NCBI GenBank assembly: GCA_963668315.1
Contig: OY764216.1
Location: forward strand, 1,312,001-1,376,000
DNA from: Spirochaetia bacterium
GTDB taxonomy: Bacteria > Spirochaetota > Spirochaetia > DSM-2461
Length of the DNA: 64,000 nt
Direction: 5' to 3'
The translations under genes and the position numbers were made by a program. Below the pieces are notes generated by a model that did not search any database, was not told the origin of the DNA, and worked only from the letters and a program-made list of their open reading frames with translations. Shown piece after piece: positions 1-64,000 of the stretch (its first letter is position 1; every line of letters begins with the position of its first letter).

Positions 1-52
1 TGAGGTAAGCGCAGCAAGAAAACCGATTCTTACCTGGAATCAGGAGGACTGA
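1..52 (+). CDS. gcvPB: Glycine dehydrogenase (decarboxylating) subunit 2, C-terminal fragment (partial, runs off window)
   Basis: Frame from nt 2 reads EVSAARKPILTWNQED* (TGA 50-52), matching the typical GcvPB C-terminus (DEVxAARxPxLxW); abuts the gcvT ATG at 53. Not in the ORF track. Confidence 0.7.
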   Translation, partial: EVSAARKPILTWNQED

Positions 53-1162
53 ATGGCTGATTTGAAAAAAACCCCCTTGAACGACATCCACAGAGAGCTG
101 GGTGCCCGCATGATCGATTTCGGCGGATGGGACATGCCCGTACAGTATTCGGGACTGATCGATGAACACAGGGCCGTCCGGGAAAGGGCGGGCCTTTTCG
201 ACGTGTCCCATATGGGCGAGTGCCGCATTACCGGCAGCGAAAGCGAAACGGCCGTGAACCGGCTCGTGACCAACGATATCGCGGCGATGGCCGACGGGCA
301 GATCATGTACAGCCCCATGTGCAACGAACGGGGTGGCACGGTGGACGACCTTATCGTCTACCGTCTGGACAGGGAGAATTATTTCCTGGTTATCAATGCC
401 TCCAACACGGATAAGGACGTCGCCTGGATCAAGGAGCATACGAAGGATTTCGATGTGACCGTGACCGACGAGTCCCCCCTCTGGGGACAGCTGGCCCTCC
501 AGGGACCGGAAGCCCAGGCCATCCTGTCCGATCTGGTGGATTTCAATCCCGGGGATATCGGCTTCTTTACTTTCCGGATGGTATCCGTGGCCGGGCTGGA
601 CGTGATCCTTTCCCGTTCCGGCTATACCGGCGAGGACGGATTCGAGCTTTACTGTTCCGACGGCGACACGGCGGCTCTCTGGACGAAACTGATCCAAGCC
701 GGGGAAAACCGGGGGATTCTTCCCTGCGGCCTGGGCGCCCGGGATACCCTGCGGTTTGAGGCGGCCCTTCCCCTGTACGGCAATGAGCTGGGCGATGACA
801 TTTCCCCCCTGGAAGCGGGGCTGGGAATCTTCGTCAAGCTGGAAGGGGAGGACTTTATCGGCCGGGACGCGCTTCTCAAACAGAAGACTGAAGGCCTGAG
901 GAGAAAAATCATCGGTTTTGAGATGACCGGCAAGGGGATTCCCCGTCACGGCTATCCCGTCTATGATGCCCGGGAAAACGAGATCGGCGTGGTCACCACG
1001 GGCTATGCGGCCCCTACCGTGGGAAAGACCGTCGGCCTGGCCCTTATCGATGCCGGTTCGGCCGCCCTGAAAACGGAGATCCTCATAGGCATAAGAGCCA
1101 AAAAAGCAGCGGCCGTCGTCTGCAGCAAGCGCTTTTACTCTAAGAAATATAAGAAAGACTGA
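53..1162 (+). CDS. gcvT: Glycine cleavage system aminomethyltransferase T
   Basis: KTPL..H...GA.M..FGGWDMPVQY, GLFDVSHMG, SRSGYTGEDGFE and GLGARDTLRFEA motifs; GGAGG RBS. Confidence 0.97.
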   Translation: MADLKKTPLNDIHRELGARMIDFGGWDMPVQYSGLIDEHRAVRERAGLFDVSHMGECRITGSESETAVNRLVTNDIAAMADGQIMYSPMCNERGGTVDDLIVYRLDRENYFLVINASNTDKDVAWIKEHTKDFDVTVTDESPLWGQLALQGPEAQAILSDLVDFNPGDIGFFTFRMVSVAGLDVILSRSGYTGEDGFELYCSDGDTAALWTKLIQAGENRGILPCGLGARDTLRFEAALPLYGNELGDDISPLEAGLGIFVKLEGEDFIGRDALLKQKTEGLRRKIIGFEMTGKGIPRHGYPVYDARENEIGVVTTGYAAPTVGKTVGLALIDAGSAALKTEILIGIRAKKAAAVVCSKRFYSKKYKKD

Positions 1163-1167
1163 TTCCC

Positions 1168-2088
1168 ATGAAAGACATGAACAAAAACTGCAAAATCGCC
1201 GTGGTACAGGCCGCTCCGGTGCTGTTCGATAAAACGGCTTCTACGGAGAAAGCCGTCAGGCTGATCAAGGAAAGCGCAGAACAGAAGGCCGAACTGATTG
1301 TACTGCCCGAACTGTTCATCCCCGGTTATCCCTACGGGATGTCCTTCGGATTTACCGTGGGAAGCCGCAGCGCCGAAGGCCGAAAGGATTGGATGCGTTA
1401 TTATGAGAATTCCATCCTGGTTCCGGGACCGGAAACGGACCTGCTGGCTGCCGCAGCCAAAGAGGCCCATGCCTGGGTCAGTATCGGTGTCTCTGAGAGG
1501 GACTCGGTGAGCGCCACTCTGTATAACAGCAATCTTATCTTTTCTCCCGAAGGAGAACTGGATTCGGTTCACAGAAAACTGAAGCCCACCGGCTCCGAGC
1601 GGGTAGTCTGGGGGGATGGAAACAGGGATTACTTTCCCGTCTCCGAAACTCCCTGGGGGCCGATGGGCAGCCTGATCTGCTGGGAAAGTTATATGCCTCT
1701 GGCCCGGGTGGCCCTTTATCAGAAGGGACTCACTATCTATATTTCCCCGAATACGAACGATAATGAGGAGTGGCAGGCGACGATCCGCCATATTGCCATG
1801 GAAGGGCGCTGCTTTTTCATCAACTGCGATATGTTTTTTACCCGGGATACCTATCCCGATGATCTTCACGGCAAAGATGAGATCGAAAAGCTGCCCGATG
1901 TGGTATGCCGGGGAGGCAGCTGCATTGTCGATCCCTACGGACATTATCTTACCCAGCCCGTATGGGACAGGGAAGAGATCATTTTCGCCGAGCTGGATAT
2001 GGATATGGTTCCGGCCAGCCGGATGGAGTTTGATGCCTGCGGCCATTATGCCCGACCGGATGTTCTGGAGTTAAGAGTACACGAATAG
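1168..2088 (+). CDS. Nitrilase / carbon-nitrogen hydrolase family protein
   Basis: E-K-C triad in context LPELFIPGYP, HRKLKPT, LICWESYMPL; C-terminal DACGHYARPDV typical of branch-1 nitrilases. Confidence 0.9.
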   Translation: MKDMNKNCKIAVVQAAPVLFDKTASTEKAVRLIKESAEQKAELIVLPELFIPGYPYGMSFGFTVGSRSAEGRKDWMRYYENSILVPGPETDLLAAAAKEAHAWVSIGVSERDSVSATLYNSNLIFSPEGELDSVHRKLKPTGSERVVWGDGNRDYFPVSETPWGPMGSLICWESYMPLARVALYQKGLTIYISPNTNDNEEWQATIRHIAMEGRCFFINCDMFFTRDTYPDDLHGKDEIEKLPDVVCRGGSCIVDPYGHYLTQPVWDREEIIFAELDMDMVPASRMEFDACGHYARPDVLELRVHE

Positions 2089-2094
2089 GGACGC

Positions 2095-2130
2095 TCCCCG
2101 GGGGGAGGGGAGTAGCCCTCTCCCCGGGGA
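2095..2130. terminator. GC-rich hairpin between convergent genes (probable bidirectional terminator)
   Basis: TCCCCGGGGGGAGGG pairs with CCCTCTCCCCGGGGA. Confidence 0.6.
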
Positions 2131-2133
2131 TTC

Positions 2134-4380
2134 TTAATCCGTCAGTACAGGAAGCTCAATGGTAAAAGTCGTTCCATGGCCAACCCGGCTCTGCAGGCTT
2201 ATATTGCCCTTGTGCTGCTTGACCACCCCCAGAACGGAGGGCAAGCCCAATCCGGTCCCCTGGCCGATTCCCTTGGTCGTGAAAAAGGGGTCGAATATTT
2301 TATCCCGTATCTCCTCCGGTATCCCCCCTCCCGTATCGGAGACATCTATGATCAGATAGGTCCCCGCTTTCAAGGTATTGCCGTCCGAAAGAATCCGGTC
2401 CTCCGGGAATGACGTATTCCATGTCCGGAATGACAGAGCCCCTCCCTCCGGCATCGCCTGTGCCGCATTGATTCCCAGGTTCATGAAAAGGCTCTGGAGC
2501 TGGGCCAAATCTCCCATGACGCCGTTCTCTTCGGCCTGGTAATCTTCTGCTATGACGATATTTTTATTGAGGCTGTGCTTGAGAATCTCTATGGTCTGCT
2601 GAAGAAGGAGCTGTACGTTCTGAGGGGAGAAGACCTTATTGGCCTTTCGCGAGAAGGTGAGCAGTTTCTGTGTAAGGTCCGCCGCCCTCATGGACGCTTC
2701 TTCTATGTTCTTCAGGTATAATTCGGCGTCACTGTTCTTTTCGGTCATCTTTTCAAGATACTCCAGGGAGTGCAGAATGGCGGTAAGCATGTTATTGAAA
2801 TCGTGTGCCACCCCACCGGCCAGCTGTCCTATCGCCTCCATTTTCCGGCTGTGAAGAAGCATCTCCTCCATCTGGGTCCGCTCTGTCACATCATCCATGC
2901 GGATTACGGAGTGCTCTTTCTGTTTATCCAGGGGATAGACGGTTATCTCGTAATAAGTTCTGTCTCCTGAGGCTGTCGGGATGTTCAGGACAATGTTGTC
3001 CGAAGTGACCGTTCCCGACTCCAGCCCCCTCTCTATTACCGACTGGGCGTTCTCAAAATCCTTCAGAAGCTCCATCACAGGCCGGTTCAGCGCTTTCATT
3101 TTGCTGACATTTGTATATTGAATGGCTTTGTCATTAAGGAATATGACATTCTTCTGCCTGTCCACTCCGATAATTATGGAAGGCATGGAATTAATGATGC
3201 TGTTAAGCTGTACCGTCAGGTCGCTTCTTGTCTTCTCATAGTCCAGGATGGACGAGGTCATCTTCTCTACGGCTGTTCCCACCGATTCAATTTCCGACAC
3301 GGAACGGAATTTTTTCCGGTAGAGGGTATGATAGGAGTAGAACTGATGCAGCCCCATCACCATATGGTTCATGGGCCGCGTGAGGGAACGGGTGAACCAC
3401 AGGGTGAGAATGATGAGGGACAATCCCATCATGACGGACAGGATATAACCCATCCGCAGCAGTTTGCTTACGGGGTTCATGATCTCGCTGACATAACCGG
3501 AGGCCACGACATACCAGCCGAAGGGCTCTATGATCATCGCCAGGGCGTATTTTTCTTCATCCCGCCCCGTAACGGGATCGGTCCACAGGTAATAATAGAA
3601 ATCCCCCATGTTCTTGAGCATTTCATGGGTTATGAAAGAGTTGTCAGGACCCTGAAGGTCGTAGACATTCTCCCCTTCCAGATGGGGATGTATCCGCATG
3701 ATGAAATGGGAATCCATGAGGAAAAAATATCCCCTCTCCTTGATCTTGAATGAGTTGATTATTCCCCTGAGGTCTTCCACGCTGATCAATTGATAAAGCT
3801 CTTCCTCATAGGTCGTGGCTCCCAGATTCCAATCCCACGGCTCAAAATACTCCATGTAGGCGACTTTCTTTTTAGAGCTCTTATCCTGGGGGTTCTGCCA
3901 GTCGTAGGAACCGAAACCGATTACATTGTCCCTGCGGTTTTGGTAGGCCGAAGTGGAGCTCACATCCACTCCCCGGAGGTAGGGGTGAATCTCCATGAAA
4001 ATCCCGTCCTCCCTCTCCTGCAGCGCCATGATATAGCCGCTGTCACCGATCTGCCGACTCTTCGCATATTCCTGATAGAGATCTTTTGCGTCATCAAGAG
4101 TCAGATCGCCCCGTTCCACCCGCTCGTTCAATCTATCCAGGTATTCTAGGTTCATGTCGACGATACTGCGGAGATAATTGGCGATAGCCGTTTCTATAAG
4201 GCTTTTCGTGGCGCTGTAAACCGATTCTATCTGAGTTTTCAGGTCATGCTGGGCCGATTGAATAAGGCTCCTCTGGATTATCGTCGTATTGATAAGCAGG
4301 AGAATGAGAATATATGACAAAGTATAAGTTCCATAGTAGAGGAATATTTTATTGCGAAGTTTCATCGTTCCCTGCCTCAT
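2134..4380 (-). CDS. Membrane sensor histidine kinase (two Cache-type sensor repeats, PAS, HisKA, HATPase)
   Basis: Two TM segments flanking two GY..HP..G.../W..P...K..Y Cache-like repeats; H-box GQLAGGVAHDFNNML; G-boxes DTGGG, FDPFFTTK, GTGLGL; no receiver domain. Confidence 0.9.
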   Translation of the reverse strand: MRQGTMKLRNKIFLYYGTYTLSYILILLLINTTIIQRSLIQSAQHDLKTQIESVYSATKSLIETAIANYLRSIVDMNLEYLDRLNERVERGDLTLDDAKDLYQEYAKSRQIGDSGYIMALQEREDGIFMEIHPYLRGVDVSSTSAYQNRRDNVIGFGSYDWQNPQDKSSKKKVAYMEYFEPWDWNLGATTYEEELYQLISVEDLRGIINSFKIKERGYFFLMDSHFIMRIHPHLEGENVYDLQGPDNSFITHEMLKNMGDFYYYLWTDPVTGRDEEKYALAMIIEPFGWYVVASGYVSEIMNPVSKLLRMGYILSVMMGLSLIILTLWFTRSLTRPMNHMVMGLHQFYSYHTLYRKKFRSVSEIESVGTAVEKMTSSILDYEKTRSDLTVQLNSIINSMPSIIIGVDRQKNVIFLNDKAIQYTNVSKMKALNRPVMELLKDFENAQSVIERGLESGTVTSDNIVLNIPTASGDRTYYEITVYPLDKQKEHSVIRMDDVTERTQMEEMLLHSRKMEAIGQLAGGVAHDFNNMLTAILHSLEYLEKMTEKNSDAELYLKNIEEASMRAADLTQKLLTFSRKANKVFSPQNVQLLLQQTIEILKHSLNKNIVIAEDYQAEENGVMGDLAQLQSLFMNLGINAAQAMPEGGALSFRTWNTSFPEDRILSDGNTLKAGTYLIIDVSDTGGGIPEEIRDKIFDPFFTTKGIGQGTGLGLPSVLGVVKQHKGNISLQSRVGHGTTFTIELPVLTD

Positions 4381-4646
4381 CTCCGTATATCAGGCGAGCT
4401 TTTTCCTTAATTATAGAACAAATAGACGGCTATTGCGAATGGGAGAGGTTTCCCCGCCGTAAACGGCATAAATTGTCCATCGGGAAAATTCTGACACAGT
4501 GGGGAATTCCCGGCAGAATAAAATAATGACACAGACAGGAAGGAATCTGTCAATTTACAGATCAAAATTCCGGTCCCTATAATATCCCATCGTTTCATGA
4601 AAACTTAAGGCTTTGTCAATGTCGCAAAACTAAGAGAAAAGGTGGA

Positions 4647-5597
4647 TTGTTTATTTTGGCTAAGAGAGAGGGAAGAGAGTTGCGCCCCGGCTTTACGTCG
4701 AGGTGCAAAAGTGATTTTACGAGAAACAAGGGACTGTATCTTCTGTTCATTCCCGTTCTGGTATATTACATCATATTTCAGTATTGTCCGATGTTCGGTC
4801 TGACAATCGCATTTAAAAACTATACGCCCAGCAGGGGGTTTTTAGACAGTCCCTGGGTGGGGCTCAAGCACTTTGTTGCTTTCTTCAACGATTACTATTT
4901 CGCCCGGGTATTTTTCAATACGATCAGAATCAGTGTGGCCACCCTTGTTTTCGGGTTTCCCATGCCCATCATTCTGGCCCTTCTGATTAATGAGCTCAAG
5001 ACGAAAAGATACTCCCGGATTGTCCAGACCATATCCTACATACCCCATTTTATCTCTGTTGTCGTTGTCATCGGGATCATGGTTCAGCTTACGGCGCGGG
5101 AGGGCGCGGTTACCCAGTTCCTGGCTCTCTTCGGTTTTGAGCCGGTCACCATGCTTAACGAGCCGAAGCTTTTCACGCCCCTGTATGTCTTCTCCTATAA
5201 CTGGCAGACCATAGGCTGGAACTCCATAATCTATCTGTCCGCTCTCATGGCGATTGATATGGAGATGTATGAAGCGGCCATGATTGACGGCGCCGGCAGG
5301 TTCAGGCAGATTCTCAGCATCACTCTGCCCTGTCTTCTGCCCACCATCGTGATTATGCTGATTCTTCAGATCGGCAAGATGTTCAATGTGGGATACGAGA
5401 AAATCCTGCTGATGTACAATCCGCTGACCTATGAGAAGGCCGACGTCATATCCACCTATGTCTACAGGAAGGGGTTGCTTGAGTTCAACTGGAGCTACAG
5501 CGCCGCCGTGGGAATGTTCAACTCCGTGGTGAGTTTCACCCTGGTATTTCTGTCAAATAAGATCAGCCGCCATGTCAGCGGCAACAGTTTGTGGTAG
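4647..5597 (+). CDS. Carbohydrate ABC transporter permease (LplB-like)
   Basis: SPWVGLKHF, YIPHFIS, EAA motif YEAAMIDGAGRF, ADVISTYVY; start uncertain (TTG 4647/4656/4680). Confidence 0.92.
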   Translation: MFILAKREGRELRPGFTSRCKSDFTRNKGLYLLFIPVLVYYIIFQYCPMFGLTIAFKNYTPSRGFLDSPWVGLKHFVAFFNDYYFARVFFNTIRISVATLVFGFPMPIILALLINELKTKRYSRIVQTISYIPHFISVVVVIGIMVQLTAREGAVTQFLALFGFEPVTMLNEPKLFTPLYVFSYNWQTIGWNSIIYLSALMAIDMEMYEAAMIDGAGRFRQILSITLPCLLPTIVIMLILQIGKMFNVGYEKILLMYNPLTYEKADVISTYVYRKGLLEFNWSYSAAVGMFNSVVSFTLVFLSNKISRHVSGNSLW

Positions 5598-5608
5598 GGG
5601 GAGAGACT

Positions 5609-6481
5609 ATGAGAAAGAAGAGATCCGTCGGAGAAATCATCTTCGATAATATAAATATTCTGATAACGGGGCTGCTGGCGCTGATAATACTCCTGCCCCT
5701 TTTGAATATCCTGTTTGCTTCGGTCAGCGATCCCATCATGGTGATGAAGCACCAGGGCCTTTTTCTGAGGCCCTACGGATTCGGCCTGGAGACCTATAAA
5801 TCCGTCCTCAGTAATCCGAACATCATTATCGGGTACCGGAACACCCTGTTTATTGTTCTCGTCGGAACATCCCTTAATGTGATACTGACTCTGATCGGGG
5901 CCTATGTCCTATCCAGGAAGAACGTTCTCTGGAACACCTTCTTTACCCTGATGATCGTGTTTACCATGTATTTCCAGGGGGGGACCATTCCTCTCTATCT
6001 GACCGTTAACGCCATCGGACTGAGCGATTCCATCTGGGCGCTGATCTTTCCCGTGGCCATTAACACATTCAACCTGATTGTGATGAGAACCGCCATGGCC
6101 GCCGTACCGGAGAGCCTCCCCGAATCGGCCATGATGGACGGGGCCGGCCATTTCAGGACCCTGTTTCAGATCATGGCGCCCGTGTGCCAGTCAACCGTCG
6201 CCGTTATCGTTCTTTTTTATGCGGTAACCCACTGGAACGCCTGGTTCCATGCCATGATCTTTCTGCGGCAGAGGACCCTGTTTCCCCTGCAGCTGGTACT
6301 GAGGGAGATCCTGATCCAGGATGACACGACCTTTATGTCCGCCGGTGACGACCTGGGTTTTGTCAGCGATACGATCAAATACACGACGATCGTCGTGGCG
6401 ACGCTGCCCATCCTGTGTATCTATCCGTTCCTTCAGAAATATTTTGTTACGGGCGTCATGATTGGCGCAGTCAAAGGATAG
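5609..6481 (+). CDS. Carbohydrate ABC transporter permease (LplC-like)
   Basis: ESAMMDGAG EAA motif, YAVTHWNAWF, YPFLQKYFVTGVMIGAVKG; ATG 5609 after GGGGAG. Confidence 0.92.
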   Translation: MRKKRSVGEIIFDNINILITGLLALIILLPLLNILFASVSDPIMVMKHQGLFLRPYGFGLETYKSVLSNPNIIIGYRNTLFIVLVGTSLNVILTLIGAYVLSRKNVLWNTFFTLMIVFTMYFQGGTIPLYLTVNAIGLSDSIWALIFPVAINTFNLIVMRTAMAAVPESLPESAMMDGAGHFRTLFQIMAPVCQSTVAVIVLFYAVTHWNAWFHAMIFLRQRTLFPLQLVLREILIQDDTTFMSAGDDLGFVSDTIKYTTIVVATLPILCIYPFLQKYFVTGVMIGAVKG

Positions 6482-6491
6482 GGAGAGAACT

Positions 6492-7490
6492 ATGAGAATC
6501 GCTTACGAAAAAATGAAAAACGAGTTTCTGAGAGTCCTCAGGAAATACGGCTTTAATGAGGATGACGCTCTGCTGGGCGCTGCCCTGTTCACCGACGCCA
6601 GCTGCGACGGCGTCTACACTCACGGGCTGAACCGTTTTCCCAAGTTCATCAAGAGCATCGATAACGGCAGTGTAAACGTAAAGGCGAGGGCTGTCCTCTC
6701 TGAGAAACTGGGGCCTCTGGAACGGTGGGACGGAAAGGGCGGCCCGGGGAATCTTAACGCCCATATCTGCATGAAAAGGGCGATTGAACTGGCCGGAGAA
6801 CATACTCTGGGCTGTGTGGCCCTTTCCAATACGAACCACTGGATGAGGCCCGGGGCCTACGGGCTGATGGCGGCCGAGGCGAACTGCATGGGAATCCTCT
6901 GGACCAATACGGTTCCCAATATGCCTCCCTGGGGGGGCAGCGAGGCCAAGCTGGGGAATAATCCGGTCGTCATCGCCATCCCCCACGGAGAGACTCCGAT
7001 TCTTCTGGATATCGCCATGTCCATGTTTTCCTACGGGAAACTGGAGAAATATGTCCTGGAGGGGCGTAAACTGCCCTTCTACGGGGGATTCGACCGGGAG
7101 GGGAATATGACCGATGATCCCTCGGCCATCCTGGACACCCACAGAACCCTGCCCATCGGCTATTGGAAAGGCTCCGGCCTCTCCCTCGTTCTGGACCTTC
7201 TGGCGGCGACCCTGTCGGGGGGAAGCACCAGCCGGATGGTGGGGACCTACCCCTACGAAACGAATCTTTCCCAGGTTTTCTTTGCGGTTTCCCTGGATAA
7301 GTTCGGCGATAAGGAGAGTCTGACGAGGAATATTTCCGAGACTCTTGCCGATCTTCGCCAGTCGGCCGAACCGGGAGCCCATGAAAAGGTCCATTTTCCC
7401 GGGGAGGGAATGGTCAGAACCAGAGTGGAAAACAGGAAAGAGGGGATTCCCGTGGATGAGAAAATCTGGAATCTTGTCACTTCTTTATAA
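6492..7490 (+). CDS. yiaK: 2,3-diketo-L-gulonate reductase (Ldh_2 family)
   Basis: DGVYTHGLNRFP, NTNHWMRPGAYG, MPPWG...LGNNP, SMFSYGKL, PIGYWKGSGL motifs characteristic of YiaK/DlgD. Confidence 0.85.
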   Translation: MRIAYEKMKNEFLRVLRKYGFNEDDALLGAALFTDASCDGVYTHGLNRFPKFIKSIDNGSVNVKARAVLSEKLGPLERWDGKGGPGNLNAHICMKRAIELAGEHTLGCVALSNTNHWMRPGAYGLMAAEANCMGILWTNTVPNMPPWGGSEAKLGNNPVVIAIPHGETPILLDIAMSMFSYGKLEKYVLEGRKLPFYGGFDREGNMTDDPSAILDTHRTLPIGYWKGSGLSLVLDLLAATLSGGSTSRMVGTYPYETNLSQVFFAVSLDKFGDKESLTRNISETLADLRQSAEPGAHEKVHFPGEGMVRTRVENRKEGIPVDEKIWNLVTSL

Positions 7491-7502
7491 GGCGGGGGAG
7501 TC

Positions 7503-8279
7503 ATGATAAAAACAGGATTGGTGTCGGCCACCTTTAAAAAAGAGCCGGTGACGGAGGTCCTTTCCCTGTGCGGCCAGGCCGGCCTCGGAGCTATCGAATG
7601 GAGCGAGGGGCATCATCTGGAGGCGGGTAATTTCTCCGCCGGGGATGAGCTGAGAAAAGAGACCGAAGAGGCGGGGATCAAGATTGTCGCCCTGGGTTCC
7701 TATTACCGTCTGGGAACGGAAGAGAACAGCCGGGAAGCCTTTGAGAAAAGAATCGTATCGGCAAAGGCTCTCGGTACGGATCTCATAAGAATCTGGGCGG
7801 GCACCGAACCGTCCGCCGCTGTGGACGACGGCTATTTCCACAGGATGGCGGCCGAAGCCGGGGATATCGCCGCCCGGGCGGCGGAAGAGGGGATAAGAAT
7901 AGCCTTCGAGTGGCATAAAAATACCCTGACCGATACGAACGAATCGGCCATGAGGCTGATGGAGTCACTGGAGAACCGGAAGAATGTCTACTGCCTCTGG
8001 CAACCGACGGTGGCCTTGAGTGAGGATGAGAGGGTCCGGGGTATCAAACTGCTGGGTGATCGTCTGGCCAATCTCCATGTCTATCATTGGCAGGAAGGAA
8101 TAAGGCGGCCCCTGGAAGAGGGCCGGGAGAACTGGTCGCGCTATTTTCGTGCGGTAGACGGGGAAGGCGACAGGTATGCCCTGATGGAGTTCGTCATGGA
8201 GGACAGTAAGGAACAGTTCCTTGATGACGCCCGGGTACTGAACAGTTGGATTAATCTATTAAATGACAATAAGGAGTAG
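7503..8279 (+). CDS. Xylose isomerase-like TIM barrel (sugar phosphate isomerase/epimerase family)
   Basis: GLVSATF, IEW, GSYYRLG, IRIWAG, FEWHKNTLTD, NLHVYHW, LMEFV. Confidence 0.8.
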   Translation: MIKTGLVSATFKKEPVTEVLSLCGQAGLGAIEWSEGHHLEAGNFSAGDELRKETEEAGIKIVALGSYYRLGTEENSREAFEKRIVSAKALGTDLIRIWAGTEPSAAVDDGYFHRMAAEAGDIAARAAEEGIRIAFEWHKNTLTDTNESAMRLMESLENRKNVYCLWQPTVALSEDERVRGIKLLGDRLANLHVYHWQEGIRRPLEEGRENWSRYFRAVDGEGDRYALMEFVMEDSKEQFLDDARVLNSWINLLNDNKE

Positions 8280-8284
8280 GAGAA

Positions 8285-9508
8285 TTGGCAGATCTGCATG
8301 TTGAGAAGTTTGATTTAATGAATCCCTTCGTTCTGGCTTCGAGTCCGGCGACTCAGGGAGCAAAGAATGTTCTGAAAATAGCCGAGTGCCGTCCGGGGGC
8401 TATCGTCCTCAGGAATTTCGGACACGGCATGGGGGGAGGAAGCTTTTTTTCTCCCGGCGCCGATGCTTTTTTCAAGGGGGAACAGGCATTCCACAGCCAT
8501 GCCGTGGGAACGCAGCTGCCCGATCCCATCAAAACGCTGGACCAGTACTGCGAAGAGGTGAGAACGATTAAGAAGAGCCTTGATAAGGACATCCGGCTCT
8601 GGGTTTCCGTGGGGCATTACAGCGATATCGTTAAAGGCGGAGATTGGGAAGGGGACTGGAAAAAACAGGCGAAGGAGCTGGTCAACGCCGGCGCCGATGC
8701 TCTGGAACTTCACTTCAACACGCCCGGCATCGCCGTGGCCAAGGACCGTCAGTTCAATTACTACCAGCTGGTGGAATCGTCCACCCGGATGATAAAGAGT
8801 GTCTGCGGAGGTGTTCCCGTCATGGTGAAGCTGGCCATTGAATCGTGCGATTCCCTCACTTCCATGAGAGCCGCTGCGAACGCCGGCGCCGATGCGGTGG
8901 GGCCGACGGCTAGGTGGAAAGGGTTCTACTTTGATCTTGACTGGAAACGCACCCAGGCGAGGCCCGGTTCGGGATACGGGGGAACCCAGGCAAACCCGAT
9001 CGTCTGCTACGCCGTTGCCGATGCCAGAAGCAGGGGGATCGATACCCCCATGTATGCCGGCGGCGGGGTGTTCTCCTATGATCAGGCCCTTCGCATAATC
9101 ATGGCCGGAAGTGAGATGGTTCAGCTCGGAACCGCGGCCTGCAGCGGGGGAGCCAAGGCGTGCCGCCGGATTATCAAGGACTTCTCCTCCTGGATGGATA
9201 AAAAGGGATATGCCGATATGAAGAGCCTGACCGGCGCGGCCCTCGAGCTCTTTAATATGGATGGGGAAACATCCAGAAAAAGGACGAACATGCTGGGCGA
9301 GGCCTATCGTTCGGCCGCCGTATCGGAAGAGTCCTGTACCGGATGCGGGAAGTGCGTGGATGTCTGCTGGCATGAGGGCATCGAGATACGGGGGAAGAAA
9401 GCGGTCAAGCTGGATACCTGTATCGGCTGCGGTTACTGCTTTCAGGTCTGCCCCGTTTCGGCTCTTTCCGTGGATGCGGGAAGTATTCTGGAAGAGGCTT
9501 TGCGCTAG
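8285..9508 (+). CDS. Dihydroorotate/dihydropyrimidine dehydrogenase (PreA)-like FMN TIM barrel with C-terminal 2x[4Fe-4S] domain; substrate probably not a pyrimidine
   Basis: NPFVLASSP, PVMVKL, GGGVFS...IMAGSEMVQLGTA fold motifs; CTGCGKCVDVC and CIGCGYCFQVCP ferredoxin motifs; TTG start after AGGAG. Confidence 0.8.
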   Translation: MADLHVEKFDLMNPFVLASSPATQGAKNVLKIAECRPGAIVLRNFGHGMGGGSFFSPGADAFFKGEQAFHSHAVGTQLPDPIKTLDQYCEEVRTIKKSLDKDIRLWVSVGHYSDIVKGGDWEGDWKKQAKELVNAGADALELHFNTPGIAVAKDRQFNYYQLVESSTRMIKSVCGGVPVMVKLAIESCDSLTSMRAAANAGADAVGPTARWKGFYFDLDWKRTQARPGSGYGGTQANPIVCYAVADARSRGIDTPMYAGGGVFSYDQALRIIMAGSEMVQLGTAACSGGAKACRRIIKDFSSWMDKKGYADMKSLTGAALELFNMDGETSRKRTNMLGEAYRSAAVSEESCTGCGKCVDVCWHEGIEIRGKKAVKLDTCIGCGYCFQVCPVSALSVDAGSILEEALR

Positions 9509-9559
9509 TCATTAACCAGCATGTATAATGCATGCTGGAAACAATAATAGGAGTTTGCA

Positions 9560-11134
9560 ATGAAAAAAATTGTATCGGTTTTCGCATGTTTTCTTCTGAC
9601 TTTAACGGTGGTTAATGCCAACGGTCAGAACGAACAGGCCGGTTCTGCGGAAGGGCAGAAGAGCCTGACCTATTGGGTTCCCCTGAATCCCAATGTATCT
9701 CAGGTCGTTCAGGATTTCGGTGAGACGGAATACGCCAAAGAGTTGATGAGAAAAACGGGGATTAATATCGAATATCAGCATATTTCCGCCGGAAACAACG
9801 CCCAGATCATGGAAGGATTCAACATTCTGATCGCCTCCGGTAACTACCCCGATATCATCGAGTACAAATTCATCGATTACCCGGGCGGTCCCCAGGCTGC
9901 CCTGAATGACAAGGTCATCATCCCCCTGAACGATGTCTTTGAGAAATACAGTCCCAATGTGTCCAAAATCATTAATGATAATCCCGATATCTCCAAGATG
10001 ATCAGCACCAATGACGGGACGTTCTATGTTTATCCCTTTCTGAGAGGGCTTTCCAGCAAGGATAACAAGCTTCTCTTCTCCGAAGGTCTGGTTCTCAGGA
10101 AGGATCTGCTGGATAAGGTCGGGATGGATATCCCCGTCACCCCCGACGACTGGTACAAGGTCCTGACGGCTTTCAGGGATCAGCTGGGAGTCAAGATTCC
10201 CATGACCCTGAGAAAGGATCATGTAAGCCGCGTTCTCTCTCCGGGCTACGACAGCTGGGGCGATTTCTACATCGAGGACGGACAAGTTCATTTCGGGCCG
10301 ATCGAACCGGAAAGAAAGGATTATCTCGAGGGGACACACCGGTGGTATGCCGAGGACCTGCTCGACCATGATTATTTTGCCGTGGACAAGAAAACGCAGG
10401 CCACCAAAGTTCTGAACAACCTGGTGGGTGCCACTTACGCCCCGGGCGGTTCCGGTATAGGCACATGGCTGCCCGCCATGAGAAAAAGCGATCCCGCCGT
10501 CAACCTGATCAGCTGCGCTCCCATGACACCCGATGCGGGGAGACTTTCCAAGTTCTCCAAGATGAACACGATCTACAGCAACAGCGGTTACAGCGCCGCC
10601 ATCAGCACGGCCTGCCGCGATATCGAAACGGCGGCAAAGCTTCTGGATTTCAACTACAGCGAAGAAGGTCATCTGCTGGCCAACTTCGGTATCGAGGGCG
10701 TTTCCTACAACATGGTCAACGGCTATCCGACCTATACGGATATGATCAAGAATAATCCCAACGGCCTTTCCGTCACCCAGGCGATGAGTCTTTATATCCG
10801 GGGACATATTCACGGACCTTTCGTCCAGGATCAGCGGGAGCTCGAACAGTACTACAGCCTTCCTCAGCTTCAGGAAGCCCTGGAGTTATGGACGAAGACC
10901 GACATGGGCGAGCACCTTGTCCCCCCCCTCTCCATCAGCGACGAGGACAGCGACGAACTGGCCAGCATCATGAATAACGTCACCACCTTCATGGAGGAGA
11001 TGGAGTCCAAATTCATCATCGGGGCTCTGGATATTTCCGAGTTTGATTCCTATGTGGATCAGCTGAAAAAATTCGGTATTGAACGGGCCATAGAAATCAA
11101 GCAGAACGCTTACGATACGTACATGAGCAAATAA
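9560..11134 (+). CDS. Carbohydrate ABC transporter solute-binding protein (LplA-like)
   Basis: Signal peptide then NGQNE; IASGNYPDII, RKDLLDKVG...P.TPDDWY.VL.AF, FGIEGVSY, KFIIG. Confidence 0.92.
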   Translation: MKKIVSVFACFLLTLTVVNANGQNEQAGSAEGQKSLTYWVPLNPNVSQVVQDFGETEYAKELMRKTGINIEYQHISAGNNAQIMEGFNILIASGNYPDIIEYKFIDYPGGPQAALNDKVIIPLNDVFEKYSPNVSKIINDNPDISKMISTNDGTFYVYPFLRGLSSKDNKLLFSEGLVLRKDLLDKVGMDIPVTPDDWYKVLTAFRDQLGVKIPMTLRKDHVSRVLSPGYDSWGDFYIEDGQVHFGPIEPERKDYLEGTHRWYAEDLLDHDYFAVDKKTQATKVLNNLVGATYAPGGSGIGTWLPAMRKSDPAVNLISCAPMTPDAGRLSKFSKMNTIYSNSGYSAAISTACRDIETAAKLLDFNYSEEGHLLANFGIEGVSYNMVNGYPTYTDMIKNNPNGLSVTQAMSLYIRGHIHGPFVQDQRELEQYYSLPQLQEALELWTKTDMGEHLVPPLSISDEDSDELASIMNNVTTFMEEMESKFIIGALDISEFDSYVDQLKKFGIERAIEIKQNAYDTYMSK

Positions 11135-11141
11135 AATGATC

Positions 11142-11167
11142 GTTCCCCGGATTTTTCTCCGGGGAAC
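11142..11167 (+). terminator. Stem-loop after SBP gene (mRNA stabiliser or partial terminator)
   Basis: GTTCCCCGGA-TTTTTC-TCCGGGGAAC, perfect 10-bp stem. Confidence 0.6.
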
Positions 11168-11194
11168 TGTTACAGGCATCAAGGGAGTTGAATA

Positions 11195-13222
11195 GTGGAG
11201 GACACGGAAATCCTCATTGGCAGGATAGATCCTAAGATCATCAAGACACTTTGCGGTGGCGATGATAAGTTAAAAAACAGCGACAGTATCGTCGATTCGA
11301 TGATCGGATATCTCAGGGAGAGAGAAACTCCCCGGTATCTTTTCGGAAAGGGAGACGTTTCGTCTTCCGCGGACGAGCTTCTTTTCAAAGAAGCCTCCGA
11401 TGTACTTGAGCATACAATATTCGGGCACAGCTTCAAGGGGGAGATCGATTGGAAATTCAATCCGACGACCGATACCTCGAGGGATAATGAATGGAGCTGG
11501 TCCCTGTTTCGAAATATATACTGGCAGCCTCTGGCCAGAGCCTACGCCGCCACGGGGGAAGACAGATATGTCGAGGAGATCGTGGCCCAGATGGAGAGTT
11601 TCGCTTCCGCCTGGCCGGCCGCCCCTTTTATCGAAGATCTGACGTTTGAGAAGAAATCCCCCTACCCGGGGCATGCCTGGAGAACAATCGAGGCGGGTGT
11701 ACGCATCTATACCACCTGGCTTCCCTGCTTCTTCGTCATTAAGGATTCCCCCGCCTTCGGCCGCAAGGGGTGGACCGTTTTTCTGAACATGATCCATGAT
11801 CACGCCGAATTCCTTCTGTCCCACTACAGCAACCATGACAGATCGAGCAACTGGCTCTCCATGGAATCGAGCGCCCTTCTGCAGCTCGGCATCCTCTTTC
11901 CCGAATTCAAGCGGGCCGAAGAATGGCGGGACGTGGGTTACCGCCGCGTCATGCACGAGATTAAATACTGCTTTGATAACGACGGCATACATATGGAGCG
12001 CACGCCGGTCTACCATCTCGTGGCTTCGATCGCTTTCTTCCAGGCCGTCAGGCTCTGCCGGATCAACGGTCTGGAAGTGCCGCCCTACGCCATGCCCATC
12101 CTGGTCAAAAGCCTGGAGTTCATCGGCGCCCTGGTTAAGCCGGACTTCTCCACTCCCATGATCGGGGACGCGGACCGGGAGGACCTTACCGCCCGGAAGA
12201 GCGATACCTCTCTTTTCGAGGGGATGAATCTCTCCTTTGTTCCCGATGACCTGAATGAGCTGCGCGGTTACTTCCGTCAGATGGCCCTGCTGACCGGCCG
12301 GGAGGATTTTCTCTGGTTCTCCACGGCGGGGAAAGAGGGACGCCCGCCCCTGGAAAGAAATTATAAAATGACCGATGCGGGCATCTATGTCATGAGGACG
12401 GGCTGGAACCGCAACTCCTCCTATTTCCTCTGTCACGGCGTACAGCTGGAACGGGGCGAGAGAAGCACCCATTCCCACAATGATGTGGGACATGTGGAGA
12501 TCTCCCTCCGGGGCGAAGATATTCTCATCGATTCGGGCCGCTACATCTATAACAGCTCCTGCTGGAAGGACTGGCGCAGCTATTTTCTGTCGGCCCGGGC
12601 CCACAACACCCTTTTTGTCGATGACCACGAAATGGGAACCGTCCCGAATGTTTCCCGCGTGCGGGGAGTCAGGACTCACTGCCACTATTTCGAAGAGACC
12701 GAAGAGTATCAGATGATGGATCTTTCCCATAACGGTTATGCCTTCTGCGATGATCCGGTGTTTCACCGCAGAAGAGTCGTCCGTCTGGCCGGCGATATCG
12801 TTATTATCGAAGACCTGATAACGGGCCGGGGCGGTGAAGACCATGACTTCAGGCTCTATTACAACTTCGCTCCCGGGGCACTGAGCCGCAGGGAGGGACA
12901 TGTATGGGAGTATACCGCCGGTTCGGGGAACAAATACCTCTGTGCCGGACTGGGAAATGACGGGATGGAATCCTCCTCCTTGTACGGGAGCGAGGAGCCT
13001 AAGGGAGGCTGGGTCTCCTTCGGATATCCCGTAAGGGAACCGATTCCGCAGCTCTGTTTTTCCGCGGAGAGGAAGGCCCCCTTCTCCTTCGTCACCCTGA
13101 TCGCCCCCGGGGGTACCGCCTGGGACTACAGGAAAGAGGACCACACTCTGGAGGTTACAGGGGAGGACGGCCGGACCCGGTCCGTTCTGTTGAACGGGGA
13201 AAAAATCATCATCAAGAAATAA
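11195..13222 (+). CDS. Heparinase II/III family polysaccharide lyase (PL12-like)
   Basis: WRTIEAGVR, SNWLSME, E.TPVYH, PMIGDAD, HSHND, DSGRYIY, AHNTLFVD, HRRRV motifs; no signal peptide; GTG start. Confidence 0.88.
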   Translation: MEDTEILIGRIDPKIIKTLCGGDDKLKNSDSIVDSMIGYLRERETPRYLFGKGDVSSSADELLFKEASDVLEHTIFGHSFKGEIDWKFNPTTDTSRDNEWSWSLFRNIYWQPLARAYAATGEDRYVEEIVAQMESFASAWPAAPFIEDLTFEKKSPYPGHAWRTIEAGVRIYTTWLPCFFVIKDSPAFGRKGWTVFLNMIHDHAEFLLSHYSNHDRSSNWLSMESSALLQLGILFPEFKRAEEWRDVGYRRVMHEIKYCFDNDGIHMERTPVYHLVASIAFFQAVRLCRINGLEVPPYAMPILVKSLEFIGALVKPDFSTPMIGDADREDLTARKSDTSLFEGMNLSFVPDDLNELRGYFRQMALLTGREDFLWFSTAGKEGRPPLERNYKMTDAGIYVMRTGWNRNSSYFLCHGVQLERGERSTHSHNDVGHVEISLRGEDILIDSGRYIYNSSCWKDWRSYFLSARAHNTLFVDDHEMGTVPNVSRVRGVRTHCHYFEETEEYQMMDLSHNGYAFCDDPVFHRRRVVRLAGDIVIIEDLITGRGGEDHDFRLYYNFAPGALSRREGHVWEYTAGSGNKYLCAGLGNDGMESSSLYGSEEPKGGWVSFGYPVREPIPQLCFSAERKAPFSFVTLIAPGGTAWDYRKEDHTLEVTGEDGRTRSVLLNGEKIIIKK

Positions 13223-13232
13223 GGAGAACCGG

Positions 13233-14012
13233 ATGAAATTTGGAATTTGTGCATCCTTCGAAGATATCAATCGAATTGAGAAAATGGGCTTTGACTATAT
13301 CGAATGCTCCCTGGCCTCTCTGGCCGCCTGTACGGAAGAGGAATTCAAGGCCATTCAGGAGATGGTCTCGGAATCGACTATCAAACCCCGCCGCTTTAAT
13401 CTGCTTCTGCCGAAGACCCTGAGCCTCGTGGGGCCCGGCGCGGCGGAGCCGGGGGAAATCAGGGAATACCTCGTGAAAGCCTTTACCAGGATGAAGACCC
13501 TGGGAGGGGAAGTGGTCGTCTTCGGAAGCGGCAAATGCCGGAATGTTCCCGAAGGGATCTCTTTTCAGGAGTGCTACCGTGATCTTGTCAGGGCGACGAA
13601 ACTGATCGGCCGGGTGGCCGGCTATTACGGAATAACCGTGGCCATTGAACCGCTCAACTGCGGGGAAACGAATATGATCAATTCCGTTGTGGAAGGAGCC
13701 ATGCTTCAGGCCGACGCGGACATGGCGTCGGTTCAGCTGCTGGCGGATTATTTCCATATGGAAAGGGAGGGCGAACCGGTCAGCGCTGTGGTGAAAGCGG
13801 GGAAGCTCGCCCACACCCATATCGCCGTGGGGGAGGGAAGACGGTATCCCCTGGAAGAGACGGAAGAGCTGAAGTCTTTTTTCGCCGCTCTTCATAAAAC
13901 GGGCTATGACGGATGCATGAGCATTGAGGGTAAGACGGAAAACATGGACCAGGACGGTCCCGCCGCCCTCTATCTGCTCCGCAAACTGGATAATGAAGCG
14001 GGAGAGAAATGA
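13233..14012 (+). CDS. Sugar phosphate isomerase/epimerase (D-tagatose 3-epimerase-like TIM barrel)
   Basis: GFDYIE, VVFGSG, IEPLN..E, DYFHM, HTHIA, GYDG.MSIE metal-binding pattern. Confidence 0.85.
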   Translation: MKFGICASFEDINRIEKMGFDYIECSLASLAACTEEEFKAIQEMVSESTIKPRRFNLLLPKTLSLVGPGAAEPGEIREYLVKAFTRMKTLGGEVVVFGSGKCRNVPEGISFQECYRDLVRATKLIGRVAGYYGITVAIEPLNCGETNMINSVVEGAMLQADADMASVQLLADYFHMEREGEPVSAVVKAGKLAHTHIAVGEGRRYPLEETEELKSFFAALHKTGYDGCMSIEGKTENMDQDGPAALYLLRKLDNEAGEK

Positions 14013-15121
14013 TGGATAAAGTAAGAATCGGTATCATCGGCTATGGAAAAATGGGGGCCCAGCACAGCGAGACCCTGTTCAGCGGGAAGGTTCCCAACGG
14101 GATGATAACGGCTGTGGCCGATATCAAGGGGGAGCGGCTGGATCTGGCCCGGGAGAAATACGGTTCCGCCGTCAAATATTTTACCGGCGCGGAAGAGCTG
14201 ATCCGGTCCGGAGAGGTGGACGCTGTCATTCCCACGGTCCCCCATTATCTTCATCCGGAACTGGGGAAGAAGGCCTTTGAGGCGGGACTCCATTACCTGT
14301 GCGAAAAACCGGCCGGGGTCTATACCAACCAGGTTAAGGCCATGAATGCCCAGGCGGCGGAGAGCGGAAAAGTCTTTTCCATCATGTACAATCAGAGAAC
14401 CAATCCCCTCTATATCAAGGCCCGCGAGATGGTTCAGGGCGGAGAGCTGGGCGGGATAATCCGGACTAACTGGATTATCACCAGCTGGTTCCGGGCCGAA
14501 AGCTACTACAGCAGCAGCGACTGGCGCGCCACATGGAGCGGGGAGGGGGGCGGTGTCCTTCTGAATCAGAACCCCCATAATCTGGACCTGTGGCAGTGGA
14601 TCTGCGGAATGCCCTGCCGCATCAAATCGCAGCTTTACTACGGCAAGCACAGAAATATCGAAGTTGAAGATGATGTATACGCCATTGCGGAGTATCCCAA
14701 TGGAGCCACCGGATGCTACATCACCACAATCGCCGATACTCCCGGAACAAATCGCTTGGAGATTACGGGAGATAGGGGTAAACTGGTCATTGAAAACAAC
14801 AGTCTGACCTTCTGGAAGCTGGACGAATCGGCTTCCGAATTCAACAGGCGCTTCACTGGAGAAATCGGTCAACCCAAATCGGAAAAAACAGAGGTCCCCT
14901 GCGAAGGGGAGTATACAAGTCATCGGGGCATTATGGAAAACTTCTGCGATGCCATTCAGACCGGTGCGCCTCTGATCGCGCCCGGAGAGGAGGGGATACT
15001 GGGACTGGAGATATCCAATGCCATCCATCTCTCCGACTGGACCGGGGGAGACTGGGTCGATGTGCCCGTTGACGGAGATCTTTTCCAGCGGCTGCTGAAT
15101 GAGAGAATTGAGAAGAAATAG
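14009..15121 (+). CDS. Gfo/Idh/MocA family NAD(P)-dependent oxidoreductase
   Basis: GIIGYGKMG, PHYLH, CEKP, WRATW.GEGGGVLLNQNPHNLDL, VED. Confidence 0.92.
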   Translation: MMDKVRIGIIGYGKMGAQHSETLFSGKVPNGMITAVADIKGERLDLAREKYGSAVKYFTGAEELIRSGEVDAVIPTVPHYLHPELGKKAFEAGLHYLCEKPAGVYTNQVKAMNAQAAESGKVFSIMYNQRTNPLYIKAREMVQGGELGGIIRTNWIITSWFRAESYYSSSDWRATWSGEGGGVLLNQNPHNLDLWQWICGMPCRIKSQLYYGKHRNIEVEDDVYAIAEYPNGATGCYITTIADTPGTNRLEITGDRGKLVIENNSLTFWKLDESASEFNRRFTGEIGQPKSEKTEVPCEGEYTSHRGIMENFCDAIQTGAPLIAPGEEGILGLEISNAIHLSDWTGGDWVDVPVDGDLFQRLLNERIEKK

Positions 15122-15143
15122 ACGACGGAGAGGGTAGGGTCTT

Positions 15144-17459
15144 ATGGCGGAATCAAGGGGAAGAAATATAAAGAAAAAAGAGATCATGAAGAGATGGGGA
15201 ATCTCCTATATGTCTGTCATACTGATCCCCATGCTCGTTTTTCTCTGCGTTTCCATAAGGAGCAATAATGTGATGAACTCAGAAGTGAGTCACAGCAATG
15301 AGCTTCTTATCCGGACGTTCCGCGAGAAGACCGATTTTCTCCTCAGTAACATTACTTCCCTGACCGAAAGGGTTACCGCCATCTCCTATGTGCGGGAGAT
15401 TCTCTATACGGAAGACAGGAATGAGATAGAGCCCATCGTCATTAATAATGCGATCACCGAGCTGAATCACCTGAAATCCTTTAATTCGGGGAGGGGGGAT
15501 TTCTATCTCTCCTTCCCCCGGCTGAACATCATACTGGACGGGAATACCTACAATACCCCGGAAAACTATTTCGACATCTATCAGTCGGATACGTCATTCA
15601 CCTACAGCGAGTGGAACGGGATTGTAAACAGTACGCACCGAACCTACCGGATAGCCGGGTTTAATGTCGCCTCTCCCACGGATTACCGGGAGAAAATCAT
15701 GATAGTCAGGCCCATCTCATTCATCTCAAGCCAGAACTACGCCAATCTGATACTGGTTCTGGACAGGGATCAGTTTCTCTCACTGCAGGGCATCAATGAT
15801 TCGGAGGAGGTCGTTATCAGCGACAGACTGTTCGGTCTTGTCCTCTTTGACTCCACCTCATCGGTCGGCTCCGACCAGCTCCCCGAATATGTGCTCAAGT
15901 CGGGGGATAAAAACTGGGAAGGCTCCCTCAACACGGATAAGTTGATCGTTTCCGCCATCAACTCCACCGAGAGTAATCTGAAATACGTGATACTGAAAAA
16001 TAAGAAGCAGCTTCTGGGAGAAGTGATACGGCTGCGGAATTTATATATCTTCAGTTTTCTCATAAGCCTTGTCGGAGGGTGCATGCTCGTATGGGGAATG
16101 CTGAGGAAACAGTGGGCCAATTTCGAGAGCGCCATGGATATGGTGAAGGCTCCGTCGGATAAGAAAAACTCCCATGCCAAGCCGATCATCGGCGAGTACC
16201 GCTTCTTTTCTGAAAAAATCGATGACCTCCAGGATACCAATGAGAAGATCGGCTTTCAGCTTAAGGAGAAGAATTCCACTCTGAGGGCCATGATGCTCAG
16301 GGGGCTGATCGATAACAGCGAGGACATTGAGACATACGATACGGAGGAACTGAGGCGTTACGGGATAAAATTCCAGACCGATTCCTACTTCGTCCTTCTC
16401 CTCAGTCTGGAAGGGTCGCCTAAGATCACCTGGAAGGATGCCTGGAACCGTATGGAGAAGTCCGTCCTCGATACGATGTATTCTCAGAATATAATTGTCT
16501 ATCCCTTTAGCGTGAAGGAGATGGCCGGATTTATCGTCAACCCTCCCAAATCCCCCGCGGGGACCTATCCGCTTCTTGAATCGGCCGTTTCGGAGATTAC
16601 CCGCAGGATCGAAGACGGGACGGGATGTACCGTGGACGCTTCCTGCAGCGATCTTTTCGATTCGGTGCGGGAGCTGTCGAAGGCCTATCTCCAGGCGGAA
16701 TATGTGCGGGAGTACAAGGATAAGACGAAGTGCGAAAAGATCGTCTTCTACCATGAAATGCTGGAAATCACCCAGTCTCAGCAGCTATCCTATACGGTTC
16801 AGCAGGAGCTTGCCATCATCGAGAGTCTGAGAAAAGGCGATGAAGAGACAACTCTGGCCCTGATTGATGAAGTGATAAACGCCAATTACGATCTCCATAT
16901 CTCCCCCAGGAAAATGAGGTATCTGCTGTTCAACATCGCCGGTACGATCCTCAAGGTGTACAACCAGAAATATGACTATATCTCCAGCTCCCTGGCCGAG
17001 GTCAATATGCCGTCCATCCTGCAGAGCAACGATTTCGACAAGGTATACCGGGGGATCAGGAAAACCATTTCCGATTTGTGCAATGTGATCATTCTGAATA
17101 ATCAGAAAGAATCGATCGACTCCAAATTCGAGAACAAGATTTACGAGGAAACCCTGGGATTCATCAATGAGAATTATGATGATAAGGCGCTCTGCGTCAC
17201 CAGCATAGCCGATGAGATGGATATGTCCCTGGTCCGGCTCTCTAAAATCTTCAAAAAATATCACGGCTCCTGCATATCGGACTATATAAACCACATCAGG
17301 ATCAATCATGCCAAAAGCCTTCTGTCCGATGGCGACACAATTGAGGCGGCCTCATTTTCCAGCGGATTCGGGAGCGTGCGGACATTTATGAGAGTTTTTA
17401 AAAATAAAGAGGGTATCACCCCCGGAAAATACAGGGACATCACCGTTTCTGAAAAATAG
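15144..17459 (+). CDS. Membrane-anchored AraC family transcriptional regulator (YesS-like)
   Basis: Two TM segments enclosing a sensor region; C-terminal AraC HTH (FINENY...IADEM...LSKIFKK...GFGSVRTFMRVFK..EGITPGKYR). Confidence 0.88.
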   Translation: MAESRGRNIKKKEIMKRWGISYMSVILIPMLVFLCVSIRSNNVMNSEVSHSNELLIRTFREKTDFLLSNITSLTERVTAISYVREILYTEDRNEIEPIVINNAITELNHLKSFNSGRGDFYLSFPRLNIILDGNTYNTPENYFDIYQSDTSFTYSEWNGIVNSTHRTYRIAGFNVASPTDYREKIMIVRPISFISSQNYANLILVLDRDQFLSLQGINDSEEVVISDRLFGLVLFDSTSSVGSDQLPEYVLKSGDKNWEGSLNTDKLIVSAINSTESNLKYVILKNKKQLLGEVIRLRNLYIFSFLISLVGGCMLVWGMLRKQWANFESAMDMVKAPSDKKNSHAKPIIGEYRFFSEKIDDLQDTNEKIGFQLKEKNSTLRAMMLRGLIDNSEDIETYDTEELRRYGIKFQTDSYFVLLLSLEGSPKITWKDAWNRMEKSVLDTMYSQNIIVYPFSVKEMAGFIVNPPKSPAGTYPLLESAVSEITRRIEDGTGCTVDASCSDLFDSVRELSKAYLQAEYVREYKDKTKCEKIVFYHEMLEITQSQQLSYTVQQELAIIESLRKGDEETTLALIDEVINANYDLHISPRKMRYLLFNIAGTILKVYNQKYDYISSSLAEVNMPSILQSNDFDKVYRGIRKTISDLCNVIILNNQKESIDSKFENKIYEETLGFINENYDDKALCVTSIADEMDMSLVRLSKIFKKYHGSCISDYINHIRINHAKSLLSDGDTIEAASFSSGFGSVRTFMRVFKNKEGITPGKYRDITVSEK

Positions 17460-17487
17460 ATTCATGGACATAATAAAGGAGAACACA

Positions 17488-18480
17488 ATGAATACGGCAA
17501 TAATCGGCTGCGGAGCCATTTCCAAAAACCATGGCCAGGCGGTCAATAATCTTGAAGGCGTCACTCTGAGGTACTGCGTTGATACGGATAAGGAGAAGGC
17601 GGACCAGTTCCACGGCAGATTCGGGGGGGAAGCCCTCGGCGGGATTGAGGAACTTCTGGAAAAGGATGATTATGAAGTTGTCCATATCTGCACCCCCCAC
17701 TGGAACCATCACGATCTTGCCATCGAATTTCTGAAGCGGGGTAAGCATGTCTTCTGCGAGAAGCCCATGGCCATCACCGCACGGGAGGCTCAGAAGGTTC
17801 TGGATGTGTCCCGGGAAACGGGGATGAAATACGGCGTCTGTTTTCAGAACCGGATGAATGCTTCCACTGTGAGGGCCAGACAGATCCTGGAGAATAGGGA
17901 GTACGGCGAGATTGTCAGCGCCATGGTTCTTGTCGCCTGGGACAGGCATGGCGATTACTACAGCAAGTCCCCCTGGCGCGGTTCCTTTGTCACCGAAGGA
18001 GGGGGATGCATCATCAACCAGGCGATTCACTCCCTCGATCTGCTGGACTATCTGACGGGGGGTGTGGAAAGCCTGACCGCCTACTGCACGAAACTCCGGG
18101 AGACCGATGATTACGAAGTGGATGACAGCAGTATGATCAACTTCCGTTTGAAGAACGGGGCCGTTGCGGTGGGATACACGACGAACTGCTATCCCATGAG
18201 CAAAATCGCCCAGGTGGAAATCCATTGCGAGAAGGGGACCCTTACGGTTCAGCAGAGCGGTCTTCAGATATTAACGGAAGGAAAAACCGAGTTCTTTGAG
18301 AATGCCGTCGCCGTGGGAGAAAAATCGGAATGGGGATTATCCCACGGACTGGTCATCGATGAGTTCTACCGGTCCATCGGGGAGAACCGGCCCTTCTTTA
18401 TTGACGGGGAGTCGGCCATCCGGGCGGTGAAAATTGTCAATGCCATCCAGAACTCCAAGGGCAACCGGATAAAAATCTGA
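17488..18480 (+). CDS. Gfo/Idh/MocA family oxidoreductase
   Basis: AIIGCGAIS, ICTPHWNH, CEKPMA, WRG....EGGG.IINQAIHSLDL; ATG 17488 after AAGGAG. Confidence 0.92.
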   Translation: MNTAIIGCGAISKNHGQAVNNLEGVTLRYCVDTDKEKADQFHGRFGGEALGGIEELLEKDDYEVVHICTPHWNHHDLAIEFLKRGKHVFCEKPMAITAREAQKVLDVSRETGMKYGVCFQNRMNASTVRARQILENREYGEIVSAMVLVAWDRHGDYYSKSPWRGSFVTEGGGCIINQAIHSLDLLDYLTGGVESLTAYCTKLRETDDYEVDDSSMINFRLKNGAVAVGYTTNCYPMSKIAQVEIHCEKGTLTVQQSGLQILTEGKTEFFENAVAVGEKSEWGLSHGLVIDEFYRSIGENRPFFIDGESAIRAVKIVNAIQNSKGNRIKI

Positions 18481-18521
18481 TTCCCCGGGAATGATGAAAA
18501 CACAGCTGCTGGGAGGTGCCT

Positions 18522-18854
18522 GTGAAATACTATGTAAACGCAGAAGATTCTGAAAGAGTAGAAGGAATGGGCCATACGAGCATTCCCCTTCTCGGAGAGG
18601 AGAACGGGTGCTCCGGCGGCTGCTGCAGCGGGATAAGCATCTATCACCTGGACGAGTATAACCCTCCCGGGAATCACTCCGATCAGGAGGGGTTCTACGT
18701 GCTCGAAGGCACCGGCTGGGTCCGTATCGGAGAGGAGGAGATCAGAATCCGGCCGGAAACGGCCTTCCTTGTCCCTCCGGGAAAGGCCCACTCCATCAGA
18801 AGGGAGAAGGAATCCGGGCCGGTGAAAGTCTTCTGGTTTCATGCGGCCTGCTGA
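18522..18854 (+). CDS. Cupin domain protein
   Basis: H.DQEGFYVLEG.G and VPPGKAHSI cupin motifs; GTG 18522 after GGAGG. Confidence 0.85.
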   Translation: MKYYVNAEDSERVEGMGHTSIPLLGEENGCSGGCCSGISIYHLDEYNPPGNHSDQEGFYVLEGTGWVRIGEEEIRIRPETAFLVPPGKAHSIRREKESGPVKVFWFHAAC

Positions 18855-18858
18855 CCGA

Positions 18859-18880
18859 GCCGGGAAGCTCCGGCCGTTTT
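18859..18880 (+). terminator. Probable intrinsic terminator
   Basis: GCCGGG-AAGC-TCCGGC followed by CGTTTT, between convergent genes. Confidence 0.4.
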
Positions 18881-18933
18881 CCGTCAGCCTGTCACTCTGA
18901 CTCATCTGTTCACCCCATGGTCGCCTGATCTTT

Positions 18934-19611
18934 TTATCCTGCATCGCGGCGGTTAAATTTTCTGGCCGCCGCGGAGGGGGATAAGACGGTGAGAAAATTC
19001 ATCATCCAGGCCTCTCTGCCTATAAAAATCTTCCTTCGCCCCCCCTCTATGCCCCTGAGGATCATTCCGGCGGCCCTTGACGGCTCTGTGCCTCCGGCGA
19101 TGACGAGGGAGACTCCCACGGCGGTTCGGGCCAGGTTTCTCCTCAGTTTTTCCGTCTCTTCCTTAAGAGTCCCGGTGGTCCCCCCCTCCAGAAAGGGAAG
19201 GAAGCCTCCCAGATCGGCCATATGGCAAATGCGGGCTTCCTTTCTTGCTTTGAGATAGGGAAGGCAGGCCTCTGTCATATTCTCCATCGGTCCGAAGCGG
19301 GTATATCCCACCGCCCGGCTCGCCGAAGAAGAGATGAATCCCGCCGAGTTGATGAGGATATCGATCCTTCCGTGGTATTCGGTGATCTCCCTCAGAAGAA
19401 GCTCTATTTTCCCTTTGTCATTGAAATCTGTTCTATGAAGGGATATATTATCCTTACGGAAATCCTCCCCGCTTCTTATCATATCCAGGGAGGTTCTGTC
19501 CGAGTCGACCGCCGCGACCTGATTCCCCCTTTCAACCAGTTCCCTGGCAAGCTCTCTTCCCATCTCATTTCCCGCCCCCGAAATGATGATCACCTTATCG
19601 ATCAGTTCCAT
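18934..19611 (-). CDS. SDR-fold protein with degenerate catalytic motifs
   Basis: DKVIIISGAGNEMG and IDILINSAG Rossmann motifs; no YxxxK; ATG 19611 after AAGGAG. Confidence 0.7.
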   Translation of the reverse strand: MELIDKVIIISGAGNEMGRELARELVERGNQVAAVDSDRTSLDMIRSGEDFRKDNISLHRTDFNDKGKIELLLREITEYHGRIDILINSAGFISSSASRAVGYTRFGPMENMTEACLPYLKARKEARICHMADLGGFLPFLEGGTTGTLKEETEKLRRNLARTAVGVSLVIAGGTEPSRAAGMILRGIEGGRRKIFIGREAWMMNFLTVLSPSAAARKFNRRDAG

Positions 19612-19646
19612 CAAGCTCTCCTTTGGGGGAATCATAGAAATGATTC

Positions 19647-19664
19647 GTAACAGGAAGGTAAACT
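19647..19664 (-). promoter_or_regulatory. Candidate OmpR-family binding box upstream of SDR-like gene
   Basis: GTAACAGGAAGGTAAACT, 16/18 identical to 27002-27019; TATGAT -10-like element 10 nt downstream on the minus strand. Confidence 0.55.
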
Positions 19665-19673
19665 CTTATCAAT

Positions 19674-20717
19674 TTAATTATTTATACAGGTGAGATTAAC
19701 GGTAAAACAACTCCCTTCCCCCGGTACGCTTTCGGCCTTCACTGAGCCGCCCGAAAGATCGAGAATCCTCTTCACTATGGAGAGGCCCAGCCCCAGCCCG
19801 GCCGATTTATACACGTTTCTCCCCTTATGGAATTTGGTAAAAATCCTGGCAAGGTCCTCATCGTCTATTCCCATCCCCGTATCTCTTATGGAAAGGGAGC
19901 ACCGGTTTTTTTGTCCCTTCTGGGTTATGGTGACCGAACCGCCCTCGGGGGTGTACTTTATGGCGTTGGAGAGAAGATTGATCCAGACATGTTTCATGAG
20001 CGTCCTGTCCGCTTTCACCTCTACCGGGTAGAGATCGGCGGACAGATCTATGCGCTTCTTCATCCAGAAGGGGGAGAGGAGGATAACACACTCTCTGATC
20101 TGCTCATCAAGCAGATAAATTTCCCTGTCCGACTGGATCTCTGTTGATTCCAGTTTTGTCAGAAGCAGGGAGTTCCGGGAGAGATCCGCCAGTCGTTTCG
20201 ACTCCTCCGAAATCGTCTCTAGATATCCGATCTGTTCCTCCCGGGGGAGATCCTCCCTGAGCAGCAGGGTGGCGAAGCCGTTTATAGACATGATAGGCGT
20301 TTTGAATTCATGGGAAAAATGATTGATGAAATCTTCCCTCAGGGTTTTCGTGCTCTCCAGTTCCCGCTGCATTTTGTTGAAATTCAGAAAAATTTCCTTA
20401 TATGGACCGGCATTGGAAAGGTCCAGCTCTTTTTTGAAATTCCCCTCGCCGACTCTCTTCAGGCCATAGAGAAGGGAGGACATATACTTATAGCTTCTTC
20501 TCTGGGAAATCCAGGTCACGACACCCATGAGGGCTCCGTAGGGAATAATCATGCCCAGAGCATCGTAAAGCTGAAAGTCCGAAGTTCTCCCTTCCCGAAT
20601 GCTGATACTGTACTCAAGGAAAGCAAATACCAGCACGGAGAGGTTCGTTGTTATGAAGGAGAGTAATGAGAGACTTTTCTTTAATTCCCGATACATTCCG
20701 ACCTTGCTATTTTTCAT
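19674..20717 (-). CDS. HAMP-domain sensor histidine kinase (intramembrane-sensing type)
   Basis: Two close TM helices, HAMP, FSHEFKTP, NLLSNAIKYT, DTGMG, GLGLGLSI. Confidence 0.93.
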   Translation of the reverse strand: MKNSKVGMYRELKKSLSLLSFITTNLSVLVFAFLEYSISIREGRTSDFQLYDALGMIIPYGALMGVVTWISQRRSYKYMSSLLYGLKRVGEGNFKKELDLSNAGPYKEIFLNFNKMQRELESTKTLREDFINHFSHEFKTPIMSINGFATLLLREDLPREEQIGYLETISEESKRLADLSRNSLLLTKLESTEIQSDREIYLLDEQIRECVILLSPFWMKKRIDLSADLYPVEVKADRTLMKHVWINLLSNAIKYTPEGGSVTITQKGQKNRCSLSIRDTGMGIDDEDLARIFTKFHKGRNVYKSAGLGLGLSIVKRILDLSGGSVKAESVPGEGSCFTVNLTCINN

Positions 20718-21384
20718 CGAGTATTTCCATCCTATAGCCGATTCCCTTAACCGCTTTCAGCGAAAGCCCGGAAAAGGGACTGATCTTTTTCCTGAGACGG
20801 CTGATCTGGGTTTTCAATGTGTTTTCGCTGCTCTCCGCCGAATAGCCCCAGACAGAATCGAACAGCTGGCTTTTCGTATAGATCCTTCCGGGATAGGACA
20901 GGAACTTGTGAAGCAAATCGAACTCTTTCCTGGGAAGAGTTACAGACTGTTCTCCCATGGATAGGGTGAGGCTCAGGCTGTCCATGGTTAAGTCCCCGTT
21001 TATCACCTGCCGGTCGCCGACCGCCTTCGAACGTTTGAGCAGGGCCTGGACCCGCCAGACGAGTTCGTCAAGTTCAAAGGGTTTCGTCAGGTAATCATCC
21101 GTCCCCAGGGAAAACCCCTGCCTCTTCAGATCAAAATCCTGATTCGCCGTAATCATCAGAATGGGAATGGTCGACCCCGATCCCCTGACTTTCCCGATAA
21201 GCCCGAAGCCGTCCATTCCGGGCATCATGATGTCGGCGATCAGAAGGTCGATCTCCCTTTCGGATATGGTTTGCCAGGCCTCTACCCCGTTGGTGGAGCA
21301 CAAAAGGATATGGCTCTTTGCGAGCTCTCTCTTCATAAGAAATCTTATGTTGTCATCATCTTCCGCTATAAGAATCGTGGCCAT
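20707..21384 (-). CDS. OmpR family response regulator
   Basis: ILIAEDD, DIMMPGMDG, DDYLTKPF, wHTH ending RLRKK...VKGIGYR. Confidence 0.95.
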   Translation of the reverse strand: MATILIAEDDDNIRFLMKRELAKSHILLCSTNGVEAWQTISEREIDLLIADIMMPGMDGFGLIGKVRGSGSTIPILMITANQDFDLKRQGFSLGTDDYLTKPFELDELVWRVQALLKRSKAVGDRQVINGDLTMDSLSLTLSMGEQSVTLPRKEFDLLHKFLSYPGRIYTKSQLFDSVWGYSAESSENTLKTQISRLRKKISPFSGLSLKAVKGIGYRMEILDEK

Positions 21385-21401
21385 GAGATTTCCCTTGCCG
21401 A

Positions 21402-22751
21402 TTACTTTATTATTCCGATTGATTGCTCCCAGTCAAAGGTGTAGGATAAATAATCGTACACGGCCGAAAGGTAGCCCAGTTTGGCATTATCCATGTTCAG
21501 GCGGGCGTCCTTCATTTCCAGCTGGGTGGAAAGACCGTTCTCCGCGGCTATCTCGATGATTTCATAGGCTTTCCTGGCAGTTTCCCAGGTGGCCTCGGCT
21601 AGGGTGATCCTGCTTTCCGCCTCCTCCAGCTGGAGGTACAGATTGTTTGAATCGTTCAGTATCTCATCTTCCTTCTTCAAAAGGTCAAGGCGGGCGCTCT
21701 CTTCCTCTATTTTGGCCTGCTTCACCTTCTGGAACCGGCTTCCCCCGTAGAAAACGGGGATATTCATGGTCAGTCCGACGCTGAACGCATCAATGTCGTT
21801 ACTGTCAAGAACATCGTCATTGTAGAAGTTGCGGGCGTATCCGGCCGTGGCGCTCAGGGTGGGGTAGAAGGAGGATCTCTGGGAGTCCACGCTGATCTCC
21901 TGCAGCCTGAGGGCCTGAACCTGAATCCGGTAGTCCACACTGCTTCCCAGAATCTGATCTCCGGTCATCTCATCCGGCAGGGAGGGAACCGATTCCAGTG
22001 AATCGGTCAGAAATATCTCCTCATCAGAGTCTATTCCCGCCAGCTGCTTCAGGTTGGATATTCCCAGTTTCAGGTTCCTTTCCGCCATGGACGTGTCGGG
22101 TATCGTCATCTGCCAGTTCACCTTGGCCTGCATGACCTGCAATTCGGAAAGCTGCTGATTGTCAAATTTTTTCCGGGTGTTCCGGTAATTCTCCAGGGCG
22201 TTCTGTTCGGCCGTCTTTCTCATCCCGTAGACCTCGTTCAGCAGTACTACCTGAAAATAGAGTTTCTTCGCCGCCGTCAGAATGGCAGCCCGGCTCTTTT
22301 CCAGAACGGCCTGGGAGAGTAGGGTATTTTCCCCCGCCGCCTTGACGGCGTTGAGGGCGTTTATATCGAACAGGGTCTGCTGCAGTCCCAGCTGGAAGGA
22401 GAGCTCATTGTCGTAGTTGGAGGGAACATCGGCATAATAGAAATCGTTCAATCCGTCGCCGTTTCCGTCCGCCCCGGTGGAGCCGATCGCCGCGGTCTGG
22501 GTCATTTCAAGGATATTCCTCGTGTATCCCACGCTGCCGGATACCATGGGCAGGAAGGCCGAACGGGCCAGCTTCTTCTGAACGGAAGCCATCTCCCTAT
22601 CCAGGGAGGCCTTCTGCAGGTCCTTATTGTTGGCTTCCACCAGTTTGATGTATTCATTCAGGGTTATGTCCTTTGCCGAAAGGGGCAGGAAGAGTCCCGC
22701 TCCCAGTAATATTGTTATGAAAACCGTGATTTTTCTTTTCATTTTATGCAT
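21402..22751 (-). CDS. TolC family outer membrane efflux protein
   Basis: Signal peptide; duplicated OEP repeats (ARSAFLP.VS, SSFYPTLS, VGLTMNIPVFYGG). Confidence 0.88.
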   Translation of the reverse strand: MHKMKRKITVFITILLGAGLFLPLSAKDITLNEYIKLVEANNKDLQKASLDREMASVQKKLARSAFLPMVSGSVGYTRNILEMTQTAAIGSTGADGNGDGLNDFYYADVPSNYDNELSFQLGLQQTLFDINALNAVKAAGENTLLSQAVLEKSRAAILTAAKKLYFQVVLLNEVYGMRKTAEQNALENYRNTRKKFDNQQLSELQVMQAKVNWQMTIPDTSMAERNLKLGISNLKQLAGIDSDEEIFLTDSLESVPSLPDEMTGDQILGSSVDYRIQVQALRLQEISVDSQRSSFYPTLSATAGYARNFYNDDVLDSNDIDAFSVGLTMNIPVFYGGSRFQKVKQAKIEEESARLDLLKKEDEILNDSNNLYLQLEEAESRITLAEATWETARKAYEIIEIAAENGLSTQLEMKDARLNMDNAKLGYLSAVYDYLSYTFDWEQSIGIIK

Positions 22752-25700
22752 CCTTTTTTAATACGAGATCGGCCGAGACCGAGGGCTTTTTCTTTCTCCC
22801 CAGCATGTATTCCAGTGCGGGGATCAGGAAGAGGGAGAGGAAGGTGGCCGCGATGAGGCCGCCGGTGCTCACAAGGCCCATGGGCTGCCTCATCTCCACT
22901 CCCGTGTCGCCCAGTCCCAGAGCCATGGGGAGCATCCCGAGGATCGTGGCGATGTTGGACATGAGGATGGGCTGCAGTTTCGTCGGGCAGGCCGTGAGCA
23001 GGGCTTCCTTAACGGCCATACCCCCCTCCTGGAGCTGGTTCGTGTACTCGAGAATCAGAATGGCGTTGTTCACAACCATTCCCACCAGCATGATAATGGC
23101 CAGCATGGAGATAATGTTCATGGCAAAGCCGGTTATCAGGAAGATGGAGACCACGCCTATGAGGGAAAGGGGAACCGTGGAAAGTATCAGAAGGGGCTGG
23201 CCGAACTTTCCCAGCACCGCCGCCAGAAGCATATAGGTGAGAAGAATGGCCATGATGAAGGCAATGCCCATGCTGGCCGTAGACTCGTTCATCAGGTCGG
23301 AGACGGAACTCCACTTGAGGGTCACTTCGCCGCCGTTCAGCTCGTTGTGGAGAGCGGTGATCTGGGTGGTCACTTCGCTCTGGGCCACGCCGGCCCTGAG
23401 GGAGCCGATGATCTCCGCCGTGGGGAGCTTGTCCGTGCGGAGCAGCTTACTGACGCCGTTTTCGATCTCTATATCGGCGAAGAAAGAGAGGGGATAGACG
23501 CCGGAGGAGAGGGTGATGGGGATGTTTTCGATATCCTCGTAGCTGGAGACATCGGACCTGTCCAGCATGATTCTGACGTCATAGGCCTTGTCCCCCGATT
23601 TCAGCTCGGTCATGACCAGCCCGTCGACGGAGGCTCTTATATAGGTGGAGAGTGTCTGCACGTTCACTCCGAACTCCCTCAGCTTCTCCCGGTCCGGGTA
23701 GATATTGATCTCCGGTTTGCCCGCTTTAAGGCTGGTTTCGGCACTCCTCAGTTCCGGGAGAGCTTCCAGTCTTTCCAGATAGAGGGGGACGTACTTCTTC
23801 AGTGTTTCCGAATCTTCGGCCTGAAGGTAGAAACTGACGGAGGAGGAGTCGATTTCCTTGTCGCCCGCTACCTTTACCCGTATCCGGGCGTTGGTTATTC
23901 CCTTGAGGGACCGGTCCATCTCCTCGGTGATTTCCTGGGTGGTCTTTGTCCGGGTAGCCTTGCCTTTCAGTACAATCTGGATTTTCGCCAGGTTGGTTCC
24001 CGAGTCGAGGGCGGAAAGAGCGCCCAGGGTCGTCACAAAGCGGTCCACATCGTCGAACGTTTTCAGAATATCTTCTATCTCCGTAATCTTCTCGGCGGTC
24101 TGGTCAAGGGACGCGTCCTGGGGCAGTTCCGCCTCCACAAGGATCTTTCCGCTGTCCGAAACGGGGGTGAACTCGATAGGAACCCTGGTGAAGCCCGCCA
24201 GAGAGACGATGAAGAGGACAAAGGTCAAACCCACCAGAAGGGCGCTTCTTTTCTTGTTCTTCAGTATCGCTGTGAGAATGCTTTTATAGCCCCTTTCGAG
24301 GCACTGAAAGAAAGCTTCGATCTTCAGGGCGAATCCGTTTTTTTTGCCGATGTTTTCGGGAAGAAGCCGGGAGGCCAGCATCGGGGTGAGGGTAAAGGAT
24401 ACCAGAAGGGAAAACACGGTGGATATAACGACGGTGAGGGCGAAGTCCTTGAGGTACATCCCGGCGATGCCGCCCATGGTTCCCAGGGGAAGAAAAACGC
24501 ACACATTGGTCAGGGTCGAGGCGAACACTGCCACGGCCACTTCCTTGGCGCCGATGGAGGCGGCCTTGGCGGGAGAGTTTCCCAGCGACTTGTGGCGGAA
24601 AATATTCTCCAGGACGACCACGGAGTTCATGACGAGAACGCCCACGGAGGTGGATATTCCCATGAGGGACATTTCGTTCATGGAGATGCCCAGAAGATTC
24701 AGGATAATGAACGTGGGAATGATGGAGAGAGGCATGGAGAGGGCCGCGATAATCGTCGAGCGGATGTCATGGAGAAAGAAGAGAAGAACGAGGGATGTGA
24801 AGAGTATTCCCAGAAGGATACTCGACTGGGTATCTTTCACCGTGTCTTCCACGAGGACGGAATCGTCGCTCACTATAGAAAGCTCCGATCCGTGGGGGAG
24901 AGCTTTGTTGATTGAGGCCAGCTCTTTCTTCAGTTCCTTGGCTATCTCCACAGAGTTGCCGTCGGAGGATTTTACGATGCTCAGGAGCACGCAGTTGGCG
25001 TCTCCCAGGCTTTCGTCGCCGCTGTAGTAGGTGATTCTTTTCTTGCCGTCCGCCGGGGACATCTCTACCGAAGCCAGCTGGTTCAACTTATAGTAACCGT
25101 AGTTTGTGGGAATCTCCTGGTTGGCTATTTCTTCCATATTCCGGAACTCCCCCTTGAAATTGACCGAGTACTCCTGGTTCTCGTTCTTGAAGCTGCCCCC
25201 CGGCAGGGAGTGGTTTTCCCCGTCCAGGATTCCGCCGATCTGCAGGAGGTTGAGGTGGTACTCGTAGACCCTGTCGTCGTTGAAGATAATGCGGATCTCC
25301 TCGTCCTGACCCCCTTCAATATCGACGTTTCCGATTCCGGGGATGCGGGACAGTTTGTCCTTGACCGTTGTATTGGCTATGCCATAGAGCTCGGCCGGGT
25401 CCCTATTCCCCTGAAGAACAAGGGTCATGACGGCCGTGGCGGTCAGGTCCATTTTGGAAATGACCGGTGTGTCCGCATCATCGGGAAGGTCGTTCAGAAT
25501 GGCGTCCACCTTCTCCTTGACCTCCTGGCTGGCCGTATCGGCATCCTTGTCCAGGGCGAATTCCAGGGTGATCAGGGATACGCTGTCCATGCTGTAGGAC
25601 ATAATGGACTCCAGTCCGCCTATGGAACTGATCTCATCTTCGATCTTGGTGGTAATCTGCGACTCAATCTGATCGGGGGTGGCCCCGCCGTAGATTGTCT

Positions 25701-25842
25701 GGATTGAGATGTAGGGCACTTTCGTATCGGGCATGAGGTTCAGGGGAATCTGAACGTAAGCCAGCACCCCGAAAAGGAACAGGGCGATCATGACCATGAT
25801 GATCATAACCGGTTTTTTTATGGATAAATCTGCTAATAACAT
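22744..25842 (-). CDS. RND efflux transporter permease (AcrB/AcrD/AcrF family)
   Basis: SIKKPV, P.QIE..IT..IE, VVLENI, VSFTLTPML, GMVVNNAIL, PILM....ILGMLP.ALG. Confidence 0.95.
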   Translation of the reverse strand: MLLADLSIKKPVMIIMVMIALFLFGVLAYVQIPLNLMPDTKVPYISIQTIYGGATPDQIESQITTKIEDEISSIGGLESIMSYSMDSVSLITLEFALDKDADTASQEVKEKVDAILNDLPDDADTPVISKMDLTATAVMTLVLQGNRDPAELYGIANTTVKDKLSRIPGIGNVDIEGGQDEEIRIIFNDDRVYEYHLNLLQIGGILDGENHSLPGGSFKNENQEYSVNFKGEFRNMEEIANQEIPTNYGYYKLNQLASVEMSPADGKKRITYYSGDESLGDANCVLLSIVKSSDGNSVEIAKELKKELASINKALPHGSELSIVSDDSVLVEDTVKDTQSSILLGILFTSLVLLFFLHDIRSTIIAALSMPLSIIPTFIILNLLGISMNEMSLMGISTSVGVLVMNSVVVLENIFRHKSLGNSPAKAASIGAKEVAVAVFASTLTNVCVFLPLGTMGGIAGMYLKDFALTVVISTVFSLLVSFTLTPMLASRLLPENIGKKNGFALKIEAFFQCLERGYKSILTAILKNKKRSALLVGLTFVLFIVSLAGFTRVPIEFTPVSDSGKILVEAELPQDASLDQTAEKITEIEDILKTFDDVDRFVTTLGALSALDSGTNLAKIQIVLKGKATRTKTTQEITEEMDRSLKGITNARIRVKVAGDKEIDSSSVSFYLQAEDSETLKKYVPLYLERLEALPELRSAETSLKAGKPEINIYPDREKLREFGVNVQTLSTYIRASVDGLVMTELKSGDKAYDVRIMLDRSDVSSYEDIENIPITLSSGVYPLSFFADIEIENGVSKLLRTDKLPTAEIIGSLRAGVAQSEVTTQITALHNELNGGEVTLKWSSVSDLMNESTASMGIAFIMAILLTYMLLAAVLGKFGQPLLILSTVPLSLIGVVSIFLITGFAMNIISMLAIIMLVGMVVNNAILILEYTNQLQEGGMAVKEALLTACPTKLQPILMSNIATILGMLPMALGLGDTGVEMRQPMGLVSTGGLIAATFLSLFLIPALEYMLGRKKKPSVSADLVLKKDA

Positions 25843-25855
25843 CTTAATTCCTCCT

Positions 25856-26890
25856 TCAGCCGTTTATGATGACGACTTTCGAATGATCATCCAGCAGCAT
25901 CAGACCTTCTGTGACGAGGGTATCCTCTTCTGTCAGGCCCGATTCCACTTCATAGTAAAATCCCTGGTGGAGGCCGAGGGTAATGTCTCTTTTCTCGGCG
26001 TAATCTTTTTTGACCACGTAGGTATAGCTTCCGGAAGTATCGGTGATGAACTCATCCTTATGCAGGACAATGGCGTTGCCATGTTCAAGGGTCCTGATCC
26101 TGATGGACGCCGTGACGCCGCTGGGAATGATGAACAGGGAATTGTCGAATAGAAGCTGAGCCGTAAAAGCCTTGCTTCTGGCGTCCTTGGAGAGGTTCAC
26201 GCGGATGACTTCCCCCGTGATACTGTACCCTTCCCAGTGCGCCTCTGCGGTCTGGCCGTCCTTCAAAGCGGCTATGCTGCTGTCGGGGATCGATATGGAC
26301 GCGGTCATGGTCTGGTAATCGGAGACGGTGAAAAGGGTATCCCCCGGGGACACGCTGTCCTGCCTGTCCACTGAGAGCTGAGTGATATATCCCGATACGG
26401 GAGCCTTCACTTCTATCATGTCGGAAACGGCGTTCCAGTTCGCCAGCTGTACTTCGTACTGGGTCTTTGCCTGATCGAAATCCTGACGGGCAATCCCGTT
26501 GCTGGCGAAGAGGTTTTTCATGCGATTATAAGTCTTTTCCGCCGCTTCATAGGAGGCGAGGCTCTGGTAATACTGAGCCGATGAGGTGTCCTTGGGGAAG
26601 GAGAGGATTACCTCGTCTTTCTCCACATAATCGCCTACATTGAAGTAGATGTCTTCAATCATTCCGCTGAGGGAGGACGTCTTCGTCGCTTCATTCGCCC
26701 CGTGCAGGACGGCGGTATAGTTCTGAAACTGGGTAAAGGTCTCATCCTTTATATTTTTTACTTTTACGGGAATCGCTTCCTCCTGAGTCACGGTAAGCTG
26801 TGAAGACTCCTGTGAGTCATTTCCCCTGTCAGAACAGGAAGTGGTGATAATCACGGTGAGGGAAATCAGCATAAACAGCATTTTCTTCAT
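25856..26890 (-). CDS. RND efflux periplasmic adaptor (MFP), lipoprotein
   Basis: TTSC lipobox, VGDYV, VKAPVSGYI, SGL...D.LVTEG. Confidence 0.92.
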   Translation of the reverse strand: MKKMLFMLISLTVIITTSCSDRGNDSQESSQLTVTQEEAIPVKVKNIKDETFTQFQNYTAVLHGANEATKTSSLSGMIEDIYFNVGDYVEKDEVILSFPKDTSSAQYYQSLASYEAAEKTYNRMKNLFASNGIARQDFDQAKTQYEVQLANWNAVSDMIEVKAPVSGYITQLSVDRQDSVSPGDTLFTVSDYQTMTASISIPDSSIAALKDGQTAEAHWEGYSITGEVIRVNLSKDARSKAFTAQLLFDNSLFIIPSGVTASIRIRTLEHGNAIVLHKDEFITDTSGSYTYVVKKDYAEKRDITLGLHQGFYYEVESGLTEEDTLVTEGLMLLDDHSKVVIING

Positions 26891-27001
26891 TATTTTGTTC
26901 TCCTTTGCACAAGCCGTCCGGGACGGTCGGGCATAAATCTCTTTTTCAGGGCCGGACCGTTCCGGCCGTTTGCTTTATGTGAGGTAATATCAGGCTTGTA
27001 G

Positions 27002-27019
27002 GTAACGGCAAGGTAAACT
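27002..27019 (-). promoter_or_regulatory. Candidate OmpR-family binding box upstream of RND operon
   Basis: GTAACGGCAAGGTAAACT (GTAA half-sites with 11-bp period), 16/18 identical to 19647-19664. Confidence 0.55.
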
Positions 27020-27091
27020 TTGCGGAGAATTTTCAAAAAATATCTTTTTCAAGGAGAGACCGGCCCGTTACCTTCATAGAGCGTTGTCATA

Positions 27092-27120
27092 TTGACAATA
27101 AAGTAGCTCAGGCTTATCTT
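27092..27120 (+). promoter_or_regulatory. Sigma70-type promoter for HAD/EEP genes
   Basis: TTGACA-N17-TATCTT; the -35 lies within the palindrome TTGTCA-TAT-TGACAA (27084-27098). Confidence 0.55.
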
Positions 27121-27185
27121 TTATCTGCTGCTTCGTCTGTTCGAGTAACTATGGGGCTGAATGATTTCGCTTTACTGGAGTTCTG

Positions 27186-28010
27186 ATGATTAAATTATGC
27201 GCCTTTGATATGGACGGGACCCTCTTGAATAATGAAGAAGTAGTTTCTGAGGAAAATAAAAAAGCTCTTCTTGAATTAGAAAAAGAAGGCGTTGGGGTTG
27301 TTCTGGCGACGGGGCGGCCCGAGCTTTTTGTAAGGAGTTATATCAAAGAACTGGATATAAAGCTTCCGGTAATTTCCTGTAACGGAGCTATTGTCCGCAA
27401 CATGGGTACAGGAGAGTTGCTCCATACGGTCCCTATGGATAAGAATGCCTGCCTGGCTATTACGGAAATCTGTTCAGAGTACCATCTGGCATTTCAGATG
27501 TTCGGTATAGATTCGATGTTCTTGCAGTCAGGCGATCCCGTACTTCAGCGCATCAATAAATTCAACAGGGAATATGACGATGAGGATCAGATATCCTTCG
27601 TCCTTTTAGAGAACCCCCGGAAAATCCTTGAAAACGGGGACGCCATATACCGGATTAAGGTCGATATTGATGACTGCAGTATAAAAGACAAAATAGAGTA
27701 TGAAGTTAATCAAATCAATGGAATCTCCGCCTGCTTTTCCGATTCAAATTTGCTTGAATGCATCCATGAAAGCGTGAGTAAGGGAAATGCGTTAAAGCTG
27801 GTTTCCGAAAGTCTGGGGATACGCCGGGAGCAGGTGGCCGCTTTCGGTGACAGCTATAATGATTTGAGTATGTTCGATTTTGCCGGAATATCCGTAGCTA
27901 TGGGAAATGCAGAAGACAGAGTTAAGTCAAATGCCCAATTCGTGACCAGAACAAACAGTGAATCCGGGGTAGCCTATGGAATCAGAGCCTATATTCTGGG
28001 GAGTATTTGA
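27186..28010 (+). CDS. Cof-type HAD-IIB family phosphatase
   Basis: FDMDGTLL, LATGR, CNGA, SKG.AL, AFGDSYNDLSMF, AMGNA. Confidence 0.95.
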   Translation: MIKLCAFDMDGTLLNNEEVVSEENKKALLELEKEGVGVVLATGRPELFVRSYIKELDIKLPVISCNGAIVRNMGTGELLHTVPMDKNACLAITEICSEYHLAFQMFGIDSMFLQSGDPVLQRINKFNREYDDEDQISFVLLENPRKILENGDAIYRIKVDIDDCSIKDKIEYEVNQINGISACFSDSNLLECIHESVSKGNALKLVSESLGIRREQVAAFGDSYNDLSMFDFAGISVAMGNAEDRVKSNAQFVTRTNSESGVAYGIRAYILGSI

Positions 28011-28810
28011 TGAAGAAACTGAAAGTACTGACTTTGAACATAAGAAGGGACGAGAAGGATGACGGAATAAACAATTGGGAATTCCGGACAGGGATCGTGG
28101 AAGAAATCCTGAAGAGACACCAGCCGGATATCGCCGTATTCCAGGAAGTCTATCATAATCAGCTTTTGGATCTGGCGAAGATGCTGTCCCATTACCAGTA
28201 TGTAGGTGTAGGAAGGGAAAACGGGAAGCAAGGGGGAGAATATGCTCCCGTTTTTTACAAAAACTTGGAAATGGCTGATAGCGGGAATTTCTGGCTGAGT
28301 GATACTCCTAATATCCCGAGTAATACATGGCCAGGGCTGAAAAGGATTTGTACCTGGGCCACTTTTTCCGGGGAAAACCCTTTTGTCATTATGAATACCC
28401 ATCTTGATAATGGGTACAGTGATACCCGGCTGAAAAGTGCCGGGCTCATCAAAGAGCGCATAGGACAATTCAATTCCAAAATTCCTGTTATCCTGACGGG
28501 GGATTTCAATTGTACCCCTGATTCGGATGCCTACAGAGCTTTTAGCGGATATATGACCGATACATTTCCCCTCAACCGGGAAATTATGAATGGCAGAATA
28601 CCTGATGTCTATCCCACGACTTTTCATGATTTCAAAGGGAATGATTTTTCCTTATCCATACCCGGACCAATCGATTATATTTTGTACAGGGGAGAAGGGA
28701 TCAGGGCGGAATCCAGAATCTTATCCGATAATCCAGCCAAAGTTCCGGGTGTTTATCCTTCTGATCACTGGCCTGTCCTTTGCGAATTCACTTTTTCGAA
28801 CCGCTGCTAG
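28010..28810 (+). CDS. Endonuclease/exonuclease/phosphatase (EEP) family protein
   Basis: TLNIR, PDIAVFQE, NTHLD, LTGDFN, IDYI, PSDHWPV; TGATG coupling to the HAD gene; no signal peptide. Confidence 0.92.
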   Translation: MKKLKVLTLNIRRDEKDDGINNWEFRTGIVEEILKRHQPDIAVFQEVYHNQLLDLAKMLSHYQYVGVGRENGKQGGEYAPVFYKNLEMADSGNFWLSDTPNIPSNTWPGLKRICTWATFSGENPFVIMNTHLDNGYSDTRLKSAGLIKERIGQFNSKIPVILTGDFNCTPDSDAYRAFSGYMTDTFPLNREIMNGRIPDVYPTTFHDFKGNDFSLSIPGPIDYILYRGEGIRAESRILSDNPAKVPGVYPSDHWPVLCEFTFSNRC

Positions 28811-28949
28811 GTTAGCTAGGTTAGCTAGGTTAGCTAGGTTAGCTAGGTTAGCTAGGTTAGCTAGGTTAGCTAGGTTAGCTAGGTTAGCTAGGTTAGCTAG
28901 GTTAGCTAGGGTAGCTAGGTTAGCTAGGGTAGCTAGGGTAGCTAGGGTA
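28806..28949. repeat. 9-bp tandem repeat, 16 units (12 x GCTAGGTTA, 4 x GCTAGGGTA)
   Basis: Counted directly; units 12, 14, 15 and 16 are the GGG variant; fills the whole gap between two convergent genes. Confidence 0.98.
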
Positions 28950-30030
28950 TAATCAATTCATCTTCGAAGACAATCTGACTTTTATAACTCTGGGGATTGA
29001 GTATCTTTTCCAGGAGCAATTCTGCGGCTTTGCGGCCTAATTCAATACTGGGCTGTCTGGTGTGCAGAATATTTCTTGTCTCTTCCGAATTGTTAGAGCT
29101 GGATTCATCGTTAACCGCAAAAGTTATATTCTTTCCGTATCTTTCTCTTTCCGAGTTTATTATCTGATAGGCCACATCCAGTAAGCGGTTGTTCAGACCG
29201 TAAACGGCAGTAAACTCTCCAGCATTTTCAATTTGTTTTTTAATCGTTCCATACTCTTTGCTTTCGCTGTCAAAGGGCCACTTGTTATCATCAACCAGTA
29301 TTGCCAGATTGGAGTTAAAGACAAGACCATGCTTTAAGTAGATATCCTTTACGCCTGAAAATCTATCCTCCATACTTGTACAGTTATCACTGTAAACGAC
29401 TAATGTTTTTTTATGGCCCCGGGATATAAGCTCTTCTGTTATTAACTGGCTGCTTCTTCTGTGATCAGACATGACCAGATTGGAGGACAGTTCAGGTATA
29501 TTTCTGTCTATCAGAACATAGGGGATATTATTTCCGATAACGGGATCCAGAATCTTGAGATTTCGTGTTACATATTTCTCTCCTATGACAGGAGCGAAAA
29601 TGATACCGGAAACATCATTTTTAAGTAGTGAGGTAAAGTATTTCTGAACTTTCTCAAAGTTTCTGTCGCTGCTGCAGATAATGGAATAATAACCTGCTTC
29701 TTCCAGGGTGTCCTCTATACCCCTTAATATCTGAGAACCGAAATGATGACTTACATCGTCAATCGCTATGCCTATCAGATTCGGTTTGTCCTTATTCTGT
29801 TTGTTTTCTGTTACAAATGTTCCCTTTTTTCCTGGGATCCGTTCCAGGTAACCTTCATCTATAAGGACGCTTATGGCTTTTTTTACGGTGATGAGGCTGA
29901 CATCGTTCTGTTCGGCTATATCCTTTTCCGTAGGGATTAGTGATCCCTCCTGAAATATCTCTTTCGTTATATTCTTTCTTAATAAGTCGGCAATGGCAGA
30001 GTATTTCGGTATTTGTACAGGCTTTTTCAT
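28942..30030 (-). CDS. GntR family repressor with LacI-type sugar-binding domain (AraR-like)
   Basis: N-terminal PKY..IAD...IPTEK...VS.ITVKKA...L.DEG.L.R.PG.KGTFV; C-terminal periplasmic-binding-protein fold (PYVLIDR, GHK, ELGRKAAELLL). Start 30030 or 30054. Confidence 0.92.
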   Translation of the reverse strand: MKKPVQIPKYSAIADLLRKNITKEIFQEGSLIPTEKDIAEQNDVSLITVKKAISVLIDEGYLERIPGKKGTFVTENKQNKDKPNLIGIAIDDVSHHFGSQILRGIEDTLEEAGYYSIICSSDRNFEKVQKYFTSLLKNDVSGIIFAPVIGEKYVTRNLKILDPVIGNNIPYVLIDRNIPELSSNLVMSDHRRSSQLITEELISRGHKKTLVVYSDNCTSMEDRFSGVKDIYLKHGLVFNSNLAILVDDNKWPFDSESKEYGTIKKQIENAGEFTAVYGLNNRLLDVAYQIINSERERYGKNITFAVNDESSSNNSEETRNILHTRQPSIELGRKAAELLLEKILNPQSYKSQIVFEDELIIP

Positions 30031-30108
30031 ATAAGTCTCTTTAATATACATCATATCCTATTCTTCTATGATCTTTCAATACAATGTATTCTAAAAGTGT
30101 AAATAATA

Positions 30109-30138
30109 TTGACATAATAAATAAAACATCACTATTAT
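30109..30138 (+). promoter_or_regulatory. Sigma70-type promoter for the metallophosphoesterase
   Basis: TTGACA-N18-TATTAT in an AT-rich divergent region. Confidence 0.5.
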
Positions 30139-30187
30139 TCCGAGATCGAATGCACGGATTTCGTACATAAAAGAGAGGTACACTTTT

Positions 30188-31126
30188 TTGGAATTACGGT
30201 TCAATAAAGACAAGAACTTTAAAATAGTACAGTTTACAGATGTTCACTGGACGGACGGAAATGAATCAAACCAGAGAACAAGGAAGCTTATGGAGAGTAT
30301 CCTGAAAGAGGAGAAGCCCGATTTAGTCGTTTTTACGGGAGATACAATCTTCGGACCGGAAGTTCCAGTTCCGGGGGAGGCTCTTGCCGAAGCCCTGTCT
30401 CCTCTCGGAGAGACTCCATTTCTATATGTTTTCGGTAATCATGATACGGAAGGAGGCGGTCCGAAGGAGGATATCGAATCATTTCTTACTGGCTGGAAGG
30501 GCTCCCTTTTTACTCCGGGGCCTGCTGAGTTGTACGGCTCGGGGAACTATAAGGTCGAAATTCTGGGAGAGGATGATAAGCCTGACTGGGTTCTTTATTG
30601 TCTGGACTCAGGTATGATGAACGATAACATGCTGTGTGAAGGGTATGACTATATCAAGAGAGAGCAGATCGACTGGTATAAGAAGCAATCCCTTTACTAC
30701 CATAATAATTTCCCATCTCATAAAGGAATGGCTTTTTTTCATATTCCCTTGATGGAGTACCACGATGTGTGGGAATCCGGCGTCTGTGTGGGAGAGAAGA
30801 ATGAGACTATCTGCTCCGGCAAGCAGAATTCCGGATTTTTCTCTGCAGCCATGGAAGAGGGTAATATGAAGGGAATCTTTGTTGGACATGATCATATCAA
30901 CGATTTCGATGGTCTCCTTTTCGGGATCCGTCTGGTTTATGGAAGAGGTACCGGCCATAATACTTATGGGAAAGATGGATTTCCCCGGGGAGCACGAGTC
31001 ATCGAGCTTACCGAAGGGTGCGGGGACTTTAAAACATGGCTCAGGCTGGAGTCGGGTATTGATAAGTCCTCCGGAGATGTGATGACCGTCATCCGTGATC
31101 AGAGGCAAACAGGGGAAGAGGCTTAA
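30188..31126 (+). CDS. Calcineurin-like metallophosphoesterase (Dcr2-like)
   Basis: FKIVQFTDVH, PDLVVFTGD, FGNHD, FFHIPL, GHDHIND, GARVIEL; TTG start; no signal peptide. Confidence 0.9.
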   Translation: MELRFNKDKNFKIVQFTDVHWTDGNESNQRTRKLMESILKEEKPDLVVFTGDTIFGPEVPVPGEALAEALSPLGETPFLYVFGNHDTEGGGPKEDIESFLTGWKGSLFTPGPAELYGSGNYKVEILGEDDKPDWVLYCLDSGMMNDNMLCEGYDYIKREQIDWYKKQSLYYHNNFPSHKGMAFFHIPLMEYHDVWESGVCVGEKNETICSGKQNSGFFSAAMEEGNMKGIFVGHDHINDFDGLLFGIRLVYGRGTGHNTYGKDGFPRGARVIELTEGCGDFKTWLRLESGIDKSSGDVMTVIRDQRQTGEEA

Positions 31127-31144
31127 TTCCGATTGGCCGTGGAA

Positions 31145-31174
31145 CTGCCGACCCTGTCATGAGAGGGTCGGCGG
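31145..31174. terminator. Hairpin between convergent genes (probable bidirectional terminator)
   Basis: CTGCCGACCCT ... AGGGTCGGCGG. Confidence 0.65.
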
Positions 31175-31182
31175 GAAATAAT

Positions 31183-34100
31183 CTATTTCAGTTTGAATGT
31201 CCTTATCTCAAAGGGAGAGAAGGATAGATTCAGCTTATTTTCCGTGATATCCAATTCACCTATCTCCTGCCATTCCATGAGATCCGTTTCGATTGCTTGT
31301 ATACCCGGCTCATGGAAAATCAGATTGACTGTACTGCTTCTTCCCAACGTTTCCACAAGACGGATGATTCTGCAATCCTCTTTCTCGGCTTTCTTGAGGA
31401 CTTCAAGCGATACTCCCTTGCCCTCCAGGGTGCAGGGGCTTAGAGGTTTTCCGCATGTATAGCCTTCAAAAACCAGTGGTCTGTTGTTCAGTAAAGCGGC
31501 TTCGTTTATCACTTCTGAATCGATAAGGCTGCCCTTATGGGGGAGAAAGCTGTATGTGAAGCTGTGACTGTGAAAATCCGCGTCGGGATCCGGATAGGTC
31601 GGAGAACGGAGAAGGTTGAGGTCCAGGACATTATCGTAGACTTTATGACCGTATTTGCAGTTATTGAGGAGTGCCGCCCCGCAGTTATTGTCGGAAATAT
31701 CCACATATCTCTGGGCGGCTACTTCAAACTTTGCCATATCCCAGCTCGTATTGCGATGGGTCGGCCTGGGTACATAACCGTACTGTATATCACAGTTGGC
31801 CTCATCGGAATTGATGGCCAGAGGGAAGGATGTTCGGAGCATTTTGTGACGCTCTTTCCAGTCGATATTAATTTCGATATCAATTCTTTTACTGTCGGAC
31901 GGGAGGGACATTCTCTGTGTCAGGACGGAATCTCCGATGGTGAGTTTATAGGAAAGTTCCTGCCTTATCTCTCCCGATTCCCGCATTGAGACGGATATGG
32001 GGTGTATCCTGTCGGCAATCATGTTCTCGTAGGTTATATCTATATCCCAGGCATCCCAGTTATCCGGCCTGTCCACATAGAGGCTTATTTGATTTCCCTT
32101 TTCCCGGAGCATCTCTTTCTGCAGTTCCTTATCATAGGCGCTCAAGATGGCGCCCGACTCATCAAGTTCATAGCGGATTAATGAATTCTCCAGGATTAGC
32201 GATTCCATACAGTGGTATGAGGAAGATTTTGCGGGTTTCCCCCTGTGAAGGGTTATATGCCCGTTGGCATCAAGCAGGACTGAGGCGTAAAGGACTCCGT
32301 TGCTTTTCTGAGTAGGAACTATGAAACCCCTGTCATCCTGAACGCTATATCCCTCCCAGTGGGGGGGGAGACGGATGGCGGCGGTGTGCTGAAATGATAG
32401 AATATTGACAACCAGCAAACTCTCTTCCTCTCTTGCGAACAGTCTCTCTGCCGAGTCGCTGAGAAGTCCGTCAATTTCGCTTATCATATTCTCCGCTTCC
32501 CGATGGGCTCTCTCATAAACTAAATGTATGCTGGAGCCGGGTATTATGTCATGAAACTGGTTCATAAGGAGATTCTTCCATATCCGGTCAAGGGCTTGGG
32601 CCGGATAATCCTGTGAGGGCAGGGACGCGCAAATGTATTCAAGGGCACGGAGTTTGTTTTCCAGAATCCTGTTGTATTTCTTTGTCAAGGATTGAGTTGT
32701 CAGGGTTCCCCTATGGAGTTCCAGGTATAATTCTCCCGACCAGGTGGGAAGTTTAGGGGAGAAGGCCCTCATCCTGTTAAATGCTTCCTGAGCTTTTCCG
32801 AATCGGAATTTGGGAGAGCCTTCAAGATTATGCATTCTCAGCCCCCTTTCAATATAGGGCTCTGAAGGGCCGCCTCCCCCGTCGCCGATACCGAAAAGGG
32901 AAACGAATTCATCGCATAGGTAATTTTCTGTAAACCGATCCTGGGCTTTTCCGGTTTCCAGGGGGCTGACTTTGGCGTTGTAAGTATCTTCTGGCAGGAA
33001 GTGGGTCACGATTTCCGTCCCGTCGATTCCTCTCCAGTTGAAGAGGTGAAAGGGGAATTTGTTGTACTGATTCCAGGATATTTTCTGGGTCATGAAAAAA
33101 TCTATTCCCGCTTTTTTTAGGATTTGGGGCATGGCGGCGGAATAACCGAATACGTCGGGCAGCCACAGGTTTCTTACATCCTCCCCAAACTCATCCATGA
33201 AGAAATTCTTCCCATGGATAAACTGACGTATCATGGATTCACCGCTGGTCACGTTGCAATCTGCTTCTACCCACATCCCTCCCTGCAGTTCCCATCGGCC
33301 TTCGGCGACAAGCTTCTTTATCTTCCGGTACAAAGCGGGGTAATGATCCTTAACGAACTGGTAGTGCTGAGGCTGGGATGCCCCGAATATGTAATCGGGA
33401 TACTGCTCTATGAGGGCTACTTGGCTGGCAAATGTTCTGGCGCATTTGCGGACAGTCTCCCTCACGGGCCATAACCACCCTGTGTCTATATGGGCATGTC
33501 CGATCCCTGTTACGGTCAGATCGGAATTATTTGCAGGAGTCCATAGGGTCGTGATAAACTCCCGGCACTTTTCGCTGTTCTCTGGGTTATCCATGTACAG
33601 ATCTATCATTTGATTGAGTCTGTAAATCAGTTTTTCCCTTCTGGGTTTGTTCTCGGGGATATACTCTATAAGATCATAGAGAACCTTGACGTCCAGCCAG
33701 AGATGCCAGAGGGATTCGTTGAAGCGGCACAGGCTCATGTGGTTGACCCGGCCTTCCCGGCTCCCGTGGCGTTTGGGGTCATTCCGAGCGGGATCGCTCT
33801 CCTGGTCTACTCCGGAGAGGTGATTCGCCGCTGCTTCCACCCAGATTTCAAACTCATCTCCGGGAGACAAACTCCGGGGGAGGCGATAAACATCTTTGCT
33901 GTAGTTGCTGTCAAAGACCGAACCGTTGGTCAAACCGTAAACCGGAACTCCAGCTTCGTTGAAAATTAGGGCCTCCCCGTTAAAATCTAGATGTAGGGCC
34001 GCTTCTTTATCGGCCCATTCTCCCGGGATGGTTCCGGAGATTCGGAACCATCCGCTTTCCCATGTATCGCCCCATGTATCGCCTTCTTTGACTGGATTAT

Positions 34101-34254
34101 ATTTCCCGCTCAATCTTTCCGAGAAAGGGACGGGCTCCTGTGATAATCTGTATTCAGCCCTTAACGGGAGCTCGTTTGATAGGACCGATTTACCTATTCT
34201 CTTGTGGAAATTTCTTATGCGTTTTATGTTCTGTTCAGACCTTATTCTATGCAT
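31183..34254 (-). CDS. Alpha-mannosidase, glycoside hydrolase family 38
   Basis: GHAHIDTGWLWP, GGMWVE.D, WLPDVFGYS, GDGGGG, GELYLELHRG, QFHDIIPGSSI; no signal peptide. Confidence 0.96.
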   Translation of the reverse strand: MHRIRSEQNIKRIRNFHKRIGKSVLSNELPLRAEYRLSQEPVPFSERLSGKYNPVKEGDTWGDTWESGWFRISGTIPGEWADKEAALHLDFNGEALIFNEAGVPVYGLTNGSVFDSNYSKDVYRLPRSLSPGDEFEIWVEAAANHLSGVDQESDPARNDPKRHGSREGRVNHMSLCRFNESLWHLWLDVKVLYDLIEYIPENKPRREKLIYRLNQMIDLYMDNPENSEKCREFITTLWTPANNSDLTVTGIGHAHIDTGWLWPVRETVRKCARTFASQVALIEQYPDYIFGASQPQHYQFVKDHYPALYRKIKKLVAEGRWELQGGMWVEADCNVTSGESMIRQFIHGKNFFMDEFGEDVRNLWLPDVFGYSAAMPQILKKAGIDFFMTQKISWNQYNKFPFHLFNWRGIDGTEIVTHFLPEDTYNAKVSPLETGKAQDRFTENYLCDEFVSLFGIGDGGGGPSEPYIERGLRMHNLEGSPKFRFGKAQEAFNRMRAFSPKLPTWSGELYLELHRGTLTTQSLTKKYNRILENKLRALEYICASLPSQDYPAQALDRIWKNLLMNQFHDIIPGSSIHLVYERAHREAENMISEIDGLLSDSAERLFAREEESLLVVNILSFQHTAAIRLPPHWEGYSVQDDRGFIVPTQKSNGVLYASVLLDANGHITLHRGKPAKSSSYHCMESLILENSLIRYELDESGAILSAYDKELQKEMLREKGNQISLYVDRPDNWDAWDIDITYENMIADRIHPISVSMRESGEIRQELSYKLTIGDSVLTQRMSLPSDSKRIDIEINIDWKERHKMLRTSFPLAINSDEANCDIQYGYVPRPTHRNTSWDMAKFEVAAQRYVDISDNNCGAALLNNCKYGHKVYDNVLDLNLLRSPTYPDPDADFHSHSFTYSFLPHKGSLIDSEVINEAALLNNRPLVFEGYTCGKPLSPCTLEGKGVSLEVLKKAEKEDCRIIRLVETLGRSSTVNLIFHEPGIQAIETDLMEWQEIGELDITENKLNLSFSPFEIRTFKLK

Positions 34255-34407
34255 GATGCTTCTCCTGTGAACCTGCTTCGGATATAGTGTTATATATTTG
34301 TAAAACTACCTTTTTGTAAAGTACAATATATTCTAAATATAAATATTTCCCATAAAATATCCTCAATAGCGAGTTGAATGGAAGAAATTTATATAATATG
34401 TAAAAAA

Positions 34408-34439
34408 ATATTGACTTCTGAGAGAAGTCAATATAAGAT
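34408..34439 (+). promoter_or_regulatory. Promoter of the ABC operon overlapped by a perfect 12-bp inverted repeat
   Basis: TTGACT-N17-TAAGAT; ATATTGACTTCT-GAG-AGAAGTCAATAT spans the -35 and spacer. Confidence 0.6.
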
Positions 34440-34642
34440 TGTGCCCATTAAGAATATAATGTTTTATAAGAAAGAATATATTGAAGATAAGCCTTTCTTA
34501 AAATTTCAGACTGATTTCTTTCCTCGATCACAGTCTTGAGGGCTTTTGTTTCAGGGAGCGCCCTTCTGGTGGAATCTCTGTTCTTTATTATTAATGGCAT
34601 CATTAGAAACGTGGTTTCTAAAATAAAAAAAGGGGGCAAAAA

Positions 34643-36601
34643 GTGAAAAAAATATGCTTGATTCTTCTGGCTGTTACGTTATCGTTCTCACTTTTCTCAA
34701 ATGGGCAGCAGGAATCTTCTTCTGCTGGTGTTGTTAATGACAATGGAGCTAAAGAGTCTCCGATGCTGGCGGCGATGGTTGCGAAAGGAGAACTTCCTCC
34801 TCTTGAAGACAGACTGCCTTCCGAGCCATATATCGCTAAAGTCAGCGAGCGGATCGGTTCTTACGGCGGAACGCTGAATCTCGTTTCCAATGAGGCTTCC
34901 AAACTGGGAGACGGAAGAAACGGCATCACCGTGGCTTCTCTGGTTAAAGCGGACACGGATACTACAACTGTCATTCCTCATCTGGCAAAAGACTTCTACT
35001 GGGAAGGGAATAAAACATTGGTTTTCGTTCTCCGGGAAGGGGTCAAATGGTCAGACGGCGTACCCGTCACCACCGAGGATGTTAAGTTCTGGTGGAATGA
35101 TTATATCAATAACGAGACACTCCGGCCTCAGGGGCTGGACCAGTATTATATAACAAAACATGGCGCCATGCAGCTTGAAGTCGTGGATGACTACACTTTT
35201 AAAATGCACTTCCAGGATCCCAAGCCTATGATACTTGAGTGTCTGGCTCTGGAAAGTGAATTCATTTCCGGTTATCCCCTGATGCCGGCTCATTATATGA
35301 AGCAGTTCCATGAAAATTATGCTGATAAAGCCTCCCTTCAGGCGCTTATGGAAGAGGGCGGTTATGAAAACTGGAAACTTCTTTTTGAATCGCATGTTGA
35401 AGCATATTGGGATGCCAGATCCGAGCAGAATATCGGAGCTCCTTCTTTGAACTCCTATGTCGTCTCCGAGATTGGTGAGAATTATATCAAAATGGAGAGA
35501 AATCCCTATTACTGGAAAGTGGATTCCGAGGGACATCAGCTTCCCTATATTGATGAGATGCATATCCAGATTGTTGGAAAAGAGCTTTATCACGGAAAAG
35601 TCGCCACCGGAGAAGCCGATTTCGCCGGAAGACGGACGACCCTGGCTGAACTGGCCCTTTATAAGAGCGGTGAAGAGGCAGGGGATTATAAAGTCTATCT
35701 CTGGAACGCCGTAGGTGATGCGGACTATATGGTTCTTCTTAACTTCAACTCTTCCAACGAAGTGAACCATGAATTGATCAATAATCTGAAATTCAGGCAA
35801 GCCCTGTCCCTGGCAATCAACAGGGAAGATTTTAACGAAGTCATCAACTATGGGCTCGCTATCCCCCAGCAGATGACACTGCTTCCGACCTCAAAATTCT
35901 ATAAAGAGGAATATGCACGCAGTTATGCTGATTTTAATTTGGACAAGGCCAATGCCATGCTGGATGAGCTGGGCCTGAAATGGGACTCCGGTCATGAATA
36001 CAGACTGGGACCCGATGGGAAGACTCTCTCCTTCTATCTGGAGGAAGGTGGTGAACGAGCCATTGAAGCCTCCGAACTGCTCGGTGAATACTGGAAAAAA
36101 ATCGGTTTGAAGCTGAATATTAAAGCCGTCGACCGGGACCTTTTTCATGAACATCTGAGGGATAATGTAGCGATCGATGTCCACCTGACGAAGTATGGGA
36201 TGATGGATGGCGCTTTTATTGAGCGTCCCAATATGTTCATCCCCGTAGAGTATAACGGCACCGATGTGTGGGCTCCCCTATGGGCAAAATGGAGGCTCAA
36301 TGAGTATGCCGGTGAAAGCAATCAGGATTATGAGAAGCCCCCGCAGAAGGTTGTAGATCTCATCGATACTTGGGAGAAGCTCAAGATCGAGGTGGATCCT
36401 CAGGAACAGATGAAGCTGGCCGATGTTCTTCTGAAGTCACAGTCCGATAATCTCTGGACTCTCGGGATTACTACCGGTGGTGTAAAACCCGTAATCGCCA
36501 GTAACAGGCTCGGGAACTTTATTCCCGACGGAACATATACATATGACTTTCTCCAGTATGCACAGTATATAAACGCTGACACCTGGTATCTAAAAAAATA
36601 A
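34643..36601 (+). CDS. ABC transporter solute-binding protein, family 5 (oligosaccharide-binding subgroup)
   Basis: Signal peptide + NGQQE; ESPML..MV..GELPPLEDRLP, LREGVKWSDG.P.T.EDV.F, RNPYYWKVD..G.QLPYID, FRQALSLAINR. Confidence 0.93.
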   Translation: MKKICLILLAVTLSFSLFSNGQQESSSAGVVNDNGAKESPMLAAMVAKGELPPLEDRLPSEPYIAKVSERIGSYGGTLNLVSNEASKLGDGRNGITVASLVKADTDTTTVIPHLAKDFYWEGNKTLVFVLREGVKWSDGVPVTTEDVKFWWNDYINNETLRPQGLDQYYITKHGAMQLEVVDDYTFKMHFQDPKPMILECLALESEFISGYPLMPAHYMKQFHENYADKASLQALMEEGGYENWKLLFESHVEAYWDARSEQNIGAPSLNSYVVSEIGENYIKMERNPYYWKVDSEGHQLPYIDEMHIQIVGKELYHGKVATGEADFAGRRTTLAELALYKSGEEAGDYKVYLWNAVGDADYMVLLNFNSSNEVNHELINNLKFRQALSLAINREDFNEVINYGLAIPQQMTLLPTSKFYKEEYARSYADFNLDKANAMLDELGLKWDSGHEYRLGPDGKTLSFYLEEGGERAIEASELLGEYWKKIGLKLNIKAVDRDLFHEHLRDNVAIDVHLTKYGMMDGAFIERPNMFIPVEYNGTDVWAPLWAKWRLNEYAGESNQDYEKPPQKVVDLIDTWEKLKIEVDPQEQMKLADVLLKSQSDNLWTLGITTGGVKPVIASNRLGNFIPDGTYTYDFLQYAQYINADTWYLKK

Positions 36602-36615
36602 GTTAAGTGAAATAT

Positions 36616-36654
36616 GAGTGTCCTATACCCGGGTTTCCAGGTACGGGGGCACTC
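36616..36654 (+). terminator. Stem-loop between SBP and permease genes
   Basis: GAGTGTCCTATACC ... GGTACGGGGGCACTC imperfect inverted repeat. Confidence 0.5.
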
Positions 36655-36674
36655 ATGGTTTCAAGGAGGTTCAT

Positions 36675-37664
36675 TTGGCCGGTTATATCCTGAAGCGTTT
36701 CTGCTATATGCTTGTCATGCTTCTTGTCGTCAGTTTTGTCGCTTTTCTCGTTGTCCAGCTCCCTCCGGGAGATTATGTGACGACCCATATTAATGACCTT
36801 TTAGGGGATGGGCAGCAAATCTCCATGGATGAAGTCGCCGCTCTTCGCGCCGATTATGGACTTGATAAACCAGTTGCTGTACAGTATTTCAAATGGATTA
36901 CAAAAATCATTTTCAAAGGGGATTTCGGCCGATCCTTCGCATATAACCGTCCTGTTCTGGATCTTATCGGTTCCCGGTTGGGGCTTACGGTCCTGATTTC
37001 CCTCTGCACCCTTATCTTCACCTATGCGATTGCCGTACCCATCGCTATTTATTCGGCCGTACACCAGTACTCTTTCGCCGATTATCTGGCATCATTCATC
37101 GGCTTTATCGGCATGGCAACGCCGAACTTTATTCTGGCCCTGGTCCTCATGCTGTTTCTGCATAATGTCTTCGGAGTCAGTGTAGGAGGCCTGTTCGCTC
37201 CCGAGTTTCAAGGCGCTCCTTTCAGCTGGGCCAAATTCTTTGATTTACTGAAACATCTTCCCGTACCTATTATTGTCATCGGCACGGCGGGAACGGCTGG
37301 AATTATCAGAACCCTGAGAGCCACTATGCTGGACGAATTGAAAAAACAGTATGTAGTAACGGCAAGAGCAAAGGGTGTGGAAGAAAAAAAAGTCATTCGA
37401 AAATACCCTGTACGCATCGCTCTTAATCCCATGATCAGCGGGATGTCCGGATTATTGGTAACTATTATTTCCGGTTCGACGATAACAGCCACTGTTCTTA
37501 ACCTGCCGACTCTGGGCCCTCTGCTTCTGGATGCGCTTCTCAAGCAGGATGTCTACTTGTCTGGGGCCATCATTCTATTTCAAAGCATAATGGTATTCGT
37601 CGGAACCTTTTTGTCTGATATGGTCCTGATGCTGGTTGATCCGAGGATAAGGTTTGAGAAATGA
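36675..37664 (+). CDS. ABC transporter permease (OppB/DppB family)
   Basis: YILKR, LPPGD, YGLDKP...QY..W, GDFGRS, YVVTARAKG, VDPRIR; TTG start after AAGGAGG. Confidence 0.94.
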   Translation: MAGYILKRFCYMLVMLLVVSFVAFLVVQLPPGDYVTTHINDLLGDGQQISMDEVAALRADYGLDKPVAVQYFKWITKIIFKGDFGRSFAYNRPVLDLIGSRLGLTVLISLCTLIFTYAIAVPIAIYSAVHQYSFADYLASFIGFIGMATPNFILALVLMLFLHNVFGVSVGGLFAPEFQGAPFSWAKFFDLLKHLPVPIIVIGTAGTAGIIRTLRATMLDELKKQYVVTARAKGVEEKKVIRKYPVRIALNPMISGMSGLLVTIISGSTITATVLNLPTLGPLLLDALLKQDVYLSGAIILFQSIMVFVGTFLSDMVLMLVDPRIRFEK

Positions 37665-38809
37665 TAAATATTTTTAAACATCGTGAAACAAAAAAGAAAA
37701 AAGAAGAAGACTCCGATGCCTACTATATGGCGACTCAGTGGGAGTTGATGCGAAGAAAATTCGTTAAGCACAAACTGGCCCAGGTCAGCGGGATCATACT
37801 GATTATATTCTATGTCGTAGCCATATTCTGCGGGTTTATTGCACCCTACGACAAGATTACCCGTCATGACAAATATAATCTGGCGCCCCAGAGGATGTAC
37901 TGGAAAAATGAATCAGGCATTCATCCTTTCAAGCCTTTCGTGTACGGTCTGGAAAGAACCCTCGATAAGGAGACATTCACCTGGGTCTATGAGGAAGATA
38001 GGAGCAGGATGTATCCCGTCAGATTTTTCGTAAAGGGAGATGAATACAAATTCTGGGGACTTTTCAAAACAACCCGTCACCTTTTTGGTATTGATCAGAC
38101 AGGAACGGATGGGGATGGCACGCTCCATCTTCTGGGAACGGATAACCTCGGAAGAGACCTATTTTCCCGTATTCTCTACGCGTCCAGGATTTCTCTATCC
38201 ATCGGATTGATCGGAGTTTTTCTGAGTTTTATCCTGGGAGTGCTTCTCGGCGGTCTTGCCGGGTATCTCGGAGGGAGAGTGGATATGGTTATATCCAGGA
38301 TTATTGAGTTCCTCCAGTCTATCCCTAACATCCCTCTCTGGATGGCCCTGGCCGCGGCCCTGCCTCCGGAATGGTCGGCTTTCTCCGTTTATGTGGGAAT
38401 CACTGTCATATTGTCCATTGTCGGATGGACAGGATTGGCAAGAGTCGTCCGCGGGAAGTTTCTGGAACTGCGGGAAGAAGACTATGTCATGGCAGCAAAA
38501 GCTTCCGGGGCCAGTACCTTTACGATAATCCGAAGACATCTCGTCCCTTCATTTCTTAGTTACCTGATTGTAAATATTACCCTTTCCGTTCCCGGCATGA
38601 TTCTGGGGGAAACAGGTCTTAGTTATCTGGGACTGGGACTTCGGGCTCCCATCGTAAGCTGGGGAGTTCTGCTGCAGCAGGCACAGAACTTCAGTGTCGT
38701 CTCTCTCTACCCCTGGATAATGATTCCGGCAATATTTGTCATTGTTGCCGTTTTGGCTTTCAACTTTCTGGGCGATGGTCTGCGTGATGCGGCTGATCCG
38801 TACAAATAA
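37661..38809 (+). CDS. ABC transporter permease (OppC/DppC family)
   Basis: LLGTDNLGRDLFSR, WTGLARVVRG, ETGLSYLGLG, SWG, FNFLGDGLRDAADPY. Confidence 0.95.
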   Translation: MINIFKHRETKKKKEEDSDAYYMATQWELMRRKFVKHKLAQVSGIILIIFYVVAIFCGFIAPYDKITRHDKYNLAPQRMYWKNESGIHPFKPFVYGLERTLDKETFTWVYEEDRSRMYPVRFFVKGDEYKFWGLFKTTRHLFGIDQTGTDGDGTLHLLGTDNLGRDLFSRILYASRISLSIGLIGVFLSFILGVLLGGLAGYLGGRVDMVISRIIEFLQSIPNIPLWMALAAALPPEWSAFSVYVGITVILSIVGWTGLARVVRGKFLELREEDYVMAAKASGASTFTIIRRHLVPSFLSYLIVNITLSVPGMILGETGLSYLGLGLRAPIVSWGVLLQQAQNFSVVSLYPWIMIPAIFVIVAVLAFNFLGDGLRDAADPYK

Positions 38810-38821
38810 CGAGGAAATATT

Positions 38822-39835
38822 GTGAACGATGAAATATTGCTTCAGACATCTAACCTGAAGATTCAGTTTAGTCTGGACGAGGGGATTCTTAAAGCCGTTG
38901 ACGGTGTTGACATAAGCATAAAGAAAAGTACTGTAGTAGGGCTTATCGGAGAATCGGGATGCGGTAAGAGTGTGACTTCCCGGGCCATAATGCGCATTCT
39001 TGATGAACCGGGAAAGATTACCGATGGGACGATAACTCTCAATAATGAAAGCGGTGCTCATGAACTCACATCTTATGAGAAAAACTCGAAGGAGATGAGG
39101 GCTATCAGGGGTAAGGATATCTCTATGATCTTCCAGGAGCCTATGACAAGCCTTTCTCCCGTACATACTATCGGTGAACAGATAAGCGAAGCAATCCACC
39201 TTCACAGAACCGAGGATAAGGATGAGGCTTACAGAATCGTAATTGATATGCTGACTAAGGTGGGGATCTCAAATCCCGAGCAACGGTATTCCGAATATCC
39301 CCATCAGCTGTCAGGAGGTATGCGGCAGCGGGTCATGATTGCCATGGCATTGAGTTGTAATCCGTCCCTGCTAATTGCCGATGAACCGACTACTGCCCTG
39401 GATGTGACCGTTCAGGCTCAGATTCTGGAGCTTATGTCCGATTTGCAGAAGAAGCTTGACATGTCGATTCTCTATATTACCCATAACCTCGGGGTGATAG
39501 CTGAGATGGCCGATGAGGCCTATGTCATGTACCTTGGGAAGATCGTAGAGCACGGAACGGTAAAGCAGGTATTTGAGAAACCCCTTCATCCATATACGAA
39601 GAGACTTATCAAGTCCATACCTCGTTTCCAGGCCGAAAATCCCGAAGAACTGGACTCCATCAAAGGAAATGTTCCCATTCCGATCAATATGCCTCCCCAG
39701 TGCGGCTTTTGTTCCCGGTGTGAGGAGGTCGTATCGGATAAGTGCGGAACGGCCTATCCCGGGCTTATTGAGCAGGAACCGGGCCATTTTGTCAGATGCT
39801 TTAGGCTTTCCGATGTCGAGGAGGAGATGGCGTGA
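38822..39835 (+). CDS. ABC transporter ATP-binding protein (OppD/DppD family)
   Basis: [36 protein letters not shown]. Confidence 0.96.
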
Positions 39836-40845
39836 GCGATACAGTTGCAGATATCCCAATCCTGGAACTTAAGGGATTGAAGAAATATTTTCCCATTGAA
39901 AAGGGTTTTTTGAAAAGAAAATCAGGGGATGTCAAAGCGGTCGATGACATAAATCTGAAAATCTTTCAGGGCGAGAATGTAGGCTTGGTCGGGGAGTCCG
40001 GCTGCGGTAAGTCTACCCTGGGAAGATGTATAACCAAGTTGTACGATATCACTCAGGGAGAGATCCTCTTCAGAAAGGATAATGAAGAAGTCGTCGATTT
40101 ATCGGGTCTTAATACAAAGGAGATGCTTCCTTTAAGGAAGGAGCTCCAGATTATTTTTCAGGATCCCTATGCTTCCCTGGATCCGAGAATGACGGTTATG
40201 GATATTATCGGGGAACCTCTTCTATATCAGAAAGACCCTGACTTGAAAGAGAAAGTAAAAGAGATAATGCAATTGGTCGGGCTTGAGGTGAAACATTTGA
40301 ACCGGTACCCTCATGCCTTCTCAGGAGGTCAAAGACAGAGAATCGGTATTGCCCGGGCCCTTGTTACCAATCCCAGATTCATTGTTGCCGATGAGGCGGT
40401 AAGTGCCCTTGATGTTTCCATTCAGGCGCAAGTTATCAATCTGCTGAAAAGTCTGCAGAGAAAACTGGGGCTGACGATACTCTTTATCTCCCATGATTTG
40501 ACAGTGGTACAGCATATCTGTTCCAAAGTAGCCGTTATGTATGTCGGGAAAATTGTTGAAGTTGCCGATACAAGGGAGCTTTTCTCTTCTCCGAAGCATC
40601 CCTATACGGAAGCTCTTATGTCTTCCGTACCATCTATGGATCTGAATAGAAAGATGGATCGTATTGTTCTTCAGGGCGATGTGGCCAATCCGGCCAATCC
40701 TCCTTCGGGATGCTACTTCCACCCGCGTTGTTCCCATTGTCGGGACATCTGCAGGGAAAGGACTCCTGATTTGCGAGAGGTCAGCCCCGGTCATTCCGTC
40801 GCCTGTCACAGGGCGGAAGAACTGAGTTTGAACGGCGTTTATTAG
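39832..40845 (+). CDS. ABC transporter ATP-binding protein (OppF/DppF family)
   Basis: [39 protein letters not shown]. Confidence 0.96.
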   Translation: MSDTVADIPILELKGLKKYFPIEKGFLKRKSGDVKAVDDINLKIFQGENVGLVGESGCGKSTLGRCITKLYDITQGEILFRKDNEEVVDLSGLNTKEMLPLRKELQIIFQDPYASLDPRMTVMDIIGEPLLYQKDPDLKEKVKEIMQLVGLEVKHLNRYPHAFSGGQRQRIGIARALVTNPRFIVADEAVSALDVSIQAQVINLLKSLQRKLGLTILFISHDLTVVQHICSKVAVMYVGKIVEVADTRELFSSPKHPYTEALMSSVPSMDLNRKMDRIVLQGDVANPANPPSGCYFHPRCSHCRDICRERTPDLREVSPGHSVACHRAEELSLNGVY

Positions 40846-40866
40846 AAATATGATTAAGGAAAAATA

Positions 40867-41457
40867 ATGGCTACTCTACCTTTTGTACGGCCATGGCCTC
40901 ATGGGACGATTCCGTATGTCATAGAGCATTCCGGAAAAAACAAGATACTTAAGACAATCAGAATGATTGAAGAAGAGACTCCCTTGAAATTCACTCCCCG
41001 TACGGGGGAGCAGGATTATATTCTTTTTGTCAATGGGGATGAAAATATTGTCGTAAACCCGGAGTGGAATCCACCCTATGAGACATCCGATGTTCTGGGA
41101 TTCTGCCGGGGAGAGAGCAGGGTAATCCTTAAGGATGATCCCTGGCTGGCTCTCCATGAACTGGGGCATGTCATCGGGTTGATTCATGAGCATCAGAGAT
41201 CAGACCGGGATCTTTATATCGCCCTGTCCCCTGACGAATGTGATCCCAACTGGACTATACTGAAGGAGTCGGTGAATTACGGTCTCCCCTATGATGGACG
41301 TTCCATGACACATTACGGACTGGATTGGCAGGGTAGAGATGCTAAATGGAAAAAAGGGGAGAATCCCGGGCAGCAATGGTCCAGACTCACGGAAACGGAT
41401 ATCAGATCGATCAGGTATTTGTATGGCTATCAAAGCCATAGTACTTCCATATGTTAG
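40867..41457 (+). CDS. Astacin-like zinc metallopeptidase (M12A)
   Basis: WPHGTIPYVI, HELGHVIGLIHEHQRSDRD zinc motif, YD.RSMTHY Met-turn, GQ...L...DI..I..LY. Confidence 0.9.
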   Translation: MATLPFVRPWPHGTIPYVIEHSGKNKILKTIRMIEEETPLKFTPRTGEQDYILFVNGDENIVVNPEWNPPYETSDVLGFCRGESRVILKDDPWLALHELGHVIGLIHEHQRSDRDLYIALSPDECDPNWTILKESVNYGLPYDGRSMTHYGLDWQGRDAKWKKGENPGQQWSRLTETDIRSIRYLYGYQSHSTSIC

Positions 41458-41472
41458 GCGGGGAGACAGTTA

Positions 41473-42762
41473 GTGTTTATATTGCCATCAACAATTGAAA
41501 AGGCCGAAGAGAGTGCCTCTTCCTTCCTGGGCCGGGACAGTAAACTTTTTGCCATGTTTCAAAATTGTTTTACCAACACCCTGGAGACCACCACCAGAGA
41601 CATGGGGGATAACAGGTATTTCATTTTTACCGGTGATATTCCCGCTATGTGGCTGAGGGATTCATCGGCCCAGATAAACCATTATATCCCCTATGCCAAT
41701 GAGGACGGATATCTCCGGAATGTCATCGAAGGATTATTGAGGAAACAGTATCAGTGCATTATCACTGATCCTTATGCTAATTCCTATAACCAGGGAGAGG
41801 AAGGATATCACTACGGAAAGGATCAAACTCTTCAGAATCCTTGTGTTTGGGAGAGAAAGTATGAAGTCGATTCTCTCTGCTCTCCCATCCGACTGGCCTA
41901 TAAGTACTGGAAGGCAACGGGAAGAATTGATCATCTAAATAGTGATTTTTTAGTTGTTGCCAACATAATTCTCGACCTGTGGATACTTGAGCAGAGGCAT
42001 GAACAGTCTTCCTATAGGTTTGAACGTCCCGATGATGTCGAAACAGATACATTGAAAAATGGGGGCCGGGGAACTCCGGTCGGTTATACGGGCATGACCT
42101 GGTCCGGATTCCGTCCAAGTGATGATGCCTGTGCGTACGGCTACTTGATTCCTTCCAATATGTTCGCATCGGTTGTTCTCGGGTTCCTGGAAGAGATCGC
42201 CCGGGATATTTACTGCGATGCCATCCTTGAAAAGAGGTGCAGGTCCCTCAAGCATGAAATACAAAGGGGAATTGAAGAGTTCGGGATTGTGGAACACCCT
42301 GAGTTCGGGAGGATATTTGCCTATGAGGTGGACGGACTGGGACATTATAACTTGATGGATGATGCTAATGTTCCCAGTCTTCTTTCGCTGCCCTATATCG
42401 GATATTGCGGATCTGATGATCCTGTCTACAGGAACACGAGACGTTTCATATTGAGCGGTAACAATCCTTACTATTTCTCGGGATCGCACGCGAAAGGAAT
42501 CGGGAGCCCCCATACTCCTGCCGGTTATATCTGGCACATAAGCCTGATCATACAGGGGTTAACTTCTGCCGACCAGGATGAGATAAAAAAAATATGGGAG
42601 CTGCTGGAGACTACCGATGGAGGAACATTATATATGCATGAAGGGTTTCATGCTGATAACCCGGGTCTATATACAAGAAAGTGGTTTGCCTGGGCAAACA
42701 GTCTTTTCAGCGAGTTTGTTTTAACGGAAGCCGGAAAGGCTCCGGCAAAAGGACGAAGATAG
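41473..42762 (+). CDS. Exo-alpha-1,6-mannosidase, glycoside hydrolase family 125
   Basis: NTLETT, TGDIPAMWLRDS, WERKYEVDSL, FRPSDDAC, MDDANVPSLL, GIGSPHT, WFAWANS.F; GTG start. Confidence 0.95.
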   Translation: MFILPSTIEKAEESASSFLGRDSKLFAMFQNCFTNTLETTTRDMGDNRYFIFTGDIPAMWLRDSSAQINHYIPYANEDGYLRNVIEGLLRKQYQCIITDPYANSYNQGEEGYHYGKDQTLQNPCVWERKYEVDSLCSPIRLAYKYWKATGRIDHLNSDFLVVANIILDLWILEQRHEQSSYRFERPDDVETDTLKNGGRGTPVGYTGMTWSGFRPSDDACAYGYLIPSNMFASVVLGFLEEIARDIYCDAILEKRCRSLKHEIQRGIEEFGIVEHPEFGRIFAYEVDGLGHYNLMDDANVPSLLSLPYIGYCGSDDPVYRNTRRFILSGNNPYYFSGSHAKGIGSPHTPAGYIWHISLIIQGLTSADQDEIKKIWELLETTDGGTLYMHEGFHADNPGLYTRKWFAWANSLFSEFVLTEAGKAPAKGRR

Positions 42763-42776
42763 GAATCTTAAGGTCA

Positions 42777-45047
42777 ATGACAATGGATAAATTAATGCAC
42801 AAAGAACGTTTTTTTTCAGCGCTTCCCAGAATGGAGGCTCAATTCGGTAATCTTATCACTTTGAGGGAGCGGACCAATTCTTCCGTCCCCGGGCTATCCC
42901 AGGGGTTTCTTGCTTCCCTAATTCAGTTTCAGCCCATGCTGGAGATACATCTTCTGGATGAATCGGATAATCCGGTCACCTGGAAGGAAGTGGAAAAAAA
43001 GATTGATCCAGTGGAGAGTGTTCGGGTCTTTGAGGCTGACGGCCTGATCCTTACCCAGAAAACCCTTGTCCAAGGTAACGATATCCTTATGGATATTTCG
43101 CTCAGCCGGAGTGAGACATGCACAGGGGAATTTAAATACGAACTTTCGGGGGCCTGCCTTTTCTCTCCCCAGGGAGTCCCCTATCATTGGGATGAGGAAC
43201 GGAACGTATCCTGGAATATAGAATCCAACCGGGAAATGCGGGGGAAGTGGCAGGATGATGTGGAATTCCGCTTTGCCTTTTCCGAAGACCTGTGCGGCTT
43301 TCAGGTGGGAAGTCTGGCCGAGGAAAAAATTGCCAAAGAGCACTACTTTACCAGTTTCAATCTGAAGAAGAGGTTTACCTATTATGTCCCTCGGGACAAC
43401 CGTCTTGGCGCAGGAGGCTCTAGGGTGAGCACCAGAAATGTTTCCTACTCGGCTATCTGGGAACCGGATTTTGATGAACAGGGAGTGGCCGTTCTGGCAT
43501 TTAGATATACCCTTGGGAAGAATCTGCCCCAGGATTTTCCCATGGCAGTGACCGAATACGAAAAACGGCGGAGTGAAATCCAGAAAGAGTGGGATGAGTT
43601 TGTTGAAAAAATTCCTCCCTTTACCTGTGGTGATAAGGATCTTGAGCGGATATATTACACAAGCTGGTATGTCCTTAAGGCTGCCCGAATCTCCATGGAA
43701 GAAGAGCGTTTCCGTTTTCCCTTTACCTCAGTAAATAAATTTCATTATTATAACCAATTCTTCTGGGATTCCGCTTTTCAGGCCATAGCCTGGCTCTGGT
43801 TTAATGACGGAGAGCCTGCCGAGAATGAGATGAAGAACTTTGTCGCCCACCAGTGGCGGAACGGTATGATCCCCTATGAGCTTTTCATGTTCTCCATCAA
43901 CAGCCGTGAATGGATGGACGGAGACGGGAAAAGCACGGGGACGACTCAGCCTCCTGTCATTGGAATCACAATTTCTGAAATTTTCAAGAAATTCCAGAAT
44001 AAGGAATATCCGGCGTTCTTCTATGATTCCCTATTGAAATATGAGACCTGGCTGAGCGTTTACAGGGATCTGGGAAGACGGGGGCTTTCGGCATACGTCA
44101 ATATCTGGGAAACGGGCTGGGATAACAGTCCGCGTCTGGATGATGCGGCCCGTAACCGCGTGTTGGATCCTTATATAGAAGGGGTAGATTTTAATGTTTA
44201 CATCTACTTGCTCAGAAAAACCATACTGGATATGGCCCGCTGGCTCGGAAAGCCGGAACCGGAAGAGGTACGAACAAGGATGGAAATGTGCCGTGCCAGC
44301 ATGAATGAATTCATGTATGAGAAGGGGGATGGTTTCTACTATGACCTGGAGGCAGGAACGGATAAGAAGGTTAAGGTAAAAACCGCGGCGGGGATTCTAA
44401 CTCTTATGACGGATATTCCCGATGAGAGCCAGAGGAAAAGAATAGTGGAGCAGTATGTCATGTCCGAAGAGGAATTTTTAACCGGAGCTCCCTTTCCTTC
44501 TGTCAGCCGAAGCGAAGACAGCTATGACCCTCAGGATTTCTGGAGAGGTGCTAACTGGCCCCAGATCACCTGGTCTCTTCTGTACGGGCTGAAAGATGAT
44601 AACCCCGAAGAAGCAGGCGTTATTCTGGATAGATTTTTGGATAAAACATCAAGAAATGACAATTGCTACGAGTACTACCACTCGGAAACCGGTGAAGGTG
44701 CCGGGCTGCCCTTTCAGGGATGGGGGGCTCTTTATACCGACTTTGTCATTCGTTTTGTCGCAGGTTTGAATCCAACGGAAAAGGGATTTCGCTTTCGTCC
44801 CGTATCAAAAAAGTATACCGACTTTTCCCTGGAGAATGTTGTTGTTAAGGATCATATCCTGAATATAAGCAGGTCCGGAGAAAGCTGGTCAATTTCGTGG
44901 GAAGGCATGGGGGAACTGGAATTTTCAGGTTCAGCCTCATTTGAAGCGGAGATCATAGGGAACTACGTTGTCGTTCATGTGGAGTCAGGCTGTGAGGCAG
45001 AGATGAAAACTTCCGGTAACATACGGTTAGGAGAGAACGATGGCTGA
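42777..45047 (+). CDS. (alpha/alpha)6 glycoside hydrolase, GH63/mannosylglycerate hydrolase-like
   Basis: QFFWDSAF, TQPP, WETGWDNSPR.D, FWRG.NWP, EYY...TGEG, FQGW; start moved to 42777 to avoid overlapping GH125. Confidence 0.8.
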   Translation: MTMDKLMHKERFFSALPRMEAQFGNLITLRERTNSSVPGLSQGFLASLIQFQPMLEIHLLDESDNPVTWKEVEKKIDPVESVRVFEADGLILTQKTLVQGNDILMDISLSRSETCTGEFKYELSGACLFSPQGVPYHWDEERNVSWNIESNREMRGKWQDDVEFRFAFSEDLCGFQVGSLAEEKIAKEHYFTSFNLKKRFTYYVPRDNRLGAGGSRVSTRNVSYSAIWEPDFDEQGVAVLAFRYTLGKNLPQDFPMAVTEYEKRRSEIQKEWDEFVEKIPPFTCGDKDLERIYYTSWYVLKAARISMEEERFRFPFTSVNKFHYYNQFFWDSAFQAIAWLWFNDGEPAENEMKNFVAHQWRNGMIPYELFMFSINSREWMDGDGKSTGTTQPPVIGITISEIFKKFQNKEYPAFFYDSLLKYETWLSVYRDLGRRGLSAYVNIWETGWDNSPRLDDAARNRVLDPYIEGVDFNVYIYLLRKTILDMARWLGKPEPEEVRTRMEMCRASMNEFMYEKGDGFYYDLEAGTDKKVKVKTAAGILTLMTDIPDESQRKRIVEQYVMSEEEFLTGAPFPSVSRSEDSYDPQDFWRGANWPQITWSLLYGLKDDNPEEAGVILDRFLDKTSRNDNCYEYYHSETGEGAGLPFQGWGALYTDFVIRFVAGLNPTEKGFRFRPVSKKYTDFSLENVVVKDHILNISRSGESWSISWEGMGELEFSGSASFEAEIIGNYVVVHVESGCEAEMKTSGNIRLGENDG

Positions 45048-45906
45048 TTATGATATTGTTATGATGGGGCATGTCTCCAATGATATTATGATCTTTTACG
45101 ACGGAAGCCGTCAGGATTTTCTCGGAGGTCCGGTCATCTACTCATCGGCTTCCGCTTCGGCTGCCGGAGCAAAAGTTCTGATCGTCACAAAAGCTTCGTT
45201 CGAAGATACTCCTAAGCTGGATTACCTCCGTGATGAAAGTGTCGAACTGGTTGTTGTTCCGTCCGGGAACTCTACATCGATAAAAAATGTCTATCATACA
45301 AAGGATCAGGAGCGTAGGAGTACGACTCTCCTGTCCCAGGCGGAATATTTCTCCCTTGCCGATGTGCCTTCTGAAAAAGCAGCCATATATCATCTTGCGG
45401 GACTTTTTTATGGGGAAATCCCCTCGGAAATGATTGTTCCTCTTTCAAAGAGGGCCGCCGTGGCCATTGATGCTCAGGGCCTCTTACGCTGTAGTGTCGA
45501 TGGGGAAATGCTTTACCGGGACTGGGCGGAAAAACGGGAGTTGCTGCCCTATATCACCTATCTCAAGACCGATGCCGCGGAAGCCGAAATACTTACCGGT
45601 ACGGATGACAGGGAAAAAGCCGCTCGTCTGTTAGCCGATTGGGGAGCTAAGGAGGTCATGGTTACCCACCATACGGAAGTCATTGTCCTGGTGGACGGAA
45701 TAATCCACCGGGCTCCCTTTAACCCTGAGAACCTGTCCGGGCGGACGGGGAGGGGAGATACATGTTTCGCCTCTTACCTGGCCAGGCGTCTGAAATATGG
45801 ACCGGAAGAGTCTGTTAAATTCGCAGCGGCTTTAACAAGTATGAAAATGGAAAAGCCCGGCCGTTTCTCCGGTTCCGAGAAAGAAGTCATCGATCGGATA
45901 GGTTAA
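45040..45906 (+). CDS. PfkB family carbohydrate kinase
   Basis: GHVSND...GG, D.QG, K.D..EA, RTGRGDTCFASY anion-hole motif. Confidence 0.85.
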   Translation: MADYDIVMMGHVSNDIMIFYDGSRQDFLGGPVIYSSASASAAGAKVLIVTKASFEDTPKLDYLRDESVELVVVPSGNSTSIKNVYHTKDQERRSTTLLSQAEYFSLADVPSEKAAIYHLAGLFYGEIPSEMIVPLSKRAAVAIDAQGLLRCSVDGEMLYRDWAEKRELLPYITYLKTDAAEAEILTGTDDREKAARLLADWGAKEVMVTHHTEVIVLVDGIIHRAPFNPENLSGRTGRGDTCFASYLARRLKYGPEESVKFAAALTSMKMEKPGRFSGSEKEVIDRIG

Positions 45907-45939
45907 CCGCTCAAGCCGGCGGCCAGGCCGGCATTCCCC

Positions 45940-46794
45940 TCATTTCCCGGTAAAATTCTCCACAATAAAATCCCTCCCGGCCATGAGCTCATCCAGCATC
46001 GATGTCCTGGCGTTATCCTGGTCAATAACAAGTCCTGTTTCCATGAGAGGCATTTGTCCCAGGAAGGGTATGATCGACAGATGATCCACGTCCCCCTTTC
46101 CGATGGGGGTGCAGATTATCTCGCCCTTGGACGATTTCTGACCGATCAGCAGGTCCTTGAAGTGAATGCTGTAAATCCGGCCGGAGTAATCCGCCAGAAT
46201 CCGCTCCACCGGACCTTTGCCGGCTTCCATCCAGCCGATGTCGGGCTGGAGCGACAGGGTAGGGATATGGTCCAGCAGCATTTCCAGAACGGTCTTCTCT
46301 CCGGCGGCAGACATTTCCCTGTCGTGATTGTGGTAGGCCAGATGAATGCCCTCGGTTTCAAAGGCACGGCTTGCTTCGGTCAGCTGACCGGCCACCGCCC
46401 GGGCCGCCTCCCATGAGTCCAGAACGCAGCTTATCACGTACTGCTTCAGTCCGTTGGCCTTGGCAAAGTCAATCATTCGGCGCAGATTGTCCGTCAGGGC
46501 CGTATCGTAGGCGGTGGCGAAGAAGAGATGGCACGACTCAATCGCGAGACCCTTGTCCCGCATATATTTCATTTTCCCGGGGGCTTCTTCGGCAGACCAG
46601 ATACAGCCGGGCATTTTCCCGAAAATCTCTCTGATCCGGATCACTTCCTCGGCAACACGGGGATCTTCTTCCCCGAAATAGAGGCCCATTTCATAGGCCT
46701 CAAAGTCATTCTCCGTCAGATACCGGACAGTCCCTTCGAAATCGTTGCTCAGCTCTTCTCTGATAGCAAAACCCTGCACCGCCACTTTCATCAT
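45940..46794 (-). CDS. Sugar phosphate isomerase/epimerase (IolE-like TIM barrel)
   Basis: AYHNHDRE, QPDIGW, IHFKD, PIGKGDVD, IDQD; ATG 46794 after GGAGG. Confidence 0.85.
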   Translation of the reverse strand: MMKVAVQGFAIREELSNDFEGTVRYLTENDFEAYEMGLYFGEEDPRVAEEVIRIREIFGKMPGCIWSAEEAPGKMKYMRDKGLAIESCHLFFATAYDTALTDNLRRMIDFAKANGLKQYVISCVLDSWEAARAVAGQLTEASRAFETEGIHLAYHNHDREMSAAGEKTVLEMLLDHIPTLSLQPDIGWMEAGKGPVERILADYSGRIYSIHFKDLLIGQKSSKGEIICTPIGKGDVDHLSIIPFLGQMPLMETGLVIDQDNARTSMLDELMAGRDFIVENFTGK

Positions 46795-46903
46795 TCCCGA
46801 TTCCTCCCTGTTCTCTCCGTCGGGCTGTTCCCGACGGATAAATTGTGCCACAGCTTCGGCGGGAAGTCTATTGTTTTTTTATCCGGCGGGAGGATCCCGG
46901 TGC

Positions 46904-48460
46904 CTAGGGAATATACTTTTTTATCGTGGAGAAAAGGTTTTTTTCCGAAACCGGCTTAATCAGGATATCGGAAAATCCCGACTGGTAGAAACGGTGTATA
47001 TCTTCCTTCTGGGAGAAGGCGGTCACCGCAATCACGGGTATCCGGAAATCCTCTTTTATTTTTCCGATGTCATTCATCACCTGGAGACCGCTCAGCTCCG
47101 GCAGCCCTATATCCATCAGCACCAGATCATAGGTATTTTCTATGAGTTCGGCCAGGGCTTCCTCGCCGTTGATCACCTGAACCACCCGGCATCCCGAGTC
47201 TTCCAGCAGCTTCTCAAGGTAGTACATGGAGACCACATCGTCCTCAACGAGCAGAACGGATAGGGACTTCAACACCTTGTCATCCTTCGGTTCCATGACG
47301 TTTTCCCCGTTTGCTTCATGTTCCGGTATATGGATATGAAAAACCGTTTCATGGTTTACCGACGTAAAATCGATGGAGCCGTCCATGGCCAGGACAAGAT
47401 TCCGGACGATCGCCAGACCCAGCCCCAGACCGCTCTGATCCTTGACATAGCGGTTGGACTGCGTAACGAAGGGCTTGAAAATCTCATCCCCTATATCCTC
47501 GGGGATTTCGGGCCCCTCGTTTTTGACGGAAACATCCAATCCCTTCTCATAGGTATATTTAATGAGGATTTCCCCTTTCTCCGAATACTTTATGGCGTTG
47601 TTCACGAGATTGTTCAGAATCTGGAGAAGCCTGTCCAGATCGCCGACAAAAAGACCGGATACTTCGGGGTGGCAGATTTTGAGGGTCACTCCCTTTTCCC
47701 GGCACTGGGTTATGTAAAGGCTTTCCAGATTCTCGAAAATCGTCCTTACGGATAACTCTCTGTACCTGAAGAGAATCGTATGGTTTTCCAGCTGGGTGTA
47801 ATCGAGCATATTATTGATAAGAAACGAGAGATGCTTTGCCGAATAGTCCGCCAGATTCAGGTAAAGTTCGTTTGATTCTTCATCGGGGCTGTTCTTTTTC
47901 AGAAGATGCAGCATCCCGAGGATTCCGTTCAGCGGGGTTCTCAGTTCATGGTTGATCTGGGACAGGAAGAGAGATTTGGCGGCATTGGCCTTTTCCGCTC
48001 TTTCCTTCTCAATTTTCAGTTCCCTCGTCCTTTTTTCAATCTCGATTTCCAGTTTGACGTTGAAATTGAGGATCTCCTCCATGGATTTTTTCAGTCTGAT
48101 ATGGGTGCGGACGCGGGAGAGCACATCCTTGGCCACGAATGGCTTGGTTATATAGTCGGAGCCTCCCGCATCGAATCCCCGGACCTTTTCCCGGCCTTCC
48201 AGGGCTCCGGAAATGAAAATGACAGGTACCGGTTCAAGGGCCGGTTCGTTTTTTATCATTCGGCACAGTTCAAGGCCGTCAATCCCGGGCATGTTGATAT
48301 CCAGGAGAAAGAGGTCGGGAGGATTATCCAGGGCATATCCCAGAACCTGGGAGGAAGAATTGAAAGGTACGACATGGTAACTGTTTTCAGATAGAATGTC
48401 CTGAAGAAGATTTACAATAAATATATCGTCGTCGACGATGATAATATGTCCGTTGTCCAT
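46904..48460 (-). CDS. Hybrid sensor kinase REC-HisKA-HATPase-REC
   Basis: IIIVDDD/DINMPG/KPF; INHELRTPLNG; NNAIKY, GLGLGL; C-terminal LLVEDD/MDIGLP/KP. Confidence 0.92.
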   Translation of the reverse strand: MDNGHIIIVDDDIFIVNLLQDILSENSYHVVPFNSSSQVLGYALDNPPDLFLLDINMPGIDGLELCRMIKNEPALEPVPVIFISGALEGREKVRGFDAGGSDYITKPFVAKDVLSRVRTHIRLKKSMEEILNFNVKLEIEIEKRTRELKIEKERAEKANAAKSLFLSQINHELRTPLNGILGMLHLLKKNSPDEESNELYLNLADYSAKHLSFLINNMLDYTQLENHTILFRYRELSVRTIFENLESLYITQCREKGVTLKICHPEVSGLFVGDLDRLLQILNNLVNNAIKYSEKGEILIKYTYEKGLDVSVKNEGPEIPEDIGDEIFKPFVTQSNRYVKDQSGLGLGLAIVRNLVLAMDGSIDFTSVNHETVFHIHIPEHEANGENVMEPKDDKVLKSLSVLLVEDDVVSMYYLEKLLEDSGCRVVQVINGEEALAELIENTYDLVLMDIGLPELSGLQVMNDIGKIKEDFRIPVIAVTAFSQKEDIHRFYQSGFSDILIKPVSEKNLFSTIKKYIP

Positions 48461-48475
48461 TTTCATTTCCTTCAA

Positions 48476-49210
48476 CTATTGGTCAGTCTGACAATGGGAG
48501 ATTAAATAATCGGCCAATTGAAAAATCATCCGCTCAAATTGTGTGATATCTGCTCTATCGGGAAAAGGAAAAATCCTTGTGTAAATATTAGTGTTGTTCC
48601 CCTGGTCCGGGAGGAGGACTTTGATTCCGGGGGCATCTTTCTCAAGGGTATAGGCGACACGGGCATGAACCCTGTCTTTCCGGTCAATCCCGGGGGAAGA
48701 CTCATCATTCGAACGGATAAAAAGCTGCCGTAATAAACCGGTCATCAGATAATCGTATTTACTAAACACCGGACCGGGGGATTTGTTGATAACCACGGCC
48801 AGGAGCTTCTTTCCGAAATCAAAGATGAACTCCACGTCGCTCCCCGAGTAGGGAAGTTCTTCCGTTCGTGCCGCTTTACGGCTTTCATTATAACGGAACT
48901 CCGGAATGTAGGTTCCCTTCGGAAGAGAGATGATTATCTCGTCATGCTCGCCGTCCGATGCGTAATACTGAGTGAGCCTGTCGCGCAGACGCTTCGCCTC
49001 GACCCGGATTCTCGGATTCAGCTGCTGATCGAAATTGTGGTCCAGGCCGAAGGCTTCCACGGCAATGGAGTACTCTTTTATCTGATCGATGCTTCCTTCC
49101 AGCGTCTGGCTGCAGACGTATTTCAGAAAACTGACCGATCTTTTTGACGATTTAAACAGTTCGTGGGTGAATATTCTATCAAGTTGTAAAAAGATTGCTT
49201 CCTTATCCAT
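48476..49210 (-). CDS. Protein with N-terminal winged-HTH-like domain (SxRxxxFLxY...RVExxRLRxRL...PKGxYxP) and unknown C-terminus
   Basis: FKSSKRSVSFLKYVC, IKEYSIAVEAFG...FD....RIRVEAKRLRDRL.QYY, ISLPKGTYIPEF; this domain is usually found N-terminal to TolB/TPR regions. Confidence 0.7.
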   Translation of the reverse strand: MDKEAIFLQLDRIFTHELFKSSKRSVSFLKYVCSQTLEGSIDQIKEYSIAVEAFGLDHNFDQQLNPRIRVEAKRLRDRLTQYYASDGEHDEIIISLPKGTYIPEFRYNESRKAARTEELPYSGSDVEFIFDFGKKLLAVVINKSPGPVFSKYDYLMTGLLRQLFIRSNDESSPGIDRKDRVHARVAYTLEKDAPGIKVLLPDQGNNTNIYTRIFPFPDRADITQFERMIFQLADYLISHCQTDQ

Positions 49211-49287
49211 TACCCTTATCCCGATTATATAATAAATGGGAACGAATTAAACCCGTTTCCCCCTATGTAACGGTTACGCCTCCTCTG

Positions 49288-52200
49288 TTACCTTTTCCCC
49301 TCTCCCAGCAGAGCTGTCACCTTATTTATCAGTTCGTTCAGCTGGAGCGGTTTTTGAATGAAATCGGCGTCTTCCAGTAACTGGTACTCCTTTTCCCCCG
49401 ATATATCCAGGTATCCCGACATGAAGAGGCCGCGACCTTCAGGGTTGTATGTCCTGTACTGTCGGTACAGGTCAAAACCGTTTCTGCCCTGAAGTACAAT
49501 ATCGGTCAGGAGGAGCGAAATGGGAACGGGGCTGTCTGCCATCACCTGCAGAGCCGCCTCGGCACTTTCGGCCGAAAGTACCCTGAGGCCGTGGCGGGAG
49601 AGCATGGAGGACGCCACGGCCCTTACCTGAGCGTCATCTTCCACCAGCAGAACCGTAGCCCCGGGAGAATCGGCGGTGCTGCCCGGTGACGGGGCGCCGT
49701 CCCCCGTAGGCCCGGTCATCTTTTCCGCTGAGGGGAATTGAACCGTGACCACCGTTCCCTGATTCACCCGGCTCGAAAAATCAAGCCTCCCCTTATGCTG
49801 TTTGACAAGTCTCTGAACATTCGCCAATCCCAGCCCGGTACCCTTGTCTCCCTTCGTCGAAAAGAAAGGTTCCATTATGTGGTCCAGGTCATTCTGGTCT
49901 ATACCGCATCCCGAATCATGAACCGATAGGGTGACCAAGGGGGGATTTGATCCCTCCTTTATTCCGGTCTTAATGACAAGGGAGCCTCCGTCGGGCATGG
50001 CATCCTGAGAATTGACCGCAAGATTCATGAGTATCTGCTCTATTTTTCCCGAATCGGCGTTGATCAGGGGAATTTCGGGACAGAGATCGAGGGTGAAGCT
50101 GATATTCTCCTTAATCGTCCTCTGCAGAAGGGAGGAGAAATTGGTTATCAGAGTATTGAGATTCAGAAGCTGGAAATCCAGTTCATGCCTGCGGCTGAAG
50201 GTCAGCAGCTGTTTGACCAGTTTTCTGGCCCGTTCTCCCGCTTCATAAATCTGTTGTATCCTCTTTTGCCTTGTTGCACTTTCATCGGAAGGGTCAATCA
50301 GCAGTTCGCTGTAGCCGAGTATGGGAGTCAGCATATTATTCAAGTCATGGGCGATTCCTCCGGCCAGCCTGCCGATGGACTCTTCCTTCTGCGCCTGATG
50401 GAACTGCTCCTCCAGTTCCCGGTTCTCCTCCTCTATTTTCAGCTGATCGGTGATGTCCCGCTTTACGCTGACAAAATTCGTTATGGCTCCCTCGTGGTTC
50501 ATTACGGGAGTGATGGTCACGACTCCGGTATAGAGGGTGCCGTCCTTTCTCCTGTCGCAGAGCTGCCCATTCCACATTTTCCCCGACTTGATGTTCTGCC
50601 ACAGGTCCGTGAAAACAGAGGGTTCCATGGTGCCGCTGTTAAGAAACCTCGGGTTTCTGTTTTCCGCTTCGGCAAAGGTGTAACCGGTGAGCTTCTCAAA
50701 GGAGCTGTTCACATAAATGATGTTCCCCTCGGAATCGGTGATAAAAATACTGTCCGAGCTATGATCCACGGCGGAAAAGAGAATATCCCTCTCCGCGGCG
50801 TTTTTCTTCTCTTCCGTAATGTCCTGGATACTTAAGACGTAACCTTTGGATCTATCCTCCGAATCAATGCGGACCGTGCGGATAAAAATATTCACGGGAC
50901 TCCCGTTTTTGTGGAGACAGACCGTTTCGACTTTGCTGAATCCCCCCCGGCTTATCTGATCGGCTTCCAGGTTCATCACCCGCAGATATTCATCCATATC
51001 GGCGAACAGCTCGCAGGAGGCCCGGTTAATCAGCTCCTCCTGGGAATAGCCCAATATGGTGCATACCCTGTCATTTACCTGGGTAAACTGAAAGCGGTCG
51101 TTCAATACGGCAATTCCGATCGGGGCAATCCTCAGGACTCCCTGGTAGAACTCCTCCCTTTCGGTGAGCAGTTTGATGAAATCCTTCCTTTTCTCAATGA
51201 ACTCCCTCTGCTTCAGGCTCTGATAGGCGATAGTCACCTGCTGTTTCATTATGGTGTTGAGAAAAGCTACCCTTTTGTTGAACTCTTCATAGGTATACTG
51301 GGGCAGCCTGTTGTAGGCTCTTTGCAGTTCTATCGGATCGGCGCCGATTATTTCGGCGTACTGTTTTATATCGATGTTGTCATGGCCCATTTCCCGGGCC
51401 TGGCCGACCAGCCATGTGGCGACATGACGGCCGTCTATGATAATGGGGGACCAGGAGTCCAGAAGGCCGCCGCTCTGGCAGCGGTAGATCTTATATTCTC
51501 CGTTCTGGCTGTAGAGCGCCGTATCGGATTTTATGCAGTCAATGCTGCCCTTTTTCGTCTTTCGTATCAATTGGCAGTATTCGCTGAAGCGGGAGGGGGG
51601 CAGAAGGGGAATCCCGTCAACTCCCGTGATAATGGATGCCAATCCGGTCATCTCCGCGAAGGATTTCTGAATCTTCCCTATCTGGTCCAGATCCACCAGA
51701 TCCTCAAAGCGTAAATCGTTCCCCTGCTCCTCCTGATTATCATCGGGGGAGTACATCGACAGCATTCCCCTATCGATGTTATCGGAGAATATCTCTGTGA
51801 ACGTGATGTAATAGACAATCTGCCTTCCCGGAAAAGAACTGACCCGGCTGATAAAGACCTTAAAGAAACGGGTCTCCCCCTTATCTATCCTTATTTCGGG
51901 AATAATGTAGGTATAGATGTTTTCCAGGGATTTTTTCGCGACAAGCCACTTCTGATAGAGAAAGCTGTTATTGAGGGCTTCGAGGCTTTTCCCCAATATC
52001 TCCCGGGCTTTCACAAGGAGTATTGATTCCGCCTGCTCATTAAAAGAGAGAACGATCCCTTCGTCGTTTAAGGAAATCACCGCTTCACTCTGCTGCTGTA
52101 TTTTCCGGGAATACATCCGCCCCATGTTATGATTCTCCTCCCGGAGCCTTCTCGACCAGAGCGCATAGGAGGCGTCTTCCGATAATATGTTCAGAAGATT

Positions 52201-52653
52201 GCGGAAAAAGGGCTCTCCCGTAAAATCGGATATGAGGGAGAAATAGAGAACTCCCAGAAGGATCTCGTCATAGACCAGGGGAATCAGCAGGGACTGTCTT
52301 GATTCGGCGGGGGAGCGGAGCGGACATCTCGCGCACCAGGATTCGGCGCTCCTGATGATGAATGCTTCTTTTTTTTCCAGGGCGTGTTTAAGGCAGGCCG
52401 GTACAAAGCCCAACTTAAAGGCCTCCTCTATGGCCGAACGGTTCTCATCCTCTCCCCAGACGGCATAACCGGCAATCCGGTGGTCCCTGTCGGAGAGGAC
52501 AAGCCAGGCCCCGCGGACGTCTGTCCAGTCCGTGAGGGAGAGGCAGATCTTATCCAGAAGTTTCTCGATATTACTTTCCGTCCGGATCTTCTGGTGGATC
52601 GTATTCTTGATGGGGAGAATCTCTATATTTTCCGATAATGAATCTTGTGCCAT
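49288..52653 (-). CDS. Cytoplasmic hybrid histidine kinase GAF-PAS-PocR-PAS-PAS-HisKA-HATPase-REC
   Basis: PocR motif (IQKSF...TG.AS.I...DG...C...C..SD...YRC..GGL.D...PII..G.H...W..GQ); PAS (YVN.SF..LTGY); LAGGIAHDLNN; PFFSTK; LLVEDD. Confidence 0.92.
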   Translation of the reverse strand: MAQDSLSENIEILPIKNTIHQKIRTESNIEKLLDKICLSLTDWTDVRGAWLVLSDRDHRIAGYAVWGEDENRSAIEEAFKLGFVPACLKHALEKKEAFIIRSAESWCARCPLRSPAESRQSLLIPLVYDEILLGVLYFSLISDFTGEPFFRNLLNILSEDASYALWSRRLREENHNMGRMYSRKIQQQSEAVISLNDEGIVLSFNEQAESILLVKAREILGKSLEALNNSFLYQKWLVAKKSLENIYTYIIPEIRIDKGETRFFKVFISRVSSFPGRQIVYYITFTEIFSDNIDRGMLSMYSPDDNQEEQGNDLRFEDLVDLDQIGKIQKSFAEMTGLASIITGVDGIPLLPPSRFSEYCQLIRKTKKGSIDCIKSDTALYSQNGEYKIYRCQSGGLLDSWSPIIIDGRHVATWLVGQAREMGHDNIDIKQYAEIIGADPIELQRAYNRLPQYTYEEFNKRVAFLNTIMKQQVTIAYQSLKQREFIEKRKDFIKLLTEREEFYQGVLRIAPIGIAVLNDRFQFTQVNDRVCTILGYSQEELINRASCELFADMDEYLRVMNLEADQISRGGFSKVETVCLHKNGSPVNIFIRTVRIDSEDRSKGYVLSIQDITEEKKNAAERDILFSAVDHSSDSIFITDSEGNIIYVNSSFEKLTGYTFAEAENRNPRFLNSGTMEPSVFTDLWQNIKSGKMWNGQLCDRRKDGTLYTGVVTITPVMNHEGAITNFVSVKRDITDQLKIEEENRELEEQFHQAQKEESIGRLAGGIAHDLNNMLTPILGYSELLIDPSDESATRQKRIQQIYEAGERARKLVKQLLTFSRRHELDFQLLNLNTLITNFSSLLQRTIKENISFTLDLCPEIPLINADSGKIEQILMNLAVNSQDAMPDGGSLVIKTGIKEGSNPPLVTLSVHDSGCGIDQNDLDHIMEPFFSTKGDKGTGLGLANVQRLVKQHKGRLDFSSRVNQGTVVTVQFPSAEKMTGPTGDGAPSPGSTADSPGATVLLVEDDAQVRAVASSMLSRHGLRVLSAESAEAALQVMADSPVPISLLLTDIVLQGRNGFDLYRQYRTYNPEGRGLFMSGYLDISGEKEYQLLEDADFIQKPLQLNELINKVTALLGEGKR

Positions 52654-52785
52654 TAATTGATAAACTCCAGAAAAATCTTGGAAGAAAGGTATAAATGCAT
52701 TTTTACAAGATTACAATATCAATTTTTACAAAAATGGGTAAGATAACCTCAAAACTTATAGAGATGATTTCATATTTGTAATAAA

Positions 52786-53937
52786 TCAGGAGACCTTCAG
52801 GTCCGTCTTTTTCGACAAAAATTGATCATCATGAAATTTCTCTTTAATACTGAGGATCTCGTCCCTGTTATCCAGAAAAACTTCAACCAGCTCGGGATCG
52901 AATTTCCGTCCCTTCTGCTCTTCCAGATAGGCAAAACACTCTTCATCGGTCCAGGACTCCTTATAGGGCCGCGAGCTGCCCAGGGCGTCAAAAACATCGG
53001 CGATGGACACGATTCTCGCTTCCAGGGGAATCTCATCCCCTATCAGGCGGTAGGGGTAGCCGCTCCCGTCAAAATTCTCATGATGAAAACGGGCGATATT
53101 GACGGCGCACTCCAGGAGCCGGTCCGTCAGGGGAAGATTATCCGTCTCAAAATCCAGTGGGGAGATAAAGGAGCCGAGAAACTGGCTGGAGAGAATCTCC
53201 CCCCCGTAGAGGGTGTGTTTCTGCATCTCCCTGTACTCCTTGCTGCTCAGTTTTCCCCTTTTAAGGAGAATGGATTCGGGAATGCCGATCTTGCCAATAT
53301 CATGGAGGGGGGAGGCCATCTGTATTTCCCGGGCGAACAGGCTGTTGTTCCTGTGTGACTGAGCGAGTAGGGTGCTGTATTTCGAAACGCGGATAAAGTG
53401 CTGCCCCGTTTCGAAGTCCTTATATTCGGCGGCTTTCGAGAGAATCCCGACCAGGCGGCTGCGCGATTCCAGGAGTTCTCTGTTTCTCTCTTCCAGTTCG
53501 GCCGTCCTCTGCCTGACAAGATCCTTGAGATGCTTGCGGTAATTGTTGTTTTCCAGGATGAGCTCCCTCTTCTCCAGGACATTCTTTATTTTCAGCCTGA
53601 AGTCGGAGATCCCCTTTATGGGCTTCTGGATATAGTCGCCTATACCTATATGTATCGCTTCAATGGTCTTCTGCATATCCTGATTTCCCGACACAATGAC
53701 ATAGGCCGTATCGGGGAATCTCTTGCTGGCCTCACGGATAAAATCGAAGCCGCTCATCTTTCCGGGCATGATCAGATCCACCAGGACGAGGTCTACCTTT
53801 ACCGACTGCATCAGATTCAAAGCCATATCGCCGTCTTCCGCCTGAAGAACAAGGTAGTTGCTGCTCAGTACGGAATCCAGCATATCCCTGATATATTCAT
53901 CATCATCCAGTATGAGAATTTGCTGTTTAACATCCAT
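52786..53937 (-). CDS. Response regulator with HD-GYP domain (c-di-GMP phosphodiesterase, RpfG-like)
   Basis: REC (ILILDDD, DLIMPG, KP); E.KD.ETG.H, LHDIGKIGIP, HHENFDGSGYP, ADVFDAL. Confidence 0.95.
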   Translation of the reverse strand: MDVKQQILILDDDEYIRDMLDSVLSSNYLVLQAEDGDMALNLMQSVKVDLVLVDLIMPGKMSGFDFIREASKRFPDTAYVIVSGNQDMQKTIEAIHIGIGDYIQKPIKGISDFRLKIKNVLEKRELILENNNYRKHLKDLVRQRTAELEERNRELLESRSRLVGILSKAAEYKDFETGQHFIRVSKYSTLLAQSHRNNSLFAREIQMASPLHDIGKIGIPESILLKRGKLSSKEYREMQKHTLYGGEILSSQFLGSFISPLDFETDNLPLTDRLLECAVNIARFHHENFDGSGYPYRLIGDEIPLEARIVSIADVFDALGSSRPYKESWTDEECFAYLEEQKGRKFDPELVEVFLDNRDEILSIKEKFHDDQFLSKKTDLKVS

Positions 53938-53975
53938 TATTCTGTCTTTTCCTTTTATTCCGTCTGTCGTCCGAA

Positions 53976-55964
53976 TCAGAACTCAATAAAATCTCCGTCC
54001 GATCCGCTCTCTTCCGAAGAAAGCCGGTTGATGCTTCCCGTCAGCGATGCCAGAAGAAGGCGGGAAGGATTACTTCTTTTCTCTTTTCTGGGCTGGGCGA
54101 CGACGGCGGCGGTCTGAGCTTTCCGGCTCCGGTCGGACTCCTGCACCTTAAAGAAGTTGACCACATCCACCATCATCTGGGCGTGGGATGATAATTCCTC
54201 GGACATGGATGCCAGTTCTTCCGAGGCGGAAGCGTTCTGCTGAATGACCATATCGAGCTGGGTTACCGCTTCATTCACCTGGGCCGATCCCCGGTTCTGC
54301 TCCTCGCTGGCGTAGGCAATCTCTTCCACGAGTCCGGCCGTGCCGATGATATCGGGTACTACATTCTCAATTTTTACCTGGGCCTGATCCGCTTTTCTGA
54401 CGCTCTCCCGGGTTATCTCGGTAATTTCCTTGGCGGCCGTTCCGCTTGAAACGGCAAGCTTTCTGACCTCCGATGCCACTACCGCGAAACCCTTGCCCGC
54501 TTCTCCGGCCCTCGCCGCTTCAATGGCCGCATTCAGGGCCAGGAGGTTCGTGTTTCTCGCCAGCTCTTCCACAATGGAGATTTTCTGATCGATTATCTTC
54601 ATCGCTTCCACCGTCTCCTTTACCGAGCGGCTGCTGTCCTCTATCTCGGAGGCCACGTTTTTCGCCATGCTATTGGAACGGGAGGCGTTCTCCGTGTTCT
54701 GCTGGATATTGGCGTTGAGCTCTTCCATGGAGGCGGCTATCTCTTCCATGTTGGCCGCCTGCTCGGTGGAGCCGGAGGATATCTCGCTGGCAGAGGAGGC
54801 TATCTCCTCGCTGCCCTTGGTCACCTCATCGGCCGATGTGATGATGGTGTCGATGATGGTTTTAAGCTGATCCGTCATCTCCTTCATGGAGGCGTAGATG
54901 CCCGTCAGTTTCCTGTCGGGGAACGCCAGCGTCAGATCTCCCTTGGCGATGCGTGAGGTGATCTCCTCTATTTCGTGGGGTTCGCCCCCCAGCTGTCTGG
55001 CCAGGGAGGAGGTCAGCCTCAAGGTGATGGTTATGCTGAGGAGCATGGCGACGGCGGAGAAGATAATCGTAAGGATAATGTCATGCCTGGAATTCCGGTC
55101 GATTTCCTTCTCTATGGCTAAGCTGACCTGGTCTCCCAGGGACATGACATCCTGGGAGGCATCATGCTGCCTGGCATAGATGTCTGTCTGCTGTTGAACC
55201 ATATTCACATAATCCTCAATGGTGGCATAGTACTCGTCGATATAGCCGATGGTCTGCTCCGTGAGGGATAGGAGATATTCATTGCTTTCCCGATTCAGAA
55301 ACTCCGTCAGAAGAAGGCGTGATTGCTCTACTCCGGATTTCCACAGCTCGACCTGTTTGGCCCGCTCCCCGTCGGTAAGGGCGAGTTTGTAGCGGTAGCC
55401 ATTGCTGTGATAGTCAAAGGTTATTTCCAGAATATTCTGCAGATCCCGCAGGTCGGCAACCGTCCTCTTGTAATCCGCCGCGGAAAGAGTTTCCGAATCA
55501 AGGTTCTTTTCGGTATAGGCGATGGCTTCCTTGATATTGCTCAGGACTTTCTGCGCCGACTCGGAACGGACCGAATCGCTCTCATCCTCCTGATGCTGTA
55601 TCTGGTAGGATTGCTGATTCAGTTCTTCATAGACGGTCATTCTATCTAGCAGCTTCTCTATGAGCTGACTGTCGTTATCCGATTCCAGATCCCGGGGCAG
55701 CTTTCCGGCGCTGCCGATCCCCCTGTTGCTGGCTTCCGTCGATTCCTTAATATAGGAGTCGTCCTTATAGATAATATAGCGCAGGGCGGAAGCCTGGGCA
55801 TCCTGTGAACTGGAGGCAATGTCATTTACCAGAAAATTCAGTTCATTCTGATGGAGTATCTCCCTTATACTGTGGATACCCTGATACCCTATGGCTAGAG
55901 TGAAAAAAATAACACACATGAAACTTAACAGCATTTTCGAACGTATTTTCATCTTCTTGATCAT
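53976..55964 (-). CDS. Methyl-accepting chemotaxis protein with large helical periplasmic sensor
   Basis: Two TMs, [43 protein letters not shown]-terminal pentapeptide-like DFIEF; ATG 55964 after GAGAGG. Confidence 0.96.
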
Positions 55965-56196
55965 ATGGGACCTCTCAAGTGTTAATGGCCTAACAATAGA
56001 AAATTCTACCATAATGTATAAGTAACATAGGCCGTGTAACGGTAACACAGCGGGATGAAACCCCTCCCCGCCAGGAGGAAGCTGCCCTATGGATTATATC
56101 GGGAGGAACATTTATGATAATTCAGGCAATATCCCGTTTTCGGGTGTCTCTTTTGCCGGATAAATGTAGAAATAATATGAAAATAGGTGGAAAAAT

Positions 56197-57519
56197 ATGA
56201 CTAAAGAGGAACTGAAGAGTCTTGTCGTCGGTGAAATAGAGGCCCATGCCTCCCGGATTATAGAAATCGGAAGGACCATATTTGAAAATCCCGAACTGGG
56301 TTTCAAGGAGTACAAAACATCCGCTCTGGCGGCGGAAACCCTGACGGGACTGGGGCTGGACTGCGAAACCGGCCTGGCCCTTACCGGCGTGAAGGCCCGC
56401 CTCGAGGGGGACGGGAGAAATCCGGAGGATAATATATCCGTTATGGTCATGGGCGAACTGGACGCGGTCGTCTGTCCTCTCCATCCCGACGCCGATCCTG
56501 TCACGGGAGCCGCCCACTCCTGCGGCCATAACTCCCAGATCGCCAGTATGCTGGGAACCGCCATGGGACTGACTCCCTTTAAGGAATATCTGGGAGGGGA
56601 CGTGGTTTTTACCGCCGTCCCCGCCGAGGAGTATGTGGAGCTGGAGTTCCGGGAGAAGCTGAGGGAGGAGGGGAAGATCCACTTTTTCGGCGGGAAGCAG
56701 GAGTATATCCGTCAGGGAATTCTGGATGATGTGGATATGGGAATGATGATTCATTCCCACGCGGGCCTTCGGGACAGGAAATTCCTTCTCTCCTGCGACA
56801 GTTCCGGCTTCATAGGAAAAATCATACGCTTCACCGGAAAGGAAGCCCATGCCGGAGCCGAGCCCTCCGCGGGTATAAACGCCCTTAACGCGGCGGCCCT
56901 CTCCCTCATGGCGATAAACTCCCAGCGCGAGACCTTCAAGGATTCCGACCGTATCCGTGTCCATCCCATCATTACCAAGGGGGGCGATCTTGTGAACATC
57001 GTGCCCGCCGATGTCAGGATGGAAACCTATGTAAGAGGCCGGACCATCGATTCGATTTTCGATGCCTCCGCCAAGGTTAACAGGGCCCTCCGCGGCAGTG
57101 CCATGGCTATCGGGGCCGATGTGGATATACGGGAGATTCCCGGGTATCTTCCCCTGGCTCAGGATGAGGAACTGACCTCCGTCTTCGGCCGAAACGTTAC
57201 GTCCCTTCTGGGGAAGGAGGGTATCTACTCCGGTTACGAGCTCATGGGATCCACCGACGCAGGGGATATCAGCACCATTATGCCCTTTATCCATGTCTCC
57301 ACAGGGGGGTATGACGGTGTCGCCCACAGCAGGAATTTCGAAGTCTGCGATGAGGAAATGGCCTATGTCATGCCGGCGAAAATCATGGCCCTGTCCGTTA
57401 TCGACCTGCTCTGGGACAGGGCTTCCGCCGCCCGGGCGATTAAGAATCAGTTTACCCCTCAGTTCGATGCCGCAAGTTATGTTTCCTTCTGGGAGGACGC
57501 TATGGGAGAGCTGGACTGA
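56197..57519 (+). CDS. M20 family amidohydrolase
   Basis: NPELGFKE, GELDA, HSCGHN, PAEE, GKEAHAG..P..GINAL, GSTDAGDIS. Confidence 0.93.
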   Translation: MTKEELKSLVVGEIEAHASRIIEIGRTIFENPELGFKEYKTSALAAETLTGLGLDCETGLALTGVKARLEGDGRNPEDNISVMVMGELDAVVCPLHPDADPVTGAAHSCGHNSQIASMLGTAMGLTPFKEYLGGDVVFTAVPAEEYVELEFREKLREEGKIHFFGGKQEYIRQGILDDVDMGMMIHSHAGLRDRKFLLSCDSSGFIGKIIRFTGKEAHAGAEPSAGINALNAAALSLMAINSQRETFKDSDRIRVHPIITKGGDLVNIVPADVRMETYVRGRTIDSIFDASAKVNRALRGSAMAIGADVDIREIPGYLPLAQDEELTSVFGRNVTSLLGKEGIYSGYELMGSTDAGDISTIMPFIHVSTGGYDGVAHSRNFEVCDEEMAYVMPAKIMALSVIDLLWDRASAARAIKNQFTPQFDAASYVSFWEDAMGELD

Positions 57520-57603
57520 CCGGGAATAACTAAATGAAAAAATATGTAATGTTAGGTGACCCGGTACTTGTATGAGATGCATAATAGGGGTATATTTTTT
57601 TAC

Positions 57604-57628
57604 AGGTCCTGCCGCCGCAGGGCCTTTT
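57604..57628 (+). terminator. Probable intrinsic terminator
   Basis: AGGTCCTGC-CGCC-GCAGGGCCT followed by TTT. Confidence 0.55.
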
Positions 57629-57805
57629 CTCCCGGAGAAATCGATTCTCTTCCCCATGAGAGTGGTGTGATAACTGTCTCCCCTCTCTTCTGCGGATGAG
57701 TCAATATTGACCTCTTCCTGAGAACATATGTGGAAATCTTTTTTATGAAAAAAGTTGAGCTGTGTCTTAGAAGCATGCCCACATGTTAAGGAGGTAAATC
57801 TCAAA

Positions 57806-58480
57806 ATGATCAGTAATCTGATAAAACGTGTCCTATTATTTATGGTCGGTCTTTTCATCATGTCCCTGGCGGTAGCCCTGTCGGTAAAGGCCAGGCTGGG
57901 AGTGTCTCCCATTTCCTGTATTCCCCAGGTCTTCAGTGTCAAATATCCCTTGTCCCTGGGGCAGCTCACCATGATATTCAACGTTTTTCTTATTTTTCTG
58001 CAGATTGTCCTGCTGCGGAAAAAATACCGGCCCTTTCAGTTAGTCCAGCTCCCGGTTGTCATCTTCTTCGGTATATTCATCGATTTTTCCCTTTTTCTTC
58101 TTTCCGATTTGAATGTGACGGGATATGCGGGGAGGCTCTTTTTCTGTCTCCTGAGCTGTGCCATATTGGCTTTGGGGGTCTTTTTCGAAGTAAAGGCCGG
58201 GATCACCTATCTGCCGGGAGAAGGGGTCGCCCTCGCTCTGAAGCAGACGACGGGCGTAGAGTTCGGAAGAGCCAAAATCAGTGTCGACAGCTCTATGGTA
58301 ATTGTCGGCGTACTCTTTTCCTTCCTATTCTTCAAGCAGCTTGTCGGAGCCCGGGAGGGAACCCTTCTGGCGGCTGTTCTGGTGGGGCACCTTGTCCGGT
58401 TCTATTCTAAGCACATCAGTTTCATCGACCGTTTCCTTAATCCCGCCGTCGAAGAGGTGCTTGAACAGGAATCGGCCTGA
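57806..58480 (+). CDS. YczE/YyaS-like integral membrane protein
   Basis: GLFIMS..VA...A.LG.SPIS, FGIFID, PGEG, K...D, G.REGT...A.LVG; ATG after AAGGAGG. Confidence 0.85.
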   Translation: MISNLIKRVLLFMVGLFIMSLAVALSVKARLGVSPISCIPQVFSVKYPLSLGQLTMIFNVFLIFLQIVLLRKKYRPFQLVQLPVVIFFGIFIDFSLFLLSDLNVTGYAGRLFFCLLSCAILALGVFFEVKAGITYLPGEGVALALKQTTGVEFGRAKISVDSSMVIVGVLFSFLFFKQLVGAREGTLLAAVLVGHLVRFYSKHISFIDRFLNPAVEEVLEQESA

Positions 58481-58604
58481 GAGCCGCCTCCCGGGGCAGA
58501 GGGTCTAGGCATCTGATATAAATAACGCGTCATAAAAAGTTTTATAACGATCTGTGATGTATATTATTAAATGACCGCTTATATATCCGGAGAAGTGAGA
58601 GAGC

Positions 58605-59507
58605 ATGAAAGAACCCATCGGGACGACAGTGAAAATATATATGTTTATGATTCTCTTTCCTGTTCTGTTTTCATGCGCGAATCTTACCGATTACTCCGGC
58701 GAACAGCCGTTCCGTCATAATCCCATAAGTGAAGACTTCGATGAAGCCGACAAGCCTTCCTACGACACCATGACCTACGATGACGCCGGGACCTCGCGGA
58801 GTTACAAGCTGATGCTCCCCTGGAACTACGATAAAGATTACAATGCCGAACGGAGCTATCCCCTCTTGATTAACGTCGTCTATTCGGGAAGCCTCGTCGC
58901 TGGCAATACGGAGCGAATGCAGGGCTATCCCTGCTTCTGCCTGGACGCCGCTGCCAATAGTGACTGGGTCTATGCCATGGTCGCCGAGCTGGCTGCCAAT
59001 TATAGAATCGATACAAATAGAATTTATCTGTCCGGTTTTTCTGCCGGCGGCTCCGGTTCCTATCCATTCGCTTCCAATCTGGAAGCGAAGCAGGGACTGA
59101 CCGTTGCCGGCATCGTCCGCTGTGCCGGAGGCAGCAACACGGCCCTTTCCGATGCCATCTCGGGTAAAACCTCGGTCTGGTATCAAGTGGGTCTGAGTGA
59201 TTCCTACGATTTCGGATACGGTAAAGGATTACTGAGCGAAGACCCGGATGACGTCAGGCGCATCTCCAACAAGGCTTACGCCTATGTCAAAGGCCTGGAT
59301 TCCAGCGCCGGAGCGATTGAAACTGTAAAAACCGGGACCGTTTTGAATTATAGTTATGAATGCACCACCACCAGCCTGATCCTCGGCGGAGTCGAGATAT
59401 TTAAAAAAAGCCATTACAAGGGAATGGGCCATACCGGATCCCCGGCTTATGCCGATCCGGATGTCGTGGAGTGGCTTTTCAACCAGCATCTGTCCAATAG
59501 AGATTGA
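58605..59507 (+). CDS. Alpha/beta-hydrolase-fold lipoprotein (predicted esterase/peptidase)
   Basis: LFSC lipobox; YKLMLP.NY....YPL, IDTNRIYLSGFSAGG nucleophile elbow, GMGH, VEWLFNQ. Confidence 0.75.
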   Translation: MKEPIGTTVKIYMFMILFPVLFSCANLTDYSGEQPFRHNPISEDFDEADKPSYDTMTYDDAGTSRSYKLMLPWNYDKDYNAERSYPLLINVVYSGSLVAGNTERMQGYPCFCLDAAANSDWVYAMVAELAANYRIDTNRIYLSGFSAGGSGSYPFASNLEAKQGLTVAGIVRCAGGSNTALSDAISGKTSVWYQVGLSDSYDFGYGKGLLSEDPDDVRRISNKAYAYVKGLDSSAGAIETVKTGTVLNYSYECTTTSLILGGVEIFKKSHYKGMGHTGSPAYADPDVVEWLFNQHLSNRD

Positions 59508-59681
59508 TGATATGGGTTTTCCCATAAGTTCCGGCCATGCGTCAAAAATCGGTCAAATGCCTGTCGGTCTCCGGGGAAGGGGCTGATCTGTAAAAAAAAG
59601 CATAATAATTTCCTCCTATCTGTTGCTCCCCTTGTCCACAAACACTATTATTTCCTTATCAAATTGTAAGGAGAACACAAT

Positions 59682-61466
59682 ATGAAGAGGATTATGAAAT
59701 CCCTGTTTGCAGCTCTGTTCCTGTCTCTGGCTTTCTTAAGCCCTGTGGCAGCCCTGGCGAATGCAGATAAGGGCCCTCAGACAATTACGATCCTTGGTAC
59801 GACGGATATCCACAGTAATATCATCGGATTCAGCTATGAGAATGACAAGGCGACGACAAATAACGGATTAGCCCGTCTTTACTCCTATGTAAAGGAAGTC
59901 CGGGAAGAGAATCCCAATGTCATCCTGATCGATAACGGAGACACCATTCAGGGAAATATCATGACCGATGATATTTATAATAAGAATGAAGATCTCCATC
60001 CGGTTATCGCCGCCATGAATTTCATGAAGTACGACTCCATGACTCTGGGAAACCATGAGTTCAACTTTGGTCCTGAGCTGATTTCGCGGATCGAGGACCA
60101 GGCTGATTTTCCCATCCTGGCAGCCAACCTGTCCAGAAAGGACGGTAAAAAGGCCGCCGAGGAGTATACCATCGTCAAGCGGAACGGCGTGAAAATCGGC
60201 ATCATCGGCCTGACCAATCCCAATGCCCCCCGATGGGACGGCGACAAGGTGGACGACTTCGAGTATGAATCCATTGCCACGGCCTGCCGGAGGGTTGTGG
60301 ACGAGATCAAGGACAAGGTCGATATCATTGTCGTTTCCGCCCATGCGGGGATGTTCGCCGAGTATGATGTGGACGGCGGTTCCGACGCGGCTGAAAAAAT
60401 CATCGACCTTTGCCCCGAAGTGGACGCCCTCCTCGTGGGCCATGCCCATATCACGGTGAGCGAAACCGTGGGCGATACCGTCGTGGGCGGCGCCCGCAAC
60501 ATGGGCCGTGAAATCGTCCGTTTCGATATTTCCCTGGACGGCGAAGGACATGTTTCCGACAGAAGCGTCTCCGTCATCGAGGCGGAAGGCTATGAGCCCG
60601 ATGCCGAGCTGATCTCACTTCCCGTCGTTGCCGAAGCCCATCAGCTCACCCGGGACTTCATCAGCGGAGGAGCGGGGGATCAGGAAGGACTGCCCGCCGG
60701 CGGCGGAATCTTCGGACAGGCCACGGAAAATTTCCAGCCTGTTAACGAAATCAACGGTATTCCCGAAGGCAAGCTGAGAGATACGGCCGTTGTCGATCTG
60801 ATCAACAAGGTTCAGCTGATGGAATCGGGGGCCGATGTTTCCGCCGCCGCCCTGTTCTCTGACCAGAGCGATATCAAAGCCGGAGACATTAATTACGGAA
60901 CCATTTTCGGTATCTACAAGTATGACAATACCCTTTACCGCGTGACCGTGACCGGCGAAGAGCTGAAAAACTATATGGAATGGTCCGCCGCCTGCTACAA
61001 CCAGTGGGTTCCCGGCGATATCAACATCAGCTTCAACCCCGACAAACCGGGCTACCTCTATGATATGTTCGCCGGTGTCGACTACCAGATCGATCTGTCC
61101 AAACCCGCCGGAGAGCGAATCGTCAATCTGATGTTCCACGGAGAGCCTCTCTCCCCCGATCAGACTCTGACCCTGGCTGTGAACAACTACCGCTACTCTT
61201 CGGCACTGAAAGCCTCCAAGCTGGTGGCTGGTACCCGGGAATGGGAATCCTCCAACTCCATCAGGGACATGCTGGTCAGTTACATCACCGAGCAGGGTAC
61301 TATTTCCCCCGAGGTTGATAATAACTGGAGCATTACCGGAGTGGATCTCTCATCACCTTACAGGGATGAGATTATTCAGAAGATCAATGCAGGGGAAATG
61401 GAAGTTCCCTATGCCGCATCTCTGAATGTAGACGAGCTTATGGCAGCAGGGGCCGTTTCCAACTAG
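59682..61466 (+). CDS. Secreted bifunctional 2',3'-cyclic-nucleotide phosphodiesterase / 5'-nucleotidase family protein
   Basis: Signal peptide; TTDIH, IDNGD.IQG, LGNHEFNFG, GHAH; C-terminal Y.YDN.L, LAVNNYR. Confidence 0.92.
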   Translation: MKRIMKSLFAALFLSLAFLSPVAALANADKGPQTITILGTTDIHSNIIGFSYENDKATTNNGLARLYSYVKEVREENPNVILIDNGDTIQGNIMTDDIYNKNEDLHPVIAAMNFMKYDSMTLGNHEFNFGPELISRIEDQADFPILAANLSRKDGKKAAEEYTIVKRNGVKIGIIGLTNPNAPRWDGDKVDDFEYESIATACRRVVDEIKDKVDIIVVSAHAGMFAEYDVDGGSDAAEKIIDLCPEVDALLVGHAHITVSETVGDTVVGGARNMGREIVRFDISLDGEGHVSDRSVSVIEAEGYEPDAELISLPVVAEAHQLTRDFISGGAGDQEGLPAGGGIFGQATENFQPVNEINGIPEGKLRDTAVVDLINKVQLMESGADVSAAALFSDQSDIKAGDINYGTIFGIYKYDNTLYRVTVTGEELKNYMEWSAACYNQWVPGDINISFNPDKPGYLYDMFAGVDYQIDLSKPAGERIVNLMFHGEPLSPDQTLTLAVNNYRYSSALKASKLVAGTREWESSNSIRDMLVSYITEQGTISPEVDNNWSITGVDLSSPYRDEIIQKINAGEMEVPYAASLNVDELMAAGAVSN

Positions 61467-61490
61467 TTCCTTGGATCTGCTTTAACTGAT

Positions 61491-61532
61491 AGGGGGCGCC
61501 GATCGAGCCGTTAAGACTCCGGCGCCCCTTTT
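61491..61532. terminator. Probable terminator between convergent genes
   Basis: GGGGCGCCG ... CGGCGCCCC then TTTT. Confidence 0.6.
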
Positions 61533-61544
61533 CTGGGGGAGAAT

Positions 61545-62240
61545 TTATCCTATGTGAGCCGAGCAGGATGCCGTCCACGGGGAATCCAGCTTGATCAGCC
61601 TGTTTTTCTTAAGATTTTCCCTGATGATCCACCGCATATGCTTTCCCGGAAGGTCCAATAGCTGCTCAAAGGCTGATTTACCCGCTTCCGGCTCTTTGCA
61701 GATCACCACACTCCAACCGTATCCCAGAGCCTTTTTCAGGGCCGTGCTCCCCTCATCCAGTCTTTCGTCATGGGAAAAAGGACGGGTCAGCTCTCCCAGA
61801 ATACCGAGTATTTCCCTGTTGGTTTTACTATCGTTCAGGAGCTTAGGTTCGCACAGACCGGCGACAACCGCTCTCCTTTCCAGCATGCTGCCCTTAATCA
61901 GAGGCCTGAGGGCCCCTATTACTTCCGGAAGTCTGTTCTCTGAAATTTCCTGGATCGCCATGGCGGCGGCTTCCCGGATTCTCCAGCTGCCGTGATTAGC
62001 CGTCTCCTTCAGAAAAGGTATGACAAGTGCCAGATCATCCCCATGGTAAAGGGAATAGGAGAGTACACCGCACATGGCCGCAAACTCTTCGGGGGAATTG
62101 CTGACATCCGGCTGTATATACTCCAGGCATTTCCCTATCTGATCCTCCGATGCGTTACGGGAAAAATCATACAATAGCGACAGATTGCCCCGGGGGCCGG
62201 GAAGATGCGAGTTGTCCAGGAGATATTGTATCGTGTACAT
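61545..62240 (-). CDS. Conserved hypothetical HEAT-repeat-like protein
   Basis: LL.NSHLPGPRGNL, WRIREAAAMAIQ, EPKLL, LGYGWSV, WIIRENLKKNRL; AGAGG RBS. Confidence 0.65.
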   Translation of the reverse strand: MYTIQYLLDNSHLPGPRGNLSLLYDFSRNASEDQIGKCLEYIQPDVSNSPEEFAAMCGVLSYSLYHGDDLALVIPFLKETANHGSWRIREAAAMAIQEISENRLPEVIGALRPLIKGSMLERRAVVAGLCEPKLLNDSKTNREILGILGELTRPFSHDERLDEGSTALKKALGYGWSVVICKEPEAGKSAFEQLLDLPGKHMRWIIRENLKKNRLIKLDSPWTASCSAHIG

Positions 62241-62270
62241 TATTTAACCTCTGCTTGCGGGAACATAATC

Positions 62271-62771
62271 TTAAAGCTCCATATCCACGGTAAAATTACC
62301 GTTAACGGAACTTCTTCCATCCCATGTGTCAGCCTTAATCCGGCCGGAGATGATATGGTTCTCCCTGTCCAGCCGGGTGATTTCCAATTCTCCGCTGTCG
62401 AACGTCACTCCCGTACCCAAGGCGCTGTAACCGAACAGGCATATCCCGTTATAGCCGAAGGTGCTTATGCTGTAGGTTTGCGGCAGGGAGCCCGATCCGA
62501 TCGAAAAGGAGAGATACGGGTATAGAACGGCATACGCTTCGTCTTCCCAGGGATCGTATCCGGCTATCGGATCGGAAGGCAGGAGAAAAATAACATATTT
62601 CTCTGATTCGGTTTTTGCATATCCGGACACAAACGAATAGGGTACGCTCCTCACCTGTCCCTGAAGGTTCTGATTTAAGAAGCCCTCCTCGGATGGGGTG
62701 GATTGTGCGGGACGGCAGCCTGACAGAATGACTGCCAGTACAGATAGAATAAGTAATTTAACTGTTTTCAA
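62271..62771 (-). CDS. Hypothetical lipoprotein
   Basis: MKTVKLLILSVLAVILSGC lipobox; beta-rich C-terminus; TTGA overlap with the upstream gene. Confidence 0.7.
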   Translation of the reverse strand: MKTVKLLILSVLAVILSGCRPAQSTPSEEGFLNQNLQGQVRSVPYSFVSGYAKTESEKYVIFLLPSDPIAGYDPWEDEAYAVLYPYLSFSIGSGSLPQTYSISTFGYNGICLFGYSALGTGVTFDSGELEITRLDRENHIISGRIKADTWDGRSSVNGNFTVDMEL

Positions 62772-63880
62772 TATAATTCTTCCTTCAGAAGTTCAAGAAA
62801 CCTGTCCGGCTCCTCAAAAATCGGGCTGTGGGCCGAATTCTCAAAAAGGTAAAATCCCTTTTGAGGAGCATCGAGAATCTCCAGATATTCCCGGGATAAC
62901 TCATAATTTACCGTATAGTCATTACTGCCGCTGATAAAGTACACGGGGATATTCAGTTTGCTGATCTTCTCCGGGAGTTTGGTATTCAGCATATCCCCCC
63001 TTAAGGGACTCTCCCCGACCAGTTTCCCCTTGGAGCTCCACAGGGTGATTTTTTCCGGCAGAGTATAGGCCCTGCAGATCATATGGGGAAGAAAAATCCC
63101 GGTGATAACCGAAGACATATTCTTCATCGTCCCGATGGACATCCTGTGCATGATGTAATCTCTGAAGCCGGAGTTCAGAAAACCGCTGATCTCTACTGTC
63201 TGAGTTTTCCGATCTATAAACTCTTCCAGTTTTTTCAGATCCTTTCCTCCGCCTCGGGATATCAGCTCCTCGCGGATGTACTGAAACGCCCTCATTTCCG
63301 ATTCTCTCTGATCGCTTATCTGTCCCACACCGATATAATAACGGAATAATTCCGGGTATTTTGAAGCCGCCTGAATCCCGATGAAAGAGCCCCAGGAGTG
63401 TCCCAGCAAAATAAGCTTTTCCCTCCCGAACCGCGAGCATAGGTAACGGGCGACTTCCGCTGTATCGTCTATAAGCGTCTCGGTTGTGATTTTACTCAGG
63501 TCCGCGTCGGAGCGGTAGGAAATTCCCGCTCCCCTCTGCTCCCAGAAACAGAGGGTAAAAGAGTCATAGATTTTCTGAAAAGAGGGATCGGCCAGAAAAT
63601 ATTCCGGCATTCCCGGTCCCCCGTGAAGAAATAATATGACGGGGTTTCGGTAGTCCTTTCCCCGTATGATCATTCCCTGCTCCGCACCGTTTATCTCCGT
63701 GAAAATCTTTTCCGAAATGACATATTGCCCCTGTCCTTCGGGTATGTCTTCAAAGGAATCCAGTTTCCCGGGGCTCCTTATCAATAGAAAGATAATGAGA
63801 ATTATCAGGACAGAGATGAGAGAAATCGACAGGCCTGTCAAAATCCTCCTCCCCATTCCCTTTGTACTCTTCTGCTGCAT
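62768..63880 (-). CDS. Membrane-anchored alpha/beta hydrolase (proline iminopeptidase-like)
   Basis: N-terminal TM; LFLHGGPG, WEQRGAG.S, GHSWGS, G.ND, FENSAHSP.FEEP. Confidence 0.9.
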   Translation of the reverse strand: MQQKSTKGMGRRILTGLSISLISVLIILIIFLLIRSPGKLDSFEDIPEGQGQYVISEKIFTEINGAEQGMIIRGKDYRNPVILFLHGGPGMPEYFLADPSFQKIYDSFTLCFWEQRGAGISYRSDADLSKITTETLIDDTAEVARYLCSRFGREKLILLGHSWGSFIGIQAASKYPELFRYYIGVGQISDQRESEMRAFQYIREELISRGGGKDLKKLEEFIDRKTQTVEISGFLNSGFRDYIMHRMSIGTMKNMSSVITGIFLPHMICRAYTLPEKITLWSSKGKLVGESPLRGDMLNTKLPEKISKLNIPVYFISGSNDYTVNYELSREYLEILDAPQKGFYLFENSAHSPIFEEPDRFLELLKEELY

Positions 63881-64000
63881 ATTATCACCCTTCTTCTCCT
63901 TTTATATTCCCATGAATACTAAAAGAGTGTTCGGTTTTTATTATACAGAAAAACCGCCCCGGAGAATATGGCGGAGAAGAAAAATCGCCAGAGTCCGGAT

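Follow-up and report, generated by a model that had tools for sequence, protein, structure and literature searches.

A gene at 8285-9508 (plus strand) of the window, by which we mean the whole 64,000-nucleotide stretch of DNA analyzed here, encodes a flavoprotein of 407 amino acids in which a PreA/DPD-like FMN barrel is joined to a 2x[4Fe-4S] domain, as judged from Pfam (DHO_dh and Fer4), AlphaFold2 and Foldseek. In this protein the residues that bind pyrimidines in its relatives have been exchanged for a new and strictly conserved set, and the gene is linked exclusively to a cluster for acidic sugars. We propose, with confidence that stands about evenly balanced, that the flavoprotein is a ferredoxin-fed ene-reductase acting on a conjugated, carboxylate-bearing intermediate that its own cluster would make from unsaturated uronides.

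The flavoprotein and its altered pyrimidine site

The plus-strand reading frame at 8285-9508 is a genuine gene. Its TTG start codon lies 7 nt 3' of a GGAG sequence, and the MADL N-terminus of the product is found at the same position in homologues. A minus-strand reading frame at 8315-9373 was considered as a gene and rejected, since it shadows the conserved frame on the plus strand. Pfam DHO_dh (PF01180) matched residues 86-303 with 42.1 bits, above its cut-off of 27, and a whole-genome profile search recovered the same match at 41.6 bits. A ferredoxin-like domain detected by Pfam and by motif scan (9314-9475, plus strand) contains two complete CxxCxxCxxxC motifs, at residues 351-361 (C351, C354, C357 and C361) and 379-389 (C379, C382, C385 and C389), and no other reading frame of the window has such a motif. 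Pfam found no further domain in the 407 residues, and an FAD/NADPH module is absent. The AlphaFold2 model (pLDDT 86.2, pTM 0.87) gave pig DPD as its top Foldseek match (E 1.6e-18) and DHOD B as the next (E about 7e-12, target-normalized TM-score 0.70-0.73). The FMN-anchoring Lys is retained, with K182 aligning with DPD K709, and all eight Fe-S cysteines are invariant in the homologue alignment; 367 homologues were found at E<=1e-5. The original prediction that the FMN barrel and double [4Fe-4S] architecture of PreA had been kept was therefore borne out by Pfam, the Cys motifs and the structural model.

Changes in the pyrimidine site were read from an alignment with E. coli PreA and a HMMER alignment with pig DPD. 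The motif ECNFSCP of PreA, or ELNLS(C)P of DPD, has become ELHFNTP (residues 141-147, nt 8705-8725; ELHFNTPG, 8705-8728, plus strand), with H143, N145 and T146 in place of DPD N668, S670 and the catalytic C671, respectively. R43 and N44 (8411-8416, plus strand; alignment with PreA), which are invariant in the alignment of flavoprotein homologues, replace the Lys-Thr pair of PreA, DPD and DHOD, and AINT of PreA or ATNT of DPD corresponds to PTAR (P207, T208, A209 and R210; 8903-8914, plus strand), in which A209 and R210 replace DPD N736 and T737. These three exchanges had been predicted from the sequence, and the PreA and DPD alignments confirmed them. The equivalent of DPD N609 is L78 in a MAFFT alignment, a placement that is less certain. 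According to the published descriptions, N609, N668, N736, S670 and T737 of DPD are the hydrogen-bond partners of 5-FU in 1H7X (PMC10970046), and C671 donates the proton to C5 and is essential (PMC8097209). In these alignments the flavoprotein keeps neither the catalytic Cys nor any of the five side chains involved in pyrimidine hydrogen bonds, and a Thr (T146) stands at the position of the proton-donating Cys.

The new motifs recur in close homologues, with ELHFNTPG and RN[FY]GHG each present in all 120 word-based matches and PTARWK in 119 of the 120, at an overall identity of only 63-72%. These alignments indicate that the motifs are fixed, not decayed, and that the rewired site is under strong purifying selection. 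Related loci were retrieved by the motifs ELHFNTPG, PTARWK and CIGCGYC, and counting motifs on those loci would be circular because they were retrieved with them; the conservation figures use the 120 word-based matches only. The nearest 150 clusters include 109 with a full-length representative; of these proteins at least 56 retain the Cys and 85 retain KT or KS, whereas His...Thr is seen in only seven and RN in only five, so that rewiring of this kind is unusual in the wider family.

Against curated pyrimidine families, the flavoprotein scored 124.2 bits (E 5.7e-36) for NCBIfam PreA (NF006183), for which the cut-off is 335, and 79 bits for PyrD (NF005574), for which it is 269. A PreT/GltD-type domain (Fer4_20) was not found in the window (1.312-1.376 Mb of the genome), and the genome has its four matches elsewhere, at 3.17, 3.20, 3.88 and 4.83 Mb. 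Pfam scans of 46 reading frames of the window detected no pyrimidine gene, in agreement with the earlier statement that the window holds neither a PreT/PyrK partner nor a pyrimidine gene. PreT, PyrK, PyrD and amidohydrolase genes were found in none of the 39 dereplicated related loci; a location of homologues mainly in pyrimidine operons, which had been named as evidence that would count against the prediction, was not seen. A canonical PyrD with a PyrK-like neighbor is encoded elsewhere in the genome (369 bits against the cut-off of 269). The CN-hydrolase at 1168-2088 was considered as a linked beta-ureidopropionase and rejected: it is nitrilase-like with no beta-ureidopropionase match, and it is syntenic in 0 of the 39 loci. 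A search of a protein atlas led only to generic clusters, named "4Fe-4S binding" or "dihydrouracil dehydrogenase". Several sources label relatives of the flavoprotein PreA or dihydroorotate dehydrogenase. These two names are very probably wrong for these proteins, and we infer from the sequence comparisons that the flavoprotein is not a pyrimidine enzyme.

The surrounding gene cluster and its distribution

The 91 related loci form 39 clusters at 90% identity, and the 21 representatives that reach 15 kb or more are referred to here as long loci. Loci L013-L031 were left out of all counts, as their matches comprise the ferredoxin-like domain only (24-43% identity over approximately 50-110 residues). 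All genes of the cluster described below lie on the plus strand. Two ABC permease genes (4647-5597 and 5591-6481; Pfam and NCBIfam), found in 21 of 21 long loci, are followed by a homologue of the Ldh_2/YiaK-like 3-dehydro-L-gulonate 2-dehydrogenase (6462-7490; NCBIfam NF009750, 399 bits against 316). A xylose-isomerase-like TIM barrel, TIM_A (7503-8279; Pfam AP_endonuc_2), had no match in a PDB sequence search. It is present in 18 of the 21 long loci, being absent from L042, L043 and L047, and is the nearest detected upstream gene of the flavoprotein in 32 of the 39 loci and the nearest downstream one in two more. The flavoprotein gene is separated by 5 nt from TIM_A and by 51 nt from the gene of a solute-binding protein (9560-11134; Pfam SBP_bac_1) whose N-terminus reads as a signal or lipoprotein leader, a spacing that agrees with the tight packing between a sugar TIM barrel and a solute-binding protein noted originally.

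Downstream, a heparinase III-like protein (11195-13222; Pfam Hepar_II_III_N and _C) of PL12 type, which matched PDB 4mmh at E 2.4e-39 and has no signal peptide, is predicted to be a cytoplasmic lyase; its lyase activity is assumed. The original prediction had asked whether the HFNTP subfamily always neighbors lyases and YiaK, and each of the 21 long loci indeed has the heparinase III-like gene, and 18 of them have the YiaK-like gene. A second xylose-isomerase-like TIM barrel, TIM_B (13233-14012; Pfam; 20 of 21 long loci), showed a weak PDB match to the 3-keto-D-glucoside 4-epimerase 6wn6. The GFO/IDH/MocA oxidoreductase GFO_A (14009-15121; 20 of 21) is a homologue of the P2B11 glucuronide-3-dehydrogenase, with a full-length match to PDB 8tdi (E 1.9e-96, 326 bits); the P2B11 Oxido1 active-site residues Asn147, Trp179, Arg181, Tyr185, Asn205 and His209 are conserved in it, assuming a numbering offset of 10. 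An AraC-type regulator of 771 amino acids (15144-17459; Pfam HTH_18 and HTH_AraC at the C-terminus) has counterparts of 20-36% identity in many related loci, and a second GFO/IDH/MocA oxidoreductase, GFO_B (17464-18480; Pfam; PDB 3q2k and 8tdi), is present in 18 of the 21 long loci. The set in the window thus combines two sugar-isomerase-type TIM barrels with a second GFO and, according to Pfam, contains no glycoside hydrolase. The Fe-S motif scan of the window's reading frames revealed no ferredoxin or other electron donor or acceptor gene in the cluster.

None of the cluster variants found, which come from two phyla, lacks the flavoprotein gene. Gene order differs in L088, a relative at 56%, and other genes lie downstream in L012, a fragment at 58% from a Poribacteria MAG. 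The named hosts (Sphaerochaeta, Treponema, Lachnospiraceae, and rumen or digester MAGs) are fermentative anaerobes, and the cluster recurs in metagenomes of human gut, rumen, hare gut and bioreactors, with 154 loci found and 80 of them retained. Enterocloster citroniae DSM 19261 (L007) and Sphaerochaeta pleomorpha Grapes (P0044) are cultured carriers. The distribution is patchy: searches of the phylum and of relatives found the gene in one of 301 and one of 41 genomes, respectively, which is the window's own genome in both cases. In the family of Enterocloster citroniae, two of 251 genomes have the flavoprotein, and orthologous heparinase III-like proteins (54-57% identity) occur in the same two, so that the phyletic link between lyase and flavoprotein in this sample consists of two genomes that are possibly kin. 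Relatives of GFO_A, the glucuronide-3-dehydrogenase, occur in 49 of the 251; the 20 GFO_A loci from this sample are 4 kb each, too short to display cluster architecture. As we read these counts, the flavoprotein tracks the lyase orthologue and not 3-keto chemistry in general. The window's own genome (96.95% completeness) gave no GH88/GH105-family match, and pyruvate:ferredoxin oxidoreductase is present in it.

Proposed reaction and alternative explanations

Reduction of a C=C bond in a sugar acid is likely because the gene accompanies a hydrolase-free acidic-sugar cluster and the pyrimidine contacts are replaced. In the pathway we propose, the lyase would act first, so that an imported oligosaccharide would carry a 4,5-unsaturated uronic acid at its non-reducing end, GFO_A would oxidize C3 to give a C5=C4-C3=O enone, and a TIM-barrel enzyme would eliminate the aglycone. 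FMNH2 in the flavoprotein would then deliver a hydride to the carbon that carries the carboxylate, with the regiochemistry of orotate or uracil reduction, and electrons from reduced ferredoxin would enter singly via the two Fe-S clusters of the protein. Candidates for binding the carboxylate are R43, H143, R210, K212 and R226. Hydration and the remaining dehydrogenases would take the product to 2-keto-3-deoxy-hexonate, and the whole route would stand in for unsaturated-glucuronyl hydrolase and KduI/KduD. Of the original proposal of a neofunctionalized oxidoreductase, the loss of a pyrimidine site that is yet conserved in its new form, the absence of pyrimidine contexts (0 of 39 loci) and the linkage to a lyase have gained support, and PydAc (PMC7332683) is an experimental precedent for a ferredoxin-dependent PreA-type enzyme that has no FAD subunit; the proposed reaction, the reduction of a C=C bond in an unsaturated uronate or enone, and the proposed electron donor are a matter of inference.

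A more specific version, which we consider rather unlikely as it stands, is that the flavoprotein is a gamma-pyrone carboxylate reductase, or "comenate reductase". C3 oxidation of a 4,5-unsaturated uronide followed by 1,2-elimination would give 5-hydroxy-4-oxo-4H-pyran-2-carboxylate (comenic acid), a flat, stabilized ring that would be a close oxygen isostere of orotate. The DHOD/DPD barrel may have been recruited, and its pocket re-lined with Arg, Lys and His, to bind this compound. Hydride transfer to the carboxylate-bearing carbon would convert the dead-end pyrone to the 2-hydroxy-3-keto-glycal of a 4-deoxy-uronate, from which a TIM-barrel hydratase, a GFO reductase and the YiaK-like 2-dehydrogenase would yield 2-keto-3-deoxygluconate.

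Other explanations were weighed against the ene-reductase. It is extremely improbable that the flavoprotein is an ordinary, divergent dihydropyrimidine or dihydroorotate dehydrogenase, ferredoxin-dependent like PydAc and located in a sugar cluster by chance. Its best family match is PreA, its best structural matches are DPD and DHOD, several sources give its relatives the corresponding names, and stand-alone PreA-type enzymes such as PydAc have been described (PMC7332683); however, other residues stand in place of the catalytic Cys and of the five side chains that contact the pyrimidine, the scores lie far under both curated cut-offs, pyrimidine genes accompany none of the 39 loci, and the genome already encodes a canonical PyrD with a PyrK-like neighbor. 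Loss of that Cys and of the Asn triad might instead suggest a catalytically dead protein or a purely structural or regulatory remnant, but the replacement residues, the FMN Lys and the eight cysteines are invariant or nearly so among 120 homologues of 63-72% identity and the gene persists in all cluster variants found in two phyla, which leaves this idea with scarcely any credibility.

The remaining two alternatives place the flavoprotein in the same pathway. The enzyme might run in the oxidative direction, introducing a C=C bond next to the carbonyl or carboxylate of a saturated sugar acid and passing electrons out through the Fe-S clusters. The founding reaction of the family, that of DHOD, is an oxidation, and the fold and cofactors are direction-neutral. 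Yet the predicted lyase of the cluster would already create a double bond, the named hosts are fermentative anaerobes, no acceptor protein was detected nearby by the Fe-S motif scan of the window, and ferredoxin-type clusters have low potentials as a rule, and we regard this direction as quite improbable. A different redox task, namely reduction of a 2-hydroxy-3-keto-glycal, redox-neutral flavin isomerization or resetting of GFO-bound NAD(H), seems somewhat unlikely, though to be taken seriously. The flavoprotein gene is linked just as tightly to the GFO and TIM-barrel genes, and added NAD(P)(H) is described as having no effect on rate in P2B11 (10.1101/2024.03.25.586180), so that the resetting of cofactors is a genuine problem. 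The flavoprotein is nevertheless missing from P2B11-type clusters and from 47 other genomes that have relatives of GFO_A, its presence follows the lyase orthologue instead, and the strictly conserved pocket argues for a small-molecule substrate rather than a pure electron relay.

To our knowledge, the DHOD/DPD barrel acts almost solely in pyrimidine enzymes, the tRNA dihydrouridine synthases excepted. A tightly conserved subfamily with a re-lined pocket in a sugar-acid cluster would represent a new reaction for this fold, and the flavoprotein would supply a redox step that has been missing from a route by which unsaturated uronides made by lyases are degraded without hydrolysis. If the flavoprotein should prove to be a comenate reductase, the DHOD family would gain a new class of reaction, and a hydrolase-free, ferredoxin-driven unsaturated-uronide route in anaerobes of gut, rumen and digesters would be complete. 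A literature search that covered few subscription journals found no paper that describes the flavoprotein subfamily, a flavoprotein encoded within heparinase-like or GFO clusters, or a role of comenic acid in the metabolism of uronides. Where fluoropyrimidine metabolism of microbes is predicted from PreA annotation, relatives that carry the names PreA or dihydroorotate dehydrogenase could lead to errors. Since cultured strains carry the cluster, the ene-reductase hypothesis is directly testable.

Comparison with known systems

Among characterized proteins, PreA and domains IV-V of DPD share with the flavoprotein an FMN TIM barrel followed by a C-terminal ferredoxin-like domain with 2x[4Fe-4S], and the Lys corresponding to DPD K709 and the position of the flexible active-site loop are kept as well. 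Identity to E. coli PreA is 21-24%; in contrast to PreA, the flavoprotein has extra insertions (residues about 47-60 and 111-125), lacks a PreT partner, scores below the NCBIfam cut-off and lies in a sugar-acid rather than a pyrimidine context. Class 1B DHOD (PyrD with PyrK) has the same barrel, whereas the flavoprotein has no adjacent PyrK and carries Thr at the position of the catalytic Cys. Orotate, whose six-membered ring is planar and bears its carboxylate at the hydride-receiving carbon, would resemble the proposed substrates.

Clostridial 2-enoate reductases of the OYE type, which contain FMN and a [4Fe-4S] cluster and occur in anaerobes, reduce C=C bonds conjugated to a carboxylate. 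They offer a functional analogy only: their OYE barrel with an FAD/NAD domain belongs to a different fold family, and no search that we made found a sequence relationship to the flavoprotein.

PydAc of Clostridium chromiireducens is described as a PreA-type enzyme that occurs in strict anaerobes, has no FAD/NADPH module and is fed by reduced ferredoxin or methyl viologen; it has two ferredoxin domains (four clusters), is encoded in a Pyd gene cluster and was experimentally shown to reduce uracil (PMC7332683). Compared with this published description, the flavoprotein shares the absence of the FAD/NADPH module, but it has one ferredoxin domain, no second Fe-S reading frame in the window and no Pyd neighbors. 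By analogy, PydAc is a likely model for electron supply to the flavoprotein.

At the level of the pathway, the closest comparison is the P2B11 cluster (Iso1-Oxido1-Oxido2-Iso2), reported to cleave glucuronides by oxidation, elimination and hydration (Nasseri et al., 10.1101/2024.03.25.586180). As that cluster is described, it shares with the window two GFO oxidoreductases and two sugar-isomerase-type TIM barrels in a set without a glycoside hydrolase, and its Oxido1 (PDB 8tdi) is the full-length homologue of GFO_A. A lyase, an Fe-S flavoprotein, a YiaK-like gene, and a nearby transporter or regulator do not figure in the P2B11 set as published, and these are the additions of the cluster in the window.

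The flavoprotein and its substituted pocket

The flavoprotein gene (8285-9508, plus strand) encodes 407 residues from a TTG codon preceded by GGAG, and this start is considered sound because homologues begin with MADL at the same position. A DHO_dh domain at residues 86-303 (42.1 bits against a cut-off of 27) and, at residues 344-397, a dicluster domain of the ferredoxin type were recognized by Pfam, and no other ORF in the window carries two complete CxxCxxCxxxC motifs. The AlphaFold2 model, calculated with 27 family members as input, was confident (mean pLDDT 86.2, pTM 0.87); its top Foldseek match was pig dihydropyrimidine dehydrogenase (DPD; E 1.6e-18), followed by lactococcal DHOD B (E about 7e-12). 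The protein belongs to the DHO_dh superfamily, and the PreA-like architecture of the original prediction is real, with domains, cysteine motifs and fold in agreement.

Pocket equivalences were counted along a HMMER alignment of flavoprotein residues 83-285 with pig DPD residues 616-819, in which E666 L667 N668 L669 S670 C671 P672 of DPD correspond to E141 L142 H143 F144 N145 T146 P147, N713 to E186, N736 T737 to A209 R210, and K709 to K182. MAFFT alignment with E. coli PreA (the annotated K-12 record) converts ECNFSCP to ELHFNTP, AINT to PTAR and KT to R43 N44, and sets the equivalent of DPD N609 at L78, a less certain placement. The 5-fluorouracil complex 1H7X is reported to have N609, N668, N736, S670 and T737 hydrogen-bonded to the pyrimidine (PMC10970046), and C671 is described as donating the proton to C5 and as essential for catalysis (PMC8097209). 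Because the residues at these positions are replaced, all known pyrimidine contacts and the catalytic acid are lost, while the FMN-side Lys is retained; both alignments thus bear out the predicted replacement of the pyrimidine-site motifs. NCBIfam scores fell below the cut-offs for PreA (124 bits vs 335) and PyrD (79 vs 269). With its many Arg, Lys and His residues, the resulting pocket would be suited to a negatively charged ligand.

When 5.8 billion proteins were searched with a word-based method, 7,999 candidates were scored and 367 matched at E<=1e-5. Among the best 120 of these, which are 63-98% identical across 97-100% of the query, ELHFNTPG and RN[FY]GHG occur in all 120, PTARWK and the first Fe-S cluster motif in 119 each, and the second cluster motif in 117. 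All eight cluster cysteines are invariant in a 27-member alignment, as are R43, N44, H47, H72, H111, Y112, H143, N145, T146, R155, Y159, K182, E186, R210, W211, K212, R226 and C286. Judged from this conservation, the replaced pocket is best regarded as a new fixed site, not decay.

Exhaustive search of 1.84 billion representatives placed the subfamily in one full-length 50% cluster (P0077, 638 bits), beyond which the nearest full-length relatives are P0126 (337 bits, 44% identity) and P0134 (171 bits, 34%); His...Thr and PT[AG]R variants also occur in sister clades that include these two. Of the nearest 150 representatives, 109 are full-length; of these 109, at least 56 retain the catalytic Cys and 85 retain KT or KS, with His...Thr in only 7 and RN in only 5. 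In five sister clades at 25-44% identity (P0126, P0134, P0141, P0144 and P0160), the active-site strand takes a His...Thr or Pro form (ELHLNTP, LHLQTG, ELHLGPT) and is accompanied by PT[AG]R or TGR, a hint that rewired PreA-like Fe-S flavoproteins may form a wider family.

Gene neighbourhood and related loci

According to Pfam and NCBIfam, the flavoprotein lies in a co-directional run (4647-18480) that contains two ABC permeases, a YiaK-like Ldh_2 protein (6462-7490), the xylose-isomerase-like barrel TIM_A (7503-8279), the flavoprotein, a solute-binding protein (SBP) with a signal or lipoprotein leader, the heparinase III-like HeparIII (11195-13222) with no signal peptide, a second barrel, TIM_B (13233-14012), and two GFO/IDH/MocA oxidoreductases, GFO_A (14009-15121) and GFO_B (17464-18480), the latter ending the run. 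The YiaK-like protein passed the NCBIfam equivalog cut-off for 3-dehydro-L-gulonate 2-dehydrogenase (399 bits vs 316). Between GFO_A and GFO_B lies a 771-aa AraC-type regulator (15144-17459), whose HTH match is limited to the last ~110 residues; its large N-terminal part had no Pfam match at E<=0.001. The flavoprotein starts 5 nt past TIM_A, and the SBP gene follows 51 nt beyond it, which agrees with the predicted tight packing. Elsewhere in the window, a separate cluster (31183-45906) encodes a GH38 alpha-mannosidase, an Opp-type ABC importer with two ATPases, an astacin-like peptidase fragment, an MGH1-like glycoside hydrolase and a PfkB kinase; on the minus strand (19674-26890), a two-component system of histidine kinase and OmpR-type regulator adjoins an RND efflux set of outer-membrane factor, AcrB-type pump and membrane-fusion protein.

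A scan of species-representative genomes yielded 31 loci, of which eleven hold a full-length relative and one a C-terminal fragment; the remaining 19 were left out, since the match was confined to the ferredoxin-like domain. A further 80 loci were retained from the 154 relatives detected in a metagenome scan. The resulting 91 loci were searched by tblastn with the cluster proteins of the window, PreT and PreA from E. coli, and the PyrD, PyrK-like and amidohydrolase proteins encoded in the window's own genome (presence, >=30% identity over >=30% of the query), and were dereplicated at 90% flavoprotein identity to 39 clusters. In the 21 representatives of >=15 kb, both permeases and HeparIII were present in all, TIM_B and GFO_A in 20 each, the YiaK-like gene, TIM_A and GFO_B in 18 each, and SBP in 13. 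The AraC gene was seen at 20-36% identity in many loci, a divergence too great for the counting threshold. TIM_A is the nearest detected upstream gene in 32 of the 39 loci, lies downstream in 2 more and is absent from L042, L043 and L047; in L088 (56% identity) the order is GFO_A-HeparIII-flavoprotein-TIM_B. Sphaerochaetaceae-type loci carry a third GFO gene immediately after the flavoprotein (e.g., L001:11233-12360; 18 of 39 loci), which is not in the window. Hosts by name include Sphaerochaeta, Treponema, Enterocloster citroniae, Lacrimispora, and rumen or digester Clostridia. The C-terminal fragment, from a 58% relative in a Candidatus Poribacteria MAG (L012:2-319), sits at a contig edge upstream of two NAD epimerase/dehydratase genes, two RraA-like aldolases and a beta-helix protein, a context that differs from the window cluster and is still sugar-acid-like.

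Pyrimidine metabolism and co-occurrence with the predicted lyase

As the original prediction had stated, neither a PreT/GltD-type domain nor, among the 46 ORFs scanned, a pyrimidine gene was found in the window; a CN-hydrolase (1168-2088) was considered and rejected as nitrilase-like. Location of homologues mainly in pyrimidine operons, named beforehand as evidence to the contrary, was not seen either: PreT, PyrK, PyrD, PreA and amidohydrolase were found by tblastn in 0 of the 39 dereplicated loci. The genome encodes a canonical PyrD elsewhere (369 bits vs 269), beside a PyrK-like gene whose best match (159 bits) is below its cut-off, and two further DHOD-like genes. At about 3.53 Mb it encodes a second protein with a PreA-like FMN barrel and 2x[4Fe-4S] domain (362 aa, L033:1492-2580), which adjoins an amidohydrolase-family gene and keeps the KT and AINS motifs, with the NxSCP loop entirely absent.

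Of 251 genomes sampled from the family to which Enterocloster citroniae belongs, 2 (G340 and G405) encode the flavoprotein, 49 encode GFO_A relatives (E<=1e-60), and 15 encode heparinase III-like proteins (E<=1e-30); of these 15, only G340 and G405 have a HeparIII orthologue (54-57% identity; the other 13, 25-30%). Because the HeparIII orthologue is in the same two genomes and GFO_A in 49, the flavoprotein follows the predicted lyase and not 3-keto-uronide chemistry generally, a pattern based on two genomes and consistent with the 21 long loci. With the flavoprotein as the cluster marker, searches of 300 other genomes of the phylum and of 40 relatives, including 24 from the same family and among these 3 from the same genus, were negative. 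This patchiness, together with 63-72% identity in Clostridia and Sphaerochaetaceae despite absence from close relatives, suggests that the cluster has spread laterally as a unit.

Proposed chemistry and comparison with known systems

GFO_A matches 8tdi, the solved structure of P2B11 glucuronide-3-dehydrogenase, over its full length (E 1.9e-96), and the six pocket residues named in the preprint are kept in the alignment, if the numbering offset is ten. There, P2B11 Iso1-Oxido1-Oxido2-Iso2 is reported to cleave alpha- and beta-glucuronides via C3 oxidation, elimination and hydration (10.1101/2024.03.25.586180).

By analogy with PreA, PyrD and PydAc, we infer that the flavoprotein may perform reverse-DHOD chemistry on a sugar-derived ring. 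A predicted cytoplasmic lyase of PL12 type would cleave an imported acidic oligosaccharide so that a 4,5-unsaturated uronic acid forms its non-reducing end. Unsaturated uronates are normally released by GH88/GH105 hydrolases; the window's own genome (96.95% complete) had no GH88/GH105-family match, which would make P2B11-type enzymes the sole candidates for cleavage of the glycosidic bond. C3 oxidation would then give a C5=C4-C3=O enone, and C1-C2 elimination, by atom bookkeeping, 5-hydroxy-4-oxo-4H-pyran-2-carboxylate (comenic acid). Ordinary 3-keto sugars are reducible by the GFO reductase that closes the P2B11 cycle; the enone and comenic acid would be beyond it. In the DHOD/DPD barrel, the ring carbon that accepts hydride from FMNH2 lies beta to a carbonyl, and in orotate this carbon bears the carboxylate; the hydride-receiving carbon of the proposed intermediates is likened to that of orotate because both bear a carboxylate there. 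Reduction by the flavoprotein would yield the 2-hydroxy-3-keto-glycal of a 4-deoxy-uronate, which may next be hydrated, with the neighbouring TIM_A as candidate enzyme. A GFO enzyme would then reduce the ketone and thereby reset its NAD, and aldehyde reduction and C2 oxidation by the YiaK-like enzyme would lead to 2-keto-3-deoxygluconate. The overall balance would equal that of the canonical KduI/KduD route, except for ferredoxin as reductant; the genome carries KduI (2 matches), KDPG aldolase and pyruvate:ferredoxin oxidoreductase. The weak points of this scheme are the Thr that stands where the proton-donating Cys would be, the single ferredoxin-like domain, the lyase activity of HeparIII, which is a prediction, and the absence of an electron-donor gene from the cluster.

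PydAc is described as a PreA-type enzyme that runs, without an FAD subunit, on reduced ferredoxin or viologen (PMC7332683). By the features that define them, the flavoprotein does not qualify as a PreA, a PyrD or a PydAc. The P2B11 cluster is reported to lack a flavoprotein, a lyase and a transporter (10.1101/2024.03.25.586180), whereas the window cluster carries the flavoprotein, HeparIII and ABC permeases. A literature search did not find a paper on this flavoprotein subfamily. Besides the synteny and the 8tdi link, the present analysis contributes a residue-by-residue account of the rewired pocket, its co-occurrence specifically with the predicted lyase, and a specific proposed chemical role.
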